Assembly (NCBI GenBank): GCA_041649635.1
Contig: JBAZMV010000007.1
Coordinates: 10,900-74,899, forward strand
Length of the DNA: 64,000 bases
DNA from: Dehalococcoidia bacterium
GTDB lineage: Bacteria; Chloroflexota; Dehalococcoidia; E44-bin15
Direction of reading: 5' to 3'
Shown: one piece after another, positions 1-64,000 of the stretch
Layout: the number at the start of each line of letters is the position of its first letter
How positions within the stretch are numbered: the stretch's first letter is position 1
Program-made: the position numbers and the translations under genes
Notes under the pieces: model-generated
The model's input: only the letters and a program-made list of their open reading frames with translations
Databases searched by the model: none
What the model was told of the DNA's origin: nothing

Positions 1-31
1 GGCTCGTCCGATTCTCGCAGGGAGATGAGTT

Positions 32-865
32 ATGTCGCAACCAGATGATGAAAAGACGGCGCTCGTTACCGGGGCCTCCGGAGGTATCGGCTATGAACTG
101 ACAAAACTCTTCGCCCGCGACGGATACAATCTGGTGCTGGTAGCCAGGAACGCCGGCGAGCTTCAGAAAATAGCAGAGCAACTAAAATCGGAATACGGCA
201 TCTCCGTTAAAATCATCCCAAAGGACCTTGCATCACCGGATTCCCCTCGTGAGATATTCGACGAGATACAAGCGGATGGAATCTCCATCGACATCCTGAT
301 CAACAACGCCGGCTTCGGCGCATACGGAAGTTTCCGCGATACCAACCTTAAAGACGAGCTTGAGATGATGCAGGTCAACATGGTTTCCTCAACGCACCTG
401 ACGAAGATCTTTCTGCCCGGCATGATATCAAAAGGATACGGACGCATCATGAACGTATCTTCTATGGCAGCCTTCCAGCCGGGGCCCCTAGTCGCGGTCT
501 ACTGTGCCAGCAAGAGCTACGTTCTGTCTTTTTCCGAGGCCCTGGCCGAGGAACTGAGCGGCACCGGAGTGACTGTAACAGCCCTCTGTCCGGGCCCTGT
601 CAGCACCGGCTTTGCCAAGAGAGCAAAAACGGAGAGAACAAAGGTGATGATCAGCGGCCTATTCAACAAGGTCTGGGAAGCGAAAGACGTGGCGGCGATC
701 GGATATCATGGTCTCATGAAAGGCAAGACGGTGGTGATCCCCGGCAAGAGATATATCCTATCCACTTTAATCGTCAGATGGGTGCCGCGGAAGCTCGTGA
801 GAAAATCGGCTAAGAAGATAATGGAGGAATCTCGTAAAACACTTCCTCCGGACCGCGACGGATAG
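32..865 (+). CDS. SDR-family short-chain dehydrogenase/reductase
   Basis: 277-aa ORF. It has the TGASGGIGYE Rossmann motif, NNAG, and the catalytic Y-x3-K (YCASKSY). Confidence 0.85.
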   Translation: MSQPDDEKTALVTGASGGIGYELTKLFARDGYNLVLVARNAGELQKIAEQLKSEYGISVKIIPKDLASPDSPREIFDEIQADGISIDILINNAGFGAYGSFRDTNLKDELEMMQVNMVSSTHLTKIFLPGMISKGYGRIMNVSSMAAFQPGPLVAVYCASKSYVLSFSEALAEELSGTGVTVTALCPGPVSTGFAKRAKTERTKVMISGLFNKVWEAKDVAAIGYHGLMKGKTVVIPGKRYILSTLIVRWVPRKLVRKSAKKIMEESRKTLPPDRDG

Positions 866-922
866 AACCCCCATAGCTACCACTCAATTCCTTTTGCCTC
901 ACGATAGTGTTAAAATTACATC

Positions 923-1522
923 ATGACAGCGATAGTGCTTGCAGGCGGCAAAAGCCTGAGACTGGGACGCAACAAAGCCATTGAGCAGTTCGGCGACAAG
1001 CCTCTTATTCAGCATGTCATCGATACCGTCTCACAGATTGATAACGATATAATAGTTGTAACCGCGTACCGCGATCAGTTACCCGCTCTCGCACCCAGCA
1101 TAAAGATAGTAAGCGACTGCTGCAACCCGGGCAGCGCAGCGCTGGTCGGTTTATACACAGGATTGAAAGAAGCCAGTTCGTTCCGCAGCCTAGTTGTAGC
1201 CTGCGATATGCCTTACCTAAACACAGACTTGTTGCGATATATAATCAGCGCAGCTGAAGGCTTCGACGCAGCTATACCGAGAATAAAAAACTTCATTGAG
1301 CCGCTACATGCCGTGTATTCCAAGAACTGTCTCGAACCATTGCGGGCTCAGATCGAGAGCGGAGACCTAAAAATATTCCCTCTAGTTAAAAAAGTGAACG
1401 TAAGATTCATTGAAGAAGACGAGCTCAATCGTTTCGACCCGCAGCATCTAAGCTTTTTGAACGTGAACTACGAACACGATCTAAAAAAGGCGAGAGATTT
1501 AATGTATAAGGTGCGTAAATGA
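923..1522 (+). CDS. mobA: molybdenum cofactor guanylyltransferase MobA
   Basis: 199 aa. It has the N-terminal IVLAGGKSLRLG nucleotidyltransferase motif and the ACDMPY motif typical of MobA. It overlaps moeA by ATGA. Confidence 0.8.
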   Translation: MTAIVLAGGKSLRLGRNKAIEQFGDKPLIQHVIDTVSQIDNDIIVVTAYRDQLPALAPSIKIVSDCCNPGSAALVGLYTGLKEASSFRSLVVACDMPYLNTDLLRYIISAAEGFDAAIPRIKNFIEPLHAVYSKNCLEPLRAQIESGDLKIFPLVKKVNVRFIEEDELNRFDPQHLSFLNVNYEHDLKKARDLMYKVRK

Positions 1523-2748
1523 TCAGCGTCGAAGAAGCGTTAGAAAAAGTCTTGAACTATATCAAAGTTCTCGACAGCATTGAGGCTCCGATACTGGAAT
1601 GCCTGGGGCAGGCGCTTTCCGACGACGTCTATTCCTCATTCGATATCCCTCCCCGCGACAACTCCGCTATGGACGGATACGCAGTGCGCTCAGCCGACGT
1701 GGCTGAAGCTTCGAGTTCCAATCCCGTTTACCTCAATGTCATCGGCGAGGCCAGGGCGGGCGGAACATCGAACATGAAGGTCAGCGCTCATACGGCTGTG
1801 CGCATCATGACCGGCGCCTTCATGCCGGACGGAGCCGATACCGTAGTGAAGTTCGAAGATACCGATGAGACGCAACGCACCGGACAACCGCTCAAGCAGA
1901 TCGGCGTCATGAAGTCCATTGAGAAGGGCCAGAACGTTCGATACGCCGGCGAGGATGTCGGAACCGGACAGCTCGTATTTAAGCGCGGGACCATACTGCG
2001 CCCATCGGAGATCGGCGTTCTCGCATCTCTGGGTATCGATAGGGCGAAGGTAACACGACGGCCGACCGTGGCGATACTGGCCACCGGTGACGAACTGGTC
2101 GAACTGGGGCAACCGCTTTCGGAAGGGCGGATTTACAACAGCAACAGCTACAGCGCGGCGGCGCAGGTCCTGCGCTACGGCGGCATACCGCGCCTGCTGG
2201 GCATCGCCAGAGATATGACCGAGGACCTCGAACCTAAAATCATAGAGGCTCTATCAGCCGACATGCTGCTCACCACCGGCGGCGTCTCCATGGGCGATTA
2301 CGACCTGGTTAAAGAAGTCCTCGCGGCGCAGGGCGAAATATCGTTCTGGAAGGTGCGCATGAAGCCGGGCAAGCCGCTGGCCTTCGGCACGATAAAGGGC
2401 GTACCGCACCTCGGCTTGCCGGGGAATCCGGTAAGCTCCATGATAACGTTCGAACTGTTCGCGCGTCCGGCAATACTTAAGATGATGGGCAAGCCCGTCA
2501 CGCAGAAGCCGGCGGTGGAAGCTATATCAGAGAGCTACATCAAGAACACCGACGGCCGTCGCGTGTACACCAGGGCGATAGTGCGCAAAGAGGGCGACAG
2601 ATATTACGCCAGCACTACAGGACCGCAGGGCTCCGGCATTCTCACATCGATGTCGATGGCCAACGCTCTGGCTATTGTCCCGGAGGATGTCGACGCTATT
2701 AAAGAGGGCGATATAGTAAAAGCTATAATGCTTGACTGGGAAGAATAG
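1519..2748 (+). CDS. moeA: molybdopterin molybdo/tungsto-transferase MoeA
   Basis: 409 aa. MoeA-like blocks are present (SAMDGYAVR, ILATGDEL, GGVSMGDYD, MKPGKP, LPGNPVS). Translationally coupled to mobA. Confidence 0.88.
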   Translation: MISVEEALEKVLNYIKVLDSIEAPILECLGQALSDDVYSSFDIPPRDNSAMDGYAVRSADVAEASSSNPVYLNVIGEARAGGTSNMKVSAHTAVRIMTGAFMPDGADTVVKFEDTDETQRTGQPLKQIGVMKSIEKGQNVRYAGEDVGTGQLVFKRGTILRPSEIGVLASLGIDRAKVTRRPTVAILATGDELVELGQPLSEGRIYNSNSYSAAAQVLRYGGIPRLLGIARDMTEDLEPKIIEALSADMLLTTGGVSMGDYDLVKEVLAAQGEISFWKVRMKPGKPLAFGTIKGVPHLGLPGNPVSSMITFELFARPAILKMMGKPVTQKPAVEAISESYIKNTDGRRVYTRAIVRKEGDRYYASTTGPQGSGILTSMSMANALAIVPEDVDAIKEGDIVKAIMLDWEE

Positions 2749-2770
2749 AAAAGGTGCATGTATTCTAAAT

Positions 2771-2909
2771 GTCATTGCGAGGAGTCATTCTACGTAATAT
2801 TATCGTGGAAGGATGACGTGGCAATCTAATCATCTATGCCTCAATACTAACCTGATGAGATTGCTTCGTCCTTCCATAGGGTAACTGCCGTAAAAGGACT
2901 CGCAATGAC
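2771..2909. repeat. REP/MITE-like nested inverted repeat (GTCATTGCGAG family)
   Basis: The outer arms gtcattgcgag (2771-2781) and ctcgcaatgac (2899-2909) are perfect complements. The inner imperfect arms are 2806-2827 and 2858-2876 (tggaagga..gcaatct / agattgc..tccttcca). Entirely intergenic between moeA and mobB. Confidence 0.6.
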
Positions 2910-2948
2910 AAAAGGTTTCGACCCGATAACATACAAGGAGTGTGTAAC

Positions 2949-3599
2949 ATGTTACCAGTTGTTTCAATAGTAGGCCAGGGCAAATCCGGCAAGACGACCC
3001 TTATCGAAAAGCTCATACCGGAGTTCAAATCCCGCGGCTACCGCGTAGCCGCCGTCAAGCACACGCACCAGGATCTAGAGTTGGACACGCCGGGCAAGGA
3101 CAGCTGGCGCTACGCGCAGGCCGGCAGCGACGCCGTCTTCATCAGCACACCTAAGAATCTGGCCCTCATAGAATCGCTGGAGCAAAACGCTTCGATAAAG
3201 GACATCGCGCGACTGATGGGCGCCGATTTCGATCTGCTTATCGTCGAGGGCTTCCACGATGCGCATGTGCCCAAGATAGAAGTACACCGCAAGGAGACAG
3301 GCAAAGAGCTGAGATGCAAACCGGAGGAACTGAGAGCGATAGTTACCGATGAAAATATCGATATCGAACTGCCGCAGTTCAAGCTGGACGACGCGTCCGG
3401 TATAGCCGACTTTATCGAGGGCAAACTCGTGGGCAAGCGCAAAGACGAGACGACATTATTTATTAACGGCGAGCCGGTAACGCTTAACCGCTTCGCACAG
3501 GATATAGTCGCCGGGTCGATACTGGGAATGGTCTCCACCCTCAAAGGCATCGGCGAGGTGAAGAGAATCGAGGTCGCCTTCAGGAAGAAGGTCGGCTAA
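2949..3599 (+). CDS. mobB: molybdopterin-guanine dinucleotide biosynthesis adaptor MobB with about 50-aa C-terminal extension
   Basis: P-loop GQGKSGKTTL plus VKH..H and GKDS motifs. I chose the ATG at 2949 (AAGGAG 8 nt upstream) over the GTG at 2940. Its stop overlaps the convergent acyP stop (CTAA at 3596-3599). Confidence 0.8.
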   Translation: MLPVVSIVGQGKSGKTTLIEKLIPEFKSRGYRVAAVKHTHQDLELDTPGKDSWRYAQAGSDAVFISTPKNLALIESLEQNASIKDIARLMGADFDLLIVEGFHDAHVPKIEVHRKETGKELRCKPEELRAIVTDENIDIELPQFKLDDASGIADFIEGKLVGKRKDETTLFINGEPVTLNRFAQDIVAGSILGMVSTLKGIGEVKRIEVAFRKKVG

Positions 3600-3880
3600 A
3601 AAACGACATCGAACCCGCGATACTTCCCGCTGTATTCCCCCCACTCCACATCCACCCCCGCGACGCGCGCCGACCGCGGCCCCTCTCTCAGCTTGGCTAA
3701 GAGCTGTGCCAGCTTCTCCTTATCACCTTCCGCCGCGACCTCGACATTTCCGTCGTCGAGATTTCTTACGTAGCCGACGATTTCGAGAGACTCGGCGTTG
3801 CGCTGAACGAAATAGCGGTAGTTCACACCCTGAACCAGGCCGTAAACCACGGCGTGAAAAGCGGAGCGATTCGTCATCAC
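3596..3880 (-). CDS. acyP: acylphosphatase
   Basis: 94 aa. It has V.G.VQGV.YR and GYVRN..DG.VE, the classic acylphosphatase signatures. Confidence 0.85.
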   Translation of the reverse strand: MMTNRSAFHAVVYGLVQGVNYRYFVQRNAESLEIVGYVRNLDDGNVEVAAEGDKEKLAQLLAKLREGPRSARVAGVDVEWGEYSGKYRGFDVVF

Positions 3881-3969
3881 CTTACCTGCTTTGACATCGA
3901 GCGAACAACCATGCCGTCCGGCATCTCAGTAACATGCTCCACTGCGATAAAGCATCAGGTATGACGGCG

Positions 3970-4122
3970 CTATTGCTCGAATTTTTCTTTCTTGCCCTTC
4001 TTTATGACCTCGACATTTACGGGCGGAGTGTAAACAGGACTTATAATAGCAGGAGGAGCTTTTTTGATACTATCCTTTTTCGGTTTCTTTGCTTCCTTGC
4101 GACTCTTATCTCTGCTTCCCAT
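3970..4122 (-). CDS. small lysine-rich hypothetical protein (50 aa)
   Basis: Not in the ORF track because it is under 60 aa. On the minus strand, AGGAGG lies 6 nt upstream of an ATG. Translation: MGSRDKSRKEAKKPKKDSIKKAPPAIISPVYTPPVNVEVIKKGKKEKFEQ*. I recognise no family. Confidence 0.35.
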   Translation of the reverse strand: MGSRDKSRKEAKKPKKDSIKKAPPAIISPVYTPPVNVEVIKKGKKEKFEQ

Positions 4123-4229
4123 ATGCGACCTCCTGCTAAAAGGTTACCATACGAGGAATAAACTTGACAAGGCGAAGCCGTATTGTTACAATCCACGATT
4201 GGAAGCAGTTCCAAATTTTTTGTTTTTAA

Positions 4230-4306
4230 GGCCCCGTAGTGTAGCGGTCTAACACGCCGCCCTGTCAAGGCGGAGATCGAGGGTCCGAATCCCTTCGGGG
4301 CCGCCA
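4230..4306 (+). tRNA. tRNA-Asp (anticodon GUC)
   Basis: Hand-folded cloverleaf. Acceptor GGCCCCG/CGGGGCC, D stem GTGT/ACAC, anticodon stem CCGCC/GGCGG with loop CTGTCAA, T stem GAGGG/CCCTT, and an encoded CCA. The T-loop reads TCCGAAT, so position 55 is C instead of U. Confidence 0.85.
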
Positions 4307-4330
4307 TTAAAAACAGGAGGGTCCCCTCAT

Positions 4331-5026
4331 ATGGCCACGAACAAGATAATAAGTACTGCTAAGAAAGAAGGTCGGACCGCTCTCACGGAGATCGAAGCGA
4401 AAAAACTCCTCACCGAAGCCGGAATATCCTGCACGGATATAAAGCTGGCCAAGACCGCCAAAGAGGCAGTCACTGAGGCCAAAAAAATGGGGTACCCCGT
4501 GGCTCTTAAGATAGTCTCTCCACAGATATTACATAAAACGGACGTCGGCGGCGTGAAACTCAACCTTAATAACGAAGGGGAAGTAAGCAAAGCCTTCGAC
4601 GAGATTGTCAAATCCGCCAAGAAGCACAAGCCTAAGGCCAAGATAGACGGCGTCTCGGTTCAGCCAATGGCGAAGCCGGGCATAGAGGTCATCATCGGAA
4701 TGAGCAAGGATCAGCAGTTCGGTCCCGTCCTCATGTTCGGGCTGGGCGGCATACTGGTTGAAGTGCTCAAGGATGTGTCTTTTAGGATCGTTCCGCTGAC
4801 GAAGCGCGACGCCAGGGAAATGATAAAGGAAATAAAGGGCTACCCCATCCTGCAGGGCTACCGCGGACATGAGCCCGCCAACATAGAGATGCTTGAGGAT
4901 ATCCTGCTCAAAGTCTCCGAATTTGTTGAGAAGCTGCCCGACATTAAGGAACTCGATATCAACCCCATATTCGCCTACAAAGACGGCGCGCTGGCCCTCG
5001 ACGCCCGCGTTATCCTCGAATCCTGA
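4331..5026 (+). CDS. ADP-forming acetyl/acyl-CoA synthetase, beta (ATP-grasp) subunit
   Basis: 231 aa. ATP-grasp pattern (E.EAK.LL...GI, GYPVALKIVSP.ILHKTDVGGV, INP). Immediately followed by the CoA-binding/ligase alpha subunit. Confidence 0.8.
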   Translation: MATNKIISTAKKEGRTALTEIEAKKLLTEAGISCTDIKLAKTAKEAVTEAKKMGYPVALKIVSPQILHKTDVGGVKLNLNNEGEVSKAFDEIVKSAKKHKPKAKIDGVSVQPMAKPGIEVIIGMSKDQQFGPVLMFGLGGILVEVLKDVSFRIVPLTKRDAREMIKEIKGYPILQGYRGHEPANIEMLEDILLKVSEFVEKLPDIKELDINPIFAYKDGALALDARVILES

Positions 5027-5035
5027 GGTAACGAT

Positions 5036-6457
5036 TTGGGAGATGCCATAAAGCGACTCGACCGGGCGTTCAACCCCCGCTCGGTAGCGGTGATCGGCGA
5101 CAAGATGGCTCTGGGCTATATGTGGCTCAAGTCCATGTCACACTTACAGGGCAGGCTGTACTCGGTACAGATCGATGAAAGGGAATTCCCCGGCATCGCT
5201 TCGCTAGGCATCAAGAACTACCTCAAACTAAGCGACATACAAGACGAAATCGACTACGCCGTAATCGCCGTGCCCAACACGGTAACGCCCAGGATTATCC
5301 GCGACTGCATCGACAAGAACGTCGGCGCGGCCTCGCTTTTCACCTCGGGCTTCGCCGAATCCGGCACCGAAGATGGGCGCAGGCTCCAGGATTCGATAGC
5401 GAAAATCGCACGCGACGCCGGCTTCAACCTGATAGGCCCGAACTGCATGGGCATATATAACCCGCGCCTCGGGGTAAGGCATTCCATCGATCAAATATAC
5501 GGACGCGGCGGCAACGTGGCCTTCATATCCCAGAGCGGAACACACGCCACCTTCTTCTCCCTCGTCGGCCCGCAGAACGGCATACATATATCGAAATCTG
5601 TGAGCTACGGCAACGCCGCGGTGCTGGACTCCACCGACTACCTGGAATATTTCGGCAACGACATAGAAACTGACCTCATCGGCATATATATAGAAGGCGT
5701 GAACGACGGCAGGAGATTCTTCTCCATTTTGAAGGATATAGCCCGACGCAAGCCAGTGGTCATCTGGAAGGGTGGCGTCAGCGACGAGGGAGGCAGAGCT
5801 ACAGCCTCGCACACGTCTTCCATGGCGGGTTCGCCGGCGATATGGGACGCACTCATCAGACAATGCGGCGCTATAAAAGCCGATAACCTTAACGAAGTAA
5901 TCGACGCGATCAAGCTGCTGCTGCACTCCAAACCGGTCGCCGGAGACAGGGTAGGCCTGGCAGCGATGACGGGCGGCCAGTCAGTGGTAATCACCGATGC
6001 CTTCACCAGGGAAGGTTTTAAGGTTCCATTGCTCAGCGAAGCTTCATACAGGAAGTTCGACGCTTTCTTCCAGACGCTTGGCGCAAGCTACCGCAACCCG
6101 CTCGATATCAGCCTCAACTTCCCGCATCTCGACCGGATTATCAAGTCTCTCGATGTGCTCAGCGAGGACGAGAACATCGACACCGTCGTACTCGAGATAT
6201 CCGTACCGTTTATGAAAGACCTGTCGTGGATAAATACGAACCTGTTCGACACTATGATCAAAGCGGTGTCGGATTTCAAGAAACGCTGCGCCAAGTCCTT
6301 TATCACGATACTGGTTCCGGCCCACGCCGAGCAGGAAGCGCTGGAGGTAAAAAAGAAGCTGGTAGCCCAGGATATCCCATGCTTCGCAAGCTTCGAGAGC
6401 GGGGCCAGAGCGCTGCGAAAAGCGGCCGATTTCTACAGCGACAAATCTTCGTCGTAG
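5036..6457 (+). CDS. ADP-forming acetyl/acyl-CoA synthetase, alpha (CoA-binding + CoA-ligase) subunit
   Basis: 473 aa with a TTG start and GAGG upstream. It has the PRSVAVIGD CoA-binding Rossmann, GPNCMG, and SQSGT (phospho-His loop region). Confidence 0.8.
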   Translation: MGDAIKRLDRAFNPRSVAVIGDKMALGYMWLKSMSHLQGRLYSVQIDEREFPGIASLGIKNYLKLSDIQDEIDYAVIAVPNTVTPRIIRDCIDKNVGAASLFTSGFAESGTEDGRRLQDSIAKIARDAGFNLIGPNCMGIYNPRLGVRHSIDQIYGRGGNVAFISQSGTHATFFSLVGPQNGIHISKSVSYGNAAVLDSTDYLEYFGNDIETDLIGIYIEGVNDGRRFFSILKDIARRKPVVIWKGGVSDEGGRATASHTSSMAGSPAIWDALIRQCGAIKADNLNEVIDAIKLLLHSKPVAGDRVGLAAMTGGQSVVITDAFTREGFKVPLLSEASYRKFDAFFQTLGASYRNPLDISLNFPHLDRIIKSLDVLSEDENIDTVVLEISVPFMKDLSWINTNLFDTMIKAVSDFKKRCAKSFITILVPAHAEQEALEVKKKLVAQDIPCFASFESGARALRKAADFYSDKSSS

Positions 6458-6566
6458 GGACACGGCGTGCCGTGCCCTCCCCACCCATGGATTCCGGCTT
6501 CCGCCGGAATGACGGCAGATGCTACATGCAACCGTCCAGTCGTAGGGGCGAGGTGCTCTCGCCCTC
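6457..6566. repeat. cluster of three REP-like hairpins
   Basis: Three hairpins: cacggc-gt-gccgtg (6461-6474); attccggc-ttcc-gccggaat (6491-6510, which on the minus strand reads GTCATTCCGGCGGAAGCCGGAAT); and cGTAGGGGCGAG-gtgct-CTCGCCC (6541-6564). Intergenic. The track ORFs across this region are translation artefacts. Confidence 0.6.
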
Positions 6567-6684
6567 AAATAAGAAATGACCGCTCCCACCAATAGTCCGC
6601 AACCTCTGCCCTTCCGAACGTAAAACAGTTGCGATTCGGCTCCTGTCTATGTTAAGATATAAGCACCATAAAGGAGGGATTTGC

Positions 6685-8106
6685 ATGGTAGGAATAACGT
6701 CTTTCGGTGCATATGTCCCCATCTACCGTCTCAATAGAGAAATCCTGGCCCAGGTCTGGGGAGGAAAAGGTAAAGGGGAAAAAGCAGTCGCAAACGCCGA
6801 TGAAGACAGCTTGACATTAGGCGTAGAGGCTGCAAGGGATTGCTTAAAGGGCTTCGACAAGAGCAAGGTCGACGCCCTTTATTTTGCCACGACAACGGCA
6901 CCCTACAAAGAGAAGCAGTCCGCCAGCATAATAGCTGCGGCCTGCGATCTCAGGGAGGAAATCCGCACTGTCGATATGACCGATTCTTTGCGGTCAGGGA
7001 CAGTCGCCATAATGATGGCATTAGATGCCGTCAAGGCCGGATCGGCAAGGACAGCCCTCGTGGTTGTAGCCGATACCAGGCTCGCTCCGCCGGACACGCT
7101 CTACGAATCTATCTTCGGAGACGGTGCGGCTGCGTTCCTTATCGGCAACGATAATGTGGTTGTCGAAATCGAGGGGATCAGCTCCACAACCGCCCCGTTC
7201 GTAGACTTCTGGAGGCTGGAGGACGACAAGATCATACGATGGTGGGAAGAACGTCTTTGCCGCGAGATGGGCTACGTTCCTTATATGAGCAACGCCATCG
7301 ACGCAGTCTTTAAGACAGCAAAGGTTGAGGTAAAGGACATCTCCAAAGCGGTGATCTCATCGCCGGACAAATCAATGCAGGGAGATATAGTAAAGAAATT
7401 TAAATTCGACCCCAAGGCGCAGGTGCAGGACCTGATGTACGACAACATCGGCCACACCGGATGCGCGCAGGTGCCCATGATGCTCGTCGCGGCACTGCAG
7501 AACGCCAAGGCCGGGGATAAGATACTCGCCGCCAACTATGCCGACGGTGCCGATGCCATGGTATTCAAAGTAACTGACAAGATAAGCAAGATGGCCGACC
7601 GCAGGGGTATTAAAGGCTATTTAAAATCCAGGGTCGCGTTACCCAACTACGGTAAGTATATGCACTTCCGCGACCTCATGGAATGGGAACACGACCTGTT
7701 CATGGAACGCAGAATGGCTCTGGCCGAGGTTTGGCGCCATCGCAACTTCTACTTCCGCTTCTACGGAGTGAAGTGCGGCAAGTGCGGACACATCATCGTC
7801 CCGGCGCCCAACACCTGCATCTACTGCCAAGCCGACGAGAAGTACTTCGAAGAGATACCTCTGGCCGATAAGAGAGGCTCGCTGGTTACATTCAGTCTGG
7901 ATATTCGATCGAGAGCCATTGATCCACCGAACGTGCTGGCCGCGGTCAATTTCCACGGAGGAGGCCGCTTCTTCAGCCAGATGACCGACCGTGACCCGGA
8001 CAACCTTAAGGTCGGCATGGAAATGGAACTCACCTTCCGCAGAATTCACGACGCGCTTCATATCCACAACTACTTCTGGAAGTGCCGGCCGGTGAGAGGG
8101 GAGTAA
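6685..8106 (+). CDS. HMG-CoA-synthase-like (thiolase-fold) protein fused to a C-terminal DUF35 zinc-ribbon/OB-fold domain
   Basis: The N-terminus MVGITSFGAYVPIYRL and ATTTAPYKEKQ blocks resemble HMGCS/KAS-III. The C-terminus has CGKCGH..(x11)..CIYC and an OB-fold-like tail. The ATG at 6685 has AAGGAGG 6-7 nt upstream. The position expected for the nucleophilic Cys reads SLRSGT. Confidence 0.75.
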   Translation: MVGITSFGAYVPIYRLNREILAQVWGGKGKGEKAVANADEDSLTLGVEAARDCLKGFDKSKVDALYFATTTAPYKEKQSASIIAAACDLREEIRTVDMTDSLRSGTVAIMMALDAVKAGSARTALVVVADTRLAPPDTLYESIFGDGAAAFLIGNDNVVVEIEGISSTTAPFVDFWRLEDDKIIRWWEERLCREMGYVPYMSNAIDAVFKTAKVEVKDISKAVISSPDKSMQGDIVKKFKFDPKAQVQDLMYDNIGHTGCAQVPMMLVAALQNAKAGDKILAANYADGADAMVFKVTDKISKMADRRGIKGYLKSRVALPNYGKYMHFRDLMEWEHDLFMERRMALAEVWRHRNFYFRFYGVKCGKCGHIIVPAPNTCIYCQADEKYFEEIPLADKRGSLVTFSLDIRSRAIDPPNVLAAVNFHGGGRFFSQMTDRDPDNLKVGMEMELTFRRIHDALHIHNYFWKCRPVRGE

Positions 8107-8117
8107 AGGAGCGCAAA

Positions 8118-9329
8118 ATGAGAGAAAGCATTAAAGATAAAGTATCAATTATTGGAACGGGCTGCACCAAATTCGCAGAGCGCTGGGATGCCGATGTAGA
8201 AGACCTTATCAAAGAGGCCGTCGACGAGGCGCTGGCCGATGCCGGTGTAGAGCTCAAAGACATACAGGCGGGATGGGTCGGAACCGGACGCGGTTCGCAG
8301 CAGGTGCCCATGGGACCCCCAAGCGCCATAATTGCCACCTCATCGCTGCAGACGCAGTATATTCCGTTCACGCGCGTAGAGAACCTGTGCTGCGCCGGAC
8401 AGGAGGCGGTCAGAGCCGCGGCATTCGGCATCGCATCTAAGAGTTACGACCTTGTGCTTGCTATCGGCGTTGAGAAGCTGAAGGACACCGGGTACGGCGG
8501 ACTGGGAGAGATGTTCCCCGGCCCCTGGCAGCCGGTATATGGCGCTCTCGGCACGCCTCCGGGCAGGTACGCCATGGCGGCTACCGCCTACTTTTCCAAG
8601 TACGGTCTTGATCCTCAGGAGGGTAAGAGGCTGCTGGCGGAGATCTCGGTAAAGAGCCACTACTACGGAAAACGCAACCCTAAGGCTCACCTGCAACGTG
8701 AAATAACGGTAGAAGAAGCGATAAACGCCCCGATGATCTGCTGGCCGCTGGGACTTTACGACTGCTGCGGCGTGACCGACGGCGCGTCGGCTGCGGTGCT
8801 GGTGCCTTCCTCAGAGGCCAAGGCCTATCGCGACGACTACGTCAATATCAAGGCATTCTCCATAGCCTGCGGACCGGGCTGGCTTAAAGAGGATGAGAGA
8901 TATGACTTCACCTACTGGAAGGAAACCCAGGAGGGAGCCAAGGCGGCTTATGCCGAGGCCGGGATCAAGGACCCGCGCAAGGAGCTGAGCCTGGTGGAGC
9001 TGCATGACTGCTTCTCCATCGCAGAGCTCATCGCCTGCGAGTCCATGTTCCTCTGCGAACCGGGCCACTTCAGAGAAGAGTTCACCGAGAAGCGCGCATA
9101 CTACCACGACGGCGAGATGCCGGTGGACGTCAGTGGCGGGCTGAAATCATTCGGTCATCCCATCGGAGCCAGCGGAGCGCGTGAGATCGAAGAGTGCGTG
9201 AAACAGCTTCAGGGCAAGGTGCAGGAACCTTCACGTCAGATAAAGAACTTCGAGTTAGGTTTAGCACATAACCAGGGCGGACATCCGGGACGCTTCGTGC
9301 CGGGCATTTGCATAGTCGGCCGTCCATAG
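8118..9329 (+). CDS. SCP-x/archaeal-type thiolase-like protein (nucleophilic Cys present)
   Basis: It has IIGTGCTKF, VENLCCAGQEA (active-site Cys region), ELHDCFS, and GGLKSFGHPIGASG. Start chosen at MRESIKD, 12 nt after the upstream stop. Confidence 0.8.
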   Translation: MRESIKDKVSIIGTGCTKFAERWDADVEDLIKEAVDEALADAGVELKDIQAGWVGTGRGSQQVPMGPPSAIIATSSLQTQYIPFTRVENLCCAGQEAVRAAAFGIASKSYDLVLAIGVEKLKDTGYGGLGEMFPGPWQPVYGALGTPPGRYAMAATAYFSKYGLDPQEGKRLLAEISVKSHYYGKRNPKAHLQREITVEEAINAPMICWPLGLYDCCGVTDGASAAVLVPSSEAKAYRDDYVNIKAFSIACGPGWLKEDERYDFTYWKETQEGAKAAYAEAGIKDPRKELSLVELHDCFSIAELIACESMFLCEPGHFREEFTEKRAYYHDGEMPVDVSGGLKSFGHPIGASGAREIEECVKQLQGKVQEPSRQIKNFELGLAHNQGGHPGRFVPGICIVGRP

Positions 9330-9378
9330 CTTTAGCAATAGTTTGCTGCATCATTAGAAACATTACAGGAGGTTAAGG

Positions 9379-10779
9379 ATGAAGAAGGTTCGAGTAGGGG
9401 CGGGGTCATCGGGTTGGCCCGACTATAAGGACGGCGCCCTCGATGTAGCTCAGAATGGTGATATAGATTACATAGGCTTCGACCATCTGGCCGAGTTGAC
9501 CATGGCCATTATGCAGAACCAGTACAAGAAGGATCCCAAGCGAGGCTATATACCTGAAGTTGCACCACTAATGAAAAAACTGCTGCCCATCTGGAAGTCC
9601 AAGGACAAGCATTTCAAGATGGTCTCAAACGGCGGCGGCGCCAACCCGCCGGAGTGCGCCAATCAGGTGCTGCAAATCGTCAAGGACCTTGACCTTGGCG
9701 GGATGAAGATCGGCGTCATCACCGGCGATACTATTCCTCTGGAGAAACTGGATACGCTTGCGAAGGGTGGCTGGAAGTTCAAGAACCTCGATACAGGAGA
9801 GGTCGGATTGGACAAGGTGCGCGATAAACTGCTCGCCGCCTACGTCTATGTAGGGGCGGACAAGGTTATCGAAGCCTTCGATCAGGGCGCGAACCTTGTC
9901 ATAGGCGGACGCCTGTCGGACAACTCGCTGTTCATCGGTCCTTTCATGCACGGACTGGGATGGAAGTTCGACGACGATCACTGGGACAGGATCGGCTCCG
10001 GCGTCACCGTCGGACACATCATCGAGTGCTCAAGCTGGAGCGCGGGCACTTGCTCCAACCTATGGGAGGAGATAGAGTACCCCAAGGGCAACCCGGGATT
10101 CCCCATCGTCGAGATGTACGAGAACGGCGACTGCTACGTGACTAAGACAAAGACATCCGGCGGCATGATAAAGGTACTCACCGCGATGGAGCATCTTGTT
10201 TATGAGGTGCACGATCCCCACAACTACATCATGCCCGACGGCATATCGGATATTACCGCTATAAATATTGCACAAGTAGAGAAGGACAAGATCAAGATAA
10301 CCCGGGCAGGAGAGGCTCCCCGCGGCAAAGCGCGGCCCGAGAACCTCAAGCTGTGCGTGGCCTATAACGACGGGTTCATCGCCGAGGAGATCACGGTCAT
10401 CAGCGGGCCCAAAGTGTTCAAGATGGCGGACAAGGCGCATGACTTCGTAATGAAGCGCATGGATTACCTCGGATTGAAACCGAGAGAGGTACTATGGTCA
10501 CTCATCGGCTGGGATTCACTCACCGGACCCGCCTCCAAGCCGCGCCCCGACCTGGAGCATGAGCCGCCCGAGCTGGGTATACGAATCGCCATCAAGTGCG
10601 ACACCAAGGAACAGGCGCGCGAATGCCGCACCGAGCTGGGACATATGTGCTGGGCATCGACCGGAGTGGGCACAGGCTTCACCAGCCCGCCCGACATCCG
10701 CCCCATTTTCGCCCTATGGCCTACGCTTATACCCAGGGAAGAAGTGCCGCTGAAGCTGGACATGGTGGAGGTTAAATAA
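9379..10779 (+). CDS. AtuA-like acyclic terpene utilisation family protein (DUF1446)
   Basis: 466 aa. The N-terminal VGAGSSGW..D, the FDHLAELTMAI block, and the size and architecture match my memory of DUF1446/AtuA. TAATG coupling to the next ORF, which is the usual small partner. Confidence 0.65.
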   Translation: MKKVRVGAGSSGWPDYKDGALDVAQNGDIDYIGFDHLAELTMAIMQNQYKKDPKRGYIPEVAPLMKKLLPIWKSKDKHFKMVSNGGGANPPECANQVLQIVKDLDLGGMKIGVITGDTIPLEKLDTLAKGGWKFKNLDTGEVGLDKVRDKLLAAYVYVGADKVIEAFDQGANLVIGGRLSDNSLFIGPFMHGLGWKFDDDHWDRIGSGVTVGHIIECSSWSAGTCSNLWEEIEYPKGNPGFPIVEMYENGDCYVTKTKTSGGMIKVLTAMEHLVYEVHDPHNYIMPDGISDITAINIAQVEKDKIKITRAGEAPRGKARPENLKLCVAYNDGFIAEEITVISGPKVFKMADKAHDFVMKRMDYLGLKPREVLWSLIGWDSLTGPASKPRPDLEHEPPELGIRIAIKCDTKEQARECRTELGHMCWASTGVGTGFTSPPDIRPIFALWPTLIPREEVPLKLDMVEVK

Positions 10780-11162
10780 TGGCTAAGAAGAAGATTAAGC
10801 TGATGGACTTTTGCTGGTATCGCTCCGGCGACAAGGGCGATATAGCTAATATAGGACTCATAGCCAAGACACAGAAGGGATACGAGGTCATAAAGAAGGA
10901 AGTAACGCCGGAAAGGATCAAGGCGCACTTCAAGGACTGGTGCAAGGGCGATGTCATCATCTACCCGATGGATAACTTCTGCGCCCTTGAGATCAACATG
11001 TTCGAATCCCTCGGCGGCGGCGCTACAAAGACGCTCAGGCTGGATCAGACAGGGAAGGCCATGTGCGTCGGGCTGGCGCGCATGGAAGTAGAAGTAGAAG
11101 AGAGCGACATCAAGGCTTTGACGGGCCCTCCGTACGACACGATGGCCAATCCCGAAGCATAA
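10779..11162 (+). CDS. AtuA-associated small protein (DUF4387-like)
   Basis: 127 aa with a 1-nt overlap with the AtuA-like gene. The YRSGDKGD motif is typical of the small partner found next to DUF1446 genes. Confidence 0.55.
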   Translation: MAKKKIKLMDFCWYRSGDKGDIANIGLIAKTQKGYEVIKKEVTPERIKAHFKDWCKGDVIIYPMDNFCALEINMFESLGGGATKTLRLDQTGKAMCVGLARMEVEVEESDIKALTGPPYDTMANPEA

Positions 11163-11176
11163 TCTAGGAGAGTTTT

Positions 11177-12004
11177 ATGCCTTTAACAGGGCCGGACGTC
11201 CTTCTGGTTGAGAAGAAGGGCCACATAACGATAATTACGATCAATCGACCTGAGCGCAGGAACTCCATGAATCTTGACCTGTACGATTTGCTGGACAAGA
11301 CATGGAAGGAATTCAGCGAGGACGATAACGCGTTCGTAGCCATACTGACCGCGGCCAACGATCCGGCCATCGAGGCGGGCAAGCAGGCCTTCTGCTCCGG
11401 CATGGATATGAAGGACCAAGCGGAGCGGGTGGCCAAGGACCCCGCTTACGACATAGTGAAGTTACGCCCGGGGGTTGTCGACGGAACGTACGGCACCCCC
11501 TTCGGGCACAACGTTACCAAGCCGGTCATCGGCGCGATTAACGGCGTGGCCACGGCCGGCGGCTTCCAGTTCAGCATGATGTGCGACCTTAAGGTGGCCG
11601 CCGATACGGCGCGCTTCGGCACGGGCGAGGTCAAGGTGGGTCGCGGCACACCGTGGGCGGTCCCGCTACTCTGGCAGATGCCGCTCCCTATCGCCTTTGA
11701 GATACTCCTCACCGGCAACCTGATACCGGCTAAGCGCCTGTACGACGTCGGCTGGATCAACCGCGTAGTGCCGCTGGACCAGCTGATGCCGACTGCGATG
11801 GAGCTGGCCGAGACGCTGGCGGAGAACGCCCCGCTCTCGGTGCGATGTGCCAAGGAAGCGATGTACAAAGCCATGGACGTCGGGCGCAAAGCCGGGATCG
11901 ATGCGGCCAAGATAATTTACGAGAAGGTTTACAGCAGCGAGGATGCAAAAGAGGGGCCTCGCGCTTTCGCGGAGAAGAGAAAGCCGGTCTGGAAGGGCCG
12001 GTAG
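11177..12004 (+). CDS. enoyl-CoA hydratase/isomerase (crotonase) family protein
   Basis: 275 aa. It has ITINRPERRN, the oxyanion-hole region AINGVATAGGFQFSMMCDL, and the EG.RAF.EKR.P C-terminus. Confidence 0.88.
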   Translation: MPLTGPDVLLVEKKGHITIITINRPERRNSMNLDLYDLLDKTWKEFSEDDNAFVAILTAANDPAIEAGKQAFCSGMDMKDQAERVAKDPAYDIVKLRPGVVDGTYGTPFGHNVTKPVIGAINGVATAGGFQFSMMCDLKVAADTARFGTGEVKVGRGTPWAVPLLWQMPLPIAFEILLTGNLIPAKRLYDVGWINRVVPLDQLMPTAMELAETLAENAPLSVRCAKEAMYKAMDVGRKAGIDAAKIIYEKVYSSEDAKEGPRAFAEKRKPVWKGR

Positions 12005-12044
12005 CAAATACTATATTTACCCCGATTGAAGGGAAGGAGGATGC

Positions 12045-13190
12045 ATGGATTTTAGTTTCACAGAAGAACAAGAAATGTGGCGCACTATGATGATGGACTT
12101 CACCGAGAAGGAAGCCGGACGGGAATATACCCGCATGTGCGACCAGGAAAAGCACTACCCGCAAGAGCTGTGGGAGGCCGGTAACAAAGAGGGATTCCTC
12201 GGATTGCTCATTCCTAAAGAGTGGGGCGGCATGGGCTCCGGCGCCATTATGTACGCCATATTCATGGAGTGCCTGGCGAAATACAGCTACGAGATGGCAT
12301 CGCTGTTCAGCGTCCCCATGTTCTGCGCCATGAACCTAGTGGAGCACGGCACAAAGGAGCAGCAGGATCAATACCTGCCGCCATTCGTCAAGGGCGAGCA
12401 GAGGTTTTCCGTAGCGATAACCGAGCCCGAGGCCGGCTCCGATGCCTCAGCCGTTGCATGTCAGGCTGATGATAAGGGCGACCACTTCGTACTCAATGGC
12501 CAAAAACAGTTCTCCACCGCGGCGCACCTGCCAGGCAACATCGTCTTCATGGCAGTGAAGACCGATAAGAACGCCAAGCCCGCCCGAAACGGCATCAGCG
12601 TGCTGCTGGTACCCAATGACGCCCCGGGCATAGAAGTAAAAAGATTGCCTCTAATCGTCAGGCGTGCTATCGGCACCTGCTCTATATTCTGCGGCGACGC
12701 CAAGATTCCTAAGAAGAATCTTGTTGGCGAGTTAAATGGAGGATGGCAAGTTCTCGTCGGCCACCTGGAGCTTGAGCGTCTTGCCGGCGCCGCGCCCAAC
12801 GTAGGCGAGGCGCAGTGCTGTCTCGACGATGCCATCAACTACGCCAAGGAGCGTGTGCAGTTCGGCAAACCCATCTGCAAGAACCAGGGTATCAGCCATA
12901 TGCTGGCCGATCTCCAGGCCCAGCTCGACGCCGTGCGCCTGCTCACCTACCGCGCGGCGTGGATGATAGACCAGAAGATACCATGCCGCAAAGAGGTTTC
13001 CATGGCCAAGATGATGGCCGGAGAGGTTTTCTATGCGGTGACAACGGCATCGATGCAGACCTTCGGCGGATACTCATTCCTTCCCGAGTCTGACATCGAG
13101 CGCCACTGGAGGCTGTCTAAGATGTTCTGCATCGGCGGCGGCACAACCCAGATCCAGCGCATGATCATCGCCCGCGACCTGGGCATGTAA
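12045..13190 (+). CDS. acyl-CoA dehydrogenase
   Basis: 381 aa. It has AITEPEAGSD, QFGKPI, and the catalytic-base region ...IGGGTTQIQRMIIAR. Confidence 0.9.
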   Translation: MDFSFTEEQEMWRTMMMDFTEKEAGREYTRMCDQEKHYPQELWEAGNKEGFLGLLIPKEWGGMGSGAIMYAIFMECLAKYSYEMASLFSVPMFCAMNLVEHGTKEQQDQYLPPFVKGEQRFSVAITEPEAGSDASAVACQADDKGDHFVLNGQKQFSTAAHLPGNIVFMAVKTDKNAKPARNGISVLLVPNDAPGIEVKRLPLIVRRAIGTCSIFCGDAKIPKKNLVGELNGGWQVLVGHLELERLAGAAPNVGEAQCCLDDAINYAKERVQFGKPICKNQGISHMLADLQAQLDAVRLLTYRAAWMIDQKIPCRKEVSMAKMMAGEVFYAVTTASMQTFGGYSFLPESDIERHWRLSKMFCIGGGTTQIQRMIIARDLGM

Positions 13191-13212
13191 TCTCTTAACA
13201 ATCGCAAACGAT

Positions 13213-13247
13213 AAAGGCGTGTCCCCGGGGACACGCCTTTTGTTTTT
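13213..13247 (+). terminator. intrinsic terminator after the acyl-CoA module (potentially bidirectional)
   Basis: Perfect 28-nt palindrome AAAGGCGTGTCCCC|GGGGACACGCCTTT followed by TGTTTTT. Confidence 0.75.
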
Positions 13248-13285
13248 ATGCCATTGGACGTATGCGCCCTAATCCATCGACTCCC

Positions 13286-13313
13286 GTAGGGGCGGTTCGC
13301 GAACCGCCCCTAC
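13286..13313. repeat. REP-like perfect palindrome (GTAGGGGCG family)
   Basis: gtaggggcggttcg|cgaaccgcccctac is a 28-nt perfect palindrome. It shares the cGTAGGGGCG head with the element at 6541. Confidence 0.6.
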
Positions 13314-13355
13314 ACCGATTCTAAAAGAGGTGTCCCCTGTTTACTCGCTTGGCGT

Positions 13356-13413
13356 GGTGTTCTTCACCGCGCCGGTACCGATATTGGTTGTTGAAGGTGA
13401 AGAACACCTTCAA
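13356..13413. promoter_or_regulatory. nested palindromes upstream of the NifU-like gene (possible operator or alternative RNA hairpins)
   Basis: ggtgttcttcacc (13356-13368) is the exact complement of ggtgaagaacacc (13396-13408). The second arm also sits inside a local hairpin, ttgaaggtg-aagaa-caccttcaa (13391-13413). Confidence 0.3.
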
Positions 13414-13526
13414 CAGCATTGCATCCTGACAATTGACGATTAGAGACTTAAGTCGCATACATAATCTCTAATCACATTTAACATATATAAGTGAAAGCAG
13501 ACCGTCGTTACATCAGGAGGTGCGAC

Positions 13527-13745
13527 ATGGAAGAGGAACTAAGATTGCTGATAGATGAGATAAGGCCGGGATTACAGGCTGACGGCGGCGACATTGAATT
13601 CATAGGCGTAAATGACGGCGTCGTCTCCGTGAGGTTGGTTGGTGCTTGCGGTCATTGTCCACTGTCTGCGGTAACGCTCAAGAACGGCGTTGAAAGATTC
13701 ATAAGAAGGAGACTGCCAGAGGTCAAAGAGGTAGTGTCAGTATAA
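13527..13745 (+). CDS. NifU-like C-terminal-domain Fe-S cluster scaffold/carrier protein
   Basis: 72 aa from the ATG with AGGAGG 6 nt upstream. It has IRP.LQADGGDIEF and the G.CGHCP..A.TLK CxxC motif. Confidence 0.8.
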   Translation: MEEELRLLIDEIRPGLQADGGDIEFIGVNDGVVSVRLVGACGHCPLSAVTLKNGVERFIRRRLPEVKEVVSV

Positions 13746-13766
13746 AGCCAGGAGGGTTTAGCGACA

Positions 13767-14444
13767 TTAGATGACGAGCCTGTTCCCGTTCCTGTACAGC
13801 CAGCGCTTTTTCTCCTTGAAATCGGGCATCATGGAGATGACCTCCTGCCAGTAAGCGCGCGAGTGGTTCAGGTGCTTTATATGAGCCATCTCGTGTACGA
13901 CGACGTAGTCGATGACGTCCCGGGGCGCCATCGCCAGACGCCAACTGAAACGCAGGCTGCCTCTGTTGTTGCACGAGCCCCAGCGTTTTTCCGCATTGGT
14001 TATGCATATCTTGCTGTACGGAATATTGTAAAGCGACGAATATTCCCGCACCCTCTTCGATATATATCTACGTGCGTACTCCCGGTACCACTCCACAAAA
14101 ACATACCTCGCGTTCGATCGGTGTTCCTTCGACAATACGAACTTGCTTCCATCGAAAAGGAGCCGTGCACTCTCGATTCCATCGACGGATAGCGGATAGA
14201 TCACTCCAAGATACAGGAACTTCTCTCCATCCACGAACTTCTTGGGCTCGGCGGGGATATCCATCTTATATATCTCCGCCCTCTTCTTCAGAATCCAGCG
14301 CGTCTTGCTGTCGATGGCGCTCTGTATCGCCTCAATCGAAGACCCTTGCGGCACCCGCACCACCAGACTGCCATCCCGCTTTATCTCGACGCAAAACGTA
14401 TTTCGCTTTGAGTGTATTATCTGATCGGCATTCGTCTGTATCAT
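13767..14444 (-). CDS. YgjP-like (DUF45/M48 family) zinc metallopeptidase
   Basis: 225 aa. It has RWGSC and the HEMAHIKHLNH (HExxH) motif near the C-terminus. Confidence 0.8.
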   Translation of the reverse strand: MIQTNADQIIHSKRNTFCVEIKRDGSLVVRVPQGSSIEAIQSAIDSKTRWILKKRAEIYKMDIPAEPKKFVDGEKFLYLGVIYPLSVDGIESARLLFDGSKFVLSKEHRSNARYVFVEWYREYARRYISKRVREYSSLYNIPYSKICITNAEKRWGSCNNRGSLRFSWRLAMAPRDVIDYVVVHEMAHIKHLNHSRAYWQEVISMMPDFKEKKRWLYRNGNRLVI

Positions 14445-14539
14445 ATGGCTTCCTACGCTATGCTAATCATACCCGACACCAAGCAGCAGCTACAATATTC
14501 TAACGACATAACTTAGTAACTGAGATAAAAGTCACATAC

Positions 14540-14568
14540 TTGATACCCCCACATTTGTATAGTACAAT
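14540..14568 (+). promoter_or_regulatory. sigma70-like promoter for katG
   Basis: TTGATA, then a 17-nt spacer, then TACAAT. It lies about 70 nt upstream of the katG ATG. Confidence 0.45.
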
Positions 14569-14607
14569 ACAAGCCCTACAGGAGCATTTAGTACATAAAG
14601 ACGATAG

Positions 14608-16833
<2,226 letters not shown>

Positions 16834-16925
16834 TCGCAATAAATCCGAAGATATTAGGACAGCGTCGTTATCGTTATAAGTAGAATATAATGGCACTAGA
16901 ACAAAAATAACGAAAGGAGGAGATT

Positions 16926-17624
16926 ATGGCAGAAAAAGACGGCTGTGTCAAACCTGTGAAGGGGCCGCTCCTGCCCTCAGCCGAATCCACAAGTGGAGCG
17001 CAAGCAGCACCGGTGAAGGAGGTTAACAAGATGCAGGTACGTGTTGGCGGAGAAGCCATTGATTTCGAGGCCAGCGCCTTTATCGAGGGCAAGGGCTTCA
17101 AACCGGTCAAACTCTCCGATTATAAGGGCAAGTGGATAATCCTCTGTTTCTACCCGGGAGATTTCACCTTTGTTTGACCGACGGAACTGGCGGCGGTCGC
17201 CGCCATGTACAAGGAGCTTAAGAAGCTCGATGTAGAAGTCCTTTCGATGAGCACGGACAGCCGCTTCGTGCACAAGATGTGGCAGGAGGAGGAGCTGTCG
17301 AAGATGGTTAAGGGCGGCGTGCCCTTCCCCATGCTGACTGATGCGGGCGGCAGAGTCGGCACAATATACGGGGTCTACGATGAGTCCGCCGGTGTGAATA
17401 TCAGGGGCCGTTTCATAATAGATCCGGATTTTAAGATAAAGGCCATGGAGGTGCTCACGCCCGAGGTGGGACGCAATCCCAAGGAGCAGATAAGGCAGAT
17501 AAAAGCGTTTCAGCACGTGCGCGCCACCGGCGAGGTGATGCCTTCAGGATGGGAGCCCGGTCAGAAGACTCTGAAACCGGGGCCGGACCTGGTAGGTAAG
17601 GTCTGGAAGGTGTGGAAACCCTAG
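16926..17624 (+). CDS. peroxiredoxin (AhpC/Prx1 type) with selenocysteine at the peroxidatic position (in-frame UGA at 17175-17177)
   Basis: Track ORFs 16926-17177 and 17205-17624 are in the same frame. Read-through gives [17 protein letters not shown]..., which matches the universal FTFVCPTE motif. An alternative start is the ATG at 17031 (MQVRVGG, GAAGGAGG upstream). The downstream half carries MSTDS.F.H..W and PSGWEPG. Confidence 0.8.
17175..17204 (+). promoter_or_regulatory. UGA (Sec) codon plus candidate bacterial SECIS hairpin
   Basis: The sequence is UGA ccgacggaac U GGCGGC-GGUC-GCCGCC A. The stem is 6-7 bp (17189-17204, extendable by one U-A pair). The G-rich apical loop begins 17 nt after the UGA. 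Confidence 0.6.
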
Positions 17625-17678
17625 TAAGCGAATCCGTTACGTCGTCGACGATGTAACGATTCATCTACAAACGATAGA

Positions 17679-17709
17679 GGGGCAGTTGTGCAAACTGCCC
17701 CTTCTTTTA
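17679..17709 (+). terminator. intrinsic terminator after the peroxiredoxin gene
   Basis: GGGGCAGTT-gtgca-AACTGCCCC followed by TTCTTTTAT. A second palindrome lies just upstream (cgttacgtcgtcgacgatgtaacg, about 17633-17660). Confidence 0.7.
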
Positions 17710-17738
17710 TTGACTGATCCCGGTTTTGCTGATAATAT
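17710..17738 (+). promoter_or_regulatory. sigma70-like promoter for the DUF1295 gene
   Basis: TTGACT, then a 17-nt spacer, then TAATAT. The -10 element ends 15 nt before the ATG at 17753, implying a very short leader. Confidence 0.4.
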
Positions 17739-17752
17739 ACGCCAACAAGCAT

Positions 17753-19132
17753 ATGGATAACCCGCTAATAAAAAATAAGAACCTTGGAATCGCCTTTCTC
17801 CTGGTAACGCTGGCCTACATTGATGCCGCCATCGCCGCCTTCCTCATCGGATGGGCTACAGGCGACAGGCATCCCATCCTCATCGCCTTCACCGCCGATA
17901 TCGCGGCTACACTAACTATCTATGCATTGGCCCGGCTCTTCCGCAACGCCAGCTTCTACGACCCGTACTGGAGCGTCGCGCCGGTAGCTATAGCGGTGTT
18001 CTGGGTAACAACCTCTGCCGCGACGGTATCCTCCTGCCGCCCATGGATAGTAATCGCACTTGTAGTTTTATGGAGCCTGCGCCTCACCTGGAACTGGGCG
18101 CGCGGCTGGCGCGGCCTGCAGCACGAGGACTGGCGCTACGCCGACATGCGGGCTAAATACAGCCCGAAAAAACGCTTCTGGATGGTCGAGTTGGTAGGCA
18201 TTGAGCTAGTGCCAACGCTGGTAGTTTTTCTCGGATGCCTTTCCCTATATCCCGTACTCGCCGATGCGACGAGAACGCTATGGTGGCCGGACTACATCGC
18301 AGCTATAGTCACCGCTGCCGCTATACTAATTGAGACCATGGCCGACGAGCAGATGCTGCGATTTGTTAAAACCAGGAAGCCCGGCCAGATTATGGATAAA
18401 GGGCTGTGGAGATACTCCCGCCATCCCAACTACTTCGGCGAGATATCATTCTGGTGGGGGCTCTACTTCTTCGGTCTGGCCGCCAACCCATCCTACTGGT
18501 GGACCATAGCGGGGCCGGTCGCGATAACTATGCTGTTCCTGTTCATCAGCATACCCATGATGGACAAGCGCAGCCTTGAGCGAAGGCCGGAGTACGCGGA
18601 GCATATGAAGAAGACATCAGCGCTGGTGCCACGACAAATTAGACAGCCAGACAAAAAACAAAATGACATAGGCCCATTTGAACCACTTGAAACTGGTATG
18701 AGTTTTTTCCTTTTCTCAATAACGATAATTAGTATAGGTGATCAAGCTTCTTGGTGGATTCGACCAATGGAGGGACTAACCCTAGGATTATCGCTTTGCT
18801 TACTAGTTACGGTAGGACTGAACTACATAGACAAAGGACTACACTGTATAGGCAGGTTCTTTCCTAATAAATTAAATCCTCAAAGCTTCATTATAAAGTT
18901 CCGAGAAATGGTAGGAAAATGGAATGACTATATACACCATTTGACTTCTCCCTCTTTGAAAATCATCTACGGAGCCCTTTTTATTGCATCTTGGTTTTTA
19001 ATATTGACTGACATCAACTCAACCGGAAGAGCTATTATCGTATACATTGGGTTTGCTTGGTTTTTAATATATTCCATAAATTCATGGCTAGAGTTATTTG
19101 GTGTTAGAATTAAGAATACCAATAACGATTGA
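17753..19132 (+). CDS. DUF1295 (steroid 5-alpha-reductase/ICMT-like) membrane protein with an AT-rich C-terminal extension of about 165 aa
   Basis: The multi-TM N-terminal region of about 300 aa carries the RHPNYFGEISFWWG motif. From about 18630 the composition drops sharply in GC, and the ORF continues through four or more additional predicted TM segments. Confidence 0.65.
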   Translation: MDNPLIKNKNLGIAFLLVTLAYIDAAIAAFLIGWATGDRHPILIAFTADIAATLTIYALARLFRNASFYDPYWSVAPVAIAVFWVTTSAATVSSCRPWIVIALVVLWSLRLTWNWARGWRGLQHEDWRYADMRAKYSPKKRFWMVELVGIELVPTLVVFLGCLSLYPVLADATRTLWWPDYIAAIVTAAAILIETMADEQMLRFVKTRKPGQIMDKGLWRYSRHPNYFGEISFWWGLYFFGLAANPSYWWTIAGPVAITMLFLFISIPMMDKRSLERRPEYAEHMKKTSALVPRQIRQPDKKQNDIGPFEPLETGMSFFLFSITIISIGDQASWWIRPMEGLTLGLSLCLLVTVGLNYIDKGLHCIGRFFPNKLNPQSFIIKFREMVGKWNDYIHHLTSPSLKIIYGALFIASWFLILTDINSTGRAIIVYIGFAWFLIYSINSWLELFGVRIKNTNND

Positions 19133-19145
19133 ATACAAAGTTAGA

Positions 19146-19928
19146 TTACCCTAGCTCCCCCCTCACCAGCTCGTAGAACCTCCCCATGGCCTCTCGCTCG
19201 ATCCACGGCAGGTGACCGCAATGCTCAAGCATGATGAAGCGGAAATCCCTGAGCACCTTTGAGAGGGGCTCGCGCACGCCCTGGGCGGGGTGGGGATCAT
19301 GGTCGCCGTGGATGGCGATGACGGGGCATTTGATCCTCTTTCCCATCTTCAGAAGCTCGCCGCTCCTCCGGAGGTTCAAGGCATCGCGCCACACGCCTTC
19401 GTGAATATCGAACCGCACCTCCAGAATCTCAGTATCGAGCGTTATCGGGTCATACGCATCGCCTCTGGTAAACAACTCGCCTAGACGTTTCAGCAATCTG
19501 TCCTTGTCACCAACAGTGTCATCGTTTAACTCTTTCACCAGCGAATACACCTCACGCTTGGCTTCCGCATCCAGACGGCTCAGTCGTGTCTTCTGTATGC
19601 CGGCGGCATAGCGGTCATCGAACACAGCGCTGCCCACCATGATTAGCTTTTTCACCAGCGCCGGATACCGAGCGGTGAAGATATAGCTGAGCATAGCGCC
19701 CCATGACGAGCCGATGAGAACGATGGGAGGATTTCCATGCGTTTCGATTATGTCATGCAGCTCCGCGACCTGCCCGTTGAGCGTAGCCGCGGTCTGGAGC
19801 GGCTCGAGCACGCCGCGGTCGCGCGAGAGCTCGCGGGCCACCGGCGCCATCTGCCCGGGCGCGCCGGGGCCGCCGTGGATGACGGCTATACCGTAAGGGG
19901 CTGCGCCGTAGGTCCGCAGATTCTTCAT
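19146..19928 (-). CDS. alpha/beta hydrolase (proline-iminopeptidase-like)
   Basis: It has HGGPGAPG, the nucleophile elbow GSSWG, and a C-terminal GDHD..H.CGH. Start chosen at MKNLRTYG (GGAG upstream). Confidence 0.75.
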   Translation of the reverse strand: MKNLRTYGAAPYGIAVIHGGPGAPGQMAPVARELSRDRGVLEPLQTAATLNGQVAELHDIIETHGNPPIVLIGSSWGAMLSYIFTARYPALVKKLIMVGSAVFDDRYAAGIQKTRLSRLDAEAKREVYSLVKELNDDTVGDKDRLLKRLGELFTRGDAYDPITLDTEILEVRFDIHEGVWRDALNLRRSGELLKMGKRIKCPVIAIHGDHDPHPAQGVREPLSKVLRDFRFIMLEHCGHLPWIEREAMGRFYELVRGELG

Positions 19929-19979
19929 ACAGTCTCCGGTTCGATACCACAAACCCGATTAAGAAACGAACGAGGCCGT

Positions 19980-20612
19980 TCAGCGGCCTCCGTGATATGC
20001 GGAGATAAGGGCCTTGATACTCCTGCCGATGGAATCAAAATCACCCGCCTTGAGCCATTCCTCGCGGAACACGCTGCCGCCGAAGGCCACAGCCGAGACG
20101 CCGCAATCGAAGTAAGAGCGGATGTTTTCCGGCGTGACGCCGCCGCACGCCATTAATTCGATGCTGTTGAATGGCCCCTTGATCTCTCTTATATACTCGG
20201 GACCGAGCAGATTCGACGGGAAGACCTTGACCATGGTAGCCCCGGCAACCCACGCGTTGTATATCTCCTGCGGAGTTAGCGCGCCGGGGAACACCGGTAT
20301 CTCATTATCGCGGCAGTATTCTACGACATCGTATATAAGCATGGGTGAAACGATGAATCCGGCGCCTGCATCGAGGGCTAGTTTCATATGCTCGGAAGTG
20401 ACGACTGTTCCCGCGCCTATCATCAATCGACCATGGGCACACTTAACGGCACACCTTATCAGATCGGGGGCGCCCGGTGTGTTCATGGTGACCTCGATGG
20501 TCTGTAAACCTGACGATACAGCCGTTTCCACAATCGAATCAATGGAGTCAGGCTGCACGCCGCGCAATATCCCCATCAAGGGCAGAGCGCGGAATCTGTC
20601 GAGGTCCATCAT
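19980..20612 (-). CDS. eda: KDPG/KHG aldolase (Eda family)
   Basis: 210 aa. It has GILRG, IEVT.NTP, GAGTV, and the PG..TP.E and VK.FP motifs of class I Eda aldolases. Confidence 0.8.
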   Translation of the reverse strand: MMDLDRFRALPLMGILRGVQPDSIDSIVETAVSSGLQTIEVTMNTPGAPDLIRCAVKCAHGRLMIGAGTVVTSEHMKLALDAGAGFIVSPMLIYDVVEYCRDNEIPVFPGALTPQEIYNAWVAGATMVKVFPSNLLGPEYIREIKGPFNSIELMACGGVTPENIRSYFDCGVSAVAFGGSVFREEWLKAGDFDSIGRSIKALISAYHGGR

Positions 20613-20622
20613 TTCTTACCGC

Positions 20623-21576
20623 CTATTCAACCTGCAGGCTGCTGGTCAAGCTGTCGTAGAACTGACGATAGTTTTCTTTCTCATCGCTGTTTCGTAGCGC
20701 GATAGCCGCCCGGGGATGCTCGTTAAGCATGCCTGCTATGGCATGAGGAATGATATACCCCCACTCGATCTTTTGCCTTAATGGGATGAACTGCGTAGAG
20801 ATAAGATCCAGCACAGGACGTATATCGAATTTAGGATTGTTTAGAAACCCCAGAAGTAGTTCCAGCGGGCAGTTGCCCGCAGCCCTGCCGATACCGTACA
20901 CCGTGGCGTCCAGGAAATTGGCATCGTGGATTATCGCTTCGATGGTGTTGCCGAAGGCAAGCTGCTGGTTATTGTGGCCGTGAAACCCGACCTCCTTGTT
21001 TTTCAGATACTTCTTACATCGCTTGACCAGCTCCTCCACTGTTTCCTGATACAGCGAGCCGAAGCTGTCAACGATATAGACCACCTGAACCTTGCTCTCC
21101 TCCTCAACCTGTTGCAACGCCTCGTCCAGCTCCGGGCCGCGATCCCTTGAAATCGCCATAATATTCATAGTGGTCTCATAGCCTTTATCGGCGAAATGAT
21201 TAACCAGATATATCGCCTTGTCGATATCCTTCACGTACGTAGCTACCCTGATCATGTCCACCGGCGACTCGGCAGCCGGCGTCACCTCATCCGGATTCAC
21301 CCGGCCGACATCCACCATCGTCGCGATCTTGGTCTTGGATTCTATCCCATCGACGGCGCGCTTGATAACATCATCATCGCAGAACTTCCACAGTCCGAAT
21401 TTCTCTGTCGAGAAAAGCTCCTTGGAATTCTTATACCCTATCTCCATGTAATCGACCCCCGCATCGGAGACCGCCTTGTAAACCCCGCGCACGAACTCTA
21501 CATCAAAGTCATGATCATTTATAAGCCCGCCGTCACGTATCGTGCAATCAAGCACCTTTATTTTTTCTCTGTACAT
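20623..21576 (-). CDS. DRE-TIM metallolyase (HMGL-like / 4-hydroxy-2-oxoacid aldolase family)
   Basis: 317 aa. It has DCTIRDGG, D.MEIGY, HGHNN and G.GRAAGN. No DmpG communication domain is evident. Confidence 0.7.
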   Translation of the reverse strand: MYREKIKVLDCTIRDGGLINDHDFDVEFVRGVYKAVSDAGVDYMEIGYKNSKELFSTEKFGLWKFCDDDVIKRAVDGIESKTKIATMVDVGRVNPDEVTPAAESPVDMIRVATYVKDIDKAIYLVNHFADKGYETTMNIMAISRDRGPELDEALQQVEEESKVQVVYIVDSFGSLYQETVEELVKRCKKYLKNKEVGFHGHNNQQLAFGNTIEAIIHDANFLDATVYGIGRAAGNCPLELLLGFLNNPKFDIRPVLDLISTQFIPLRQKIEWGYIIPHAIAGMLNEHPRAAIALRNSDEKENYRQFYDSLTSSLQVE

Positions 21577-21785
21577 TCCCCTGCTTCCTTCCGTCTCTCC
21601 TTAACCCATTTAACGTAGAAAAATACTGCTACAACCGCATATAAAATTAATACGATAAAGTACCATATAATCACAGAGCGGTCATCGGACATCCTGCCGA
21701 TGTACCTCAAGGCAACGAGGCCCTGAAGCAGCCCAGCGACAGCAAAAACCGCCATAGCTCTTAATAGTCCGGTCGAGATTTTCAT
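21558..21785 (-). CDS. small two-TM membrane protein, hypothetical
   Basis: 75 aa with two hydrophobic segments. It overlaps the start of the downstream aldolase gene by 19 nt, so they are probably co-transcribed. Confidence 0.4.
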   Translation of the reverse strand: MKISTGLLRAMAVFAVAGLLQGLVALRYIGRMSDDRSVIIWYFIVLILYAVVAVFFYVKWVKERRKEAGECTEKK

Positions 21786-22022
21786 AACTTATCCTTCAAG
21801 AATCGAAACAGCCATATTCCTCCCCTAAATAATAGCACAAGTATGCTGTATGTTGAATACGAACATCACAATGAAAACGGCTGCTGGAGTCGACAAAACA
21901 CCTGCCTCGATAAAAACAGCCGCGCCCTCCATATGACAAATATATACTGCGATAATGGCCCTGGGTATCGCGATAGAATAATAAAGTCAGCATAGGCAAA
22001 ATCCCCCTTGCGCCTTTCCGTA

Positions 22023-22051
22023 TTGCTAGTGTCCTCGGCCTGCTGTATCAT
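22023..22051 (+). promoter_or_regulatory. sigma70-like promoter for purL
   Basis: TTGCTA, then a 17-nt spacer, then TATCAT. It lies about 65 nt upstream of the purL GTG. Confidence 0.4.
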
Positions 22052-22116
22052 CTTATGATATAGAGTAACCGCGAAACGAGGATGATCGGGAAAGAAGCTA
22101 AGATAAGGAGAAAAGA

Positions 22117-24318
22117 GTGGCAGAGAAAAAAATGAACTTGAAACTGGCAAAAGAACTGGGCCTTAGTGCTGATGAGTATAAGCAGATTCAGACGCTATTG
22201 GGTCGGAATCCCAACTATACGGAACTCGGCATGTTCTCTGCGATGTGGTCCGAGCATTGTTCATATAAGAATTCAATCAAGGTACTGAAGAAGCTCCCCA
22301 CCACCGGCAAGGGCGTATTTCTCACCGCAGGTGAAAACTCGGGCGGAGTATCTATCGACGACGATTATGCCGTGGTGTTCAAGGTTGAGTCTCATAATCA
22401 TCCCTCAGCGGTTGAACCTTATGAAGCCAGCGCCACGGGCGGAGGCGGATGCATACGGGATATCTTTACCGTCGGCGCCCGCCCACTGTTTCTTTTAAGT
22501 TCTCTGCGATTCGGCATGCTGAGCGATAAGCGAACTAAGTATCTGTTTAAGGAGATAGCCCGCGGTTTTACCGATTATGCCAACGCGGTCGACCTGCCCG
22601 CCATAGCAGGCGAGGTATATTTCGATCCATCGTACCAGGGAAATCCTCTGGTAAATGCTATGGTTGTCGGCCTGCTGAAGAAGGAAAACATCGTAAAAGC
22701 ACGAGCGTCAGGCATTGGCAATCTGGTTATCATCGCCGGCGGCCGTACCGGGCGGGACGGCGTCGAAGGAGCCAGCTTTGCATCATCGGGTCTGGATGAG
22801 AGCGCAAAAGAGAGGAAGGGCGCCGTAGCAATCGGTGACCCCAAGATAGGCAAGAAGATACGTGAGGCATGCCTTGAGATCGCCGAAAAGAAACTTGTCG
22901 TCGGCATGCAGGACATGGGTGCGGCAGGCATCGTATGTTCAACGGCTGAGACCGCTTATAAGGCAGGTACCGGCATTGAGATAGACATAGCGCTTGTCCC
23001 CCGCAAAGAAAAGGGAATGAATCCGTACGAGATCATGCTTTCCGAATCCCAGGAAAGAATGCTGCTCATCGTAGCGCCAAAGAAACTAAATGCTGTCAAG
23101 GCTGTTTTTAAAAAGTGGAACGTTGAGTTCAGTGTGATAGGCAAAGTGATAAAAGGCGGTGTCCTGAGAGTAAAAGAGGATGGCAAGGTTGTAGCTGAGG
23201 TGCCGGCCGAAGCCCTGGCCAACGGGCCCAGATACGACAGGGAATCAAGCGAACCCAGGTACTTGAAACAAATCAGAACGCTGTCTCTATCTAAAATAAA
23301 GGAACCTAAGGACTACAATAAGACCCTCCTGACGCTGCTCTCTTCACCAACCCTAGCTTCCAAAAAATACATCGCAGAGAAGGTGGATCCAAAACTGACT
23401 TCGTCACTATGTGTAAAAGGCGGCAATGATGCCGGCGTCTACTACTGTAAGCAAATGAACAAGGCTATCGCGGCCACCATCGACTGCAATGGGCTATATT
23501 GTTACCTCGATCCCTTTATGGGTGCCCAGATCGCCGTCGCGGAAGCGTCTCGCAATCTCGTCTGCTGTGGAGCGCGGCCGCTGGCGGTGACGGATGGTTT
23601 GAATTTCGGCGACCCCTTTAATCCCGAGATTTACTGGCAATTTGTAAAGTCAGTAGAAGGCATCACCAAAGCCTGCAAGTATTTTGGACTGCCCGTCATT
23701 AGCGGCAATGTGAGCTTCAATAATGAAAATCCAAAAGGTGCCGTATATCCTACACCCGTCATCGGCATGGTAGGAATCGTCGACAATGTTAAGAACGTCA
23801 CCAGCAGCGATTTCAAGAAAGAGGGAGACGTAATTCTACTTATCGGTCGGAACAAGGAGGAAATCGGCGGGTCGCAATACCTCAGCATTATACATGATCT
23901 CCGGAAAGGCACGCCTCCGACCTTGGATTTGAACAGAGAAAAGAGTGCGCAGGATGCTGTGCTGGAAATAATCGGACAGCGTCTGGCATCCAGCGCACAT
24001 GATTGCTCCGACGGAGGACTGGCCGTTGCTTTGGCAGAATGCTGTATCCTTGGCGGAAACGGTGCCGTAATCACAATAAAGGACAAGATGCGAACCGACG
24101 CTCTTCTTTTCGGTGAATCGCAGTCCAGAATCGTTATCAGTACCGCCCGTAAGAATCAGGAGAAGATCAAAACTATATGCAAGAAGTTCCATGCACCATG
24201 CATTGCTATCGGAGAGGTCAAGGGAGACTCACTAGTTATCAACAACTCGATCAAGGTTAAAGTCGCAAGGCTTCAGGAGGCCCATGGCAAAGCAATACCT
24301 AAAGCAATCCAATCGTAG
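22117..24318 (+). CDS. purL: phosphoribosylformylglycinamidine synthase subunit PurL (FGAM synthase II)
   Basis: 733 aa. It has MWSEHCSYKNS, VESHNHPS and DMGAAG, with a duplicated AIR-synthase-like fold. GTG start with AAGGAG 8 nt upstream. Confidence 0.93.
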   Translation: MAEKKMNLKLAKELGLSADEYKQIQTLLGRNPNYTELGMFSAMWSEHCSYKNSIKVLKKLPTTGKGVFLTAGENSGGVSIDDDYAVVFKVESHNHPSAVEPYEASATGGGGCIRDIFTVGARPLFLLSSLRFGMLSDKRTKYLFKEIARGFTDYANAVDLPAIAGEVYFDPSYQGNPLVNAMVVGLLKKENIVKARASGIGNLVIIAGGRTGRDGVEGASFASSGLDESAKERKGAVAIGDPKIGKKIREACLEIAEKKLVVGMQDMGAAGIVCSTAETAYKAGTGIEIDIALVPRKEKGMNPYEIMLSESQERMLLIVAPKKLNAVKAVFKKWNVEFSVIGKVIKGGVLRVKEDGKVVAEVPAEALANGPRYDRESSEPRYLKQIRTLSLSKIKEPKDYNKTLLTLLSSPTLASKKYIAEKVDPKLTSSLCVKGGNDAGVYYCKQMNKAIAATIDCNGLYCYLDPFMGAQIAVAEASRNLVCCGARPLAVTDGLNFGDPFNPEIYWQFVKSVEGITKACKYFGLPVISGNVSFNNENPKGAVYPTPVIGMVGIVDNVKNVTSSDFKKEGDVILLIGRNKEEIGGSQYLSIIHDLRKGTPPTLDLNREKSAQDAVLEIIGQRLASSAHDCSDGGLAVALAECCILGGNGAVITIKDKMRTDALLFGESQSRIVISTARKNQEKIKTICKKFHAPCIAIGEVKGDSLVINNSIKVKVARLQEAHGKAIPKAIQS

Positions 24319-24400
24319 AATATAATGATTTATCGGGTTTTTATAGTGCCTCTGAAGAGTACTTCAAATACGGAAAAACCGAAAGTAGCGTGTAAACCTA

Positions 24401-24429
24401 TTGACAGTTTCATTTGTACGTGCTAGTCT
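24401..24429 (+). promoter_or_regulatory. sigma70-like promoter for the small zinc-ribbon gene
   Basis: TTGACA, then a 17-nt spacer ending in TGC (extended -10 like), then TAGTCT. Confidence 0.4.
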
Positions 24430-24456
24430 CTTGGCAAATTCCAATAGGAGGTAGAG

Positions 24457-24594
24457 ATGCAGGCTTATTGTATGAAGTGCCGGAAAAAGGTAGAGATCAA
24501 GAACCCCAGACAGATCAAGATGAAGAACGGTCGTCCTGCTACACAGGGGACATGCGGAAGCTGCGGCACAAAAGTATTCCGAATCGGCAAGTAA
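24457..24594 (+). CDS. 45-aa zinc-ribbon protein (DUF5679-like)
   Basis: Not in the track. AGGAGG lies 6 nt upstream. Translation: MQAYCMKCRKKVEIKNPRQIKMKNGRPATQGTCGSCGTKVFRIGK*, with a CxxC...CxxC motif. It matches my memory of DUF5679 proteins. The overlapping 75-aa track ORF (24414-24641) is in another frame. Confidence 0.6.
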   Translation: MQAYCMKCRKKVEIKNPRQIKMKNGRPATQGTCGSCGTKVFRIGK

Positions 24595-24683
24595 TTCCTA
24601 CTCCATCAAAAACAGCTTTATCAAACAACAAAGCGCCATAGCCCATGAGGTATGTGGCGTTTTGCTGTTTTTGTTAACAAAAA

Positions 24684-24714
24684 AGAGCGGCCTGCTTTCC
24701 AGCTAGGCCGCTCT
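24684..24714. terminator. bidirectional intrinsic terminator
   Basis: AGAGCGGCCT-(11 nt)-AGGCCGCTCT, flanked by an A-tract upstream and TTT downstream. It lies between two convergent units. Confidence 0.65.
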
Positions 24715-24732
24715 TTAACTTGCTTTAGTCGA

Positions 24733-25926
24733 TTACTCAGGTAATCCAACAATAGAGCAGGAAATGACGCACGCCATCGGCATGGAGCCAAGGTTGTGGG
24801 TCAAACCAAGCTTCGGGTTCTTGATCTGGCGTTTACCAGCCTTGCCAAGCAGCTGCAGATACATCTCGTACATCATACGCAGACCTGTGGCGCCAACCGG
24901 GTGACCGAAACACTTCAGTCCGCCATCGGGTTGAACCGGCAAGCCTCCATCCAGATCGAAGAAGCCACTCTCGATATCCTCTTTCATATGTCCGCGCTTG
25001 CTGAACTGGAGGTCCTCCATCACGATGGCCTCGGTAATGGAGAAACAGTCGTGCACTTCAGCCATGTCGATCTCCTCGCGGGCATTCTTAATCCCGGCCT
25101 CTTTGTAGACGTTTATCGCCGCGCGTGTGGTTTCCTCGGTATGAAGGAAGTCATACTCCGGCTTCACCACGCCCTCGGCGGGGCCGACGCACATCTGGAT
25201 ACCTTTGATGGTGATGTAATCTCTGTTCTTCTTGAACTTCTTGGCATCCTCAGCCCTGACCACGATAGCCGCAGCGCTTCCATCGCTGACGCCGCAACAG
25301 TCGAAAAGTCCTAACGGCCAGGCGATGATTGGCGCATTGATTGCCTGCTCAATGGTTATCTCCTTATGGAAATGCGCCTTCGGATTCATGTTGCCATTAT
25401 GGTGGCTCTTCATTGAGACATGGGCCAGCATCTTCCTGCCGTCATCGGGTTTGATGTTATAGTGATTGAAGTATCTCGTGGCCAGCATGGCGAAGATCGC
25501 CGGCGCGGTTGTAGTGATTCCGCCGACGCCGGCTGTGCCTGGAGGCGATACGGAGACCAGTCCGGCAAATCCCATGTCCTTTAATTTTTCGGCGCCTATC
25601 GCCAGTCCGACATCGATCACGCCGGAGGCAACGGCATACGCGCAGTTGCGCAGGGCATCGGTGCCTGTGCAGCACATATTCTCCACCCTGGTTATCGGTT
25701 TGTATTGCAGCCGGAGGCCGGCAAGGCCGAGACCCGACATGCCGGAGACTTCCTGCCAGTTACCGATCCAGGCCGCATCTATATCTTTGGGCTCGATGCC
25801 GGCATCCGCATACGCATCGTAAGCGGCATCCACCATAAGATCGGAGACGCTCTTGCCCCATAGCTCACCGAACTTGGTGCAGCCCATTCCAATTATGGCT
25901 ACTCTATCTTTAATACTCTGTGCCAT
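24733..25926 (-). CDS. SCP-x/archaeal-type thiolase-like protein (nucleophilic Cys present), paralogue of 8118-9329
   Basis: It has IIGMGCTKFGE, VENMCCTGTDA, EVHDCFS, and GGLKCFGHPVGATG. It follows the HMGCS-like::DUF35 gene, the same order as in the first copy. Confidence 0.8.
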   Translation of the reverse strand: MAQSIKDRVAIIGMGCTKFGELWGKSVSDLMVDAAYDAYADAGIEPKDIDAAWIGNWQEVSGMSGLGLAGLRLQYKPITRVENMCCTGTDALRNCAYAVASGVIDVGLAIGAEKLKDMGFAGLVSVSPPGTAGVGGITTTAPAIFAMLATRYFNHYNIKPDDGRKMLAHVSMKSHHNGNMNPKAHFHKEITIEQAINAPIIAWPLGLFDCCGVSDGSAAAIVVRAEDAKKFKKNRDYITIKGIQMCVGPAEGVVKPEYDFLHTEETTRAAINVYKEAGIKNAREEIDMAEVHDCFSITEAIVMEDLQFSKRGHMKEDIESGFFDLDGGLPVQPDGGLKCFGHPVGATGLRMMYEMYLQLLGKAGKRQIKNPKLGLTHNLGSMPMACVISCSIVGLPE

Positions 25927-25940
25927 TTCGTCCTCCTTTC

Positions 25941-27395
25941 TTATCCCCTCACCGGTCTTGCTTTCCAGTGGTAGTTATGGATACCGCGGTCATAGTACAG
26001 TTTTCTGAACACCATCTCCACAGGCATCCCGACTTCGACTTTCTCAGGATCGCGGTCCGTCAGATCGAACATGCCGCGGCCGCCGCCATCGAAGTCTAAA
26101 CATACCGGAGTTGCCGGCGGATCGATAACATCAGCCAGCAGGTCAAGCGAGTATGAGAATAGCTTAGCCTTCTTATCGGAGAACTTGTAATCTTCGAAAT
26201 TGTCCTTCGTCTGGCAATAGTAGCAAACGCGTATCGGGGTCATGCCGCCGATGCCGAACGGCAGCTGCCACATTACATGGCCGCAGGTAAGACACTTCTT
26301 ACCGTAGAGACACAGCACTTCTTTGCGACTGCGTTTCAGAGCCGTCAGCGACGCGAAAGGTATCTCCGGCCGTCTCGCGCGCTCGATGGTCACGATACCG
26401 CGCCAGCGCAGATAGCTGTAATACGGAAGCATCCTCTTCGAGGCCATATTAGACTTGATGCCGCGATGCGCTTTGGCCTTTTTCTTACCGATTGCCTCGG
26501 TGCATTCAATCAGGAACGCATCGGCACCGTTGCCGTACTGGGCGAGCAGAATCTTGTCGCCCGGTTTGGCATCCTCCAGTGCGGCAACCAGCATCATCAT
26601 GCCCATAGCGGCGCCGCAGGTGCCGACAGTCATGAAGAAGCAGTCCTGTACCTGACCGAAGCCGAAACCGCATTCTACCAGGACCTTACCGTGCCTTCTC
26701 ACGTCCATGGGCGAGTTGATAACGGCCTTTGTAATGTCCTTAGGCTCAAGCTTTGCTTTTTGCAAGAGTCCCTTGATCGCCTTCGGAAGCTGATCCGAAT
26801 ATCCTTCGTCAAGCACCTGGCGGTCCTCCCATGTGCGAACGTAATGATCGACATCAGCCCGCCATTCGCCTGCGTATTCGTCCGAAACAGTGTAGCTCTC
26901 TTTTATGATAGCGATCGGGTCTTTATCGCCCAGCAGCAAACAAGCGGAACCGTCGCCGTACATGGCCTCGCCCTGTCCCGCGGGAGCGCCCATGCGACAA
27001 TCGGATGCCACTACCAGCATGTTCTTTACCGAACCCGCCTTGACCGCATCAGCCGCCGCCATGAGAGCCGACGTGCCGGCCCTCAGCGAGTTGGTGAAGT
27101 CAGCGGTGCGGACAGCCTCCTTCATATCAAGTGCCGTAGCAATGATAGTGGAGCATTGCTTCTCTTTATACGGAGAGCAAGTGGTGCCTAAGAACAAGCC
27201 GTCGATCTTCTTGGGATCGGCACCGGCCAGGCAATCATTCGCTGCGTCCCAGGCCATAGTTACCGCATCCTCATCGTAGCTGGCAACCGCTTTCTCTCCG
27301 GGAATCGGGAATCCTCCCCATGCCTTGTAGAATTCCTCCCGACTCACTCGATGATACGGGATATAAGCGCCATATGAAATTATCCCTACCATCAA
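25941..27395 (-). CDS. HMG-CoA-synthase-like protein fused to DUF35 zinc-ribbon/OB-fold, paralogue of 6685-8106
   Basis: It has MMVGIISYGAYIPY and GTTCSPYKEKQ. The expected Cys position reads NSLRAGT. The C-terminus has CLTCGH...CYYC and ends like copy 1 (IHNYHWKARPVRG versus IHNYFWKCRPVRGE). Confidence 0.75.
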   Translation of the reverse strand: MMVGIISYGAYIPYHRVSREEFYKAWGGFPIPGEKAVASYDEDAVTMAWDAANDCLAGADPKKIDGLFLGTTCSPYKEKQCSTIIATALDMKEAVRTADFTNSLRAGTSALMAAADAVKAGSVKNMLVVASDCRMGAPAGQGEAMYGDGSACLLLGDKDPIAIIKESYTVSDEYAGEWRADVDHYVRTWEDRQVLDEGYSDQLPKAIKGLLQKAKLEPKDITKAVINSPMDVRRHGKVLVECGFGFGQVQDCFFMTVGTCGAAMGMMMLVAALEDAKPGDKILLAQYGNGADAFLIECTEAIGKKKAKAHRGIKSNMASKRMLPYYSYLRWRGIVTIERARRPEIPFASLTALKRSRKEVLCLYGKKCLTCGHVMWQLPFGIGGMTPIRVCYYCQTKDNFEDYKFSDKKAKLFSYSLDLLADVIDPPATPVCLDFDGGGRGMFDLTDRDPEKVEVGMPVEMVFRKLYYDRGIHNYHWKARPVRG

Positions 27396-27480
27396 TACAC
27401 CTCCTTTTTTATTTGACTAACAGCATATTTCAGTTTAAGAGGCATTTCGACCATGCCTGCATAAACACTGTGCCCAATTA

Positions 27481-27504
27481 TAAAAAAATCGGCCCTTAGC
27501 CGAT
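27481..27504 (-). terminator. intrinsic terminator after the CoA-transferase gene (minus strand)
   Basis: The minus strand reads ATCGGC-TAAGG-GCCGAT-TTTTTTTA. The hairpin includes the TAA stop of 27496-28668. Confidence 0.5.
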
Positions 27505-28668
27505 TACCTCCGCCTTGCGCAACTCCGCGATCTTCGCATCATCGTATCCAAGCTCGCGCATTATCTCATCGGTGTGCTCGCCGAACTTTGTGCTCCAATT
27601 CCGAACTTTCATCGGTGAATCCGACAGCTTATGCATCGAGCCGACCTGCTTCACCTTGCCGTGCACCGGATGGTCGCTTTCCATTATCATTTTACGCGCG
27701 ATGAGGTGCGGATCATTCTCCAGTTCCTCAACATCAAGTATGGGCGCTACACACGTATCCTTCTGCTTAAGGATGGACACCCACTCATCACGCGTCTTGG
27801 TCAGGAACTTCTTACGGAAGGCTTCAAACATCTCCTTGCGCTTCTCGCCCTCATCGAACTCGTACGGAATAAATTCATCTAATCCGAGCAACTGACAGAG
27901 ATTGCCGAAGAACCACGGTTCGAGCGCGCCGATGCTGATATACTTGCCGTCCTTGGTCTCATAAACGTTGTACCAGGGGAAATGCCCGGTGAACATGGTG
28001 TCACCGCGTTTAGGCGCACCGCTATGACTGAATATGTACGGGTTGATCTGCATGGACGTCAGCTCCACAACGGCATCCGTCATCGACATATCGATGTACT
28101 GGCCTTTACCAGTAACCCCCCTCGACACCAGAGCAGCCAGGATGCCGATCGCCGCCGACATACCGCCGGTGAAATCACCGATGACGGACCCCGGCAGCGC
28201 CGGCTTGCCGCCTGCCTGCCCTGTGAGTCCGAGCAAGCCGCTGTAAGATATATAATTGATATCATGCCCGACCATATCGCGATACGGCCCGTCCTGGCCG
28301 TAGCCGGACAACGAGGCGTAGACGATCTTAGGATTTATCTGCTTTAATGTTTCGTAATCGACACCGAGACGCTTGACTACGCCGGGCCTGAAACCTTCCA
28401 TGACCACATCGGCGGACTTTACCATGTCCCTGAAGACCTGTTTGCCGGTATCCGACTTAAGATCGAGTCCCATATTACGACAATTCCTCAAGCCGGGACG
28501 CGAGGAGTCGAAGAGCATCATTACCGGCCCGCCACGTTTCGCCGGATTGGCATCGAAAACCTTGATGATATCGGCGCCCAGATCTCCCAGCATAAACGAG
28601 CAGAAAGGGCCCGGGCCAAGCCATGCCAGATCGAGTATCTTTATACCTTCAAGCGCTTGAGGCGACAT
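27496..28668 (-). CDS. family III CoA-transferase (CaiB/BaiF/Frc type)
   Basis: 390 aa. It has ILDL....GP.C...L.DLGADIIKV, then NCRNM..DLK...G and the GD..GG region. Confidence 0.85.
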   Translation of the reverse strand: MSPQALEGIKILDLAWLGPGPFCSFMLGDLGADIIKVFDANPAKRGGPVMMLFDSSRPGLRNCRNMGLDLKSDTGKQVFRDMVKSADVVMEGFRPGVVKRLGVDYETLKQINPKIVYASLSGYGQDGPYRDMVGHDINYISYSGLLGLTGQAGGKPALPGSVIGDFTGGMSAAIGILAALVSRGVTGKGQYIDMSMTDAVVELTSMQINPYIFSHSGAPKRGDTMFTGHFPWYNVYETKDGKYISIGALEPWFFGNLCQLLGLDEFIPYEFDEGEKRKEMFEAFRKKFLTKTRDEWVSILKQKDTCVAPILDVEELENDPHLIARKMIMESDHPVHGKVKQVGSMHKLSDSPMKVRNWSTKFGEHTDEIMRELGYDDAKIAELRKAEVIG

Positions 28669-28708
28669 CGTAATTCCCCTTTAAAATTAAGCTAATCTGC
28701 CGAATATA

Positions 28709-29635
28709 CTATTTAGCTGTATTCAGCTTCTTTAATTCATCAAGATCAAGCGGGTCGCCTTTAGACGGGTCCCGCACCAGTTTAATAGCGCCGATCGGAC
28801 AAACATCCTCACAGACACCGCAGCCCATACACTTTTCCACATTAATCTCAGCTACCTGATCACCCAGCGTAATAGCGCTGAAACGGCAAGTGCCATCGCA
28901 GCTGCCACAACCGTTACAATCATCACTGACAGTGGCGATATAGCCCGAGGATGCGATTATAGGAACCATCCCGCCGAGCATGTTCCACATTTTTATCCCT
29001 AGGCAACAGCAGTCACAGCAGTTACATATTGCAAAGAACTTGTTTCCTACATCCTTTTTGAAATACGCGCAATGCACATCGCCGCGTTTGTGCGCATCCT
29101 CGATAACCTTAACCGCCTCCTCCTGCGTAATCTTGCGGAACAACGGATTCTTCTCTCCTATGAATGAAGCGAAAGGATCGCCGATGAAGAGACAAACATC
29201 CTGCTTCCCAGGGGGAAGGCATGGATTGGGCGAGGCCGCGCGGCAGGCGCATACCCCCACCGCTATCGACTCCGGGTTTTCCAGTACTATATCCCTTGCA
29301 ACTTTGTACGGAATAACCTGTTCTGGGGGGCATATATTCAACGGCTCTTTCTGAGTAACCAGCTTGACCGCGTCTTGAATTTTCACCACCTTACCGTGAT
29401 AAAAGCTGGTCTCCAATGAAAGAGCTGTTTCTGCGATGCGCTGAACACCGGCCTCAATCAACTCATCTATGCCGGCTTCCGGCAACTCGGTGCGATCCTT
29501 GGGAGCCTGCCCGGCTATTTTAATGGCGTGATAAAGAAAATCATCGATGTACTTCATGTAGACATAGGCTGAAAAGAAGTCACTTTTGTTCTCCATGGGA
29601 TAGGAATCGTAGAGGGCCTTTGTTACTGGATCCAT
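28709..29635 (-). CDS. Cys-rich Fe-S protein with C-terminal 2x[4Fe-4S] ferredoxin domain
   Basis: 308 aa. It has CNGCGSCDGTC and CMGCGVCEDVCP ferredoxin motifs. These are preceded by an unusual CNCCDCCC cluster and by VCACRAASPNPC. Confidence 0.65.
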   Translation of the reverse strand: MDPVTKALYDSYPMENKSDFFSAYVYMKYIDDFLYHAIKIAGQAPKDRTELPEAGIDELIEAGVQRIAETALSLETSFYHGKVVKIQDAVKLVTQKEPLNICPPEQVIPYKVARDIVLENPESIAVGVCACRAASPNPCLPPGKQDVCLFIGDPFASFIGEKNPLFRKITQEEAVKVIEDAHKRGDVHCAYFKKDVGNKFFAICNCCDCCCLGIKMWNMLGGMVPIIASSGYIATVSDDCNGCGSCDGTCRFSAITLGDQVAEINVEKCMGCGVCEDVCPIGAIKLVRDPSKGDPLDLDELKKLNTAK

Positions 29636-29655
29636 AATTTCCCCCTTTTCACAAA

Positions 29656-29685
29656 GATAACGGGGCGATTATCTTCCCCGTTATC
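29656..29685 (-). terminator. hairpin downstream of the SDR gene (minus strand), weak terminator candidate
   Basis: GATAACGGGG-(10 nt)-CCCCGTTATC. On the minus strand it is followed by TTTGTG. Confidence 0.35.
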
Positions 29686-29723
29686 CAGTTTACATTATTT
29701 TCTTCAATTTTCCAACGGTCTGC

Positions 29724-30740
29724 TTACTGCCGTTTCTTTTTCTTCTCCGCTTTCCGCCACTCAATATACTGCCGGCAGCCCTCCTCGATCGATATCTTGG
29801 GTTGCCATCCCAGCTCTTTCCGTGCTTTAGTGCTGTCGATATACATGCCATCCCTGACAAATTTAATGTCGGAACGCGTAAGGAACGGGGCATCCTCGGA
29901 TCTAATCAACCTCCCCCACATCTCCATAACCGCAGCCGAAGCGTACACAAGACCAAGCGGAATAACTATCTTTAATTCGGATTTCCCCGCAGCCTTAGCC
30001 ATAGCATTAACAAAATCACGATAGGTTACTACGCCCTCAGGTGAAATATTGTATATTTGCCCCCCGGCCTTTTCGTTTATCGCCGCCAGTATGACGCAAT
30101 CCGCAACATCGTGTACGTGTACTAATGCCGTCTTGGCCATAGCATTGCCCGGCAATACAGGGAACATCTTCACATAGCGATATATCCGGTCGGTAAGGAG
30201 TCTGCAGCGAGGGCCGTATACCATACAAGGCCTGACCACCGTAGCGTTTATCTTACCCTGCTTATGGTAATCAAGCACAGTTTGCTCTGCCCTGGCCTTT
30301 GCACAATCGTAGAACATCTCGCGGCTGGGCTTTTCGATATTCAGGTAAGGAGCGCTTTCATCCGCAGGTTTTTCAACACCTATTGCAGCATCACCCACAA
30401 CAGTGCCGGAACTGACGTAAACAAACTTCTTAACCCCTGCCGCAATGCTGGCATTAAGTATGTTCTCAGTTCCTTCAACGATACATGATTGAAAATCCTT
30501 CCACTGGCCCCACCCCGGCAAGACCCTGGCTGCAGCATGAATGACTACGTCCATGCCTTCGGCTGCAGCTACCAGACTATCGTAATCCTCCACATCACCG
30601 TAAACGATTTCGGCACTAGTTGTCTTCAGATGCTCTATGTTAGACGTCTTGCGCACCATGGCACGCACCTGATGTCCCTGCTGCGCCATTCGCTCGACAA
30701 GATGTCCGCCAAGCAATCCTGTTCCGCCTGTTATAAGCAC
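29724..30740 (-). CDS. extended-SDR NAD(P)-dependent oxidoreductase (epimerase/dehydratase / 3-beta-HSD / acyl-CoA-reductase-like)
   Basis: 338 aa. It has ITGGTGLLGGHL and a Y..AK catalytic pair (YDCAKARAE). Confidence 0.75.
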   Translation of the reverse strand: MLITGGTGLLGGHLVERMAQQGHQVRAMVRKTSNIEHLKTTSAEIVYGDVEDYDSLVAAAEGMDVVIHAAARVLPGWGQWKDFQSCIVEGTENILNASIAAGVKKFVYVSSGTVVGDAAIGVEKPADESAPYLNIEKPSREMFYDCAKARAEQTVLDYHKQGKINATVVRPCMVYGPRCRLLTDRIYRYVKMFPVLPGNAMAKTALVHVHDVADCVILAAINEKAGGQIYNISPEGVVTYRDFVNAMAKAAGKSELKIVIPLGLVYASAAVMEMWGRLIRSEDAPFLTRSDIKFVRDGMYIDSTKARKELGWQPKISIEEGCRQYIEWRKAEKKKKRQ

Positions 30741-30795
30741 TTTCGTAACGCCCTCCTAAACACAAGATTTGTTACTAAGCCTATAAATCACCATG

Positions 30796-32673
30796 CTATT
30801 GATAAAGCTTGCCCGCGAGATCACCAAGTCCCAGCCTGCTCAACGTCTCCTTAGTAGGACGCCCATCGGCAGCAAGCCCTCTAGCAGGATAGAATTCCTT
30901 TAACATCAGTTCCAGATTCGGCGCCGAGCCGGCTGCACCACCGTCAGTATTCGGAGTAAGTAACCGCTTGGGTAACATATCATCAGCAGCTGTAATACCC
31001 ATAAGATTGCATAATCCCCTCTTCATATGCCAGATCCGCTCTCCGCATTCCCTTATTTCCTTGAAAGCATAATCGAACCCTGTCACGGCATTTAAGATAC
31101 CGGCTATACTTTCTCCATTGAGCGTCTCAACCACCATATAGCAGATGGTCATTGCGTTATAGATAGCGCCCAAGTCCTGACCGTTCTTCACAATAATCGC
31201 CGCGCCCTCATTCTGCTTTGTGTTGACCCCGAAATTGATATCGACATCCGGCCAGGCAAAAATCCCTGTGCCGATACTGTAAGAGGGATCGCTGGTATGG
31301 CAGGCGCCTCTGGACCCCGTTGCATACGCAAGACCAAGCAGATAATTAGCCCTGGGATCGTGTGCGGGAACTTCCATGCCTTTTACTTCAATGGCAAATT
31401 CTGAAGCACCCTTCCCGATTTTCTCCGCAGCTCTCTTTGAACCTTCAGCCAGCAGATCACCAAAGCCCTGACGATTCGCGATCATTTCTATCACTTTGAC
31501 AACCGTTACATGATCTCCCCACTTGAACTCAACGCCTCCCGTATCTGCCGCAGTCAGGATGCCCTGTTCAAAACAGTCCATGACCATCGCTATAGTACTG
31601 CCACATGATATGACATCCATACCATAGTTATTACACAGATCATTCATCCTAATAACTGCAGCCATGTCCCCGATCATCAATGAGCTGCCCAATATAGCCG
31701 CCCCTTCATATTCAGGTCCCTCCGCTACTTCCCCCTGATAGGGCCCTTCAGGAATAGTCACATGCCGTTTACAGCCCACCATACAGCCATGGCATGAAGT
31801 GTTACCAATATAGAACGGCGGCCCGCTCAGTTTTCCTCCATCGATTTGCGAGGCAATAGCCATGTTATCGCCTTGAGCCCAGTTCTTCGCCGGCAGGTCT
31901 CCCATCATAGCGCTGATACCAAGAGCGGCGTTTGTGCCCTGCGCGCCGAGGACCTGACAGATAATGCTATCCTTCGCCTTTTGGAGGGCTTCTTTTCGCA
32001 ACTCGTTGAATTTCTCCTGATCGACTAAGCCTATCTTGCCGCTTCCGCGTACAACCACGGCCTTGAGCTTCTTAGATCCCATCACCGCACCCATGCCGCA
32101 TCTGCCGGCAAAATCCTTCTTGTCGTTGCAGACGCAGGCAAATCTGACGAGCTTCTCTCCGGCCACACCAATCGATAACACCTTAACCGGTTTTTTCGCT
32201 TCCTGCCGCTCATGCCGTTTCTTTAAAATATCATCTATTTCCTGCGTATTCTTGCCCCACAAATCCGAGGCATCTTTAATCTCGACTTTACCGTCTTCTA
32301 TTAATATATATACAGGCTTGTCCGAAGCTCCTTCAACTATAATGCCATCCCATCCGGCCTGTTTAAGTTCCGTTGCAAAAGTACCTCCGCTGTTGCTTTC
32401 CCCAAACATATTGGTGAGAGGCGACTTGGCACAGATTGAAAATCGAGCCCCGCCCGGCACGCTCAGTCCGCTTGTTGGCCCTGTTAATATGAAAAGGGTA
32501 TTTTGGGGAGATAGTGAATCGACCTTAGGATCAACCCTGTCGAACATAAGCTTTGCGCCTAACCCGCTGCCCCCGATAAATTTACGAATGATATCCTTGC
32601 TTACTGTGGAATTTGAAATAGAACCTTTACTGAGATCGATTTCCAGCATTTTACCCTCAAAACCTGCCATCAT
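30796..32673 (-). CDS. aldehyde:ferredoxin oxidoreductase (tungstopterin AOR family)
   Basis: 625 aa. The N-terminus has G..L.IDLS.G and GG.GLGAKL. It also has CHGCMVGCKR (Fe-S/pterin region), a GxD pattern, and AOR-length architecture. Confidence 0.88.
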   Translation of the reverse strand: MMAGFEGKMLEIDLSKGSISNSTVSKDIIRKFIGGSGLGAKLMFDRVDPKVDSLSPQNTLFILTGPTSGLSVPGGARFSICAKSPLTNMFGESNSGGTFATELKQAGWDGIIVEGASDKPVYILIEDGKVEIKDASDLWGKNTQEIDDILKKRHERQEAKKPVKVLSIGVAGEKLVRFACVCNDKKDFAGRCGMGAVMGSKKLKAVVVRGSGKIGLVDQEKFNELRKEALQKAKDSIICQVLGAQGTNAALGISAMMGDLPAKNWAQGDNMAIASQIDGGKLSGPPFYIGNTSCHGCMVGCKRHVTIPEGPYQGEVAEGPEYEGAAILGSSLMIGDMAAVIRMNDLCNNYGMDVISCGSTIAMVMDCFEQGILTAADTGGVEFKWGDHVTVVKVIEMIANRQGFGDLLAEGSKRAAEKIGKGASEFAIEVKGMEVPAHDPRANYLLGLAYATGSRGACHTSDPSYSIGTGIFAWPDVDINFGVNTKQNEGAAIIVKNGQDLGAIYNAMTICYMVVETLNGESIAGILNAVTGFDYAFKEIRECGERIWHMKRGLCNLMGITAADDMLPKRLLTPNTDGGAAGSAPNLELMLKEFYPARGLAADGRPTKETLSRLGLGDLAGKLYQ

Positions 32674-33149
32674 GCTCTCCTTTCATTTAAATGAAACTAC
32701 GTGAGGATCGAGACTTAATTCCGCTAGATGCCCTGCCAGAAAGCAAATATATCATCTATTTTTAGTTGATGTCAAGGCAAAAAATATATATTTCATAAAT
32801 AGTCTTTGATTTTAGAAATACGGCCCTTTTTCAATACAAATCACACTCAGACCATTACAAATGATTCCTGAATACATTTTGAATAACATTATCGACATTT
32901 ATGGATATAACGATAATCCACCAACCAGAACATAGTTTGAACAGTGAAGCGACTGGACTGTTGACTTTGGCATGAGAAAGTGGTAAAAATGCTTTCTGCG
33001 GCCACCATTTTTGATTATTCATATAATGTCCTAAGTTGTATATCTTTTGTGGATTAAAATAAGACTTGATTTTCATTTCTAGATGTGATACTTTTCCTCG
33101 CAGCGTGTCATAAAATAGGCAAATTTAAGCAGAATTAAAGGGAGGTTCT

Positions 33150-33572
33150 ATGGTAAAGTTTTTCACCAAGGAAATGTCAGACCAGACCGAGCAGATGATC
33201 AACACTGACGCCGCGATCAAGGCCAAGCTTAAAGGTGTAACCCTCAAATTCATCCTACTCGTAACCGATTGCCCCGGCAATGAAGATCGCCAAATGAAGA
33301 TAGGTTTCGATAACGGAAAACTAGTGGAAAATACCCTTGTTATCAAACCTGCCCCCAGTGATCTAAGAACTGAAACGCTTGACAAAGCATACGCAGCCAA
33401 AGTAGTCGGACCATATGAAGTAATGGTGCAAGTATCCACCAAGAAGCTGCCGATGCTTGCAGCCCTTGGCTCGATGCGCATAGAGGGTGATATGACAGCC
33501 TTGATAGCTAATATGACAGGTATGACCACCCTCTTGGACATCCAGGGCAGTCTGCCCGGTCTGGAGTTCTAG
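33150..33572 (+). CDS. SCP2 sterol/lipid-binding domain protein
   Basis: 140 aa with AGGGAGG upstream. The C-terminal block AALGSMRIEGDMTAL fits the SCP2 A..G.lk..Gd pattern. Confidence 0.6.
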   Translation: MVKFFTKEMSDQTEQMINTDAAIKAKLKGVTLKFILLVTDCPGNEDRQMKIGFDNGKLVENTLVIKPAPSDLRTETLDKAYAAKVVGPYEVMVQVSTKKLPMLAALGSMRIEGDMTALIANMTGMTTLLDIQGSLPGLEF

Positions 33573-33718
33573 GATATATGGAACGGAAGTCTTATAGCCG
33601 AAGATGCGCGCTTTAGCATCATCATCGTTAACGGGCAAAACATCGGCTGTACCGGGACAGGCCAAGGCAACTTAATAATGAATCAACCGACCTATAACAA
33701 TTAAGGAGGGATGAAATA

Positions 33719-35410
33719 ATGTCAACCGATATCAACACTAGAATATCAGGACCGTTTCAAGAGTTCCCGGATGTAAGCGAATGGGACGCCGTCATCATCG
33801 GCGGCGGACCCAACGGCCTTATCTGCGCCGCATACCTGGCCAAGGCGGGCATGAAGGTCTGCCTCGTCGAGCGCAGGTGGGAAGTCGGCGGCGGCCTCAG
33901 CACCGAAGAGATCCTTTTCCCATGCTACTACTCCAACGTGCATATCATATATCATATGATGGTCGACTACATGCCGGCCATCAAGGATTTCAATCTCGAT
34001 AAGCACGCCATCAGCTGGGTTAAACCAAACTCCCAGACCGCTATGGTCTTCGATGACGGCTCCTCTCTCCTGATGTCCAACATGGCTGCCGATACCAAGG
34101 ACTCAATGAGTAAATTCTCGCAGAAGGACTCCAATACCTACGGCCACATGATTCGTAAGTGGAACAAGATCACTAACGAGATCCTGGTCCCTTGCACCTA
34201 CCTGCCGGCCATCTCACCCATCGACTCGCAGATAATCCTGGAAAAAACCGAGGTCGGCAGTGAAATGCTCGAGATGATGGAGATGGCTCCGATCGATATC
34301 ATCAACGAGCACTTCGAGAACGACAAGATCCGCGCAATGCTCCTGTACATGACCTGCATGTGGGGCTGCGATCCCCGCGAGAGCGGCATGGGCTGGTATG
34401 TAGCCCTGCAGATGTCCCGGGGCATTAATAAGTGCTACTGCTACGGCAGCTCCCATAAGCTCGCCGGCGCCTTCGAGCGCGTTATAGTGGAAAACGGCGG
34501 CCTCGTCCTGGAAGCCGCCGCCGCCACCAAGATCATCATGGAAAACGGCAAGGCTGCCGGCATAGAACTGCAAGAAGGACGCACGCTCAAGGCCAAGGTC
34601 GTTATCTCCAGCCTCGACCCGCAGACCACCTTCCTCGACTTTGTCGGAGAGAAGAACCTGCCGGGAACGCTGGCTGAAGCCTTCAAGGGCTGGGTCTGGG
34701 ACAAGTGGAGCTTCCATACCCTGCACGTTGCTTCCATGCAGCCTCCCGTCTACAAGAAACTGGATAAGGACGGCAAGCCGGTCAGGGGCTATGACCCGTG
34801 GGTCAACGAAGCCTTTATGACGATCTTCGGCGTCGAGGGCGAAGACCAGTTGCTGGCGCACTGGGATAACGTGGTCGCAGGTAAGATCGACCTGAAGAAC
34901 TTCTGCGGACATGCCACTTGCGAAACCATCTTCGATCCCCACCTGACCAGATGGCCGGGCAGACACGTGTCTTTCTTCCAGATGCACGCCCCTTATAATA
35001 TCGAGGGCGGCTGGGCCAAGCGCGAGCCGGAACTCAACCAGGCCATACTCGATAAGTGGGAAAAGGTGGCTCCGGGCTTCACCAAGAACAATAATATACA
35101 AAAAACGAACGGAGAGACTCCGGAGGATATCGAAATACGCTTCCCGAACATGCGCAAGGGCTCCATTAAGCACGGAGACTATATCCCAACACAGATGCTT
35201 ACCAACCGCCCGCATCCGGATTGCTCGGCCCATAAGACCCCGATAGAAGGGCTCTACCTGTGCGGCGCCTCAGTCTACCCGGGAGGCACCCTGCTGGGCG
35301 GTCCGGGTTACCTCGCGGCCAACAGGGTAGCCGAGGACATGGGAGTTAAAAAATGGTGGAAGCCTACCGCTGAAATGGAGAAGTTTACTAAAACCTACCT
35401 TGAAAAGTAA
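33719..35410 (+). CDS. phytoene-desaturase-family (COG1233, CrtI/CtmAB-like) FAD-dependent oxidoreductase, copy 1
   Basis: 563 aa. It has [38 protein letters not shown]. The C-terminus LYLCGASVYPGG..GGPGY..A ends in KKWWKPT, as in copy 3. Confidence 0.8.
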   Translation: MSTDINTRISGPFQEFPDVSEWDAVIIGGGPNGLICAAYLAKAGMKVCLVERRWEVGGGLSTEEILFPCYYSNVHIIYHMMVDYMPAIKDFNLDKHAISWVKPNSQTAMVFDDGSSLLMSNMAADTKDSMSKFSQKDSNTYGHMIRKWNKITNEILVPCTYLPAISPIDSQIILEKTEVGSEMLEMMEMAPIDIINEHFENDKIRAMLLYMTCMWGCDPRESGMGWYVALQMSRGINKCYCYGSSHKLAGAFERVIVENGGLVLEAAAATKIIMENGKAAGIELQEGRTLKAKVVISSLDPQTTFLDFVGEKNLPGTLAEAFKGWVWDKWSFHTLHVASMQPPVYKKLDKDGKPVRGYDPWVNEAFMTIFGVEGEDQLLAHWDNVVAGKIDLKNFCGHATCETIFDPHLTRWPGRHVSFFQMHAPYNIEGGWAKREPELNQAILDKWEKVAPGFTKNNNIQKTNGETPEDIEIRFPNMRKGSIKHGDYIPTQMLTNRPHPDCSAHKTPIEGLYLCGASVYPGGTLLGGPGYLAANRVAEDMGVKKWWKPTAEMEKFTKTYLEK

Positions 35411-35434
35411 CCTTTTACAATACGAATAAACCAA

Positions 35435-35484
35435 GGGAGCCCGCAATGACTTTCAAAAATTATCCAATTGCGGGCTCCCATTTT
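35435..35484 (+). terminator. intrinsic terminator after SCP2/flavoprotein unit
   Basis: GGGAGCCCGCAAT-(19 nt)-ATTGCGGGCTCCC followed by ATTTT. Confidence 0.65.
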
Positions 35485-35531
35485 GCGGAAAAAAGTATTA
35501 AAATATATTCCGTCGCGGAAAAAAGTATTAA
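35485..35531. repeat. 17-nt perfect direct repeat (candidate operator)
   Basis: GCGGAAAAAAGTATTAA occurs at 35485-35501 and again at 35515-35531, 30 nt centre to centre. It is followed by the short inverted repeats attccgtc/gacggaat and cgtctt/aagacg. It lies about 110 nt upstream of the 12-gene operon. Confidence 0.6.
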
Positions 35532-35642
35532 GGCGCGCTTCGCGTCTTTATGCGAAGACGGAATAGCTAAACTGAATTCCGCTGAATATTGGACTAAAGA
35601 CTAACAATTAAAAACACTTGTTCGACTGAAGGGGGATGTTTC

Positions 35643-36800
35643 ATGCCTGAAAGAATAGGGATTGTGGCTGTAGCGCAGACCAAATATCATCCCAACAGGG
35701 CCGAGGTAAAGGAAGGGGAGATGGCCTATGAGGCCATCAAGCAGGTTCTCCAGGAAACAGGTCTAAAGTATGTCAACGACGGCAGCGGCATCGACGCTGC
35801 CGTTACTTGTTCCCAGGACTTCTGGGACGGCAGAACCATATCCAGCCTCAATGTAGCATCATTCGTAGGCACGCACTTCCGCTGCGAAGAGAAGGTGGCA
35901 TCGGACGGCATAAACGCAGTGTTCTATGCCATGATGCACATACTCTCGGGAGAACATGATACTCTAATCGTCACAACCCACTGCAAGGAATCACAGACTT
36001 CACCGAGTATAATCGAGAATCACTCCTTCGAGCCGGTATTAATGAGAGGACTTGGATTGGATTTCCTCGGCGCAGCGGCGCTCCAGGCCAATCGTTATAT
36101 GAACAAATACAAGATCACTCCGGAACAATGCGCCAAGGTTGTCGTCAAGAACCGCGGCAACGCAAAGAACAACCCCTACGCGCAGGCACCCATGAGCCTC
36201 ACTGTTAAAGATGTGCTGAACTCTAGGATGCTGGCCGACCCTATCCATGAACTGGATGCAAAGCCGGTATCCGACGGAGCATGTGTTATGATTATGGCTC
36301 GTGAGGAAAAGGCCAAGAAGCTCTGTAAGAATCCCGTCTGGATAACCGGCGTCAGTAACTGCTACGAAGCCCACTATCTGGGAGACCGCGATCTGGCTGA
36401 CTGCAAAGCACTGACGAAAGCGGCGAAACAAGCCTACAAGATGGCTGGTATCAACAATCCTTTACAAGAAATAGACGTAGCGGAGATTTCAGAGAAATAC
36501 TCCTACGAAGAGTTACTGTGGCTGGAGGGGCTCGGCTTATGCGAGCGCGGCGGCGGCGGTAAGATGATAGACAGCGGCGCGACCAAGATGGACGGCAAAC
36601 TGCCGGTCAACCCATCGGGCGGATGCCTTTCCGGCAATCCCACAGAGGTGGCAGGCATGACCCGCGTCGTCGAGGCGGTTCTCCAGTTGCGCGGCGAGGC
36701 AGGCTCCAGGCAAGTACCGGACGCTAAAGTCGCATTAGCCCACGGTACAACGGGCATCTGCGGACAACTACAGACCGTAATGATCCTGAGCAACAGCTAA
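35643..36800 (+). CDS. thiolase-fold (SCP-x-like) protein apparently lacking the nucleophilic Cys
   Basis: 385 aa. VNPSGGCLSGNP and a GICG C-terminal region are present. The segment aligned to VENLCCAGQEA of the paralogue reads CEEKVASDGINA, with Ala at the Cys position in my hand alignment. Confidence 0.75.
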   Translation: MPERIGIVAVAQTKYHPNRAEVKEGEMAYEAIKQVLQETGLKYVNDGSGIDAAVTCSQDFWDGRTISSLNVASFVGTHFRCEEKVASDGINAVFYAMMHILSGEHDTLIVTTHCKESQTSPSIIENHSFEPVLMRGLGLDFLGAAALQANRYMNKYKITPEQCAKVVVKNRGNAKNNPYAQAPMSLTVKDVLNSRMLADPIHELDAKPVSDGACVMIMAREEKAKKLCKNPVWITGVSNCYEAHYLGDRDLADCKALTKAAKQAYKMAGINNPLQEIDVAEISEKYSYEELLWLEGLGLCERGGGGKMIDSGATKMDGKLPVNPSGGCLSGNPTEVAGMTRVVEAVLQLRGEAGSRQVPDAKVALAHGTTGICGQLQTVMILSNS

Positions 36801-36817
36801 TCGGAGGTATTTAAGAT

Positions 36818-37972
36818 ATGGCCAATAGAGTGGCGATAGTAGGTGTAGGTCGGTCGACACAGGCGGCCAGGCGGCCTGAGGTCAACGACGCGGAGATGAT
36901 CAATGAAGCCGTAAGAGCGGCGCTTGAAGACGCTCAGATCGATATTAAGAAAGTACAGGCAGTTCTTACCAACAGCATAGATGGTTTCGATAATTTTTAT
37001 CTTGGCGACTGCCTCCTTGTCGATGGAAGCGGAGCGTATATGAAATCCGGCATGAAGTTACACACCGGAGGCACGGTCGGCTCCACCGGCGCTATAGCTG
37101 CGTTTAACATGGTAGCTTCAGGTATGTTCGATATAGTCCTTACCATAGGCCATCAGAAACAGGAACGCGGCAACTCGATGGGCACGCTCTGCGCCGCCGC
37201 CCCGGGCGAGGTGCGCGAGTACGTACAGGGAGCCATCGGAGCGTTCGCGCAGGCCGCAGTTGAATATATGCAAAATACTGACGCCAAACTGGAGCACGCG
37301 GCAATGGTGCGCCTGAAGGCTGATAAAAATGCCTGCCGCAACCCGTACGCGCATCTGCGTCTTGGCCTCAAGTCGATAGAAGACGTAGCGAAGTCGCCGA
37401 TACTTATCTGGCCTTTGCGTCTTCTAGACTTCTGCCCGCAATCATGCGGCGCAGCCGCGCTCATAGTGGCCTCCGAGAAGGTAGCTAAAAAGATATCCAA
37501 GAAGCCGGTTTGGGTTGCGGACCACGAGACCGTTCACGAGCTGCAAAGCGAGGTGGTATTCGGCGGAGCTGAGGAGAAATCGCAGCAGATAGCGGCCAGA
37601 CATATATATAAGCGAAACGGTATCACCAACCCGGCTAAAGATATAGACTGCTTTGAAGTATACGAGCCCAGCAGTTGGGAAGAAATGTACCTGTACGAGC
37701 ATTTCTTTATAACCGAGCATAACACGGGATGGAAACTGATAGAAAAAGGCATGACCGAACTGGAAGGACCAATACCAGTGAATCCATCAGGCGGCGTGCT
37801 GGCCACTAACGCCATCGGCGCTACAGCCATGCTGCGCATCGGAGAGGCCGCCCTCCAGATCCGCGGAGACGCCGGAGAGCACCAATGCACAAAGGATATC
37901 AAAACCACGTTGTCTTCAGGCCTTGGAGGAACAAACTGGACAACGCTGGTTCTACTCAAGAGATCACTCTAA
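36818..37972 (+). CDS. thiolase-fold (SCP-x-like) protein apparently lacking the nucleophilic Cys, second subunit
   Basis: 384 aa. VNPSGGVLATNAIGATA is present. The equivalent nucleophile segment reads HTGGTVGSTGAIAAF and contains no Cys. Confidence 0.75.
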   Translation: MANRVAIVGVGRSTQAARRPEVNDAEMINEAVRAALEDAQIDIKKVQAVLTNSIDGFDNFYLGDCLLVDGSGAYMKSGMKLHTGGTVGSTGAIAAFNMVASGMFDIVLTIGHQKQERGNSMGTLCAAAPGEVREYVQGAIGAFAQAAVEYMQNTDAKLEHAAMVRLKADKNACRNPYAHLRLGLKSIEDVAKSPILIWPLRLLDFCPQSCGAAALIVASEKVAKKISKKPVWVADHETVHELQSEVVFGGAEEKSQQIAARHIYKRNGITNPAKDIDCFEVYEPSSWEEMYLYEHFFITEHNTGWKLIEKGMTELEGPIPVNPSGGVLATNAIGATAMLRIGEAALQIRGDAGEHQCTKDIKTTLSSGLGGTNWTTLVLLKRSL

Positions 37973-37989
37973 GTCAAGGAGAAATGCGC

Positions 37990-38475
37990 ATGGCAGAAGA
38001 GAAAAAAGAGGAATTGATCGGTGTAGAGTTCTTCTCCAAGATACCGTATAACTGGTCCATGGGCCCGTACGTCGGCACCGTCTTTACGGAGATGAAAGAA
38101 AATAAGAGGATATGGGGCATCAGGTGCCCCAACTGCAAAAAGCTGCTGTTCCCGCCCGAGGCGATGTGCGGCTACTGCTTCACCGAGTTCACTCATGATA
38201 ACTGGGAGGAGATCGGGGACGAAGGAACTGTAGTGCAGTTCACTAAGGCTGGGATGCCCATCTTCGATATCCGCAAAGGAACTTTCGCGTTTTCCGAGCG
38301 CCCTCTGGCCAATATACAATTCGATACGGGACCTTACATCATGCACTGGCTGGAGGAAAAGGACATGGAGAAGCTGCACCTCGGCATGAGGGTCAAGGCT
38401 GTATGGCGCGAGCAGGGACGCGGCCGTGGATATGAAGACATCATGTATTTCCGCGCTATTGAGGAGAAGAAGTGA
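37990..38475 (+). CDS. DUF35 zinc-ribbon/OB-fold protein
   Basis: It has a CPNCKKLLFPPEAMCGYC ribbon followed by an OB-fold-like region. The ATG at 37990 has AAGGAG 8 nt upstream. Confidence 0.8.
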   Translation: MAEEKKEELIGVEFFSKIPYNWSMGPYVGTVFTEMKENKRIWGIRCPNCKKLLFPPEAMCGYCFTEFTHDNWEEIGDEGTVVQFTKAGMPIFDIRKGTFAFSERPLANIQFDTGPYIMHWLEEKDMEKLHLGMRVKAVWREQGRGRGYEDIMYFRAIEEKK

Positions 38476-38969
38476 TGACTACAACACCAATGAAGCCAAC
38501 TACACCGGTTATTTTTTCGGGGCACATGGTATATACCCACAAGTTTGAGGCTGGCAGGACCGGGAGCAGATTTCTCAGAGAGCTGCGCGACGGTAAGAAG
38601 ATAATGGGATTGAAATGCCCCAACTGTAACAAAGTCCATGTTCCACCAAGATCGACTTGCAAAGAGTGCTTCTCACAGCTTGATAAGTGGGTTGAGGTCG
38701 GCAGTGAAGGCAAATTGCTCACCTATACCGTTCTTCGCGTTCCCCGCGACGCCGAGAAGGACGTATTAAAGAGACAGCTTCCCGTCGCCTACGGCATAAT
38801 AAAGCTGGACGGCGCCGACACCGGCTTTGTGCATATGTTGGGCGAGATCGACCTGGACAATATCAAGATAGGCATGCGGGTTAAGGCGGTATTCAGAGAG
38901 GATGAACGCACCGGCAACATCCTCGATATCAATTATTTCAAACCGGTATCTAAGTCACGAAAGAGGTGA
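38472..38969 (+). CDS. DUF35 zinc-ribbon/OB-fold protein, second copy
   Basis: It has a CPNCNKVHVPPRSTCKEC ribbon. GTGATG overlaps the upstream stop, so the start is at 38472 or 38475. Confidence 0.8.
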   Translation: MMTTTPMKPTTPVIFSGHMVYTHKFEAGRTGSRFLRELRDGKKIMGLKCPNCNKVHVPPRSTCKECFSQLDKWVEVGSEGKLLTYTVLRVPRDAEKDVLKRQLPVAYGIIKLDGADTGFVHMLGEIDLDNIKIGMRVKAVFREDERTGNILDINYFKPVSKSRKR

Positions 38970-38973
38970 TACA

Positions 38974-40191
38974 TTGACAAGTCATCAGGAAGGCGCGCTG
39001 ACAGGATATCGAATACTGGATTTGACCGACAGCAAAGGTGCTTACTGCGCAAGGACAATGGGAGACCTTGGAGCAGACGTAATTAAAATTGAGAGCCCTC
39101 AAGGAGACACGGGACGTTCTATCCCTCCGTTTTTCAACGACGATCCCCATCCCGAGAAAAGCTTCTTCTACATATACCGCAACGCAAGCAAACGCGGCAT
39201 CACCCTTAATATCGAAACCGAACAAGGTATAAATCTCTTCAAAAAGCTGGCTGAGAAAGCCGACGTGGTTGTAGAGAACTTCGGCCCGGCTTACATGGAC
39301 GACCTTGGGCTTGGATACGAAGACATTAAGAAGATTAATCCAAATATCGTCATGGCCAGCTTCACGGAATTTGGCACGGACGGCCCGTATAAAAATTATA
39401 AGGGTTCGAACATCGTCGACTTCGCTCTCAGCGGCGTGATGATAACAAGCGGCTATCCCGGCAAAGCGCCGACACTGCTGCCCGGCATGCCCGCCTACGA
39501 CGCCGCATCGCTGATAGCCGTTGTTGAGATAATAGCAGCGCTGTACGCCCGCCCGGTGATAGGCGGCGGGCAGAAGATAGATGCTTCGGTACACGAGATC
39601 GCGCGCACCGGCCTCTACCCCTGGTCGGTTCCGATTTATTCTCACTCTCTAACCCCGGGAGGCCCGTTGCCCATGCCGGAGTCTCGATTAGGCGACTCGA
39701 TTTATCCGGTATACCCGACCAAGGATGGGCACATTCGAGTAATCGCACTTACGCCGCGGCAATGGCAGGCCCTGGTGAAAGTGCTCGGCAGCCCCGAGGT
39801 ACTGTCGCTTCCTGAATGGGAAAGTTTTATCTACCGTATCGGTAACTCCCAGGACTTATTGGCCATAATGCTTGAGTTTACAACACAGTTCACTCAGATG
39901 GAGATCTGGGAAAAAGGATTCCAGGAGGGAGTTCCTATCGCTCCGATATATGATATACCCACGTTCATAAACAGCCCGGATGCCAATGCCAGAAATTATT
40001 TCACCAAGGTCACACATCCGGTTATCGGCGAAGGTCTCTACCCGGGACCGCCCTACAGATGGACGGCAACTCAACCAAAGATACAATCATGTGCCCCTCT
40101 TCTGGGACAGCACAATGAGGAGATATACTGTAATGAACTGGGCTTATCAAAAGAGGATTTGGTAATACTCAAGGGTGCCGGAGTGATATAG
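38974..40191 (+). CDS. family III CoA-transferase, subunit 1 of an adjacent pair
   Basis: TTG start with AAGAGG 7 nt upstream. It has ILDLTD..GAYC...MGDLGADVIKIE and GSNIVDF..SG. Confidence 0.82.
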   Translation: MTSHQEGALTGYRILDLTDSKGAYCARTMGDLGADVIKIESPQGDTGRSIPPFFNDDPHPEKSFFYIYRNASKRGITLNIETEQGINLFKKLAEKADVVVENFGPAYMDDLGLGYEDIKKINPNIVMASFTEFGTDGPYKNYKGSNIVDFALSGVMITSGYPGKAPTLLPGMPAYDAASLIAVVEIIAALYARPVIGGGQKIDASVHEIARTGLYPWSVPIYSHSLTPGGPLPMPESRLGDSIYPVYPTKDGHIRVIALTPRQWQALVKVLGSPEVLSLPEWESFIYRIGNSQDLLAIMLEFTTQFTQMEIWEKGFQEGVPIAPIYDIPTFINSPDANARNYFTKVTHPVIGEGLYPGPPYRWTATQPKIQSCAPLLGQHNEEIYCNELGLSKEDLVILKGAGVI

Positions 40192-40198
40192 GGAGGAT

Positions 40199-41425
40199 AT
40201 GAATATGGCACAAACCGCTTTACAAGACATATTAGTTCTCGACTTCGGCACCGGCGTGGCCGTCCCGGACGGCATCAGGTTACTCGCGGAACTCGGTGCG
40301 AAAGTTATTAAAATCGAATCGAGCAAGAACCTCGATTTCGTGAGGACAATAGCGGCGGAGAAGAACAGCAGCGCCGGCTTTAATGAAACCAACCGAAACA
40401 AACTTAGCATAGGCCTGGACCTGCAAACCGCGAAGGGTAAGGATATTTTAAAAAAACTGATAGAGAAGGCGGACGTCTTCGCGGAGAACCAGCGCGGCGG
40501 GGTAGCCAAGAGCCTGGGCTTCGATTACGAATCGGTACGCAAGATAAAGCCCGACATCATATATTTAAGCAGCCAGGGATTCGGCGGAGGCGGGCCGCAC
40601 AGCGACTACCCGGCATACGGCCCTATGCTGTCGGCAGGCTCAGGCATGCTCTCTATCTGGAAGCATCCCGACGACCCGTATCCCGTCGGTTCCAACTCCC
40701 CTCTGCCAGACCACATGGCGAGCAAGCAGTGCGCCATAGGAATAATGGCGGCTCTCGATTACAGACGCCGCACCGGCAAAGGACAGTATATAGATATGGC
40801 GCAGACGGAAGTAGCCGCATCCCTTATCGGCGAATCGTATCTCGACTACACTATCAACAAACGCGTACCTGAACCGAAGGGCAACCGCTGTCCCTATGCA
40901 GCCCCTCACGGAGCTTATCCCTGCACCGGCATGGACAACTGGGTTGCTATAAGCGTTTTCACCGACGAGGAGTGGCACAGTTTCACAAAAGCGATAGGGC
41001 ATCAGGAATGGGACGAAGACCCTAAATTCGCAACACTATTGGAGAGGCTTAAAAACGTCGACGAGCTGGATAAGCTCGTCGCAGAATGGACAACCCCTCT
41101 CGATGCGTGGGATGTACAGGAATTGTTGCAGAAAGCCGGTGTACCGGCTGGTGTCGTACAACGAGCGCCTGATACGATGAAAGACCCGCAAATCCTGCAC
41201 GACAATGCCTTGGTTGAGCTGGACCATCCCATTGTAGGGAAACGGTTGTATCCCAACGTAGCTCTAAAGCTGTCAGGGACGCCAGCGCTAGCCAGCACTC
41301 CCGCTCCATTGCTGGGACAACATACGGATGAGATTTGTCGCGAACTTCTTCACATGAGCGACGGTGATATAGAGAATCTCAAGAAAGAGGGTGTACTGGA
41401 AAGTCCAGACATCCAACCAAAATAA
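40199..41425 (+). CDS. family III CoA-transferase, subunit 2 of an adjacent pair
   Basis: 408 aa. It has VLDFGTGVAVP...LLAELGAKVIKIES and LGQHTDEI near the C-terminus. Confidence 0.82.
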   Translation: MNMAQTALQDILVLDFGTGVAVPDGIRLLAELGAKVIKIESSKNLDFVRTIAAEKNSSAGFNETNRNKLSIGLDLQTAKGKDILKKLIEKADVFAENQRGGVAKSLGFDYESVRKIKPDIIYLSSQGFGGGGPHSDYPAYGPMLSAGSGMLSIWKHPDDPYPVGSNSPLPDHMASKQCAIGIMAALDYRRRTGKGQYIDMAQTEVAASLIGESYLDYTINKRVPEPKGNRCPYAAPHGAYPCTGMDNWVAISVFTDEEWHSFTKAIGHQEWDEDPKFATLLERLKNVDELDKLVAEWTTPLDAWDVQELLQKAGVPAGVVQRAPDTMKDPQILHDNALVELDHPIVGKRLYPNVALKLSGTPALASTPAPLLGQHTDEICRELLHMSDGDIENLKKEGVLESPDIQPK

Positions 41426-41447
41426 AATTAGGAAAGGAGTTGAACTA

Positions 41448-42536
41448 ATGAAGGCTGCTGTTTTGTATGAGGCCGGAGCTCCATTGAAGATTGAGGATGT
41501 GACGCTCGATGAGCCCGGGGCAAACGAGATACTCGTCAAGCTTGAAGCGACGGGAGTCTGCCATTCAGACCTCCACTTCATGAAGGGCGAGATGCCCGCG
41601 GCCATGCCCGTGATTCCCGGACACGAGGGAGCAGGCGTTGTAGAGAAGGTGGGGCCGGGCGTAACGACCGTAAAGCCGGGCGATCATGTCATCATGATGG
41701 TCGCTTTCAGCTGCGGCAAATGTCGTTTCTGTTATGAGGGCCGGCCCACGATGTGCGTGGAGAATCTGCCTATTCAAATGATGGCCACACTGCCGTACGG
41801 CCAGATGCGCGCACGCAAGGGAGACCAGCAGATTCACCACCTGTTCGGACTGGCCTGCTACGCCGAGAAAGTGGTAGTGCACGAGAGATCGGCGGTGAAG
41901 GTCAGAGACGATGCGCCCCTTGATGTAGTGTGTCTGCTCGGATGCGGCGCAAGCACCGGTATCGGCACTGCGATCAACACCACAAAAGTGAAAGCCGGAG
42001 AGACAATAGCTATTTTCGGCTGCGGAGGTGTGGGACTCGCCGCTGTCATGGGCGCCAAGCTTGCCGGAGCTAAAGTAATAGCAATCGACGCCCTGGATAA
42101 CAAACTTGAGATGGCTAAACAACTCGGTGCCGACCATGTTATCAACGCAAAGAACGACGATCCCCAGTTAAAGATTTTTGAAATCAACGGCGGAGGAGTT
42201 GACTACGCTCTCGAGTTCATCGGTAATGTAGATATAATGGTAAAAGCACTCGGCTCAATCCGCCCCGGCGGTGTGTTCGTCGTTTCAGGCATGGCTCCTA
42301 TTACCAGCATGCTGACCATCGCACCGTTCGAATTCTTACTGGGCAAGACGATAACCGGCGCGGTTCAGGGCGATATCATCCCGCAGATCGACATACCAAA
42401 GTATGTTGACCTTTACATGAATGGCAAACTCCCCATAGATAAGCTGATAACAAAGACCTACAAGCTGGATCAGATCAACGAGGCCTTTGAAGCGATGAAA
42501 AAGGGAGAGGTAATTCGCAGCGTAATAAAGTTCTAA
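41448..42536 (+). CDS. zinc-dependent alcohol dehydrogenase (MDR family)
   Basis: It has MKAAVL, GVCHSDLH, GHEGAGVV, the structural-Zn Cys cluster CGKCRFC, and the GCGGVG NAD motif. Confidence 0.88.
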   Translation: MKAAVLYEAGAPLKIEDVTLDEPGANEILVKLEATGVCHSDLHFMKGEMPAAMPVIPGHEGAGVVEKVGPGVTTVKPGDHVIMMVAFSCGKCRFCYEGRPTMCVENLPIQMMATLPYGQMRARKGDQQIHHLFGLACYAEKVVVHERSAVKVRDDAPLDVVCLLGCGASTGIGTAINTTKVKAGETIAIFGCGGVGLAAVMGAKLAGAKVIAIDALDNKLEMAKQLGADHVINAKNDDPQLKIFEINGGGVDYALEFIGNVDIMVKALGSIRPGGVFVVSGMAPITSMLTIAPFEFLLGKTITGAVQGDIIPQIDIPKYVDLYMNGKLPIDKLITKTYKLDQINEAFEAMKKGEVIRSVIKF

Positions 42537-42575
42537 CACTCTAAGCCTGCTACATAAAAAATCAAGGAGGTAATA

Positions 42576-44315
42576 ATGGCTGAAGAGACGTTTGATGTTG
42601 TAATCGTAGGAGGAGGTAACAAGGCGCTGTTCCTCGCCATGTACCTCATCAAGTACGCTAACCTGAGCGTAGGAATCTATGAAAGGCGGCATGAGATCGG
42701 CGGGTGTCTGGCTACGGAGGAGATCTCCGCGCCGGGTTTCCGCGGCAACACACATGCAACAATCCAGCTGCCGTTCTACTACACGCCGCTGTGGCGCGAC
42801 TTCCCTGAGATATGGGAGTACGGCTGCAGGCTGGAACAACACCTGGTGGCCAGCGGCGGATCGTTCTTGAAGGATCAGAACTGTCTCGCTATTTATAGCG
42901 AGAAGTACGATCCCGACCAGACCAGGACCGCCGAACAAATCGCCCGTTTCTCAAAAGAGGATGCGGAGAAGTGGCTCAGACTGAGGAAGTACTGGATGAA
43001 TCCGGCGGCACAGGCCGTACAGATCGATATGATGTACAAGCCTGCCGAGATCAGAGCCGCCGACCCCAAGGTATTTGAGAGACAGCTGACACAGTATCCC
43101 TTTATGATAGAAGTAGGGCAGGGCGTGAACCCGGACGCGCTGATCCTTGCTGCTCCTCATATTCACAATGTTCAGGAGCTCTGGGAGAGCCCGGAGATGC
43201 AGTACTGTAACATCAGATTCGTGCTGTCAGCGGCTATGGACCCGAGCCAGCCGGGCGCCGGCGCATGGACGTTCGGATTCGCCGCCATGCAGCCGTCGAT
43301 TGCGTTTATACCAGGCGGCACGCATCAGGTAGCGCACGCGGCGCATAAGATACTCTGCCGCGACGGATGCAAATTCTTCCTCGGACAGGAGGTCAAGAAG
43401 TGCATCATAGAGAACGCCGAGTGCAAGGGTATCGAGCTTGTAGACGGCACCAAGATCAAGGCCAACAAGTTCGTCGTCAGTACGTTGAGCCCGATGCAGT
43501 TGGCCTTCGACCTCATCGGCGAGGAATACCTGGACCCGGCTTTCAAGAAGCGGATCAAGCTGATTGAAACGGAGTTCGGCTGTCTTATGTGGTACACATT
43601 CGCTTGTCATGAGGCGCCGAAGTATAACGTGGCCTCGTTCAACCCCGATATCAACGACTCATTCTGGCTCGGTCTCGCCGAAGATCCCGATCCATACCAC
43701 GTGGTGCGTGAGGCTTATTACGGAAGACTGGGCATGTGGCCGCCGACCAAGGACTGGTGTCCGACTGTCTGGAGCCACAGCATGGTGGACCCGCTCTACG
43801 CGGCGCCCGGCAAGCACATCGCCAATAACGAGCAGCTTGGCCCGCCGGCTACCGCTCATACCGAGGACGAATGGCTGGATATCAAGAAGTGGTACGCCGA
43901 GGAACTGATTAAGATATGGGAGAAACATGCCCCCAATATGAACTGGGACAATATAATAGGCGTTGACATGAATACGCCTTACGATAACCTTAGGATGAAG
44001 AACACGGGACCCAACGGCACCATGTCCCTTATCGACCGAGTATCGCACCAGTGCGACGACAAGCGGCCGATACCGGAGCTGGCCAACCACAGGACCCCGA
44101 TAAAGAACCTCTACGCCACCGGCGCTGCGTGGCACCTGGGCGCAAACTCAGGCGCTACCGAGTCCTACAACTGCTATCAGATCATAGCCAAGGACCTCGG
44201 ACTGCCCGGACCGTGGCAGCAAGGCGAAGATGCTGATACGCTGTACCAGACCTGGCTGGAGGTACTTAAGAAGACGAAAGAATCCGGGCTTACAAGCCCC
44301 CTGGCAAAGAAGTAG
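42576..44315 (+). CDS. phytoene-desaturase-family (CrtI/CtmAB-like) FAD-dependent oxidoreductase, copy 2 (divergent subtype)
   Basis: 579 aa. It has FDVVIVGGGNKALFLAMYL...YERRHEIGGC and the C-terminal LYATGAAWHLG. Confidence 0.75.
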   Translation: MAEETFDVVIVGGGNKALFLAMYLIKYANLSVGIYERRHEIGGCLATEEISAPGFRGNTHATIQLPFYYTPLWRDFPEIWEYGCRLEQHLVASGGSFLKDQNCLAIYSEKYDPDQTRTAEQIARFSKEDAEKWLRLRKYWMNPAAQAVQIDMMYKPAEIRAADPKVFERQLTQYPFMIEVGQGVNPDALILAAPHIHNVQELWESPEMQYCNIRFVLSAAMDPSQPGAGAWTFGFAAMQPSIAFIPGGTHQVAHAAHKILCRDGCKFFLGQEVKKCIIENAECKGIELVDGTKIKANKFVVSTLSPMQLAFDLIGEEYLDPAFKKRIKLIETEFGCLMWYTFACHEAPKYNVASFNPDINDSFWLGLAEDPDPYHVVREAYYGRLGMWPPTKDWCPTVWSHSMVDPLYAAPGKHIANNEQLGPPATAHTEDEWLDIKKWYAEELIKIWEKHAPNMNWDNIIGVDMNTPYDNLRMKNTGPNGTMSLIDRVSHQCDDKRPIPELANHRTPIKNLYATGAAWHLGANSGATESYNCYQIIAKDLGLPGPWQQGEDADTLYQTWLEVLKKTKESGLTSPLAKK

Positions 44316-44327
44316 AAGAGGTAAGAC

Positions 44328-45116
44328 ATGCCTGTAAATAAGATAGTGTCTAGCTTCGATAAGGCGGTAGCCGATATACCGGACGGCGCTACAGTAATGA
44401 TAGGCGGCTTCGGCACCGTATCAAGCACTCCTACCATGCTCCTGGAGGCTTTGGCCCGCAAGGGAGTCAAGAACCTCACTACCGTATCCAACTCCTGCGG
44501 TTTCGGCAAGGATGTCTGGAAGCTGCTGGGATACAAGTTCCCGGAGGATATCGACGTTCTTGTGCGCAACAACTGCATAAAGAAAGCGATAGCCTCGGCC
44601 CCGGTCAGCGCTGTATACCAGAACAACTTTGAGAAGAAACTCCGCGCCGGGGAAGTCGAGTTGGAGATGGTTCCGCAGGGCACACTGGCGGAACGCATCA
44701 GGGCAGCCAAAGCGGGACTCGGAGGAATTTACACGCCGGTAGGAGTAGGTACGGTTGTCGAGACAGGCAAAGAAGTAAAAACAATCGACGGCAGGAAATA
44801 TGTACTGGAACTGCCGATAAAGGCCGACTTCGCCGTAATCAAAGCGCACAAGGGCGATCGCTGGGGTAATCTGACATATAGATACACCTCGCGAACCTTC
44901 AACGGCACAATGGCCGGCGCGGCCAAGGTCACCATAGCGGAGGTTGACGAGATCGTAGAGCTGGGCGAGCTGAAGCCGGACGAGATACATACTCCCGGCA
45001 TCTATGTGGATCGAGTGGTTAAGAGGCCAGCGGAGTACGTGGAAGCGGACGGAGGAGAGATCAGTAAGGAAGCCCAGGAGTCCCACGATAGGTTCATGGA
45101 AAGAAAGAGCGCGTAA
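44328..45116 (+). CDS. family I (3-oxoacid/glutaconate type) CoA-transferase subunit A
   Basis: 262 aa. It has DGATVMIGGFG, E..PQGTLAERIRA and GG.YTP.GVGT. Confidence 0.85.
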   Translation: MPVNKIVSSFDKAVADIPDGATVMIGGFGTVSSTPTMLLEALARKGVKNLTTVSNSCGFGKDVWKLLGYKFPEDIDVLVRNNCIKKAIASAPVSAVYQNNFEKKLRAGEVELEMVPQGTLAERIRAAKAGLGGIYTPVGVGTVVETGKEVKTIDGRKYVLELPIKADFAVIKAHKGDRWGNLTYRYTSRTFNGTMAGAAKVTIAEVDEIVELGELKPDEIHTPGIYVDRVVKRPAEYVEADGGEISKEAQESHDRFMERKSA

Positions 45117-45127
45117 GGAGGGAAGTT

Positions 45128-45799
45128 ATGGAAGAGAAATTCAAACTTGATAGAGAGACCATGGCCCTCCGCGTAGCCAAGGAATTCCAGGATGGCAACT
45201 ATGTCAACCTAGGGATCGGGATACCTGTGCTGGCTGCGAACTATATACCCGCCGGCAGGGAAGTCATCTTCCAGAGCGAGAACGGCGTACTCGGCTTCGG
45301 CGAGATCACCAATGTTGGAGAAGGCGATCAGGACTTGCAGAATGCCGGAGGACAGACCGTCAGAGTCCAGCCCGGCATGAGCTGCTTCGACCACGCCGAA
45401 TCGTTCACTATGATCCGCGGCGGGCACCTTGACATCAGCGTCATGGGAGGCTTCCAGGTCTCGGAGAAGGGCGACCTAGCAAACTATATGGTCCCCGAGA
45501 GGAAGATAGGCACTATCGGAGGTGCCATGGATCTGGCTGTAGGAGCCAAGAAATTGATAGTAGTCATGAACCATGTCACCAAAGACGGCAAACCAAGAGT
45601 AGTTAAACAATGCACCTATCCCATCACAGCTATAGAAAGTGTATCCTTGCTGGTTACGGATATAGCCGTGATTGAAGTAACCGATAAGGGATTGGTGCTT
45701 AAAGAAGTTGCTCCAGGTTGGACGCCCGAGGAGGTTCAGAAGCTGACCGAACCCACGCTCATCGTCGATCCTGGTTGCCACGATATAGAGTTAATGTAA
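45128..45799 (+). CDS. family I CoA-transferase subunit B
   Basis: 223 aa. It has NLGIGIP, QSENGVLG (catalytic Glu motif) and GGAMDL. Confidence 0.85.
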   Translation: MEEKFKLDRETMALRVAKEFQDGNYVNLGIGIPVLAANYIPAGREVIFQSENGVLGFGEITNVGEGDQDLQNAGGQTVRVQPGMSCFDHAESFTMIRGGHLDISVMGGFQVSEKGDLANYMVPERKIGTIGGAMDLAVGAKKLIVVMNHVTKDGKPRVVKQCTYPITAIESVSLLVTDIAVIEVTDKGLVLKEVAPGWTPEEVQKLTEPTLIVDPGCHDIELM

Positions 45800-45847
45800 G
45801 TAACTATAAGGACATAAAATAAAAACCCTGAAATACAAGGAGGGAAA

Positions 45848-47479
45848 ATGGCAAAGAATTACGATGTAATCATCATCGGCGGCGGCCCCAACGGGCTCAC
45901 GGAAGCCTGTTATCTGGCGAGAGCGGGGCTCAAGGTACTCGTGTTAGAGAGGCGAAACGAGATCGGCGGAGGGCTGGCTACCGAACAGATAACCCTGCCC
46001 GATTTCTACCACAACACGCACGCCATCTATCATCTGATGGTGGACTACTCCCCCACGACCCCGGACTTCGAGTTCGACAAGCGGTACGGCATCCAGTACA
46101 TACGTCCCGAGCACCAGTGGTGTATGCCGCTCCTCGACGGCAATTCGGTGTCCATCTACACCGACGCCGAGAAGACAGCCAAGTCGATAGAGAAGTTCTC
46201 CAAGAAGGACGCCGACAGCTACCGCGAGAACTCAAAGAGGTTCCAGAAGCTGGTCGACGAGTTCCTGGGCCCGGCCACCTACCTGCCGACGCTTCCGGCA
46301 CTCGACGCCGTAATGGGCATGGAAAAGACCGAGTGGGGCAAGGACATCAATGAACTGACAGAAAAGACTCCGGAAGAGATCGTTAACGAGCTCTTCGAGC
46401 ACGATGTCGTCAGGACAATGTTCCTCTTCGTAGCATGCCACTGGGCGCTGCAGTATGACATGACCGGCGTCAGCTACCTGGTGCCGCTGCTCATCAACCG
46501 CGCAGCCAACTACCAGTTGGTGCAGGGCGGCTCGCACCGTTTGTCTAATGCCCTGACCCGCTTCTGCCTTGAGTACGGCGCTGAGATTCTGACCAACGCC
46601 TGCGTCAAGAAGATTATCGTAGAGAACGGCACGGCCAAGGGCATCGAGCTTACCGACGGCGGCGTGTACATGGCGGATAAGGCCGTCATCAGCACACTTG
46701 ACGTTGACAGCACATTCCTCAAATTCATCGGGGAGAAGAACCTCGACCCGAATTTTGTCGATAAGGTCAAAGGTTGGCAATGGGAACACTGGAGCCTGTG
46801 CCACCAGCATCTGGCCTTGAGGGAGGCCCCCAATTTCAAGGCCGCGGAGAAGAATCCCGATGTGAACAAAGCCTTCATCTACATACTGGGCTATGAGACC
46901 GAGGATAACCTGAAGGGAGTCTGGGACTCTATGCTCCAGAAGACAGGCGAGATACCCCAGCCCGAGGGCTTCAGCTGCTGCTTCCCCAGCGTGCACGACC
47001 CGTACCAGGCGCCGCAGGGCAAATGCTCCGGCCTCATCTCTCAGATGGCGCCGTACGAGATAAAGGGCGGCAAGGACAACTGGCTCAAGATGAAGTTCAA
47101 GGAAGAGCGTGCTGAGGTACAGCGCAAGGTCCTGGAGAAGTATGCTCCGAATATGACCAAGAAGAACGTCATGTTCTGGAATATGACGACTCCCGCTGAC
47201 ATCGAGGACAAGTTCCCGAACATGGTCAAAGGATCGATAAAGCAGGGCGCCTACGATTCGCTGCAGATGGGACATCAGCGTCCCAACGACGAGTGCTCCA
47301 ACCACGTCACACCGATAAAGAACCTGTACATCGGCGGAGCCTCCAGCTACTCCGGCGGACTGGTGACCTTTGGTCCTGGTGTCACAACCGCCAACAAGGT
47401 TGCCGACGACCTGAAGATACAGAAATGGTGGAAGCCGACTCCTGCGGTTGATAAATGCTGGAACACCTATTTTAAATAG
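45848..47479 (+). CDS. phytoene-desaturase-family (CrtI/CtmAB-like) FAD-dependent oxidoreductase, copy 3 (closest to copy 1)
   Basis: 543 aa. It has [38 protein letters not shown], the shared YHLMVDY block, and the C-terminal QKWWKPT. Confidence 0.8.
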
Positions 47480-47503
47480 GAACCTTGCGAAAATAGTAGA
47501 TCA

Positions 47504-47550
47504 TAGAGAGCCCGACGCCAAAGAAATAGCATCTCAGCGCGGGCTCTCTA
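47504..47550 (+). other. intercistronic hairpin between flavoprotein genes 3 and 4
   Basis: TAGAGAGCCCG-(25 nt)-CGGGCTCTCTA. There is no adjacent T-tract, so this may be an RNA processing or stability element, or a weak terminator. Confidence 0.3.
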
Positions 47551-47624
47551 CATGTTATAGTTGCTCTGCCGATGTAATATCGGATAAGGTTTTTTGAGAA
47601 AAATAACAGGTTAGGAGGAAGATT

Positions 47625-49112
47625 ATGGCCGGAACTAAATTTGACGCTATCGTCGTCGGAGCCGGGCCGGGAGGGTCCGCCTGTGCCGCATTGCTGCAAA
47701 AACGAGGGCTTAAGACGTTGCTTGTGGAAAAGAACGACCGAGTAGGCGGAAAGGCTCTGAACTATAGCAAAGACGGCTTTACCTATGAGCTATGGCCGGT
47801 AATGGGACTGCCGCGCTACAACACCACGTTTGAAAAAGTACTCAACGAGGTCGGCGCTCAGGCTCCGATGTCCGATGTCTTTCCAACAACGGGAAGCCTA
47901 GCCGCCATAATGTCCGGGAAAGCGACACCTAAAGACGGCGGGTTCCTTTATAAACCTGAGGGATCAGATAAATATATAAGTTATATTCTCGTCCCTCCGA
48001 TGCAGATACCGGAAATGCTCATGAACGATCCCGAAGGACTTGCCAATGTCAACAGGATGTTCGAGGAAATGTCGACAATGACGCCCGAACAACTCAGCGC
48101 GCTTGACGATGTAACCTTTCATGATTTTGTAATGCAATACAGCATCCCCCAGGGCGCATATAGTTACCTCGCCGTGCTGTGCAACATCCTTTTTGTAGTG
48201 CAAATAGACCTGTGCTCCGCCTCCGAAATGATCAAGACACTGCGCCAGTTTACCACCGGCCTCGGATCCGCTTACTTCATGGGCGGATATGCAAAATTAA
48301 GCGAGGCGCTGGTAGGAGCTTTTAAGCAACTCGGCGGCGAAGTAAATCTCAACACAAGGGTAGAGAAAATCACGGTCGAGAACGGCCAGGTAACCGGCAT
48401 TGTCACAGACAAAGGTACTTTTTCAGCACCGATAGTCGTTAGCAACGCGGGAATACAGCCGACCGTGCTTAAGCTTGTCGGCGAAGAGTATTTCGATAAG
48501 GGATATTCCAATCGCATCAGAAGCCTGGTTCCGTCATTGGCGCTTATAGGCCATCGATACTTCCTTGATAAAGTCGTATTCGAGGACTGCGCTTATATTA
48601 TCTACTCGGACAACAACTGGTGGAATATGGAGCGCTACATGAAGGCCAAGGAAGGCAACATCCCGGAGGATATGATGATGATATTCTTCAATCCACAGGG
48701 ATTCGATCCCGCCGTAGCGCCTGAGGGCAAACAGTTGCTTCTTACAGGAACACTGGCTCCTGCCGATCCCAAGTTAAAGAACCAAAAAGCCTGGCTGGAT
48801 GCCTTTGAAGACAAGATTGAACAATTCCGCCCGGGCTTCCGAAAGCACATCATAAAGAGAGAGGACTATACCACAACCGACGTCAGCCGTGTCACGCGGG
48901 ACAGCGTCGTGCCAGGATGCGGCGGTGAGTGCATCGGACTGGCACAGATAGTAGGACAGTGCGGCAAGAATAAGCCTTCGCCGATCGCCCCGATCCAGGG
49001 CCTTTTCTACGTCGGAGTCGACGCGGGCGGCGACGGCGTTGGCACACATCACGCGGTGACATCCGCGTACAACGTAGCGCCGCTGGTTATAAGGTATTCT
49101 CAGACACATTAG
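47625..49112 (+). CDS. phytoene-desaturase-family FAD-dependent oxidoreductase, copy 4 (shorter, more canonical CrtI/CrtD-like)
   Basis: 495 aa. It has FDAIVVGAGPGGSACAALLQKRGLKTLLVEKNDRVGGKA and the C-terminal GLFYVGVDAGG. Confidence 0.8.
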   Translation: MAGTKFDAIVVGAGPGGSACAALLQKRGLKTLLVEKNDRVGGKALNYSKDGFTYELWPVMGLPRYNTTFEKVLNEVGAQAPMSDVFPTTGSLAAIMSGKATPKDGGFLYKPEGSDKYISYILVPPMQIPEMLMNDPEGLANVNRMFEEMSTMTPEQLSALDDVTFHDFVMQYSIPQGAYSYLAVLCNILFVVQIDLCSASEMIKTLRQFTTGLGSAYFMGGYAKLSEALVGAFKQLGGEVNLNTRVEKITVENGQVTGIVTDKGTFSAPIVVSNAGIQPTVLKLVGEEYFDKGYSNRIRSLVPSLALIGHRYFLDKVVFEDCAYIIYSDNNWWNMERYMKAKEGNIPEDMMMIFFNPQGFDPAVAPEGKQLLLTGTLAPADPKLKNQKAWLDAFEDKIEQFRPGFRKHIIKREDYTTTDVSRVTRDSVVPGCGGECIGLAQIVGQCGKNKPSPIAPIQGLFYVGVDAGGDGVGTHHAVTSAYNVAPLVIRYSQTH

Positions 49113-49137
49113 AATCCATAGCTTCGACGGTTCTCGT

Positions 49138-49176
49138 AGTAGGCTTCCTCGCACCGATAGGAAGCCTACTGTTTTT
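49138..49176 (+). terminator. intrinsic terminator ending the 13.5-kb operon
   Basis: AGTAGGCTTCCT-(9 nt)-AGGAAGCCTACT followed by GTTTTTG. Confidence 0.75.
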
Positions 49177-49199
49177 GTCCGTCGGAAAGCCCTAATACG

Positions 49200-49229
49200 T
49201 TAGACTTGCTAAACGGTTTATGATAGAAT
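49200..49229 (+). promoter_or_regulatory. possible sigma70-like promoter for the OFOR operon
   Basis: TTAGAC, then an 18-nt spacer, then TAGAAT. Confidence 0.3.
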
Positions 49230-49291
49230 GTTACTTTGTTACAAAACCCATAATTTACGAACGGATTGCGAATTAATAGAGGGGATTAGCT

Positions 49292-49537
49292 ATGATCAAA
49301 ATAAAAGCTAAGTATGTAGACTATCCCAGCGTCCGCTGGAACGCGACGTGGTGCAAACGCTGCTTCATCTGCGTTGAAGCCTGTCCGCAGCAAGCACTTG
49401 AGATAACAGCGGAAGGGGTAGTTGAAATTGAAGGCCTTTGCATCAGATGCGGGCTTTGCGAAAGACAGTGCCCCGACCTTGCTATAGAAGTGATCGGTCA
49501 ACCATTGCAGGAGCAAAAGAATGAAAAAACTGCTTAA
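49292..49537 (+). CDS. 2-oxoacid:ferredoxin oxidoreductase delta subunit (2x[4Fe-4S] ferredoxin)
   Basis: 81 aa with two Cys clusters (CKRCFICVEACP and CIRCGLCERQCP). It overlaps the alpha subunit gene. Confidence 0.8.
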   Translation: MIKIKAKYVDYPSVRWNATWCKRCFICVEACPQQALEITAEGVVEIEGLCIRCGLCERQCPDLAIEVIGQPLQEQKNEKTA

Positions 49538-50567
49538 TGGAAATGAAGCTACGTTCCTCGGTGCTGTTAAAGCCGGCGCGACTTTCTTTGCCGGCTATCC
49601 TATAACACCATCAACTGAAATTCTAATACAGGCTGCCGAGCTCAATGCCAAGAACCCTAACTTTAAATTCATCCAGAGTGAGGACGAACTCGCGGCGGCC
49701 AACGCAGTGATTGGAGCCTCGCTGGCCGGAGCCAAGGCGTTCACCGCAACCTCCGGTCCCGGCTTCAGCCTGATGCAGGAAACAATAGGCTACGGCCATC
49801 AGCTTGAAGTACCCTCTGTATATATAAATGTGCAGCGTGTCGGGCCGGCAACCGGAATGCCGACGAGACCATCCCAACACGATATACTGCAAACGAAATA
49901 CGGCAGTAGCGGCGACTACTATCCACTGGTCTTCTATCCCAATTCAGTAGAGGAATGCTACCGATACGCCATCGCCGCCTTCAACGCCGCCGAGGAGTCC
50001 CTCTCTCCCGTCATATTCCTGGGAGACGCTTTCCTCAGCCACCTGTATGAACTGGTCGACCTGGATACGATCGAAGTAGAAGTGGTGCCGCGCAGTATAC
50101 CACCGCTGGGCAAAGGAAAGAGAACTTTCACCGGGCTGACCCATGACGAGAACCTGAGCCCGCGCACGGCGGATGAAATGGCCTTCAGACGTTGGCATGA
50201 TAAAGTGAAGGCCAGACATGAGAACGTTGCTAAGAACTATGCGCATTTCGAATTCGCCGGTAATAAAAAGAGCGACACCCTGCTCATCGCTTACGGCATC
50301 ACATCGCGGGTCATAGCTCCGCTGAAATCATCCTTCTCCATATTCCGTCCGATTCGAATCTTCCCGCTGCTGAGCGATGAATTGCGAAAATATGCGAAAG
50401 ACTACAAAAACATAGCGGTTATTGAAGCAAACGACGGCCAGTATGCCGGACTCGTCGAGTGCGAGCTTAAAAGGAATGTCATAAGCATACCGCTGCTCGG
50501 CGGGAAGATTTCCCTTGATGAGGCGATACAGGGCTTGAAGGACAAGCTGAACCGGGAGGTTAACTAA
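49521..50567 (+). CDS. 2-oxoacid:ferredoxin oxidoreductase alpha subunit
   Basis: 348 aa. It has NGNEA...GA..AG...FAGYPITPSTEI and a TSGPGFSLM block. Confidence 0.88.
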   Translation: MKKLLNGNEATFLGAVKAGATFFAGYPITPSTEILIQAAELNAKNPNFKFIQSEDELAAANAVIGASLAGAKAFTATSGPGFSLMQETIGYGHQLEVPSVYINVQRVGPATGMPTRPSQHDILQTKYGSSGDYYPLVFYPNSVEECYRYAIAAFNAAEESLSPVIFLGDAFLSHLYELVDLDTIEVEVVPRSIPPLGKGKRTFTGLTHDENLSPRTADEMAFRRWHDKVKARHENVAKNYAHFEFAGNKKSDTLLIAYGITSRVIAPLKSSFSIFRPIRIFPLLSDELRKYAKDYKNIAVIEANDGQYAGLVECELKRNVISIPLLGGKISLDEAIQGLKDKLNREVN

Positions 50568-51301
50568 TGTACAAAGACTTGATCAGATTGGACCGCTTCC
50601 CTACCAAATGGTGTCCCGGTTGCGGTATCGGACAGATCCTAATTCAGTTGACCAAGGCAATGGACCAGCTAGGTCTCGACAATACAAACTCGACAATTAT
50701 AACCGGGATAGGCTGCACCGGCAGGCTTTCGGGTTATGTCAATATCGATACCGTCTATACCCTGCACGGACGCACACTGCCCATGGCGGAAGCGATTAAG
50801 ACAGTCAACCCGAACCTGAAAGTAATCGTTGTTTCCGGTGACGGCGATCTTTCTAGTATAGGTGGTAATCACTTGATTCACGCCGCCAGACGCAACGTAG
50901 ACATAACAGTGATATGTAACAACAACCAGATATACGGCCTGACCGGCGGCCAGGCGGGACCGACCACGCCTCTGGGAACTAGAACCGTAAGCACACCGGC
51001 AGGCGCGTTTAAAAACCCCATCAATCTTCAAAACTTGATCAAGAGCGCGGCCAAGTACTTCTATGCCAGAACCACCGCATATCACCAAATACACATGCAG
51101 AAATGCATCAGGGAGGCTATCGAGTGGCCCGGCTTCGCATTTGTGGAGATTAATTCGCAGTGTATCGAGAACAACGGCCGCAGAATAGGATTCAACTCCG
51201 CATGGGAAATGTTACAACTATACAAGCGCACTTACAAAAAAGCTCCGCGCGGCAACGACCACCTGGAACCGGATGAGATCGGTATAATACGCCAGGGTTA
51301 G
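50567..51301 (+). CDS. 2-oxoacid:ferredoxin oxidoreductase beta (TPP-binding) subunit
   Basis: 244 aa. It has WCPGCG, the GDGD TPP motif, and NN..YG.TGGQ. TAATG coupling to the alpha subunit gene. Confidence 0.88.
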   Translation: MYKDLIRLDRFPTKWCPGCGIGQILIQLTKAMDQLGLDNTNSTIITGIGCTGRLSGYVNIDTVYTLHGRTLPMAEAIKTVNPNLKVIVVSGDGDLSSIGGNHLIHAARRNVDITVICNNNQIYGLTGGQAGPTTPLGTRTVSTPAGAFKNPINLQNLIKSAAKYFYARTTAYHQIHMQKCIREAIEWPGFAFVEINSQCIENNGRRIGFNSAWEMLQLYKRTYKKAPRGNDHLEPDEIGIIRQG

Positions 51302-51314
51302 AGAAGGACTGGAT

Positions 51315-51911
51315 ATGAAAAAGATAATCGTTTCTGGAGAAGGCGGGCAGGGAGTAAGAGTTATCTCCATCACCCTGGCACAGCTGCTCAAAAACCTCGG
51401 ATACGAAGTGAGTCTGTTATACGATTACGACGCTGCGGTAAGAGGCGGCCTGAGCCTGGCGCACCTGGTTTACGGCAAAGAGAAGATCGATAATCCTGTG
51501 ATTGATGAGGCCGATATATTGCTGAAGCTATCCGACAAGGCCGAGGAACTTCGCGCAAAGACAACGGTGTATCAAACCGGCATCAGCGATGTGAAGGGAA
51601 AAGCCCTCAAGTTTGAGGACATTCCTCCAACAAACGAGGAAATACCCTTCAGCGAACTGGGCACCGAGATTTTTGGCAAGGAATTATTCGGATACATGAT
51701 AGCGCTGGGACGCCTGATGGTTCTGGCAGATATAAAGGTATCCGAGAGCGAGATAATAGCGGTACTGCCCAAGAAATACAAAGAGGAGAATCTTAGCGCC
51801 ATAAACTTCGGACAGCGGCTGCATGAAGAGGAGCAGAAGCGCCTTGGCGAAGAGAAGAGCGGCAGACGCATCACATTAAGCGATAAGGGCAAAAAAAAGA
51901 AAGCTTCGTAA
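51315..51911 (+). CDS. 2-oxoacid:ferredoxin oxidoreductase gamma subunit (with Lys-rich tail)
   Basis: 198 aa with SGEGGQG at the N-terminus. The C-terminal 30 aa are charged and Lys-rich. Confidence 0.8.
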   Translation: MKKIIVSGEGGQGVRVISITLAQLLKNLGYEVSLLYDYDAAVRGGLSLAHLVYGKEKIDNPVIDEADILLKLSDKAEELRAKTTVYQTGISDVKGKALKFEDIPPTNEEIPFSELGTEIFGKELFGYMIALGRLMVLADIKVSESEIIAVLPKKYKEENLSAINFGQRLHEEEQKRLGEEKSGRRITLSDKGKKKKAS

Positions 51912-51930
51912 GCCCCGATAAATAGGCTCT

Positions 51931-52602
51931 ATGACTGAAGTATCCTATCCCATCGCCTTTGGTGCGGGAATCGCGGCATTTTTCTCGCCATGCATTTTGC
52001 CTTTAGTGCCGATATACATCGCAAACATAGGCGGAGTGGTCTCTCTATCAGCGGAGACCAAAAGACGAGCCGTCTTCATCCATACGGTCGCCTTCGTCAT
52101 CGGTTTCTCCATAATCTACATCCTCATGGGAGCCTCTGTGGGGCTCTTCGGCATGTTCATCCCTAACGATATCCTGAGGATAGCGGGCGGCGTGCTATTG
52201 ATATTGTTTGGAATTTACCTGCTTGCTGCGATGAAGATACCGAGGCTTAATTTCGAAAAATCACTGAGCCGTCCTTTCTGGGGCAAAGTAGGATATATGC
52301 GCTCTGCACTGATGGGCGCTGTTTTCTCCGTCGGCATTGGTACCTGCGCATACGGCACGCTCGGTCTGATTCTGACCATGGCGGCAGTCGCGCAGACAGC
52401 GGCAAAGGGAGCGTTGCTCCTCACCGTATACTCGCTGGGGCTGGGGTTGCCCTTTATAATCGTAGGATTGGCTTTGGACAGAGCGAAGCCGGTGCTCAGG
52501 TGGTTCAGCCGGCACTCGGTATGGACTTCTATTGCAAGCAGTATACTACTGATTGTAATCGGCAGCCTGATGCTGGCCGATATCATTACATATTCTATCT
52601 AA
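51931..52602 (+). CDS. ccdA: cytochrome c biogenesis / thiol-disulfide electron transporter CcdA (DsbD family)
   Basis: 223 aa and polytopic. It has FFSPCILPLVP and a second conserved P-containing TM. Confidence 0.8.
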   Translation: MTEVSYPIAFGAGIAAFFSPCILPLVPIYIANIGGVVSLSAETKRRAVFIHTVAFVIGFSIIYILMGASVGLFGMFIPNDILRIAGGVLLILFGIYLLAAMKIPRLNFEKSLSRPFWGKVGYMRSALMGAVFSVGIGTCAYGTLGLILTMAAVAQTAAKGALLLTVYSLGLGLPFIIVGLALDRAKPVLRWFSRHSVWTSIASSILLIVIGSLMLADIITYSI

Positions 52603-52619
52603 AAGACGAAAGAGTTGTC

Positions 52620-53132
52620 ATGACTATAAAGAGATGCCGAATAAAATCAATCCTCATAATACTTGCGACGATAATACTGCTGGCAGGAATCGCTGGATGC
52701 GTAGTGCCGATTGGATCTAAGGTCGGCGATAAAGCACCGGACTTCACTTTATCTACGCTCGACGGCGGACAGATCAGGCTCGCCGACCTCAAAGGCAAGA
52801 CCGTCGTGCTTGTCTTCTGGACAACGGGATGCGGCGCCTGCATTTACCAGATGCCTTTTCTCGAGGAAGCACATGACGAATTGGGCAATGATGTCGAATT
52901 CGTCAACATCAACATCGGAGAGGACAGCTATCAGGTACAGGCAGTCATCGACTATTACGGTTTCAGCCTTCCCGTGGCGCTCGATAGCGATGAGATGGTA
53001 TCGACAGACTACAATATCATCTATACGCCGACAAATATCATCATCGACAAGTATGGAGTCATTCACTACGTCAGGAAAGGCGCTTTTACCAGCGGAACGG
53101 AAATTCTAAGTATATTGAACGCTATGGAATAG
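52620..53132 (+). CDS. TlpA/ResA-like membrane-anchored thioredoxin-fold thiol:disulfide oxidoreductase
   Basis: It has an N-terminal TM/lipobox-like segment (LLAGIAGC), a WTTGCGAC CxxC motif, and YTPT (cis-Pro region). Start chosen at MTIKRCR. Confidence 0.8.
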   Translation: MTIKRCRIKSILIILATIILLAGIAGCVVPIGSKVGDKAPDFTLSTLDGGQIRLADLKGKTVVLVFWTTGCGACIYQMPFLEEAHDELGNDVEFVNINIGEDSYQVQAVIDYYGFSLPVALDSDEMVSTDYNIIYTPTNIIIDKYGVIHYVRKGAFTSGTEILSILNAME

Positions 53133-53153
53133 CGAAATGGTTCGCCTTCAGCT

Positions 53154-53591
53154 TTAATAATCCAAGTGTACTTCGCAGACGCCGTAAGGGAGCGGCTCCT
53201 CCCCAACCATCCTCTGGTGCTCTTTCTTGATACACTTATCCATAACTACCTCAAGCCCCGCCTCACGAGCCTTCATTGCCGCTTCCTCGTTCACAACCTC
53301 CTCCTGCATCCAGACAACCCTGGCCCCTATCTGTATCGCCTCGTCCACTACTCCCATAACTTGATCGGGACGACGGAAAATATCAACGATATCGATTTTT
53401 TCGTTTATCGATGTTAATGATGAATGACAGAGCTCTCCGAGAATCGCCGATTCTTTTGGATTCACAGGAATAACCCTATAACCCTTACTCTGAAGGTAAA
53501 CGGCGACGCCATAGCTTGGCCTGTGCTTATCAGATGAAAGCCCGACTATTGCGACTGTATTAGAACTCCTTAAAATATCGTCCATTTTCAA
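53154..53591 (-). CDS. CoA-binding domain protein (YccU/YneT-like)
   Basis: 145 aa. It has VAIVGLS....PSY.V..YL...GY.VIPVNP. Confidence 0.75.
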   Translation of the reverse strand: MKMDDILRSSNTVAIVGLSSDKHRPSYGVAVYLQSKGYRVIPVNPKESAILGELCHSSLTSINEKIDIVDIFRRPDQVMGVVDEAIQIGARVVWMQEEVVNEEAAMKAREAGLEVVMDKCIKKEHQRMVGEEPLPYGVCEVHLDY

Positions 53592-53600
53592 ACCGAACTC

Positions 53601-53861
53601 CTAACCCCCGCCCGTGGCCAGCATCACTTTCACCTCGTCGCCGTCTGAAACCTTATCGCCGAGAGAAGCCTTTTTCTTGTTCACGCCGATATGCACGTAG
53701 GTAGCTACTCTGCCGCCCCTGTAGAGCCACCTCTCAAGCTCGGGATATCTGTTTTTTAAAGCATCGATGCACTCTTGCACCGTAGCTCCATCGACCTCGA
53801 CCACTTCATTGTCATCGGTATACTTATGAAGAAGCGAAGGGATGAGTATTTTAACGCTCAT
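53601..53861 (-). CDS. MoaD/ThiS-family ubiquitin-like sulfur carrier (C-terminal GGG)
   Basis: 86 aa from MSVKILIP and ending ...LATGGG*. ATGA overlap with the upstream E1-like gene. Confidence 0.75.
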   Translation of the reverse strand: MSVKILIPSLLHKYTDDNEVVEVDGATVQECIDALKNRYPELERWLYRGGRVATYVHIGVNKKKASLGDKVSDGDEVKVMLATGGG

Positions 53862-54619
53862 TTTCGACTCCTCTTGCGCTTCTGCTCGCCAGAGCCGCAA
53901 ACAACGCACTTTGGATTCCTTGCTAAATCTTCACACGCAAACTCCATAGAATCGCCGTTGAAATACAGCATTCTGCCTTGAAGCGTCTCGCCAAAACCAG
54001 CGATGAGCTTGATAGCCTCCATCACCTGAAGCGAAGCCGCTAAAGCTGGAGTGACGCCGAAAACCGGAATAGTTTCCTCGGACTCTGGCAGGGTCGGGTA
54101 AATACAGGCGAGGCACGGTGTCTTGCCGGGAACGATGGTAGTTACTTGACCCACCAGCCCGTTGATGCCGCCATGAATCAATGGAACCCCGTTTCTGACA
54201 CACGCGGCATTTATTATGAACCTTGTCTTGAAATTATCGAGCCCGTCTATAACCGCGTCAGCGCCTTCGATGATGCTATCGGCATTCCCCTCTGTAATAT
54301 GCTTACACACGGACGTAATCTTGATCGATTTGTTGATCTTGCGAAGCTTAGCGGCGGCCGATGCCGTTTTCTTCTTCCCGATATCCTTCTCCCAGTGAAG
54401 CATCTGCCTGTTCAAATTTGAAAGCTCGACAGCATCGTCATCGACTATCGTGATATGACCGAAACCGGCGTATGCCAGATACATAGACGCAGCGCACCCC
54501 AGACCACCAACGCCAACAACAAACACATTCGAGGCTTTCAGTTTTTCCTGTCCTGTTTCCCCGAACTCAGGATAGACAATCTGTCGTCCGTATCTCAGCA
54601 GTTCATCTTCAGAAAGCAC
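53858..54619 (-). CDS. ThiF/MoeB/HesA-family E1-like adenylyltransferase
   Basis: 253 aa. It has RY.RQ, the GVGGLGCAAS..LA.AG nucleotide loop, D.D.VE.SNLNRQ, and two CxxC pairs (CLAC, CVVC). No rhodanese domain. Confidence 0.85.
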   Translation of the reverse strand: MLSEDELLRYGRQIVYPEFGETGQEKLKASNVFVVGVGGLGCAASMYLAYAGFGHITIVDDDAVELSNLNRQMLHWEKDIGKKKTASAAAKLRKINKSIKITSVCKHITEGNADSIIEGADAVIDGLDNFKTRFIINAACVRNGVPLIHGGINGLVGQVTTIVPGKTPCLACIYPTLPESEETIPVFGVTPALAASLQVMEAIKLIAGFGETLQGRMLYFNGDSMEFACEDLARNPKCVVCGSGEQKRKRSRK

Positions 54620-54771
54620 CGATCGACTCCTTGCAGATATATCCGCTGGATTGAGAATATTCTATCGTCTATTGCAATGTCAATAACGTTCTGTTATTAA
54701 TATACATACTAATTACTACCATAAAATAAAATCTATCTGTTCACAGGACTCATTTCCAAAATTACATAATA

Positions 54772-54800
54772 TTGACGAAATTTAATAGTAATGATATAAT
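54772..54800 (+). promoter_or_regulatory. near-consensus sigma70 promoter for the giant protease gene
   Basis: TTGACG, then a 17-nt spacer, then TATAAT, in an AT-rich 200-bp intergenic region. The -10 element ends 27 nt upstream of the ATG. Confidence 0.55.
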
Positions 54801-54827
54801 GTAAAGTTATCCGACAGTGGCTAAATA

Positions 54828-57800
54828 ATGGCTAGAAGAAGTTGGACCACAAAACTGTCGCTGCTATTAATGATGGCAGTGATATTAAGCCTGATCATAC
54901 AGGTGTCAATACAGCATGTCTCGACACAAGCGGATTCTCCTGAAGTAACAGGCATCAACCTGCCCCCGGTTGTTTCCGCCAAGCATTCCAATCCTAAGAT
55001 GGATTCCGCCCTTTCGCAATTGGTCGAGGCTGCCGGGCAAGGGAAAGCTGCGCACTTCGCACAACAACACGGGTTATATATTGAGTCCAACAAAGTTAGG
55101 GTCATCCTTGAAAGTAAACCAGATAAAATTCAAGACGCTATCCTAGCCGCGCAAGCTGTCGGCGGCAATCTTGAAACCAGTTACCGCAATCTAATACAGG
55201 TCAGGGTCCCAATTACTGCTTTAAACGACATTGCTAAAAGCCCCTATATCGATTTTGTACAAAGTCCTCTTACGCCAACAATTACTGAAACAACCATAGA
55301 AAGTATGGGGCTCATCAACGCTACAGCATGGAACGGCGCAGGGTACGACGGCACCGGTATCAGTATAGGTGTGCTTGATATGGGCTTTAAGAACTACTCA
55401 ACGCTCTTGGGCACAGACCTCCCGTCATCAATTGCGGATACCTGGTGGTCTCCTACCATCGGATATAACGAAAGCGAACATGGCACAGCCTGCGCCGAGG
55501 TGATACATGATATCGCACCCAATGCCTCCCTTTATTTTGCCACCTGTAATACTTCCGTTGAATGGGGCAACGCGATAGATTGGTTCATCTCAAAAGACGT
55601 GGACATTATCTCATGTTCACTCATATGGCTCAACGGAGGACCAGGAGACGGTACAGGCACCATATGCGACGCTGTGTCCGATGCCGCTGATAACGGCATC
55701 CTCTGGGTTAACTCAGCAGGCAACTACGCTGAGGGCCATTGGATGGGAGAATGGAGCGATCCGGATAGCAGCCGTATGCATAACTTCAGTGTTAACGATG
55801 AAAGCAATGCTATTAATGTTGATTTAGACCTAAGCAGCACGATAAGACTTGGCCTGAGATGGAATGACTCATGGGATACATCTTCAAACGACTATGATCT
55901 AATTCTTTATAATTCCAGCCTTTCCATAGTCGCATCTTCAGAAAGACCCCAAGATGGATCTTCCTGGCCACCAATAGAAGAAATCAGTTATACTGCAACA
56001 TACTCTGGCACCTATCACATAGGAATATATAACTACTCCGCCGACGGCACATCCGAATTGCACCTTTTCAGCTTCAATCAAGACTTACAGTACCAGAACC
56101 CGGAATACAGCATACTTCAACCAGCGGATTCCCCCGACGCTATGACCGTTGGCGCTGTAAGATGGTCCACCCCTAATGCTATCGAATCTTGGAGTTCACA
56201 GGGACCTACGATGGACAATAGGATCAAGCCGGATATAGTCGCCCCGGATTGCATCAACACCGCCTCGTATGGCGCAGGCGGCTTCTGCGGCACCTCCGCA
56301 GCAGCCCCTCACGTAGCAGGAGCTGCCGCTCTCGTCAAACAGATGTACCCGCTCTATACATACACTGACCTGCAGAGCCACCTTGAGTTCTCCGCCGTCG
56401 AGCTTGGAGATGCGGGAAAGGACAACGTCTTCGGCAGCGGCAGGCTATACCTGGACGAGACGCCGCCTAATCCTGATACCACGATAGATCCTATACTGGA
56501 TTGCGTGAAAGAATTGAGCGCCATCAGCGGCAGCGCGTCATGTGAATACGGAACAATCAGTAATGTAGATCTACAGATAAACCGGAGCGACGACAGCTAC
56601 TTCTGGAACGGCAGCGACTGGCAAGAAGGCGAAATATGGATTGATACTACCCCTGTAGATGGAACGTTCGATGAAGCATCTGAATTGTGGAGAATAAACA
56701 GTGCCTCTTTGCCCGTATGGACTACCGGTAACATATACTATATTGCAGCCAGAGCTATCGACAATGAAAGCAATTATGATCTTACACCGGCACTGGAATC
56801 ATTCACAATCGGTGATATTGGCTGGGAAACAATGGAAATCGATATCGGTGACGACTTAATAGGAATATGGGGCAACTCCTCCTCTGACATATTCGTTATA
56901 GGGGGCAATAATGATAATACTAATGTCTTCGCACATTATGACGGAACAGAATGGGATGTTACCGGCAATACGTCAGGATATTCTCTCCGGGACATATGGG
57001 GCAGCTCAAGCTCAGATATCTTCGCTGTAGGCACGCTTGGCACCATACTGCATTACAACGGCAGTTCTTGGTCATCAATGGAAAGCAATACCTTAGACGA
57101 TTTATGGAGTGTCTGGGGAGACTCATCAACAGATGTCTATGCCGTTGGCGCCAACGGGACTATCTTGAATTATGATGGATTCTCCTGGACAAATATGACT
57201 AGCACCACAAATGACACACTGCAATGTATCTGGGGATCCAACTCATCGAATATTTATGCCGTCGGTTACACAAGTACATCTAAAGGCACGATTCTTCACT
57301 ATAACGGCTCATGGAACCATATGAGTATCGGAGATGTCCCACCCCTAGCCGGTGTGTGGGGTTTTGATCCCTCAGACATCTTCGCTGCCGGTTATGCCGG
57401 CACGCTTCTTCACTATAACGGTGCGTCGTGGAGCAGTATGAACAGCGGCACTGCCAACACACTGGGCCCACTCTGGTGCATAACAGGATCAAATGTTTTT
57501 ACAGGAGGAGTTGGCGGCACGATCATTTACTATAGGGACCTGAACTGGATACCGTCATACAGCGGCACAACAAACACGATAAATGCGATATGGGGCAACG
57601 TACGCGACGTGTATGCCGTTGGAGACAAGGGTACCATCCTTCATTACAACGCATACCCGGATAGAAGCGTATATCTGAGCGGGCCTCAATCAGTAACGGT
57701 GGGACAGAGTTTCAATATGACGGTCGGAATCAGTAGAATTCCTGACTTATATACAGGCCGATTCTCTATGGAGTATGACCCAGACATCATCAGAATTGTT

Positions 57801-60044
57801 GCCCCTAATGTCGGTAACGGCCTCTTATACGGCAACGCTACTACGTATGAGGTGCTCACGGCAGGCAACTGGAGTCTCAACGGATCGGGTCCGGATAATC
57901 AGGGTATTATAGAGATAACTTTCAACCTCTCCAATTGCACCAACCCTATAGGCGTAACCGAAGGAAAACTGGCAAATATCTGTTTCACGGCTAACAGCAG
58001 CGGCACGACCAATATCTCATTTGTTCCATTATTAACCCTGACCGATTATTACGATGAAGACATACCCATGAACTGGTACAACAAATCAATAACCGTATAC
58101 GACGTCATCCCTCCTCCTATAGCAGACCTGAACTGCTCGACAATAGCAGGCAATTACTCAGCTCTCCATTTGACATGGACCGCGACCGGAATAGGCGGGG
58201 GTGAATATGACATTCGATACAGACTGAACAGTCCGGTCACTGAAGAAAACTGGGGTTATTCAACAACAGTTAGATGCATCGGAGAGCCGACCCCTCAAGC
58301 GTCACCTGCTTCCGAATCTTTCAATGTGACCGGCCTTGATCATAACACAAAATACTATTTCTCTATAAAGGTCGCCAACCCCAATTCTATGTTTTCAGAC
58401 ATCTCCAACACAACATCTTGCACAACCGCCCCATGGCTTCACAGTCTTAATATAAGCATTGTCCCACCTGAAGGAGGCTCAGCAGAGGGCGCTGGAGAAG
58501 AATATCTACATGGTAATGTATATGACATCAGTGCTATTCCATCCAACTGTTACCACTTTGTTAACTGGTCGGGTGACACGGACACAATCGCCAATACCAG
58601 CGCTGCTTCTACTACCATAACCATGAACGATGACTACTCAATCACCGCAAACTTCGCTATAGATACCTTCACTCTGACTTACAACGCGGGTGCCGGCGGC
58701 TCCATCTCAGGCGATAGCCCGCAAACAGTCGACTGCGGCGAGGACGGCTCACAGGTCACCGCCGTCCCAGATGAATACTACCACTTCGTCGATTGGAGCG
58801 ACGGCGTGCTAACCGCCTCCCGTACCGATACCAACGTACAGGATAACATCACCGTTATCGCAAACTTCGCTATCGATACCTTCACTCTGACCTATAACGC
58901 AGGCGCTGGCGGCTCTATCATCGGAATTAACCCGCAAACAGTCACCGTCGGCGAGGACGGCTCACAGGTCACCGCTACTCCGAATGCCTGCTACCACTTC
59001 GTCGATTGGAGCGACGGCGTGCTAACCGCCTCCCGTACCGATACCAACGCACAAGATAACATCACTGTTACCGCTAACTTTGTATCAGGAGAGCCGTTCT
59101 ACCTTGACATCAGTGTGAACGGCAACGGTTCCGTAACCGGCCCAGGTGAAGGCACCTTCGGCCCCTATAACTGCGATAATACCATAGACCTGCTAGCGGA
59201 ACCGGAACTGGGTTACGAATTCGTCAGCTGGTCAGGAGACATTTCTGCCATAGCAAATCCCTACTCGGCGTCGACCACTATCACTATGTACGATGACTAC
59301 TCCATCACCGCCAACTTCGGACTGCCAGCCACCGGATTCTACGGCAATGCAGACCAAGACGGCATGCTATCCATCGGTGACTATTCCTCCTTAAGGCTCA
59401 TGCTTTTCAATAAACAATCCTTTAATCCGGGCGGAGACGCGGACCAGGACGGTACGCTCTCTATCGGGGACTACTCACACCTCAGGCTCATGCTCTTTAA
59501 TAAACAACCCATAGTGGACAAGTACGAAGTCTCATACGACTTCCTGTCCGGTGCGAGCTCCAATAAGTGGGCCAAGAGCAAAACGGTATCTTCCGTCCCC
59601 CCCGCCGACAACTATGATAACGAGTCAGGCTGGACCGATGCCATAATCCCCAATGACTACGACGACATAGCTCTCACCGACAGCGACGTGTGGACTATAA
59701 CGGGATCGCCCGGCCTCTACTCGGCGCTGCAATGCAAGTTCACCGTCGTCAACAACCCCGCGGACATCACCAGCATAGGCATCACGCTCAACGGCTCATC
59801 CAGCATCGCCGGCAGCACACTGCGCTTCTACGCCTGGAACTTCGATACCGAATCATGGACACAGATAGGCAGCGACTTCTCCATGACCACTTCTATCGCC
59901 TCCTATTCCTCATGGGCCGCATGGGGCAAGGTGTATGCAGACTATATCGACGGCAGCCAATACATGTACATCTTAGCCATCCTGAATACCGCAAACGCTA
60001 ACATCAACGTAGATTACCTCAAGCTCACCGTAGCACATCCATAG
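54828..60044 (+). CDS. 1738-aa secreted multidomain subtilisin-like (S8) serine protease with 7 propeller-like repeats, cohesin-like domain, FN3, four B-repeat (Flg_new-like) modules, a dockerin pair and a C-terminal beta-sandwich-like domain
   Basis: It has a signal peptide/TM (LSLLLMMAVILSLII) and the catalytic triad contexts GVLDMGF (Asp), EHGTACAEV (His) and GTSAAAPHVAGAAAL (Ser). It has seven W-G-x-S-x-S-D-I/V-F/Y-A-V-G...GTILHYNG..W repeats (about 56857-57655). A cohesin-like block reads GQSFNMTVGISRIPDLYTGRFSMEYDPDIIRIV. Two D-x-D-G-x-L-S-I-G-D-Y calcium-loop dockerin repeats are present. Confidence 0.85.
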   Translation: MARRSWTTKLSLLLMMAVILSLIIQVSIQHVSTQADSPEVTGINLPPVVSAKHSNPKMDSALSQLVEAAGQGKAAHFAQQHGLYIESNKVRVILESKPDKIQDAILAAQAVGGNLETSYRNLIQVRVPITALNDIAKSPYIDFVQSPLTPTITETTIESMGLINATAWNGAGYDGTGISIGVLDMGFKNYSTLLGTDLPSSIADTWWSPTIGYNESEHGTACAEVIHDIAPNASLYFATCNTSVEWGNAIDWFISKDVDIISCSLIWLNGGPGDGTGTICDAVSDAADNGILWVNSAGNYAEGHWMGEWSDPDSSRMHNFSVNDESNAINVDLDLSSTIRLGLRWNDSWDTSSNDYDLILYNSSLSIVASSERPQDGSSWPPIEEISYTATYSGTYHIGIYNYSADGTSELHLFSFNQDLQYQNPEYSILQPADSPDAMTVGAVRWSTPNAIESWSSQGPTMDNRIKPDIVAPDCINTASYGAGGFCGTSAAAPHVAGAAALVKQMYPLYTYTDLQSHLEFSAVELGDAGKDNVFGSGRLYLDETPPNPDTTIDPILDCVKELSAISGSASCEYGTISNVDLQINRSDDSYFWNGSDWQEGEIWIDTTPVDGTFDEASELWRINSASLPVWTTGNIYYIAARAIDNESNYDLTPALESFTIGDIGWETMEIDIGDDLIGIWGNSSSDIFVIGGNNDNTNVFAHYDGTEWDVTGNTSGYSLRDIWGSSSSDIFAVGTLGTILHYNGSSWSSMESNTLDDLWSVWGDSSTDVYAVGANGTILNYDGFSWTNMTSTTNDTLQCIWGSNSSNIYAVGYTSTSKGTILHYNGSWNHMSIGDVPPLAGVWGFDPSDIFAAGYAGTLLHYNGASWSSMNSGTANTLGPLWCITGSNVFTGGVGGTIIYYRDLNWIPSYSGTTNTINAIWGNVRDVYAVGDKGTILHYNAYPDRSVYLSGPQSVTVGQSFNMTVGISRIPDLYTGRFSMEYDPDIIRIVAPNVGNGLLYGNATTYEVLTAGNWSLNGSGPDNQGIIEITFNLSNCTNPIGVTEGKLANICFTANSSGTTNISFVPLLTLTDYYDEDIPMNWYNKSITVYDVIPPPIADLNCSTIAGNYSALHLTWTATGIGGGEYDIRYRLNSPVTEENWGYSTTVRCIGEPTPQASPASESFNVTGLDHNTKYYFSIKVANPNSMFSDISNTTSCTTAPWLHSLNISIVPPEGGSAEGAGEEYLHGNVYDISAIPSNCYHFVNWSGDTDTIANTSAASTTITMNDDYSITANFAIDTFTLTYNAGAGGSISGDSPQTVDCGEDGSQVTAVPDEYYHFVDWSDGVLTASRTDTNVQDNITVIANFAIDTFTLTYNAGAGGSIIGINPQTVTVGEDGSQVTATPNACYHFVDWSDGVLTASRTDTNAQDNITVTANFVSGEPFYLDISVNGNGSVTGPGEGTFGPYNCDNTIDLLAEPELGYEFVSWSGDISAIANPYSASTTITMYDDYSITANFGLPATGFYGNADQDGMLSIGDYSSLRLMLFNKQSFNPGGDADQDGTLSIGDYSHLRLMLFNKQPIVDKYEVSYDFLSGASSNKWAKSKTVSSVPPADNYDNESGWTDAIIPNDYDDIALTDSDVWTITGSPGLYSALQCKFTVVNNPADITSIGITLNGSSSIAGSTLRFYAWNFDTESWTQIGSDFSMTTSIASYSSWAAWGKVYADYIDGSQYMYILAILNTANANINVDYLKLTVAHP
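58650..59075 (+). repeat. 2 x 213-bp near-identical tandem repeat inside the protease gene (71-aa B-repeat module)
   Basis: Copy 1 is 58650-58862 and copy 2 is 58863-59075. Both begin aacttcgctat(a/c)gataccttcactctgac and encode NFAIDTFTLTYNAGAGGSI...YHFVDWSDGVLTASRTDTN.QDNITV.A. Only scattered substitutions differ between them. Confidence 0.85.
59349..59507 (+). repeat. tandem dockerin-repeat coding units (period 90 nt)
   Basis: 59349-59417 and 59439-59507 both encode ADQDG(M/T)LSIGDYS(S/H)LRLMLFNKQ. Confidence 0.8.
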
Positions 60045-60129
60045 ATACCCGTAGTCGATTAAGATTATTCAGCAAGATAATCTAAATCTCACAGTTAAGC
60101 ATAAGCTTGGAGGAATCGCCAAAAAAGTC

Positions 60130-60204
60130 TGGAGCGGGTGATGGGATTCGAACCCACGACTCTTTGCTTGGGAAGCAAATACTCTACCACTGAGTTACAC
60201 CCGC
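60130..60204 (-). tRNA. tRNA-Gly (anticodon CCC)
   Basis: The reverse complement folds as GCGGGTG-TA-ACTC..GAGT-A-TTTGC-TTCCCAA-GCAAA-GAGTC-GTGGG-TTCGAAT-CCCAT-CACCCGC-T-CCA. Confidence 0.88.
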
Positions 60205-60252
60205 GAAATTCGTATCTATTCTAGCCCGCAAAACCCTATCTGTAAAGAGAGG

Positions 60253-61275
60253 GTGCTTGCTTCGTCAAATTCCGGCACCGACATCGCCGGCCTGCTTGAA
60301 GGTTACCGGCTGTGCGCCGCCACCGAAGGGAAAAGCCCTAACTCCACGGCAATCGTTATCAACAGTATGAGATACCTCAACGACTTCCTCAGTTGCAGCG
60401 GCCTGAGCACCGACGTGACCGTAATAGGCACGCGGGAAATCAGGGCCTTCATCCTCTACCTGCAGCAGAAGGTATGCTTGAGCCATCACCCCTATAGCAA
60501 GCCGCAGCAGAGGGGTCTCTCCGGACATACCGTGAATACCTACATGAGGTCCATCCGGGCCTTCTGGTCCTGGCTCGTCGAGGAAGAGATCATCGAGCAA
60601 AATCCCTTCTCAAAACTTAAAATACCGAAGCCGCCCAGGAAGATCATAGCCACCTTCTCCCCGCACCAAATCGATTCCCTGTTAAGCGCCATGAACGGCT
60701 CGGCGGAGGGCTATCGCAATACGGTCATCGTCCTTACCTTGCTAGATACCGGCCTGCGCATAAACGAGCTGATAAATCTGAAAATTGGAAACGTCTGTAT
60801 TGAAGAAGGGCTGGTCAAGGTCCTGGGCAAGGGCAATAAGGAGAGGCTGGTACCCATCGGTAAGCAGATTCGCAAACTGCTATGGCGCTACATCCATCAA
60901 TATCGCCCCGAACCGGTTCTGCCTAAAATAGATAACCTATTTCTGACCCAGGACGGCAGGCCGCTGACCAAGAACCGCGTGGGTACTACAATGAAACGCT
61001 ACGGCGTCATAGCCGGGCTTAGCGGCGTCAGATGCTCCCCTCACACTTTGAGACATACCTTTGCCATTAATTTTCTTAGAAACGACGGCGATGTTTTCAG
61101 CCTGCAGAAGATATTGGGGCACTCATCACTTGAGATGACCAGGCGCTATTGCGAGTTGGCTAATGTGGATATTAAGAAGGCTCATGCTACGGCCAGCCCC
61201 GTGGATAATCTCGCGATGGAAAGGAAACTGGCTGTAGCCCGCGCTGCCAGGGACAGTAAAACTAAAAAGCGTTGA
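60253..61275 (+). CDS. tyrosine recombinase/integrase (XerC/D-like, SAM-like N-domain + catalytic domain), copy 1
   Basis: 340 aa with a GTG start 48 nt from the tRNA-Gly 5' end. It has the catalytic residue contexts GLRINEL (Arg), HTLRHTFA (H-x-x-R), LGHSS and RY. Confidence 0.85.
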   Translation: MLASSNSGTDIAGLLEGYRLCAATEGKSPNSTAIVINSMRYLNDFLSCSGLSTDVTVIGTREIRAFILYLQQKVCLSHHPYSKPQQRGLSGHTVNTYMRSIRAFWSWLVEEEIIEQNPFSKLKIPKPPRKIIATFSPHQIDSLLSAMNGSAEGYRNTVIVLTLLDTGLRINELINLKIGNVCIEEGLVKVLGKGNKERLVPIGKQIRKLLWRYIHQYRPEPVLPKIDNLFLTQDGRPLTKNRVGTTMKRYGVIAGLSGVRCSPHTLRHTFAINFLRNDGDVFSLQKILGHSSLEMTRRYCELANVDIKKAHATASPVDNLAMERKLAVARAARDSKTKKR

Positions 61276-61277
61276 GA

Positions 61278-62354
61278 TTAGCTGCCGTCGGCGGCTTCTT
61301 CGATGATTGAAGATAGTGCCGTTATATACGGTACTGCGTCTTTTCGCACCTTTCGTGCCCCGGCGACTATTTTGCCAATGCGTTCATCGTTGGCATATCG
61401 GGCGGCTAGGGAGACAGTAGCTTCCCTGCACTTCTCCATTTCGTCCAAAGAGCCCATGGCGAGATGATAGTTATGAGCATCTGCAGGCACAAGCCAGCAG
61501 TTGCCGGATTGTTCTTGAAGAATCTCCAGGTTCGGTTGCTTCTCGGAAGCGAAGTTGTCCACAGCAAATTCATAGATATACTTGGAAACGTTGTCCAGAT
61601 AGCTTTCCCTTATTGCGGGGGGAGTGCCCGAGAGCCCACCCGTTTCACCTGCACCCCAAGTGCTGACATTAAAACTGAGAACTGCCCCTGGAGGGTTGTC
61701 CAAGAGCAAATTCGTTTCATCCTTGGCCTTGCTTCGGATTTCCGCCGCCAGAGCGCAACACATATAAACAAGTCTATCAAGCGATTTTCGCCACCGGTCA
61801 TAGTATCCAAACTCCGAAAAGGAGGCTTTCATTCTGGCCATAAAAAGCGGATGGAGATGATCCATTTCTACCGATAGTTTTACCACCAGTTCGCCCCGAT
61901 CCATCCAGAGCTTTAGCCCAGCCTCAGAGGTCTGTGGGGGATAACCGGTATCGGGAAGTCCCCAAATAGACCAGTCCTTTGCGCTGATATTGGAAATGCT
62001 GCTATGAAGCTGGATAGCTAAATCCTTGATTTCTTGAAATCTTGGCCGTATAAGATGGTCCTGTCGGTAGTGTCGAAGAATAACACCCGGCGTAATTCGC
62101 TCCACCTTCTGCAGAAGCCCTTTATGCACTTCATCAGAAGTAATAATGTCTAAACTTATTACTTCTTTGATAGCCGCCTCACTACACACCTCAACCGCCA
62201 TCGAGTAGGATATCTCTGTACTAAACCATTTCTCCACCTCACCTACTCTCGACTTGGCACAATGCATTATGCTTGATACATCATCCTGAGAGCAACCCGC
62301 TCTACGTAATACCAAGATCGCTAGACACTTATCGATGTTAGATGGGGCTTCCAC
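61278..62354 (-). CDS. hypothetical protein with possible N-terminal HTH, unknown function
   Basis: 358-aa ORF convergent with integrase 1, with stops 2 nt apart. The N-terminal segment LRRAGCSQDDVSSIMHCAKSRVGEVEKW looks HTH-like. I recognise no family motif. Confidence 0.5.
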   Translation of the reverse strand: MEAPSNIDKCLAILVLRRAGCSQDDVSSIMHCAKSRVGEVEKWFSTEISYSMAVEVCSEAAIKEVISLDIITSDEVHKGLLQKVERITPGVILRHYRQDHLIRPRFQEIKDLAIQLHSSISNISAKDWSIWGLPDTGYPPQTSEAGLKLWMDRGELVVKLSVEMDHLHPLFMARMKASFSEFGYYDRWRKSLDRLVYMCCALAAEIRSKAKDETNLLLDNPPGAVLSFNVSTWGAGETGGLSGTPPAIRESYLDNVSKYIYEFAVDNFASEKQPNLEILQEQSGNCWLVPADAHNYHLAMGSLDEMEKCREATVSLAARYANDERIGKIVAGARKVRKDAVPYITALSSIIEEAADGS

Positions 62355-62562
62355 AAAAACTTCCTTCTGAAAACTAAACAGAACCGGTAAAAACTGCCAC
62401 TATTGCAAATCTGTTTTATTCTAATAACAATCGTTTCTTTTGTCCAATAAGTGAGAATATAGGAGATATAGATAGCAAAGAAAACCGGGGCGATTAAGAT
62501 TCCATTCCCGCCTCAGATTAATAATCGGAAGGCTCTGAACAGTAAGACGGACGGTACAGCTA

Positions 62563-63624
62563 ATGACACTAGAACATGAAATAAATGATTTCCTAGAACA
62601 AGCCCTCGACAAGTCTGCTGCAACCGAGTTGAGCAAGCTCATTGAGGGTTACAAACTATGCGCTCGTAGTGAGGGAATCAGCGAAAACACAATCATGCTT
62701 ACCGAAAGAGCTGTGAGCTATTTCAAAAATTTTCTGACGGGCTCCGGGTTGCCCACTAACGTGGAATCAATTGGTACGAGCGAAATCCGCAGCTTCATCT
62801 TACACTTGAAGGAGGTTCAGCGTTTTCAGTCGCACCCATTCATCAAAAGTCACGACAGGAAACTCACAGGACATACAATTAATTGTTATCTTCGTAGCAT
62901 CAGCGCCTTTTGGAGTTGGCTATTCAGGGAAGGATTCTTAGAGGTCAACCCGTTCGCCAGAATAAAAATACCTAAAGCACCTACGAAGGTTATAACCCCA
63001 TTTACCGAAGACCAAATCCAAAGTTTGCTTCAAGCACTGGACACCTCCGTTATATCCGGTCTCAGGGCCTATGCAATAATTTTAACATTTCTGGACACAG
63101 GGATGCGATTGAGTGAGTTGATCGGCTTAAAAAAAGATAACGTCGATCTCAGAAATAAGATGCTCAAGGTCTTCGGTAAGGGAGCTAAAGAGCGCCGGAT
63201 TCCGATGGGGAAAAGGCTGCTGGCGGCCTTGTGGAAGTATCAGCTGCATCGGCCGCAACCGGCGACGGGATCAATTGACAACTTTTTCCTCACGCAAGAC
63301 GGTTGGCCGCTCACAAAAAACAGAGTGGAAACGATCATCAAAGATCTAGGTACAAAGGCAGGGTTACAAGGCGTGCGGTGTTCACCTCACACCTTCCGGC
63401 ATACCTTCTGCATCGAGTTTCTGCGAAACGGCGCCAATCTTTTCAGCCTACAGCAAATGACAGGACACTCATCCCTAGAGGTTTTACGCGGATACGTAGC
63501 TTTAGCTGAGTCTGATGTCAAAATTGCTCACCAGAAGTTCTCCCCGGCCGATAACCTGAACTTAAAAATGCCTTGCTTAAGGAAAAATAAACACGGGAAA
63601 AAAGCTATGGAGAGGGATACATGA
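62563..63624 (+). CDS. tyrosine recombinase/integrase, copy 2 (paralogue of copy 1)
   Basis: 353 aa. It is co-linear with copy 1 (LIEGYKLCARSEG versus LLEGYRLCAATEG). It has GMRLSEL, HTFRHTFC, TGHSS and GY. Confidence 0.85.
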   Translation: MTLEHEINDFLEQALDKSAATELSKLIEGYKLCARSEGISENTIMLTERAVSYFKNFLTGSGLPTNVESIGTSEIRSFILHLKEVQRFQSHPFIKSHDRKLTGHTINCYLRSISAFWSWLFREGFLEVNPFARIKIPKAPTKVITPFTEDQIQSLLQALDTSVISGLRAYAIILTFLDTGMRLSELIGLKKDNVDLRNKMLKVFGKGAKERRIPMGKRLLAALWKYQLHRPQPATGSIDNFFLTQDGWPLTKNRVETIIKDLGTKAGLQGVRCSPHTFRHTFCIEFLRNGANLFSLQQMTGHSSLEVLRGYVALAESDVKIAHQKFSPADNLNLKMPCLRKNKHGKKAMERDT

Positions 63625-63639
63625 AAGCTAAAGCGATTT

Positions 63640-63891
63640 ATGCAGTTCAGTATAAATGTGCTCTATACGGCAGAACACTTATGTCAAGAAGTGAAGCCAA
63701 TGGCTGAGAGTCTTGAGCGAAACGAAGGATTGCGAATCTTGGCTCGAATTATCGCTAAGGCATACCTCGCTGACAACAAGCGTAGTGTCCGAGGGTCCAA
63801 AACACGTGAGGAAGGCAAGAAAGATGAAAGCATATCTCGAACCAACAGAAATAAGTCTACTGGAAAACGCCGCAGAAAACCTTCGCGATAG
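63640..63891 (+). CDS. small basic hypothetical ORF between or overlapping integrase genes
   Basis: 83-aa track ORF, more plausibly starting at MAESLERNEG. It has a very basic tail and overlaps the start of the third integrase in another frame. No recognisable family. Confidence 0.2.
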   Translation: MQFSINVLYTAEHLCQEVKPMAESLERNEGLRILARIIAKAYLADNKRSVRGSKTREEGKKDESISRTNRNKSTGKRRRKPSR

Positions 63892-64000
63892 ATTGCTGGT
63901 TCATATTCTGTTCCATCTAGGCTGCCGTATCTCGGAAGCCCTGGCGCTGACCGTGGATGATGTAGACCTCGAACATGGCCGAGTCACCATCAAGCATCTT
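63824..64000 (+). CDS. tyrosine recombinase, copy 3 (5' part only; truncated by window end)
   Basis: The ATG at 63824 gives MKAYLEPTEISLLENAAENLRDRLLVHILFHLGCRISEALALTVDDVDLEHGRVTIKHL. This has the conserved Arg-I context (G.RISE...L...D.D) of the integrase catalytic domain and no long N-terminal domain. Confidence 0.7.
   Translation, partial: MKAYLEPTEISLLENAAENLRDRLLVHILFHLGCRISEALALTVDDVDLEHGRVTIKHL

Follow-up and report, generated by a model that had tools for sequence, protein, structure and literature searches.

A probable two-subunit catabolic thiolase pairing an SCP2-type enzyme with a tetrad-less HMG-CoA synthase-like/DUF35 fusion protein

The window, that is the whole stretch of 64,000 nucleotides analysed here, comes from a Dehalococcoidia-like MAG of a landfill metagenome. 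Its plus strand carries an eight-gene β-oxidation-type operon that includes the two genes under study, encoding a 473-aa fusion protein (6685–8106) and a 403-aa SCP2/archaeal-type thiolase (8118–9329). The operon opens with the beta (ATP-grasp) subunit (4331–5026; Pfam ATP-grasp_5, 1.6e-92) and the alpha subunit (5036–6457; Pfam Succ_CoA_lig and CoA_binding_2) of an ADP-forming acyl-CoA synthetase. NCBIfam matches of the beta subunit to acetate-, 3-hydroxypropionate- and 4-hydroxybutyrate-CoA ligases all fell below cutoff, and the alpha subunit scored 326 bits with TIGR02717, also under the cutoff. Downstream of the thiolase lie, on the same strand, genes for an AtuA-family protein (9379–10779; Pfam AtuA, 2.7e-103), for which no sequence relative was found in the PDB, an AtuA ferredoxin-like domain protein (10779–11162; Pfam PF23544, 8e-21), an enoyl-CoA hydratase of the crotonase family (11177–12004; Pfam ECH_1, 9.2e-47) and an acyl-CoA dehydrogenase (12045–13190; Pfam Acyl-CoA_dh N, M and C domains). 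A promoter-like TTGACA-17-TACAAT sequence (TG-extended; 4164–4192, plus strand) precedes the first gene; it is a consensus match only, and such sites are no more numerous in the region than in shuffled sequence. An intrinsic-terminator-like hairpin with a 12-bp stem, 7 G-C pairs and a T-rich tail (13213–13240, plus strand) is found 23 nt past the acyl-CoA dehydrogenase stop codon.

No 3-hydroxyacyl-CoA dehydrogenase could be recognised in the operon, so the β-oxidation cycle would lack this step if it were not supplied by AtuA, by the AtuA-ferredoxin-like protein or from a gene located elsewhere. The operon also holds no NADPH-type ketoreductase or enoyl reductase. PKS/NRPS genes were found neither beside the pair nor among the other window ORFs scanned, and the larger window ORFs scanned included no recognisable mevalonate-pathway gene.

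The fusion gene starts at the ATG at 6685, which is preceded by AAAGGAGGG and gives the MxGI start common to homologues, and its stop codon ends at 8106, in agreement with the coordinates given by an earlier sequence-only reading of this DNA. Its product is a single polypeptide that begins with an HMGCS-like domain and continues, after a linker, with the Cys4 zinc ribbon and OB fold of DUF35, as seen from Pfam, PDB matches and an AF2 model. The HMGS/KAS-III-like domain spans residues 1–330 (6685–7674) in the HMMER alignment to the archaeal HMG-CoA synthase 6esq_I, and Pfam ACP_syn_III and ACP_syn_III_C cover residues 97–288. The DUF35 part consists of a rubredoxin-like zinc ribbon (Pfam zf-ChsH2, residues 358–385, 7756–7839) with ligands C364, C367, C378 and C381, and of an OB-fold domain at residues about 395–469 (7867–8091), supported by Pfam OB_ChsH2_C (residues 395–452), the match to 6esq_E and the AF2 β strands. 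In phmmer searches of the PDB, the top match of the fusion protein was 6esq_I (5.8e-37), followed by PhlA-type 9skh_A (2.5e-33), PhlA 5m3k_A (3.9e-31) and MucA 9vbo_A (1.5e-28), while the DUF35 part matched the DUF35 chain 6esq_E (4.9e-8). The DUF35 part also matches BbsA (6.6e-7). The AF2 model (pLDDT 88, pTM 0.89) has the thiolase-superfamily (HMGCS/KAS-III) fold: Foldseek aligned it to the 6ESQ HMGCS with a TM-score of 0.90 and an rmsd of 2.0 Å, to PhlA with TM-scores of 0.86–0.87 and to MucA with 0.83–0.85.

The sequence-only reading had placed a Leu at the position of the acyl-accepting Cys. The HMMER alignment to 6esq_I, which is free of gaps across all four catalytic positions, bears this out and extends it to the whole tetrad. 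E82, C114, H238 and N270 of the Methanothermococcus thermolithotrophicus enzyme correspond to T70 (codon 6892–6894), L102 (6988–6990), S225 (7357–7359) and H257 (7453–7455), so that Glu, His and Asn are replaced along with Cys. The L102 codon is TTG, two substitutions away from either Cys codon. The catalytic positions hold neither Cys nor Glu in any of the relatives surveyed, which comprised 120 close homologues, 87 ORFs of species-representative genomes and the 150 best-scoring 50%-identity cluster representatives. The best NCBIfam match of the fusion protein, the HMGCS model NF003274, missed its equivalog cutoff (227.3 bits against 244), as did TIGR00748 (169.8 against 353.35) and TIGR01835 (71.9 against 360.35). 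Replacement of the E-C-H-N tetrad in the archaeal complex abolishes HMG-CoA formation, the quadruple mutant being inactive (PMC12960953). Since the tetrad is lost here and its replacement kills HMG-CoA formation there, the fusion protein can hardly be a genuine HMG-CoA synthase, a conclusion already proposed from the missing Cys.

The thiolase gene begins with an ATG at 8118, 11 nt past the fusion-gene stop. Its product retains not only the nucleophile announced previously, Cys91 (8388–8390, in NLCCAG), which aligns with the nucleophilic Cys of 6esq_A, but also the HDCF motif that marks SCP2-thiolases (residues 296–299, 9003–9014) and a GHP motif (346–348, 9153–9161). It matched Pfam Thiolase_C_1 (1.1e-28) and passed the NF004810 cutoff (477.5 bits against 403). 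Its matches to the archaeal ACAT (2e-50) and to BbsB (3.4e-44) beat that to PhlC (4e-15) by 30–35 orders of magnitude; the match to MucB was 3e-17. A second fusion/thiolase pair lies on the minus strand of the window (24733–27392), as the earlier description of the locus as copy 1 of 2 implied. There, the fusion protein (25944–27392, 483 aa) is 43% identical to copy 1 and carries T71 in place of the Glu and L104 in place of the Cys, and the 397-aa partner thiolase (24733–25926; NF004810, 567.7 bits) has Cys85, HDCF at 292 and GHP at 341.

The fused, Cys-less form proved to be widespread, relatives of the fusion protein being encoded at at least 577 loci in species-representative genomes. A thiolase follows the fusion gene directly in 75 of 79 testable cases (73 intact and two with a broken ORF), and at four Acidobacteriota loci no thiolase was found within 8 kb of the fusion gene. 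H-D-x-F and GHP were kept in all 69 partner thiolases examined, and none of the relatives counted (120/120 and 89/89) deviates at any of the four zinc-ribbon Cys. Compared with the homologous locus of a Dehalococcoidales MAG (L001), dN/dS was 0.107 for the HMGS-like domain, 0.140 for DUF35 and 0.065 for the thiolase. The HMGS-like domain is thus under purifying selection and the fusion protein is not decaying. R15, D39-E40-D41, E76, K77, D97, S101 and R132 are invariant in the 120 close homologues and R103 nearly so; most of these charged residues are at least 90% conserved across the 150 cluster representatives. Such conservation in a ‘dead’ domain may point to a role beyond scaffolding.

The neighbourhoods are informative as well. 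The eight-gene order is kept in two Dehalococcoidales MAGs (L001 and L004), and acyl-CoA dehydrogenase (ACAD), enoyl-CoA hydratase (ECH) and CoA-transferase genes adjoin the pair in many loci. In the cultured degraders Novosphingobium ES2-1, Rhodococcus, Variovorax and Azoarcus, the pair is embedded in gene clusters for ACAD, SDR, ECH, acyl-CoA ligase and dioxygenase, and haloarchaeal pairs sit in phenylacetate (paa) clusters. Other Dehalococcoidia carry tandem fusion–thiolase pairs. Plasmid-borne fused homologues from cultured Proteobacteria are 28–34% identical over their full length, with the same motifs. Further fusions occur: one homologue (P0165) additionally carries SDR dehydrogenase and SCP2 domains and another (P0182) two SCP2 domains. 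SDR and SCP2 modules are typical of β-oxidation.

Taken together, these data make it likely that the products of 6685–8106 and 8118–9329 are the subunits of one heteromeric SCP2/archaeal-type catabolic thiolase, the fusion protein being accessory and the thiolase catalytic. The role of scaffold or substrate-binding subunit suggested by the sequence-only reading thus remains the best interpretation of the fusion protein, its partner being the adjacent Cys-bearing SCP2-type thiolase. With its Cys91, HDCF loop and GHP, the 403-aa protein would be the only catalytic subunit. The 473-aa partner presumably descends from the subunit that acts as HMG-CoA synthase in the archaeal thiolase/HMGCS/DUF35 complex. 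In solved complexes the DUF35 zinc-ribbon/OB-fold module bridges the HMGS-like and thiolase subunits; because the tetrad is lost and this bridging module is covalently attached, we regard the 473-aa protein as a probable structural partner, possibly binding CoA or substrate, which would keep the thiolase assembled and active. Gene order and the homologous complexes suggest that the two proteins physically associate. The reaction would be CoA-dependent thiolysis of a 3-oxoacyl-CoA, probably running in this direction as the final step of a β-oxidation-type catabolic route specified by the same operon.

A bolder version of this proposal goes further than we would presently follow, and we offer it as tentative. 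The dead HMGS-like domain would be the substrate-selecting half and would have retained from the archaeal ancestor a CoA/acyl chamber shared between subunits; every paralogous pair would be adapted to its own 3-oxoacyl-CoA, whether bulky, branched or derived from a ring. The family would then be a large and overlooked class of specialised thiolases serving catabolism in anaerobic bacteria of the subsurface, not the pathway-less intermediate proposed for the P. fluorescens case, with the co-conserved AtuA and AtuA-ferredoxin-like pair supplying a further pathway step. Hints for substrate selection are the two pairs in the window, the tandem pairs of Dehalococcoidia and the paa-linked pairs of haloarchaea.

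Other readings of the same modules were weighed against the accessory-subunit interpretation. Database names of homologues present the fusion protein as a genuine HMG-CoA synthase, and its top NCBIfam and PDB matches are indeed an HMGCS model and the archaeal enzyme. We give this practically no credence: the curated cutoffs of NF003274 and TIGR00748 are missed, the four catalytic residues are replaced, with neither Cys nor Glu at these positions in the relatives examined, and neither the archaeal quadruple mutant nor the fused complex of Pseudomonas fluorescens yields HMG-CoA (PMC12960953). The sequence-only reading had described the locus as a PhlA–PhlB fusion with a PhlC-like protein, implying a CoA-independent C–C acyltransferase. 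A PhlACB/MucABC-like Friedel–Crafts enzyme of this kind would pass the Cys-bound acetyl group to a phenolic or tetramic-acid acceptor and not to CoA. The same three modules are present (tetrad-less HMGS-like, DUF35 and thiolase-like), and the HMGS-like domain has PhlA-type proteins and MucA among its best matches in both sequence and structure; this part of the description holds. The PhlC-like part does not, and we consider the acyltransferase very improbable. HDxF, whose absence marks PhlC and MucB (PMC12960953), is kept here and in each of the partner thiolases, the archaeal ACAT and BbsB are far closer than PhlC or MucB, and the neighbours are β-oxidation enzymes with no PKS or NRPS gene among them. 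The characterised fused form, moreover, acts as a thiolase (PMC12960953).

Two further possibilities appear improbable to about the same degree. In one, the complex works biosynthetically, by non-decarboxylative Claisen condensation in the style of reverse β-oxidation or of an archaeal ketothiolase/DUF35 fatty-acid synthase, the HMGS-like domain holding or channeling the 3-oxoacyl-CoA product. Thiolases are reversible, the ancestral archaeal complex runs in the condensing direction, and a role in fatty-acid synthesis has been suggested for archaeal KT/DUF35 pairs (bioRxiv 10.1101/2024.07.05.601840). With a dead HMGS site, however, no exergonic partner reaction would pull the unfavourable step, and the P. 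fluorescens complex formed no detectable acetoacetyl-CoA from acetyl-CoA (PMC12960953). The operon pairs an acyl-CoA dehydrogenase with a crotonase-type hydratase and lacks an NADPH-type ketoreductase or enoyl reductase, and homologues are located in catabolic clusters of known degraders. In the other, the HMGS-like domain is still an enzyme and catalyses, by means of other residues, some new conversion of a CoA thioester, which would make the fusion protein a second catalytic subunit. Its strong purifying selection fits such a role, as do the invariant or nearly invariant T70, E76, K77, D97, S101, R103, R132 and R177 around the former active-site strands and the want of an obvious 3-hydroxyacyl-CoA dehydrogenase in the operon. 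Yet we know of no thiolase-superfamily chemistry that dispenses with the nucleophilic Cys, no catalytic function is known for PhlA and MucA, which lack the tetrad as well and whose complexes have their active pocket in the thiolase-like subunit, and subunit interfaces and a shared CoA-binding chamber would also be expected to conserve residues.

The main value of reading the pair as an accessory subunit and its thiolase lies in annotation and pathway inference. Hundreds of such fusion proteins carry the label ‘hydroxymethylglutaryl-CoA synthase’ in JGI and NCBI MAG records, close homologues of the window protein among them, and the earlier warning that this annotation misleads was well founded. 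Only the MEP pathway is reported in Dehalococcoidia (PMC6107057), and the label could therefore lead to a mevalonate pathway or ketogenesis being called where there is none. Three sorting rules follow. A protein lacking the tetrad, fused to DUF35 and adjacent to an HDxF thiolase would be classed as the accessory subunit of a catabolic thiolase; one with an intact tetrad as a true HMGCS; and a thiolase-like subunit without HDxF as part of a Phl/Muc-type acyltransferase. Tractable organisms for finding the substrates are Novosphingobium ES2-1, Rhodococcus, Azoarcus KH32C and Haloarcula marismortui.

Among known systems, the fused architecture itself has already been characterised in Pseudomonas fluorescens (PfACAT/HMGS-DUF35; Nat Commun 2026, PMC12960953). 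That complex cleaves acetoacetyl-CoA thiolytically and forms neither HMG-CoA nor acetoacetyl-CoA, and mutation of the HDxF His of PfACAT nearly abolishes the cleavage (PMC12960953). Judged from its published architecture and motifs, it shares with the window pair a fused tetrad-less HMGS-DUF35 protein, an adjacent ACAT-type thiolase described as keeping Cys, HDxF and GHx, and surroundings free of PKS/NRPS genes. The window genes differ in stemming from a Dehalococcoidia-like landfill MAG, in their order (fusion gene, then thiolase) and in belonging to a conserved eight-gene catabolic operon. Its authors interpret the Pseudomonas complex as an evolutionary intermediate that belongs to no pathway (PMC12960953). 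Because of the conserved operon, the β-oxidation neighbours in degraders, the haloarchaeal paa clusters and the SDR/SCP2 fusions, we favour reading such complexes as functional thiolases of catabolism and not as functionless intermediates, a modest refinement of the 2026 view.

The archaeal thiolase/HMGCS/DUF35 complex (6ESQ) is the best match for all three modules, and its thiolase shares HDCF and GHx with that of the window. Its HMGCS, however, is active and pulls condensation towards HMG-CoA for the mevalonate pathway, whereas the window site is dead and its context catabolic; DUF35 is a separate chain in the archaeal complex and fused in the window protein. PhlACB of P. protegens (5M3K/5MG5) and MucABC of S. 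macacae (9VBO) likewise combine a tetrad-less HMGS-like subunit with a DUF35 bridge and confine catalysis to the Cys of the thiolase-like subunit. They differ in several respects: PhlC and MucB have no HDxF and transfer acyl groups to acceptors other than CoA, their DUF35 is not fused, and the genes belong to PKS or NRPS clusters. On its own, MucB is insoluble and inactive, and the mutant modelled on the tetrad positions of these systems reads C/G/Q/D (PMC12960953), compared with T/L/S/H in the window protein. In the benzoylsuccinyl-CoA thiolase BbsAB of Geobacter metallireducens (7PXP), an HDxF SCP2-type thiolase also needs a DUF35 zinc-finger subunit and performs the last thiolytic step of a β-oxidation-like catabolic pathway, but BbsAB has no HMGS-like module. 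Finally, the catabolic ChsH1–ChsH2(DUF35)–Ltp2 and Shy–Sal steroid side-chain aldolase complexes offer a further parallel, a DUF35 fused to an enzyme-like domain docking an SCP2-thiolase-fold protein. In these, DUF35 is joined to a MaoC hydratase and the protein of thiolase fold is a retro-aldolase, whereas in the window DUF35 is joined to a dead HMGS-like domain and the thiolase bears the full thiolase motif set.

The fusion gene of copy 1 (plus strand) starts at the ATG at 6685, which is preceded by AAAGGAGGG, and its stop ends at 8106, giving a product of 473 aa. The thiolase gene follows on the same strand, with its ATG at 8118, 11 nt past the fusion stop, and its end at 9329 (403 aa). A fusion start at 6649 (485 aa) was ruled out by the ribosome-binding site at the 6685 ATG and by the homologues, which begin at the same MxGI. 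Start codons, stops and homologue starts agree with the two ORFs proposed in the sequence-only reading. Pfam recognizes two FabH/HMGCS-type domains (residues 97-288), a ChsH2-type zinc ribbon (358-385), with zinc ligands C364, C367, C378 and C381, and an OB fold (395-452). In a PDB sequence search, the top match was 6esq_I, the HMGCS chain of the Methanothermococcus thermolithotrophicus thiolase/HMGCS/DUF35 complex (5.8e-37), followed by PhlA-type chains (9skh_A, 2.5e-33; 5m3k_A, 3.9e-31) and MucA (9vbo_A, 1.5e-28), and the C-terminal part matched the DUF35 chain of the archaeal complex (6esq_E, 4.9e-8). The AlphaFold2 model, obtained with 120 homologues as input, is confident (pLDDT 88, pTM 0.89), the linker at about 331-350 being its sole weaker stretch. 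Superposition gives TM values of 0.90 (rmsd 2.0 A) for the 6ESQ HMGCS, 0.86-0.87 for PhlA and 0.83-0.85 for MucA. By bit score the fused family is about equidistant from archaeal HMGCS and PhlA/MucA, copy 1 scoring slightly better against HMGCS and copy 2, the second fusion-thiolase pair (minus strand; fusion 25944-27392, thiolase 24733-25926), slightly better against PhlA.

The catalytic tetrad of archaeal HMGCS is E82/C114/H238/N270 (numbering of PMC12960953). A HMMER alignment to 6esq_I, ungapped across these positions and checked by counting, places T70, L102, S225 and H257 there. The leucine that hand alignment had suggested in place of the acyl-accepting Cys is therefore confirmed, and the other three tetrad residues, including the Glu and His that remained to be checked, are gone as well. 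Leu102 is encoded by TTG, and two substitutions would be needed to reach either Cys codon, so the missing Cys is not a sequencing error. Sequencing error and pseudogene formation are likewise excluded by the hydrophobic residue kept family-wide and by a dN/dS of about 0.11. In the dead HMGS-like domain many polar positions show little or no variation, a possible sign of more than scaffolding; the residues kept across the family include R15, D39-E40-D41, E76, K77, R103 and R132. The HMG-CoA synthase call is also rejected by the curated NCBIfam cutoff (227.3 bits for copy 1 and 225.5 for copy 2, versus 244). In RefSeq, homologues go under 'OB-fold domain-containing protein' or under '3-oxoacyl-ACP synthase III C-terminal domain-containing protein'. 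JGI and NCBI MAG records still use HMG-CoA synthase, a label that is misleading, as had been anticipated.

The thiolase aligns best to 6esq_A, the ACAT chain of the same archaeal complex (2e-50), then to other archaeal-type thiolases. It also matches BbsB (7pxp_C, 3.4e-44) and SCP2-thiolases (6hsj_A, 7.3e-39), and passes the curated NCBIfam model NF004810 (477.5 bits versus a cutoff of 403). Its motifs are Cys91, HDCF (296-299) and GHP (346-348). The sequence-only reading had compared the pair with a CoA-independent acyltransferase in which the thiolase would be PhlC-like. This comparison does not hold: HDCF is kept, and the matches to MucB (3.3e-17) and PhlC (3.9e-15) are far weaker than that to archaeal ACAT.

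Loss of the tetrad extends to the whole family. In the 120 nearest database homologues (54-92% identity), Thr occupies the Glu position in every sequence (120/120), the Cys position always carries Leu, Ile, Met or Val (120/120), and all four zinc Cys are invariant. The suggested survey of the fused, Cys-less form, run on one genome per species, found full-length relatives encoded at at least 577 loci; the carriers among the listed loci are mostly Dehalococcoidia or other Chloroflexota, with further ones in Thermodesulfobacteriota, Acidobacteriota, Nitrospinota, Nitrospirota, Armatimonadota, Actinomycetes, Peptococcaceae and Binatia. None of the 87 full-length ORFs from the best 79 of these loci has Glu or Cys at the catalytic positions. 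Of the 79 cases testable on the contig, 73 have a same-strand thiolase gene as the next gene downstream, and two more have a broken thiolase ORF. In four Acidobacteriota/Blastocatellia MAG loci (L040, L053, L057 and L062), whose fusion gene has about 42% identity, no thiolase was found within 8 kb on either side; it adjoins in the other 75 testable cases. Cys, H-D-x-F and GHP are present in every full-length partner thiolase (69/69). An exhaustive search of 1.84 billion cluster representatives, for which the query was the HMGS-like domain on its own, gave 444 clusters at E <= 1e-30. In the best 150 of these (30-53% identity), neither Cys nor Glu occurs at the catalytic positions of any representative; 123 reach a length of 440 aa or more, and 116 of those 123 carry the Cys4 ribbon. 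In comparison with the orthologue in L001, a Dehalococcoidales MAG, the thiolase has a dN/dS of 0.065, the HMGS-like domain one of 0.107 and the linker plus DUF35 one of 0.140, values that are approximate as dS (about 1.1) is near saturation. Tetrad loss is a family trait under selection.

Tandem duplication of the pair is common (L010, L018, L019, L021, L027, L036, L038 and L063), and several Dehalococcoidia genomes, e.g. CP070819.1, E29_bin15 and UBA2777, carry multiple pairs, which indicates expansion into paralogues. Two cluster representatives without the tetrad carry longer fusions: P0165 (911 aa) joins HMGS-like, DUF35, SDR dehydrogenase and SCP2 domains, and P0182 (722 aa) HMGS-like, DUF35 and two SCP2 domains. 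The additional domains are typical beta-oxidation modules, in a layout reminiscent of eukaryotic MFE-2/SCPx. A third candidate, P0121 (723 aa), was set aside, as the ATP-grasp and molybdopterin-binding domains in its C-terminal half suggest a chimera produced by assembly or gene calling.

The copy 1 pair lies within a tight eight-gene cluster on the plus strand. Upstream are the beta (4331-5026) and alpha (5036-6457) subunits of an ADP-forming acyl-CoA synthetase; downstream are genes for AtuA (9379-10779), an AtuA-ferredoxin-like protein (10779-11162), an enoyl-CoA hydratase (11177-12004) and an acyl-CoA dehydrogenase (12045-13190). A near-consensus promoter-like site (4164-4192) and a strong terminator-like hairpin (13213-13240) flank the cluster, and the entire gene order is kept in two Dehalococcoidales MAGs, L001 and L004, at 73-81% identity. 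The AtuA and AtuA-ferredoxin-like genes, which overlap by one base, are conserved with the operon in both; AtuA has no sequence relative in the PDB, and a literature search on the function of AtuA, DUF1446 and DUF4387 yielded nothing informative. Directly downstream of the operon lies a KatG-type catalase-peroxidase gene (14638-16833; 731 aa, two peroxidase domains), notable in a presumed anaerobe from landfill. The window sequence, which originates from a landfill metagenome, is present in metagenomic DNA runs only; one RNA run shares 13% of words with it, which corresponds to a distant relative only.

Dehalococcoidia are reported to have the MEP pathway only (PMC6107057), and no mevalonate gene was recognized among the larger window ORFs scanned. 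At 19980-21576 (minus strand) an HMGL-like gene (DRE-TIM lyase/aldolase family) adjoins a KDPG/KHG aldolase gene; the HMGL-like match is generic (2.5e-22) and is no evidence of HMG-CoA metabolism.

The copy 2 gene set (24733-32673, minus strand) also comprises genes for a family III CoA-transferase (27496-28668), a 308-aa protein with a 4Fe-4S dicluster domain (28709-29635), an SDR/epimerase-family reductase (29724-30740; best match OleD-like 2-alkyl-3-oxoalkanoate reductase, below cutoff) and an aldehyde:ferredoxin oxidoreductase (30796-32673), which suggests that this set serves a pathway of its own, acting on an acid or an aldehyde. A third thiolase-type module lies within 33719-49112 (plus strand), where two SCP2-type thiolase-like proteins (35643-36800 and 36818-37972) and a stand-alone DUF35 protein (37885-38475) are followed by two family III CoA-transferases and a Zn-ADH. 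With a 3-oxoacid CoA-transferase A/B (44328-45799) and four CrtI/CrtO-like FAD oxidoreductases (33719-35410, 42576-44315, 45848-47479 and 47625-49112), the region resembles an extensive catabolic island whose substrate would be of terpenoid, steroid or alicyclic type. At two loci of relatives, L061 and L069, the same thiolase-thiolase-DUF35 trio directly follows a copy-2-type pair. Further on, the 1738-aa product of 54828-60044 combines a subtilase (S8) domain with several InlB B-repeat/Listeria-Bacteroides repeat domains and is probably a surface or secreted protease.

Tandem fusion-thiolase pairs occur at other loci too, and genes for ACAD, ECH and family III CoA-transferases are found as neighbours there. 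Plasmids of cultured degraders carry the pair within clusters containing ACAD, SDR, ECH, MaoC, acyl-CoA ligase, P450 or ring-hydroxylating dioxygenase genes; examples come from Novosphingobium sp. ES2-1 (plasmid p3, IM701_RS20355/20360), Azoarcus sp. KH32C (AZKH_RS24540/24535), Rhodococcus qingshengii and Variovorax sp. SRS16. On haloarchaeal megaplasmids the thiolase gene precedes the fusion gene inside phenylacetate (paa) clusters, with the tetrad lost and HDCF and GHP retained. In Haloarcula marismortui pHMA288 (L084, pair E6P14_RS02000/02005) and a Haladaptatus caseinilyticus plasmid (L085), the neighbours are paaK, paaI, MaoC, 3-hydroxyacyl-CoA dehydrogenase and ECH genes. The haloarchaeal pair might take the role of the PaaJ thiolase.

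Starting from the observed architecture, motifs, coupling, selection and context of the pair, we infer a physical complex, a reaction direction and a substrate. The thiolase would be the only catalyst. Its pseudoenzyme partner, the fusion protein, would trace back to the HMGCS and DUF35 subunits of an archaeal-type complex; it would keep the thiolase assembled and may help to form a shared pocket for CoA or acyl groups. The reaction would be 3-oxoacyl-CoA thiolysis ending a beta-oxidation-type route, in which the ADP-forming synthetase might activate the acid or conserve energy from the product. This mechanism has three weak points: no 3-hydroxyacyl-CoA dehydrogenase is recognizable in the operon, the co-conserved AtuA pair has no assigned function, and the conserved polar residues of the dead domain may serve for more than scaffolding.

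Literature searches joining Dehalococcoidia with 'hydroxymethylglutaryl-CoA synthase' found no papers, and those joining 'HMG-CoA synthase-like' with anaerobic degradation gave nothing specific to the fused family. Among 1,030 mined bacterial loci with co-located HMGS, ACAT and DUF35 genes, 1,001 have no secondary-metabolism neighbours (PMC12960953). In the Pseudomonas fluorescens example, the fused HMGS-DUF35 protein lacks the E-C-H-N tetrad and the ACAT retains Cys, HDxF and GHx; the complex forms neither HMG-CoA nor acetoacetyl-CoA from acetyl-CoA, performs thiolytic cleavage of acetoacetyl-CoA and is nearly inactivated by mutation of the HDxF His (PMC12960953). An archaeal quadruple tetrad mutant is inactive, and MucB on its own is insoluble and inactive (PMC12960953). 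PhlC and MucB lack HDxF and show no thiolysis (PMC12960953); HDxF loss defines the Phl/Muc class, whereas the window thiolase keeps HDCF. The window pair has all the sequence features of the fused class as described, a likeness of motifs and architecture. Together with the lost tetrad, this agrees with the earlier view of the fusion protein as a thiolase accessory rather than a genuine HMG-CoA synthase. The pair belongs to a kind already described in 2026; we add that the family is broad, that its context is consistently catabolic and that Dehalococcoidales have a conserved operon with the pair.

Follow-up and report, generated by a model that had tools for sequence, protein, structure and literature searches.

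A very probable prxU selenoprotein gene with an in-frame UGA and a G-U-loop bacterial SECIS from an uncultured Dehalococcoidia-like bacterium

INTRODUCTION

Among bacterial selenoproteins, the peroxiredoxins (Prx) with a TxxU motif form a family that has been verified by experiment (PMC9312934, PMC13188914, PMC1794560). By the account of the papers that cite the original work, this status goes back to the PrxU protein of Eubacterium acidaminophilum (Soehling et al. 2001, cited in PMC9312934 and PMC13188914). A survey from 2006 already ranked this Prx fifth by frequency among bacterial selenoprotein families, with its occurrence mainly in anaerobes (PMC1794560), and selenocysteine (Sec)-containing Prx are prominent in marine metagenomes (PMC9312934). 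Other Sec-containing Prx-like families have the AhpC-TSA fold with Sec in UxxC/UxxU, UGC, or CxxU motifs (PMC9312934, PMC13188914). In Desulfococcus multivorans, the Sec-Prx is annotated as two locus tags (PMC5109826), the same split as that of the gene described here.

This gene lies in a 64-kb stretch of DNA, referred to below as the window, which was analyzed over its whole length. A first-pass annotation had recognized a Prx with UGA at the peroxidatic position and had noted that Sec-containing Prx such as PrxU exist, which agrees with a literature-verified family that has its own NCBIfam equivalog. PrxU, the TxxU motif, and this type of SECIS are thus already known, and the window gene is a member of an established kind.

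RESULTS

A single reading frame across an in-frame UGA

Two open reading frames of the window (16926-17177 and 17205-17624 in the ORF list) share one frame and are separated by TGA plus 27 nt, and rereading of the coordinates reproduced this arrangement as it had been described. The TGA at 17175-17177 is the sole internal stop of the frame from 16926 to 17624, as seen in the sequence and its translation. Reading through it gives a product of 232 residues in which Sec has the context PGDFTFV-U-PTE, numbered P77-G-D-F-T81-F-V-U84. The elements of the gene are as follows:

16914..16922, + strand: Shine-Dalgarno-like AAGGAGGAG, 3 nt 5' of the ATG at 16926, read directly from the sequence
16926..17624, + strand: prxU coding sequence of 232 codons, one of them for Sec, followed by TAG at 17622-17624
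17175..17177, + strand: UGA, Sec84, at the peroxidatic position of PxxxTxxU, assigned from the frame and from TGA in homologues

The Shine-Dalgarno-like AAGGAGGAG before the ATG at 16926 favors the upstream start, which argues that the N-terminal arm of the protein is translated. Compared with its homologues, the protein has a median identity of 74% in the core upstream of the UGA and of 77% downstream, indicating that both halves are under the same purifying selection. The product has exactly two cysteines, Cys7 and Cys74, both of which are conserved. The expectation that automated annotation would split the gene was borne out by the public gene calls, which consist of an 83-aa and a 139-aa product; many homologues in public records are instead wrongly translated, with Trp at the UGA.

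Assignment to the PrxU family

Pfam profiles recognize in the read-through protein AhpC-TSA (6.3e-35), Redoxin, and the C-terminal 1-cysPrx_C domain. The NCBIfam equivalog NF040737 (peroxi_PrxU) matches with 374.8 bits, above its curated cut-off of 270 bits, and aligns residues 5 to 231 with positions 2 to 230 of a profile of 233, whereas with the generic AhpC model TIGR03137 its score of 189.8 bits falls short of the cut-off of 272 bits. Among solved structures, Amphibacillus AhpC (1WE0) and human Prx2 are the closest, with E values of 3.5e-47 to 1e-44, which places the protein in the AhpC/Prx1 subfamily. The UGA aligns with the peroxidatic Cys of the solved AhpC and Prx2, the position that had been proposed for it from the motif. 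Compared with PrxU and with Cys-containing homologues, the protein thus passes NF040737 from end to end and has its UGA on the peroxidatic Cys. Among the hallmarks of typical 2-Cys Prx, the AhpC-TSA and C-terminal Prx domains are present, and the resolving Cys of GEVCP is absent.

A bacterial SECIS hairpin downstream of the UGA

A hairpin is located directly downstream of the UGA:

17188..17205, + strand: bacterial SECIS hairpin, with a 7-bp stem (17188-17194 paired with 17199-17205) and the loop GGUC (17195-17198)

The core of the hairpin is formed by GGCGGC (17189-17194), GGTC (17195-17198), and GCCGCC (17199-17204), to which the U-A pair 17188-17205 adds the seventh base pair. The published bSECIS model describes a loop of 3 to 9 nt on a stem of 4 to 16 bp, with the loop 16 to 37 nt from the UGA, G in the first two loop positions followed by G/U, pairing between N1 and N2, and a minimum free energy (MFE) of −7.5 kcal/mol or lower (PMC13188914). 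The window hairpin agrees with every item of this model: its loop has 4 nt (G-G-U-C), its stem has 7 bp, the UGA-to-loop gap is 17 nt (17178-17194), and the MFE of the 23-nt hairpin is −14.1 kcal/mol. The earlier proposal that the geometry is that of a bacterial SECIS, with the loop 17 nt after the UGA, is thereby upheld. Rfam gave no SECIS family match in the whole window at gathering thresholds, and a search of 17120-17280 at E values up to 10 returned only a chance isrJ match on the opposite strand.

The gap between UGA and loop is identical across 81 aligned loci, which align without gaps over 45 nt from the UGA onward. Of the homologous hairpins, 74 of 81 have an MFE of −7.5 kcal/mol or lower. 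Four of the six G-C stem pairs follow automatically from the Ala-Ala-Val-Ala-Ala codons GCN GCN GTN GCN GCN, so the stem alone is weaker evidence and the weight falls on the pairs between third codon positions. Across the 81 loci, columns 18 and 27, which are third codon positions, form GC pairs in 65 cases, AU in 13, and GU in 2, with none unpaired. The first and last loop nucleotides (columns 21 and 24) are GC in 41 loci and AU in 37, and N and N' are complementary in 79 of 81; columns 15 and 30 show four pair types. Covariation scored 0.278, compared with 0.153 for column-shuffled alignments, none of 500 shuffles reaching 0.278, and registers slid by 1 to 3 columns score at most 0.123. By comparison with shuffled sequences, the 51-nt fold has a z of only −1.6. 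The loops are GGUC in 42 loci, AGUU in 37, and GGUU and AGUG in 1 each, with the central G-U invariant.

Four diverged Cys-form homologues keep only 4 to 7 of 9 pairs, and two of them have lost the loop-closing complementarity. The one TGC locus among the close relatives (L073) has an intact hairpin, as expected after a recent change from Sec to Cys.

Conservation of the UGA and alternative readings

A scan of species-representative genomes gave >597 confirmed relatives, and codon 84 was compared in the best 80, whose proteins are 65 to 79% identical to the window protein. Among these best 80, the codon is TGA in 79 and TGC in 1 (L073). They come mostly from Anaerolineae and other Chloroflexota, and also from Thermodesulfobacteriota, Acidobacteriota, Ignavibacteria, Actinomycetota, Armatimonadota, and Krumholzibacteriia; two isolates, Desulfacinum hydrothermale and Desulfothermobacter acidiphilus, are among them. 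The description of Sec-Prx as rare in the first-pass annotation does not hold: there are >597 confirmed genome hits, and published surveys count Sec-Prx among the commoner bacterial selenoprotein families (PMC9312934, PMC13188914, PMC1794560).

Among the 120 closest database proteins, the Sec column is Trp in 73 and Cys in 40, and 4 are C-terminal fragments of 139 aa. An in-frame TGA was counted for 77 of the 120, namely the 73 mistranslated as Trp and the 4 that are split; the DNA of one "Trp" protein was checked, and it has TGA at this codon and had been translated by a gene caller using code 4. An ENA metagenome contig corresponds to the window, and an independent, unrelated Logan assembly has an identical 1391-bp stretch with the TGA. 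Clustered at 90% identity, the C-terminal product forms a group of 18 members that are all exactly 139 residues long, which means that each begins with the Met that follows the TGA; the cluster of the N-terminal product has 4 members of 83 residues each.

One alternative, which we consider improbable, is that prxU is intact while the Sec-insertion machinery has been lost, so that the UGA terminates translation and the gene is a silent relic. The sel genes and tRNA-Sec are indeed absent from the 64-kb window: a tRNA-Sec search of it found only tRNA-Asp and tRNA-Gly, and a Pfam scan of its ~50 genes found no SelA, SelB, or SelD. However, 64 kb is a small part of the genome, so this absence carries little weight, and in variants with 87 to 94% identity the TGA and the hairpin are retained and the downstream frame is unbroken, which is unexpected for a relic.

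It is somewhat less probable still that the gene is dead or misread, as a pseudogene or an assembly or sequencing error in which a TGC or TGT Cys codon became, or was read as, TGA. One base change turns TGY into TGA, and the occurrence of TGC with the same hairpin in one relative indicates that such changes happen. Yet the TGA recurs in nearly all of the diverged orthologues compared (79/80, the best 80 of >597), in at least 18 close variants, and in independent assemblies; both halves are equally conserved, and compensatory changes keep the downstream hairpin. These conservation data effectively refute the pseudogene or error reading.

We give almost no credence to an alternative genetic code in which TGA means Trp or Gly (code 4 or 25). 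The Trp recorded at the Sec column in 73 of the 120 closest database proteins would fit such a code, but it is a gene-calling artefact on contigs of ~1 kb, the DNA being TGA. In addition, Trp or Gly at the peroxidatic position would abolish catalysis in Prx, and TGA is the stop of 10 of the 50 well-supported genes of the window, including full-length katG, which rules out reassignment to Trp or Gly.

Finally, two separate genes (83 and 139 aa) forming a split peroxiredoxin, as the two products in public gene calls and the ATG at 17205 might suggest, are likewise hardly credible. The active-site motif would be broken precisely at its catalytic residue, there is no ribosome-binding site before 17205, and Cys-form homologues are single polypeptides. 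The gap of 27 nt keeps the frame and codes for the conserved helix start PTELAAVAA, and this conserved sequence already refutes the two-gene reading.

Replacement of the resolving cysteine and two conserved cysteines

Three further codons bear on how the oxidized enzyme would be recycled:

17538..17540, + strand: Met205 codon, in the place of the resolving Cys of 2-Cys Prx (GEV-C-P), from alignment to 1WE0 and 5IJT
16944..16946, + strand: Cys7 codon, in the N-terminal motif DGCVKPxxGP, candidate alternative resolving residue, from conservation
17145..17147, + strand: Cys74 codon (ILCFYP), 10 residues before Sec, in strand beta3, from conservation and a homologue model

The C-terminal motif GEVMPSGW aligns with GEVCPAKW/GEVCPAGW of the solved AhpC and Prx2. 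The segment EVMPSGW had been noted as lacking the resolving Cys, and the alignment agrees, setting Met205 opposite the Cys of 1WE0 and 5IJT. In 121 relatives, the resolving column contains T in 102, M in 6, and C in 3, with T, M, A, and I together accounting for 118, and thus the missing canonical resolving Cys is a trait of the family.

Cys7 is found in 60 of the 61 sequences that have the N-terminal extension and in about 77 of 81 loci. The motif DGCVKPxxGP at the tip of this ~35-residue extension is 71% identical across homologues, and the linker behind it is 25% identical; a substitute resolving residue would be expected to be just such a conserved Cys carried on a flexible tether. Cys74 is present in all 81 loci and in 108 of 121 proteins, in Sec and Cys forms alike, at a position occupied by V/F in the solved AhpC and Prx2. 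The AlphaFold model of a Cys-form homologue with 75% identity has a mean pLDDT of 83 for the core and low values for residues 1 to 30. In this same model, the Cys at −10 lies in strand beta3 and the peroxidatic residue starts the next helix.

Either Cys7 or Cys74 could serve as the resolving residue in PrxU. It is conceivable, though we regard it as rather doubtful, that in the PrxU clade the Cys of the flexible N-terminal arm replaces the C-terminal resolving Cys, moving into the active site and forming an Se-S bond with Sec84 that is reduced by thioredoxin; alternatively, the universally conserved Cys74 at −10 may have the resolving role. No description of an N-terminal-arm resolving mechanism for the PrxU subfamily was found in the literature searched. 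The earlier designation of the protein as a 1-Sec Prx rather than a pseudogene stands in its second part, as TGA and SECIS are conserved; the "1-Sec" part is unproven, given the conservation of Cys74 and Cys7.

Genomic neighborhood and host

The gene is flanked by two features on the same strand:

14638..16833, + strand: katG, catalase-peroxidase of 731 aa (PF00141, 5.1e-74)
17677..17710, + strand: strong intrinsic-terminator-like hairpin and T tract, with an 11-bp stem (hairpin 17677-17703), then CTTTTATT

The katG gene lies immediately 5' of prxU at a distance of 92 nt and is preceded by a promoter-like site at 14540-14568. The + strand between the two genes contains no terminator-like site, and katG and prxU are possibly cotranscribed. 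On the 3' side of prxU are genes for a DUF1295 membrane protein, a hydrolase, a KDPG-type aldolase, and an HMGL-like enzyme. Over 80 related loci, the adjacency to katG is not conserved, and a search for a constant neighbor, for instance a reductase partner, found none shared by more than 8 loci. The commonest informative neighbor is a Fur/PerR-like regulator, present in 8 of the 80 loci and also adjoining a Cys form (L083).

The window also encodes molybdopterin cofactor synthesis, thiolase/OB-fold pairs, family III CoA-transferases, AtuA, an aldehyde:ferredoxin oxidoreductase, and a 2-oxoacid:ferredoxin oxidoreductase. These genes of the rest of the window, the molybdopterin and ferredoxin oxidoreductase genes among them, constitute the gene content of an anaerobe. 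A search of the 64 kb for other frames split by TGA gave no second candidate with a redox motif. An AIRS-domain protein (22117-24318) was considered as SelD and rejected, as it is PurL. The nearest named relatives of this PurL are from metagenome-assembled genomes labelled Dehalococcoidia (82 to 86% identity), followed by Candidatus Omnitrophota at 70% or less. The host is uncultured and lacks close representatives.

DISCUSSION

We conclude with high confidence that 16926-17624 is one intact prxU selenoprotein gene with a canonical bacterial SECIS of the G-U-loop type. This reading is supported, at the level of sequence, by the family HMM, the conservation of the TGA, the covariation in the SECIS, and the role of TGA as an ordinary stop in the rest of the window.

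In this organism, SelB carrying Sec-tRNA(Sec) would bind the hairpin 11 nt 3' of UGA-84, and the UGA would be read as Sec. The selenolate of Sec84, held in the PxxxTxxU pocket, is predicted to reduce H2O2 or organic hydroperoxides, giving a selenenic acid. With Met in place of the C-terminal resolving Cys, recycling would have to use another thiol, which may be one of the conserved cysteines of the protein itself (Cys7 or Cys74) or a thioredoxin-type reductant acting directly. The position of prxU directly behind katG suggests that both probably belong to the same peroxide-stress response.

The window gene is a clean case of a selenoprotein gene miscalled by generic gene callers, which matters for the quality of annotation and for selenoprotein counts in metagenomes. 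For biochemists, the point of interest is how the oxidized Sec is recycled without the canonical resolving Cys, and which roles Cys7 and Cys74 have in it.

The window protein shares with PrxU of Eubacterium (Peptoclostridium) acidaminophilum the AhpC/Prx1 fold and the UGA/Sec in PxxxTxxU, and neither protein has a Cys at the canonical C-terminal resolving position. The window protein and most of its close relatives have the ~35-residue N-terminal extension with DGCVKPxxGP, whereas relatives of ~200 residues lack it; we take the E. acidaminophilum protein to be of this shorter kind, with 203 residues. The hosts also differ, as the window gene comes from an uncultured organism with a Dehalococcoidia-like PurL, which, unlike E. 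acidaminophilum, is not a relative of Clostridium.

In comparison with the typical 2-Cys enzymes AhpC and Prx1-4 (1WE0, 1QMV, and 5IJT), the active-site motif and the GEVxPxxW segment are the same. The differences are Sec in place of the peroxidatic Cys, Met205 in place of the resolving Cys, Cys in place of V/F at −10, and the extra N-terminal arm. The SECIS resembles that of Escherichia coli fdhF in that both hairpins lie inside the coding sequence, directly 3' of the UGA, and have a G-U-containing loop. Otherwise, its sequence is unrelated to the fdhF type, and its 7-bp stem is short and consists largely of Ala and Val codons. The remaining Sec-containing relatives are the Prx-like thiol:disulfide oxidoreductases, the UGC-containing Prx-like proteins, and the thiol peroxidase Prx-SUH with CxxU. 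With TxxU and no adjacent Cys, the window protein belongs to the Prx (TxxU) family and not to the UxxC/UxxU, UGC, or CxxU families.

Tryptophan calls and cysteine forms of PrxU

Tryptophan occupies the catalytic position in 73 of the 120 closest homologues of the selenocysteine peroxiredoxin PrxU, all of which come from public metagenome gene calls. The DNA of one such protein was read (locus L087, 192-896), and the codon behind the tryptophan is TGA; gene callers applied genetic code 4 to contigs of about 1 kb and thus rendered TGA as Trp. Tryptophan at this position reflects the systematic mis-annotation of genes for selenoproteins.

The sole close homologue with TGC, found in an Acidobacteriota MAG (locus L073, 3235-3279), still carries a complete SECIS-type hairpin, and the hairpins are degraded in the more diverged Cys forms (L083 to L086). 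At the sequence level, L073 looks like a recent Sec-to-Cys conversion that has kept a "fossil" SECIS.

Two cysteines are kept across the PrxU family, neither of them at the canonical resolving position, and no description of either was found in the literature searched:

16944-16946, codon of Cys7, part of the N-terminal motif DGCVKPxxGP, whose linker is poorly conserved and of low confidence
17145-17147, codon of Cys74, at position -10 in strand beta3

Upstream repeats and neighborhood of prxU

Two AT-rich inverted repeats lie upstream of katG and prxU:

14555-14572, TTGTAT-N6-ATACAA, overlapping the -10 hexamer of the promoter-like site of katG
16874-16890, TTATA-N7-TATAA, in the katG-prxU spacer

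Both are possible operators for a Fur/PerR-type regulator. Of the 80 related loci, 8 have a gene for a regulator of this type beside prxU, and one also adjoins the Cys form L083.

A related strain encodes a homologue of the PurL protein (P0148, 87% identity) and a C-terminal fragment of PrxU (P0070, 94% identity), the longest contig being 8,364 bp for both. If the two share one 8,364-bp contig, the prxU-purL neighborhood is conserved in the closest relatives.

Other gene content of the window

Two large gene clusters are present:

4331-13190, first cluster
24733-49112, second cluster

They encode thiolase-like and OB-fold/zinc-ribbon (ChsH2/DUF35-type) proteins, family III CoA-transferases, and AtuA, together with enoyl-CoA hydratase, acyl-CoA dehydrogenase, aldehyde:ferredoxin oxidoreductase, and FAD oxidoreductases. 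This gene content points to a pathway that breaks down an organic acid or a hydrocarbon-derived substrate anaerobically.

Near the end of the window lie the following:

54828-60044, ORF of 1,738 residues that combines a subtilase (S8) domain with fibronectin type III repeats and InlB B-repeat/Listeria-Bacteroides repeats
60130-60204, minus strand, tRNA-Gly(CCC)
60253-61275 and 62563-63624, two tyrosine recombinase (phage integrase family) genes directly after the tRNA

The first product is probably a large protease, either secreted or located at the cell surface, and positions 60130 to 63624 probably mark where an integrated mobile element borders the rest of the sequence.

The window also holds a second protein of the AhpC-TSA/Redoxin fold, next to a membrane protein:

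51931-52602, DsbD/CcdA-type membrane protein
52500-53132, AhpC-TSA/Redoxin-fold protein

Because the two ORFs, as listed, share about 100 nt, the true start of the second is probably later. In-frame TGA is absent from this redox pair (51931-53132), which resembles a thiol:disulfide oxidoreductase pair of the ResA/TlpA type.

Follow-up and report, generated by a model that had tools for sequence, protein, structure and literature searches.

Two adjacent genes for thiolase-fold proteins without the nucleophilic cysteine (T1 and T2) are followed by two genes for DUF35 proteins (D1 and D2) in the window, the whole 64,000-nucleotide stretch of DNA from an uncultured Dehalococcoidia bacterium analysed here. 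To judge from the sequences, there is a slightly better than even chance that the four products form one hetero-oligomeric enzyme that would cleave a 3-hydroxyacyl-CoA by a retro-aldol reaction, with no thiolysis. The genes are:

35643..36800, + strand: T1, 385-aa Cys-less thiolase-fold protein, Ltp4-like (PRK07937-like) type
36818..37972, + strand: T2, 384-aa Cys-less thiolase-fold protein, Ltp3-like (PRK08313-like) type
37990..38475, + strand: D1, 161-aa DUF35 protein with a 4-Cys zinc ribbon and an OB fold
38475..38969, + strand: D2, 164-aa DUF35 protein with a 4-Cys zinc ribbon and an OB fold

The T1 and T2 reading frames are present where the original prediction placed them, and their products share 55-96% identity with hundreds of metagenome and MAG proteins, so these are real genes. 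All four genes are translationally coupled. Only 17 nt, including a GGAGG, separate the T1 stop from the T2 ATG, and the last nucleotide of the T2 TAA is 37972; for D1 the preferred start codon is an ATG at 37990, with AAGGAG 8 nt 5′ of it (an alternative longer reading frame from 37885 would overlap T2), and the D1 TGA (38473-38475) overlaps the D2 ATG (38475) as TGATG. D1 and D2 are the tightly coupled zinc-ribbon/OB proteins predicted originally, with Pfam matches above cutoff to OB_ChsH2_C (7.9e-8 and 2.4e-13, respectively) and zf-ChsH2 (7.3e-7 and 4.1e-7). The zinc-ribbon cysteines are C46xxC49...C60xxC63 in D1, and D2 also has CxxC...CxxC. PDB matches of D1 are PhlB, 3irb and the archaeal DUF35 protein 6esq_E, and those of D2 are 3irb (5.7e-11), 6esq_E (5.5e-10), the Shy DUF35 domain (9myr_B, 1.5e-8) and the ChsH2 DUF35 domain (0.025).

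T1 and T2 are both SCP2/archaeal-type thiolase-fold proteins (Pfam Thiolase_C_1, 1e-39 and 4.7e-22, respectively), and the VNPSGG loop reported previously was found in each. The reported absence of Cys from the nucleophile position held with every alignment method, including hmmalign against a profile built from 24 Cys-containing thiolases. In T2 the position is Gly85, as predicted, by HMMER against BbsB, MAFFT and hmmalign, and no other residue occurs there in the 121 aligned sequences (T2 and 120 homologues). The Ala predicted for T1 is recovered as Ala86 only if the alignment is kept free of gaps and anchored on the helix that follows, whereas HMMER and hmmalign give Val85 and MAFFT gives Gly89; none of the four places a Cys there. 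T1 Cys81, five residues upstream of Ala86, is unconserved (relatives mostly have D, H or T). The loss is wider than first described, with both catalytic His also gone from each protein: the HDCF His is replaced by Ser283 in T1 (SEKY) and Tyr282 in T2 (YEPS), and the GHP His by Asn332 in T1 (GNP) and Asn331 in T2 (TNA). Because Cys and both His are missing, T1 and T2 cannot, on sequence grounds, be ordinary thiolases. The two Cys-containing paralogues reported for the window are indeed present, and HMGCS::DUF35 fusions accompany them, away from the T1-T2 module:

8082-9329, + strand: thiolase paralogue with Cys, HDCF and GHP all kept
24733-25926, - strand: thiolase paralogue with Cys, HDCF and GHP all kept

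Retro-aldol cleavage, by Ltp2-ChsH2 and Sal-Shy, is the sole established activity of Cys-less, DUF35-associated SCP2-thiolase-fold proteins; YDHF of Ltp2 and YDCY of Sal are equated with HDCF, their Tyr is essential, and the Sal nucleophile position is Gly (PMC12329534). The equivalent of this catalytic Tyr (Ltp2 Tyr294, Sal Tyr302) is present only in T2, as Tyr282, with Ser in T1; the same column holds the HDCF His of thiolases and the Tyr of FYDAF in an Ltp2-family protein at locus L008 (14440-15666; 554 bits on PRK07855, cutoff 469). The two proteins are thus not equivalent, and of the two Ltp2 tyrosines that were to be sought the first is found, in T2, and the second is missing. The Y282-E-P-S motif and N331 show no variation among the 121 aligned sequences. 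Pro284 occupies the position of Sal Cys304 and Asn331/Ala332 that of Ltp2 Tyr344, so that T2 has neither known catalytic acid and a complete aldolase mechanism is therefore not readable from its sequence. The AlphaFold2 model of T2 is weak (pTM 0.72, pLDDT 65), with Foldseek TM scores of ~0.7-0.77 to SCP2 thiolase, BbsB, Ltp2 and Sal. By virtue of Tyr282, T2 is the candidate catalytic subunit.

Both characterised aldolases resemble T2 in part. Ltp2-ChsH2 (PDB 6ok1; apparently PRK07855), a steroid C3 side-chain aldolase, likewise combines an SCP2-thiolase fold lacking the nucleophilic Cys with a DUF35 partner, and acts after a hydratase step, as would the module in many T1-T2-related operons. 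However, the Ltp2 homodimer has two catalytic Tyr, of which T2 lacks the second and T1 both, and DUF35 in Ltp2 systems is fused to the MaoC hydratase ChsH2. Sal-Shy (PDB 9myr), a bile-acid C5 side-chain aldolase, shares with T2 the Gly at the nucleophile position, a loop-2 motif beginning with Tyr, a DUF35 cap, and probably an amide at the GHP-His position (Sal Gln352 and T2 Asn331, matched by their ~50-residue spacing after the loop-2 Tyr). It differs in its essential Cys304 (YDCY, against Pro284 in YEPS), in being homodimeric with DUF35 as part of the hydratase Shy, and in its weak sequence similarity (T2 against 9myr_A, 5e-11). The benzoylsuccinyl-CoA thiolase BbsAB (7pxp) and the archaeal thiolase/HMGCS/DUF35 complex (6esq), which rank with the best PDB matches in sequence and fold, share the thiolase sub-fold and DUF35 association, but both keep the catalytic Cys and His and perform Claisen-type chemistry; BbsAB, offered originally as an analogue, is a poor one because BbsB keeps its Cys.

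T1 is probably a degenerate, non-Tyr partner subunit. Among 121 sequences of its family, position 86 is variable (A in 87, T in 22, C in 8, also S and N), which would not be expected of a nucleophile; V85 is conserved, S283 is Cys in 12, and N332 is K or H in seven. Little or no variation is seen at E82, K84, D88, N91, C373 and Q375, and Cys373 lies in the loop (Cbeta4-Cbeta5) that carries the acid/base Cys in classical thiolases. The AlphaFold model of T1 is weak (pLDDT 46).

Loss of all canonical catalytic residues would also be expected if T1 and T2 were dead pseudo-thiolases whose sole role, together with the DUF35 proteins, was to serve the hydratases, dehydrogenases or CoA-transferases encoded nearby as a scaffold, as acyl-CoA binders or in channelling. 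For other complexes, a role of DUF35 as a scaffold or molecular staple has been described (PMC12329534; PMC10398937), the Cys-less proteins TbSLP and ST0096 (= 4yzo) are without established activity, and the T1-like partner in R. qingshengii is clearly degenerate at 304 aa. We nevertheless consider this explanation improbable, in view of the polar residues of former catalytic loops that stay invariant at 50-96% identity in T2 (Y282, E283, N331, N373-W374) and T1 (E82, K84, D88, C373, Q375). Moreover, both characterised aldolases depend on precisely the Tyr that T2 has kept, and the four-gene module is constant while its partners (ECH, MaoC or none) differ by locus.

The original assignment as an Ltp2-type retro-aldolase survives in part: the C-C lyase reading is consistent with the Cys and His losses, the DUF35 partners and the neighbourhoods, but membership of the Ltp2 family was rejected, with PRK07855 (the Ltp2-type NCBIfam model) scores of 139 bits for T1 and 107 for T2 against a cutoff of 469, and the second catalytic Tyr missing. 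Related Dehalococcoidia operons carry separate PRK07855-family genes beside the T1-T2 module, so the two types are distinct. Neither protein reaches the curated cutoff of any NCBIfam model: the top T1 scores are to PRK06066 (263 bits) and PRK08313 (259 bits), PRK07937 gives 188 bits for T1 against 71 for T2, and T2 scores 321 bits on PRK08313 (cutoff 514). A crude NJ tree places T2 as sister to PRK08313 proteins and T1 as sister to actinobacterial PRK07937 proteins, with identities of only ~35% and ~31-33%, respectively. Shared motifs are TxG[ST]VG, Y-x-P-[FS]-x-W and SGGVL-x-x-N-[PA]-IGA for T2 and PRK08313, and a shortened 'xDGxxA' loop and a [ST]G-x-[CA]-x-Q loop for T1 and PRK07937, although loop 2 of PRK07937 proteins retains a His (as does loop 3 in S. 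clavuligerus) where T1 has Ser and Asn. By these sequence comparisons T1 and T2 are kin to the PRK07937/PRK08313 pair, of apparent Ltp4/Ltp3 type, the latter equation being drawn from gene order, protein sizes and source names rather than from Mtb sequences.

To our knowledge, Ltp3-Ltp4 has been assigned from genetics only and never characterised biochemically. It is regarded as a heteromeric aldol-lyase acting on the C24 branches of sterols (PMC6678751; PMC6593523), with a carboxylated branch as proposed substrate and a branched tertiary carbinol as proposed cleavage site (PMC6678751). The order [tandem DUF35]-[PRK07937]-[PRK08313] in S. clavuligerus and N. farcinica matches the Mtb layout Rv3521-ltp4-ltp3 (PMC6429209). 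As here, two adjacent paralogous Cys-less thiolase-fold genes lie beside DUF35 domains; unlike here, a single tandem DUF35 protein precedes them, where our module has two separate ones after, and the neighbours belong to a cholesterol regulon, as opposed to an anaerobic host with CrtI-like flavoproteins, AOR and CoA-transferases. A carboxylated substrate would also suit another thiolase-superfamily reaction, such as biosynthetic aldol/Claisen condensation, malonyl-/carboxy-acyl-CoA decarboxylation or PhlABC/MucABC-type C-acyl transfer; T1, T2, D1 and D2 have PhlC, PhlB and MucABC subunits among their PDB matches, and TbSLP has weak malonyl-CoA decarboxylase activity (PMC12329534). This is the least probable of the readings considered, given that the module lacks a KAS III-like PhlA subunit, catalysis by PhlC depends on Cys (it was crystallised as a C88S variant), the neighbourhoods are catabolic (ACADs, hydratases, CoA-transferases), and Sal does not decarboxylate malonyl-CoA (PMC12329534).

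Around the module, the window encodes:

30796..32673, - strand: tungsten-type aldehyde:ferredoxin oxidoreductase (Pfam AFOR_N 3.4e-79, AFOR_C 2.5e-119)
33719..35410, + strand: CrtI/CrtO-like FAD flavoprotein directly upstream of T1 (NCBIfam CrtO and crtI_fam, far below cutoff)
38902-40191, + strand: family III (CaiB-type) CoA-transferase (Pfam CoA_transf_3 5.8e-82)
40199-41425, + strand: family III (CaiB-type) CoA-transferase (Pfam CoA_transf_3 2.4e-105)
41391..42536, + strand: Zn-dependent alcohol dehydrogenase (Pfam ADH_N, ADH_zinc_N)
42576-44315, 45848-47479 and 47625-49112: further CrtI/CrtO-like copies
44328-45116, + strand: 3-oxoacid CoA-transferase subunit A (NCBIfam pcaI_scoA_fam 267 bits, cutoff 128.5)
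45128-45799, + strand: 3-oxoacid CoA-transferase subunit B (NCBIfam pcaJ_scoB_fam 290 bits, cutoff 243.6)

At least 358 species-level genomes contain a T2 relative, and the T1-T2-D1-D2 order is kept in 76-79 of the 79 loci examined, mostly from Dehalococcoidia. Neighbours include ACAD (36 loci), CrtI-like genes flanking the module (31), ECH (20), a MaoC pair (18) and Zn-ADH (15); a hydratase lies directly 5′ of T1 in ~17 loci, and ACAD-MaoN-MaoC directly 3′ of D2 in ~12. Among 88 loci, 3HCDH-type dehydrogenases were found in three and SDR in one, with neither near the module in the window. These neighbourhoods fit a hydratase-to-aldolase route. Further afield, R. qingshengii pLP1 has ACADx2-MaoN-MaoC-[degenerate thiolase-like]-[T2-like]-DUF35-CaiB, and Cupriavidus necator carries the full module (N-1) or the thiolase-like pair (H16); the C. 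necator surroundings, two acyl-CoA synthetases and a Mo-hydroxylase, match the aldehyde-to-acid-to-re-activation logic of aldolytic side-chain cleavage. A CaiB pair lies directly 3′ of D2 in window-type loci (L011-L013, L022, L051, L058, L072) and probably encodes a heteromeric CoA-transferase for activation or re-activation of the acid. An aldehyde product could be oxidised by the aldehyde:ferredoxin oxidoreductase, whose gene has the same arrangement with the module in the closest genome (L010).

Two neighbours speak against a retro-aldolase: the 3-oxoacid CoA-transferase implies a pathway 3-oxoacyl-CoA, which would need a thiolase, and the Zn-ADH could be an unrecognised hydroxyacyl-CoA dehydrogenase. 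The module might then be an unusual thiolase acting on the 3-oxoacyl-CoA from this transferase (e.g. acetoacetyl-CoA downstream of acetone carboxylase), by a non-canonical nucleophile or direct CoA attack. Transferase A/B genes, above NCBIfam cutoffs, lie near the module in ~20 related loci (directly after D2 in L007 and L043), acetone carboxylase genes adjoin it in L001, L003-L005, L006 and L055, and T1 offers the invariant Cys373 and, in eight relatives including that of L001, a Cys at position 86. This explanation is unlikely, if somewhat less so than catalytically dead subunits, since each protein lacks both activating His, the nucleophile position is Gly in all T2 and variable in T1, the window has genes for Cys-containing thiolases outside the module, and acetone carboxylase is adjacent in only ~5% of loci. 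We know of no Cys-less thiolase-fold protein that performs thiolysis.

For the favoured retro-aldolase, we infer the complex, reaction, residue roles and substrate from sequence. The core would be a T1-T2 heterodimer with the SCP2/archaeal thiolase fold, in which each subunit carries a DUF35 protein of its own as a cap. In T2, with Gly85 in place of the nucleophilic Cys, Tyr282 would deprotonate the beta-hydroxyl, like Ltp2 Tyr294 and Sal Tyr302, and T1 would shape a larger pocket, although its invariant Cys373 might alternatively mark a second, different site. The products would be acetyl-CoA (or propionyl-CoA) and an aldehyde or ketone. The beta-methyl (tertiary alcohol) substrate suggested originally is a candidate made more plausible by the analogy with Ltp3-Ltp4, whose proposed cleavage site is a branched tertiary carbinol (PMC6678751). 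Within an anaerobic catabolic gene set of CrtI-like flavoproteins, alcohol dehydrogenase, aldehyde:ferredoxin oxidoreductase, CaiB-type CoA-transferases and 3-oxoacid CoA-transferase, the module would act on a hydrophobic, probably branched carboxylic acid, its retro-aldol step standing in for the dehydrogenase and thiolase steps of beta-oxidation.

The two Cys-less thiolase-fold proteins T1 and T2 and the two DUF35 proteins D1 and D2 are encoded in the window, which comes from an uncultured Dehalococcoidia bacterium, by a co-oriented four-gene block at 35643-38969, referred to here as the module:

35643-36800 (+): T1, thiolase-fold protein, 385 aa, Pfam Thiolase_C_1
36818-37972 (+): T2, thiolase-fold protein, 384 aa, Pfam Thiolase_C_1
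37990-38475 (+): D1, DUF35 protein, 161 aa, best start at 37990; zf-ChsH2 and OB_ChsH2_C above cutoffs, with CxxC...CxxC
38475-38969 (+): D2, DUF35 protein, 164 aa, ATG at 38475; zf-ChsH2 and OB_ChsH2_C above cutoffs, with CxxC...CxxC

The four genes are closely coupled: T2 and D1 are each preceded by a 17-nt spacer (containing GGAGG and AAGGAG, respectively), and the D1 stop and D2 start overlap in TGATG. Relatives of T2 are present in at least 358 GTDB species genomes, and among the best 79 loci – nearly all in Dehalococcoidia MAGs, with a few in Desulfobacterota – T1, T2, D1 and D2 occur in the same order in 76-79. The four-gene module is real and conserved. The closest relative is on MAG contig JBAZEO010000001.1 (96% identity in T2), some genomes contain two copies, and the T2 of the window belongs to the minor, 384-aa paralogue, which shares about 58% identity with the main type of 389 aa. 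Plasmid pBB1 of C. necator N-1 (L093 11635-15072) carries a full T1-T2-D1-D2 set, with T1 and T2 47% and 42% identical and YEPC as the T2 motif, flanked by two acyl-CoA synthetases, a fused double acyl-CoA dehydrogenase (ACAD), FadL, a Mo-hydroxylase, a crotonase-type hydratase (ECH), an SDR and a Cys-containing thiolase. On the C. necator H16 chromosome only the thiolase-like pair (Q0KDA7 and Q0KDA6) was seen; the C. necator proteins are annotated as acetyl-CoA acetyltransferases, among that organism's many 'beta-ketothiolase homologues'. R. qingshengii pLP1 has the order ACADx2-MaoN-MaoC-[degenerate 304-aa thiolase-like]-[T2-like]-DUF35-CaiB.

The original prediction that both proteins lack the nucleophilic Cys was made by hand alignment, and was re-examined in four ways: with HMMER against solved structures, in two MAFFT alignments (one with 109 diverse representatives and one with reference proteins), and with hmmalign on a profile of 24 thiolases retaining Cys, HDCF and GHP. 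The nucleophile position, at the N-terminus of helix N-alpha3 (the CxS loop), is occupied in T2 by Gly85 in all four methods, and this residue is invariant in 121/121 aligned T2-family sequences (T2 and 120 homologues). In T1 it is Ala86 (ungapped), Val85 (HMMER and hmmalign) or Gly89 (MAFFT). The prediction is borne out in that no method puts Cys there; rigorous alignment, which might have revealed one, did so for neither protein. The HDCF loop is also replaced, by S283-E-K-Y in T1 and Y282-E-P-S in T2, so that its His is Ser283 and Tyr282, respectively, and the GHP loop by G-N332-P in T1 and T-N331-A in T2, with Asn in place of His in both. C1 and C2, the Cys-containing thiolase paralogues in the window (8082-9329, +, and 24733-25926, -), retain Cys, HDCF and GHP. 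Because neither protein has any thiolase catalytic-triad residue, the observation is stronger than was originally stated, and on these alignments T1 and T2 cannot be thiolases.

The residues that are conserved differ between the two proteins. Among 120 homologues of each, G85, Y282-E-P-S, N331 and N373-W374 are invariant in T2; in T1, little or no variation is seen at E82, K84, D88, N91, C373 and Q375. The invariant Cys373 of T1 sits in the Cbeta4-Cbeta5 loop, which in classical thiolases bears the acid/base Cys; at this position the wider T1-like proteins often have Cys, and also Ala or Gly (MAFFT, 109 representatives). Cys81 of T1 was considered as a displaced nucleophile and ruled out, being unconserved among homologues. 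A pure scaffold role for the module seems unlikely, and so does some other thiolase-superfamily chemistry.

Of the residues used by known aldolases, T2 has one. The loop-2 motifs HDCF (SCP2 thiolases), YDHF (Ltp2), YDCY (Sal) and YDCF (TbSLP) have been equated, the first loop-2 Tyr is essential in both aldolases, Ltp2 and Sal, and as second catalytic residue Ltp2 uses Tyr344 and Sal, which has Gly at the thiolase nucleophile position, uses Cys304 (PMC12329534). As an Ltp2-family stand-in for checking the register we used the protein encoded at 14440-15666 of a related locus, L008, which carries FYDAF and a Tyr in loop 3. Its PRK07855 score of 554 bits exceeds the cutoff of 469, so Dehalococcoidia members are within reach of this model. 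Tyr282 of T2 aligns with the FYDAF Tyr and with the HDCF His. The Ltp2 base Tyr294 (YDHF) therefore has a counterpart in T2, whereas T1 has Ser283 instead and thus cannot use the known mechanism; the acid Tyr344, at the GHP-His position, is absent from both (Asn331/Ala332 in T2, Asn332 in T1). The Gly and Tyr302 of Sal are matched by Gly85 and Tyr282 of T2, but the position of its essential Cys304 is Pro284, the Sal correspondence being taken from PMC12329534 and not from direct alignment.

Neither T1 nor T2 reaches a curated NCBIfam cutoff. The top score of T2 is with PRK08313 (321 bits, cutoff 514), and those of T1 are with PRK06066 (263 bits) and PRK08313 (259 bits); with PRK07937 (cutoff 419) T1 scores 188 bits versus 71 for T2. 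The proposed 'Ltp2-type' label does not hold, as T1 and T2 score only 139 and 107 bits on the Ltp2-type model PRK07855 against its cutoff of 469, and the second Tyr is missing in both. In the test with NF053628/NF053627, T1 and T2 score 127 and 104 bits on the BbsB model (cutoff 750) and D2 scores 18 bits on the BbsA model (cutoff 250); the catalytic Cys of BbsB aligns with Gly85 of T2. The PhlABC/MucABC systems need a KAS III-like PhlA subunit and a Cys-containing PhlC, whereas the module has no KAS III-like gene and T1 and T2 have no Cys, the DUF35 resemblance of PhlB being the sole shared feature. A simple distance-based (neighbour-joining) tree, which carries no support values, recovers T2 plus relatives as the sister group of the PRK08313 proteins and T1 plus relatives as that of the PRK07937 proteins, with the Cys-containing thiolases in a group of their own. 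Structural comparison is non-discriminating: in Foldseek searches against the PDB, SCP2-type thiolases, BbsB, PhlC, TbSLP, Ltp2 and Sal all match at TM ~0.7. AlphaFold2 monomers from 27-sequence alignments are informative for fold only in T2 (pLDDT 64.7, pTM 0.72) and poor in T1 (pLDDT 45.9), with low-confidence catalytic loops.

PRK07937 and PRK08313 proteins are encoded together in an actinobacterial operon, [tandem-DUF35, ~340 aa]-[PRK07937, 346-354 aa]-[PRK08313, 388-390 aa], found in annotated plasmid/chromosome records of S. clavuligerus and N. farcinica, where both thiolase-like genes score well above the respective cutoffs. This layout matches the Mtb order Rv3521-ltp4 (Rv3522)-ltp3 (Rv3523) (PMC6429209), and a protein from the N. 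farcinica PRK08313 cluster is named, in Mtb style, 'lipid carrier protein or keto acyl-CoA thiolase'. From gene order, size and names, we infer that the PRK08313/PRK07937 models represent Mtb Ltp3/Ltp4. Ltp3-Ltp4 is described in reviews as a heteromeric aldol-lyase that, on the basis of genetics, acts on hydrated and carboxylated sterol side chains with a C24 branch, cutting them between C24 and C25 (PMC6678751, PMC6593523). The module similarly has two adjacent paralogous Cys-less thiolase-fold genes and two DUF35 domains, although the latter are two separate proteins and not a tandem as in Rv3521. By these comparisons the closest known system is Ltp3-Ltp4/Rv3521, not Ltp2 and not BbsAB, and the module can probably be counted, as a new and distant member, among the heteromeric, DUF35-associated, Cys-less thiolase-fold lyases of Ltp3-Ltp4 type. 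To our knowledge, these lyases are known from genetics only.

The genes recurring beside the module are acyl-CoA dehydrogenases (36 loci), CrtI-like flavoproteins (31 loci, the second most frequent), 3-oxoacid CoA-transferase A/B (about 20 loci, above NCBIfam cutoffs), CaiB-type CoA-transferases and crotonase-type hydratases (20 loci each), MaoC hydratase pairs (18 loci) and Zn-ADH (15 loci). A hydratase gene is directly 5' of T1 in about 17 loci, and ACAD-MaoN-MaoC directly 3' of D2 in about 12. 3HCDH-type dehydrogenases occur at 3/88 loci and SDRs at 1/88; no 3HCDH-type gene was found across the whole window, and its sole SDR (32-865) is ~35 kb from the module. A dehydrogenase-poor pattern has likewise been argued to favour aldolytic side-chain cleavage in Sterolibacterium denitrificans (PMC6678751).

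We consider it somewhat better than an even chance that the module is a retro-aldolase, with a putative complex, reaction and substrate as follows. A T1-T2 heterodimer capped by D1 and D2 would cleave a hydratase-made 3-hydroxyacyl-CoA to acetyl- or propionyl-CoA and a carbonyl compound, with Tyr282 of T2 as the base. If the product is an aldehyde, the aldehyde:ferredoxin oxidoreductase of the window (30796-32673) could oxidise it and the CaiB pair (38902-41425) could re-activate it; for a ketone, carboxylation and the 3-oxoacid CoA-transferase (44328-45799) would be needed. The main rival is that the module is an odd thiolase for the 3-oxoacyl-CoA that a CoA-transferase implies. Such a role would suit the acetone carboxylase that adjoins the module in a few loci, but both His residues are lost and T1 position 86 is variable (A in 87, T in 22 and C in 8 of 120 homologues, plus S and N), and we regard this rival as unlikely.

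The acetone-carboxylase-type genes (Hydantoinase A and B, Acetone_carb_G) adjoin the module and a 3-oxoacid CoA-transferase in a few genomes (L001 15658-21158; L003 1-1541; L006 12345-15803; L055); acetone carboxylase is adjacent in only ~5% of loci. In the L001 homologue of T1, position 86 is Cys and the GHP position is Lys, and this sub-clade might differ in activity. A leucine/isovalerate route via acetone, suggested by the L001 acetone carboxylase and Peripla_BP_6 protein, is unsupported, because the ACADs are PimC/PimD-like and not isovaleryl-CoA dehydrogenase-like, and the binding protein is only weakly UrtA-like. Searching the literature for Dehalococcoidia, acetone carboxylase and thiolase together returned nothing relevant.

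The original prediction also had the retro-aldolase act on beta-methyl-branched substrates. As a tertiary-alcohol retro-aldolase, the module would remove beta-methyl branches with no prior carboxylation: a 3-methyl-2-enoyl-CoA would be hydrated, the product cleaved to acetyl-CoA and a methyl ketone, the ketone carboxylated by an acetone-carboxylase-type enzyme, and the result re-activated by 3-oxoacid CoA-transferase. By analogy, the beta-methyl idea is compatible with the proposed Ltp3-Ltp4 reaction on a tertiary carbinol, and it is also compatible with the AtuA and CrtI-like genes of the window and with the occasional ketone carboxylase and 3-oxoacid CoA-transferase neighbours; the PimC/PimD-like character of the adjacent ACADs counts against it, and we view the specific reading of branch removal independent of carboxylation as unlikely. 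If true, that reading would give subsurface Dehalococcoidia a widespread anaerobic means of breaking down isoprenoid or sterol-type chains, unlike either canonical beta-oxidation or the Atu/Liu carboxylation route.

Other features of the window and of related loci can be set beside the module:

6649-9329 (+) and 24733-27395 (-): HMG-CoA-synthase-like::C-terminal DUF35 fusions (485 and 484 aa), each beside a Cys-containing archaeal-type thiolase
9379-10779 and 11177-13190 (+): AtuA-family protein, EchA19-like enoyl-CoA hydratase and ACAD, after the first of these pairs
14638-16833: KatG catalase-peroxidase, in an otherwise anaerobe-like genome
19980-21576 (-): HMGL-like (4-hydroxy-2-oxovalerate aldolase-like) protein and KDPG-type aldolase
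within 28709-32673 (-) and 49521-51911 (+): tungsten-type aldehyde:ferredoxin oxidoreductase, 4Fe-4S protein, NAD-epimerase/3beta-HSD-like protein and three-subunit 2-oxoacid:ferredoxin oxidoreductase
33150-33572 (+): conserved 140-aa ORF, 5' of the first CrtI-like gene
33719-35410, 42576-44315, 45848-47479 and 47625-49112: CrtI/CrtO-like FAD flavoproteins, far below carotenoid-enzyme cutoffs
within 54828-63624: 1738-aa secreted-type S8 peptidase with InlB B-repeats and an fn3 domain
60253-61275 and 62563-63624: two tyrosine integrases, after the peptidase

The HMGCS::DUF35/thiolase pairing, which scores 228 bits on the HMGCS model PRK04262 (just below the cutoff of 244) and 477 bits on the thiolase model PRK06157 (cutoff 403), appears to be a bacterial counterpart, in fused form, of the archaeal thiolase/HMGCS/DUF35 complex (6esq), and is near the module in six related loci too. 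The CrtI/CrtO-like proteins could possibly act in desaturation or anaerobic hydroxylation of an isoprenoid-like substrate, and a phytoene-dehydrogenase-like gene is present within the S. denitrificans side-chain cluster (PMC6678751). The 140-aa ORF is also found in L010, L014 and L064; a by-eye likeness to an SCP2-type carrier was rejected, with no Pfam or PDB match. The redox enzymes flanking the cluster are anaerobe-type, and the integrase pair may mark a mobile-element boundary. In Dehalococcoidia operons at L008 (14440-17709), as well as L015, L017, L028, L032 and L059, a second thiolase-like pair lies beside the module, each with its own DUF35, together with PimC/PimD-like ACADs, a MaoC pair and HGD-D genes; its L008 14440-15666 member is a PRK07855 'lipid-transfer protein' with the Ltp2 two-Tyr signature. 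This arrangement resembles a steroid-side-chain-type cassette in an anaerobe.

Everywhere, proteins of the T1/T2 type carry the annotation 'acetyl-CoA acetyltransferase' or 'thiolase family protein'. To judge from the catalytic positions, the former is wrong about the chemistry of the module; since T1 and T2 cannot be thiolases, Dehalococcoidia reconstructions that count them as beta-oxidation thiolases are wrong there, and the finding puts right metabolic reconstructions for a subsurface lineage that is very abundant. In related operons the module lies close to Ltp2-family genes, MaoC hydratase pairs and heteromeric PimC/PimD-like ACADs, which suggests an aldolytic degradation system of the steroid-side-chain style, directed at bulky or branched lipids, in abundant subsurface Chloroflexota. 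C. necator N-1, a cultured and genetically tractable aerobe, offers a workable system for this uncharacterised class of heteromeric aldolases – the core pair being present also in the model strain H16 – and its module could help to explain C-C cleavage by a thiolase fold in which only one known aldolase residue is present.
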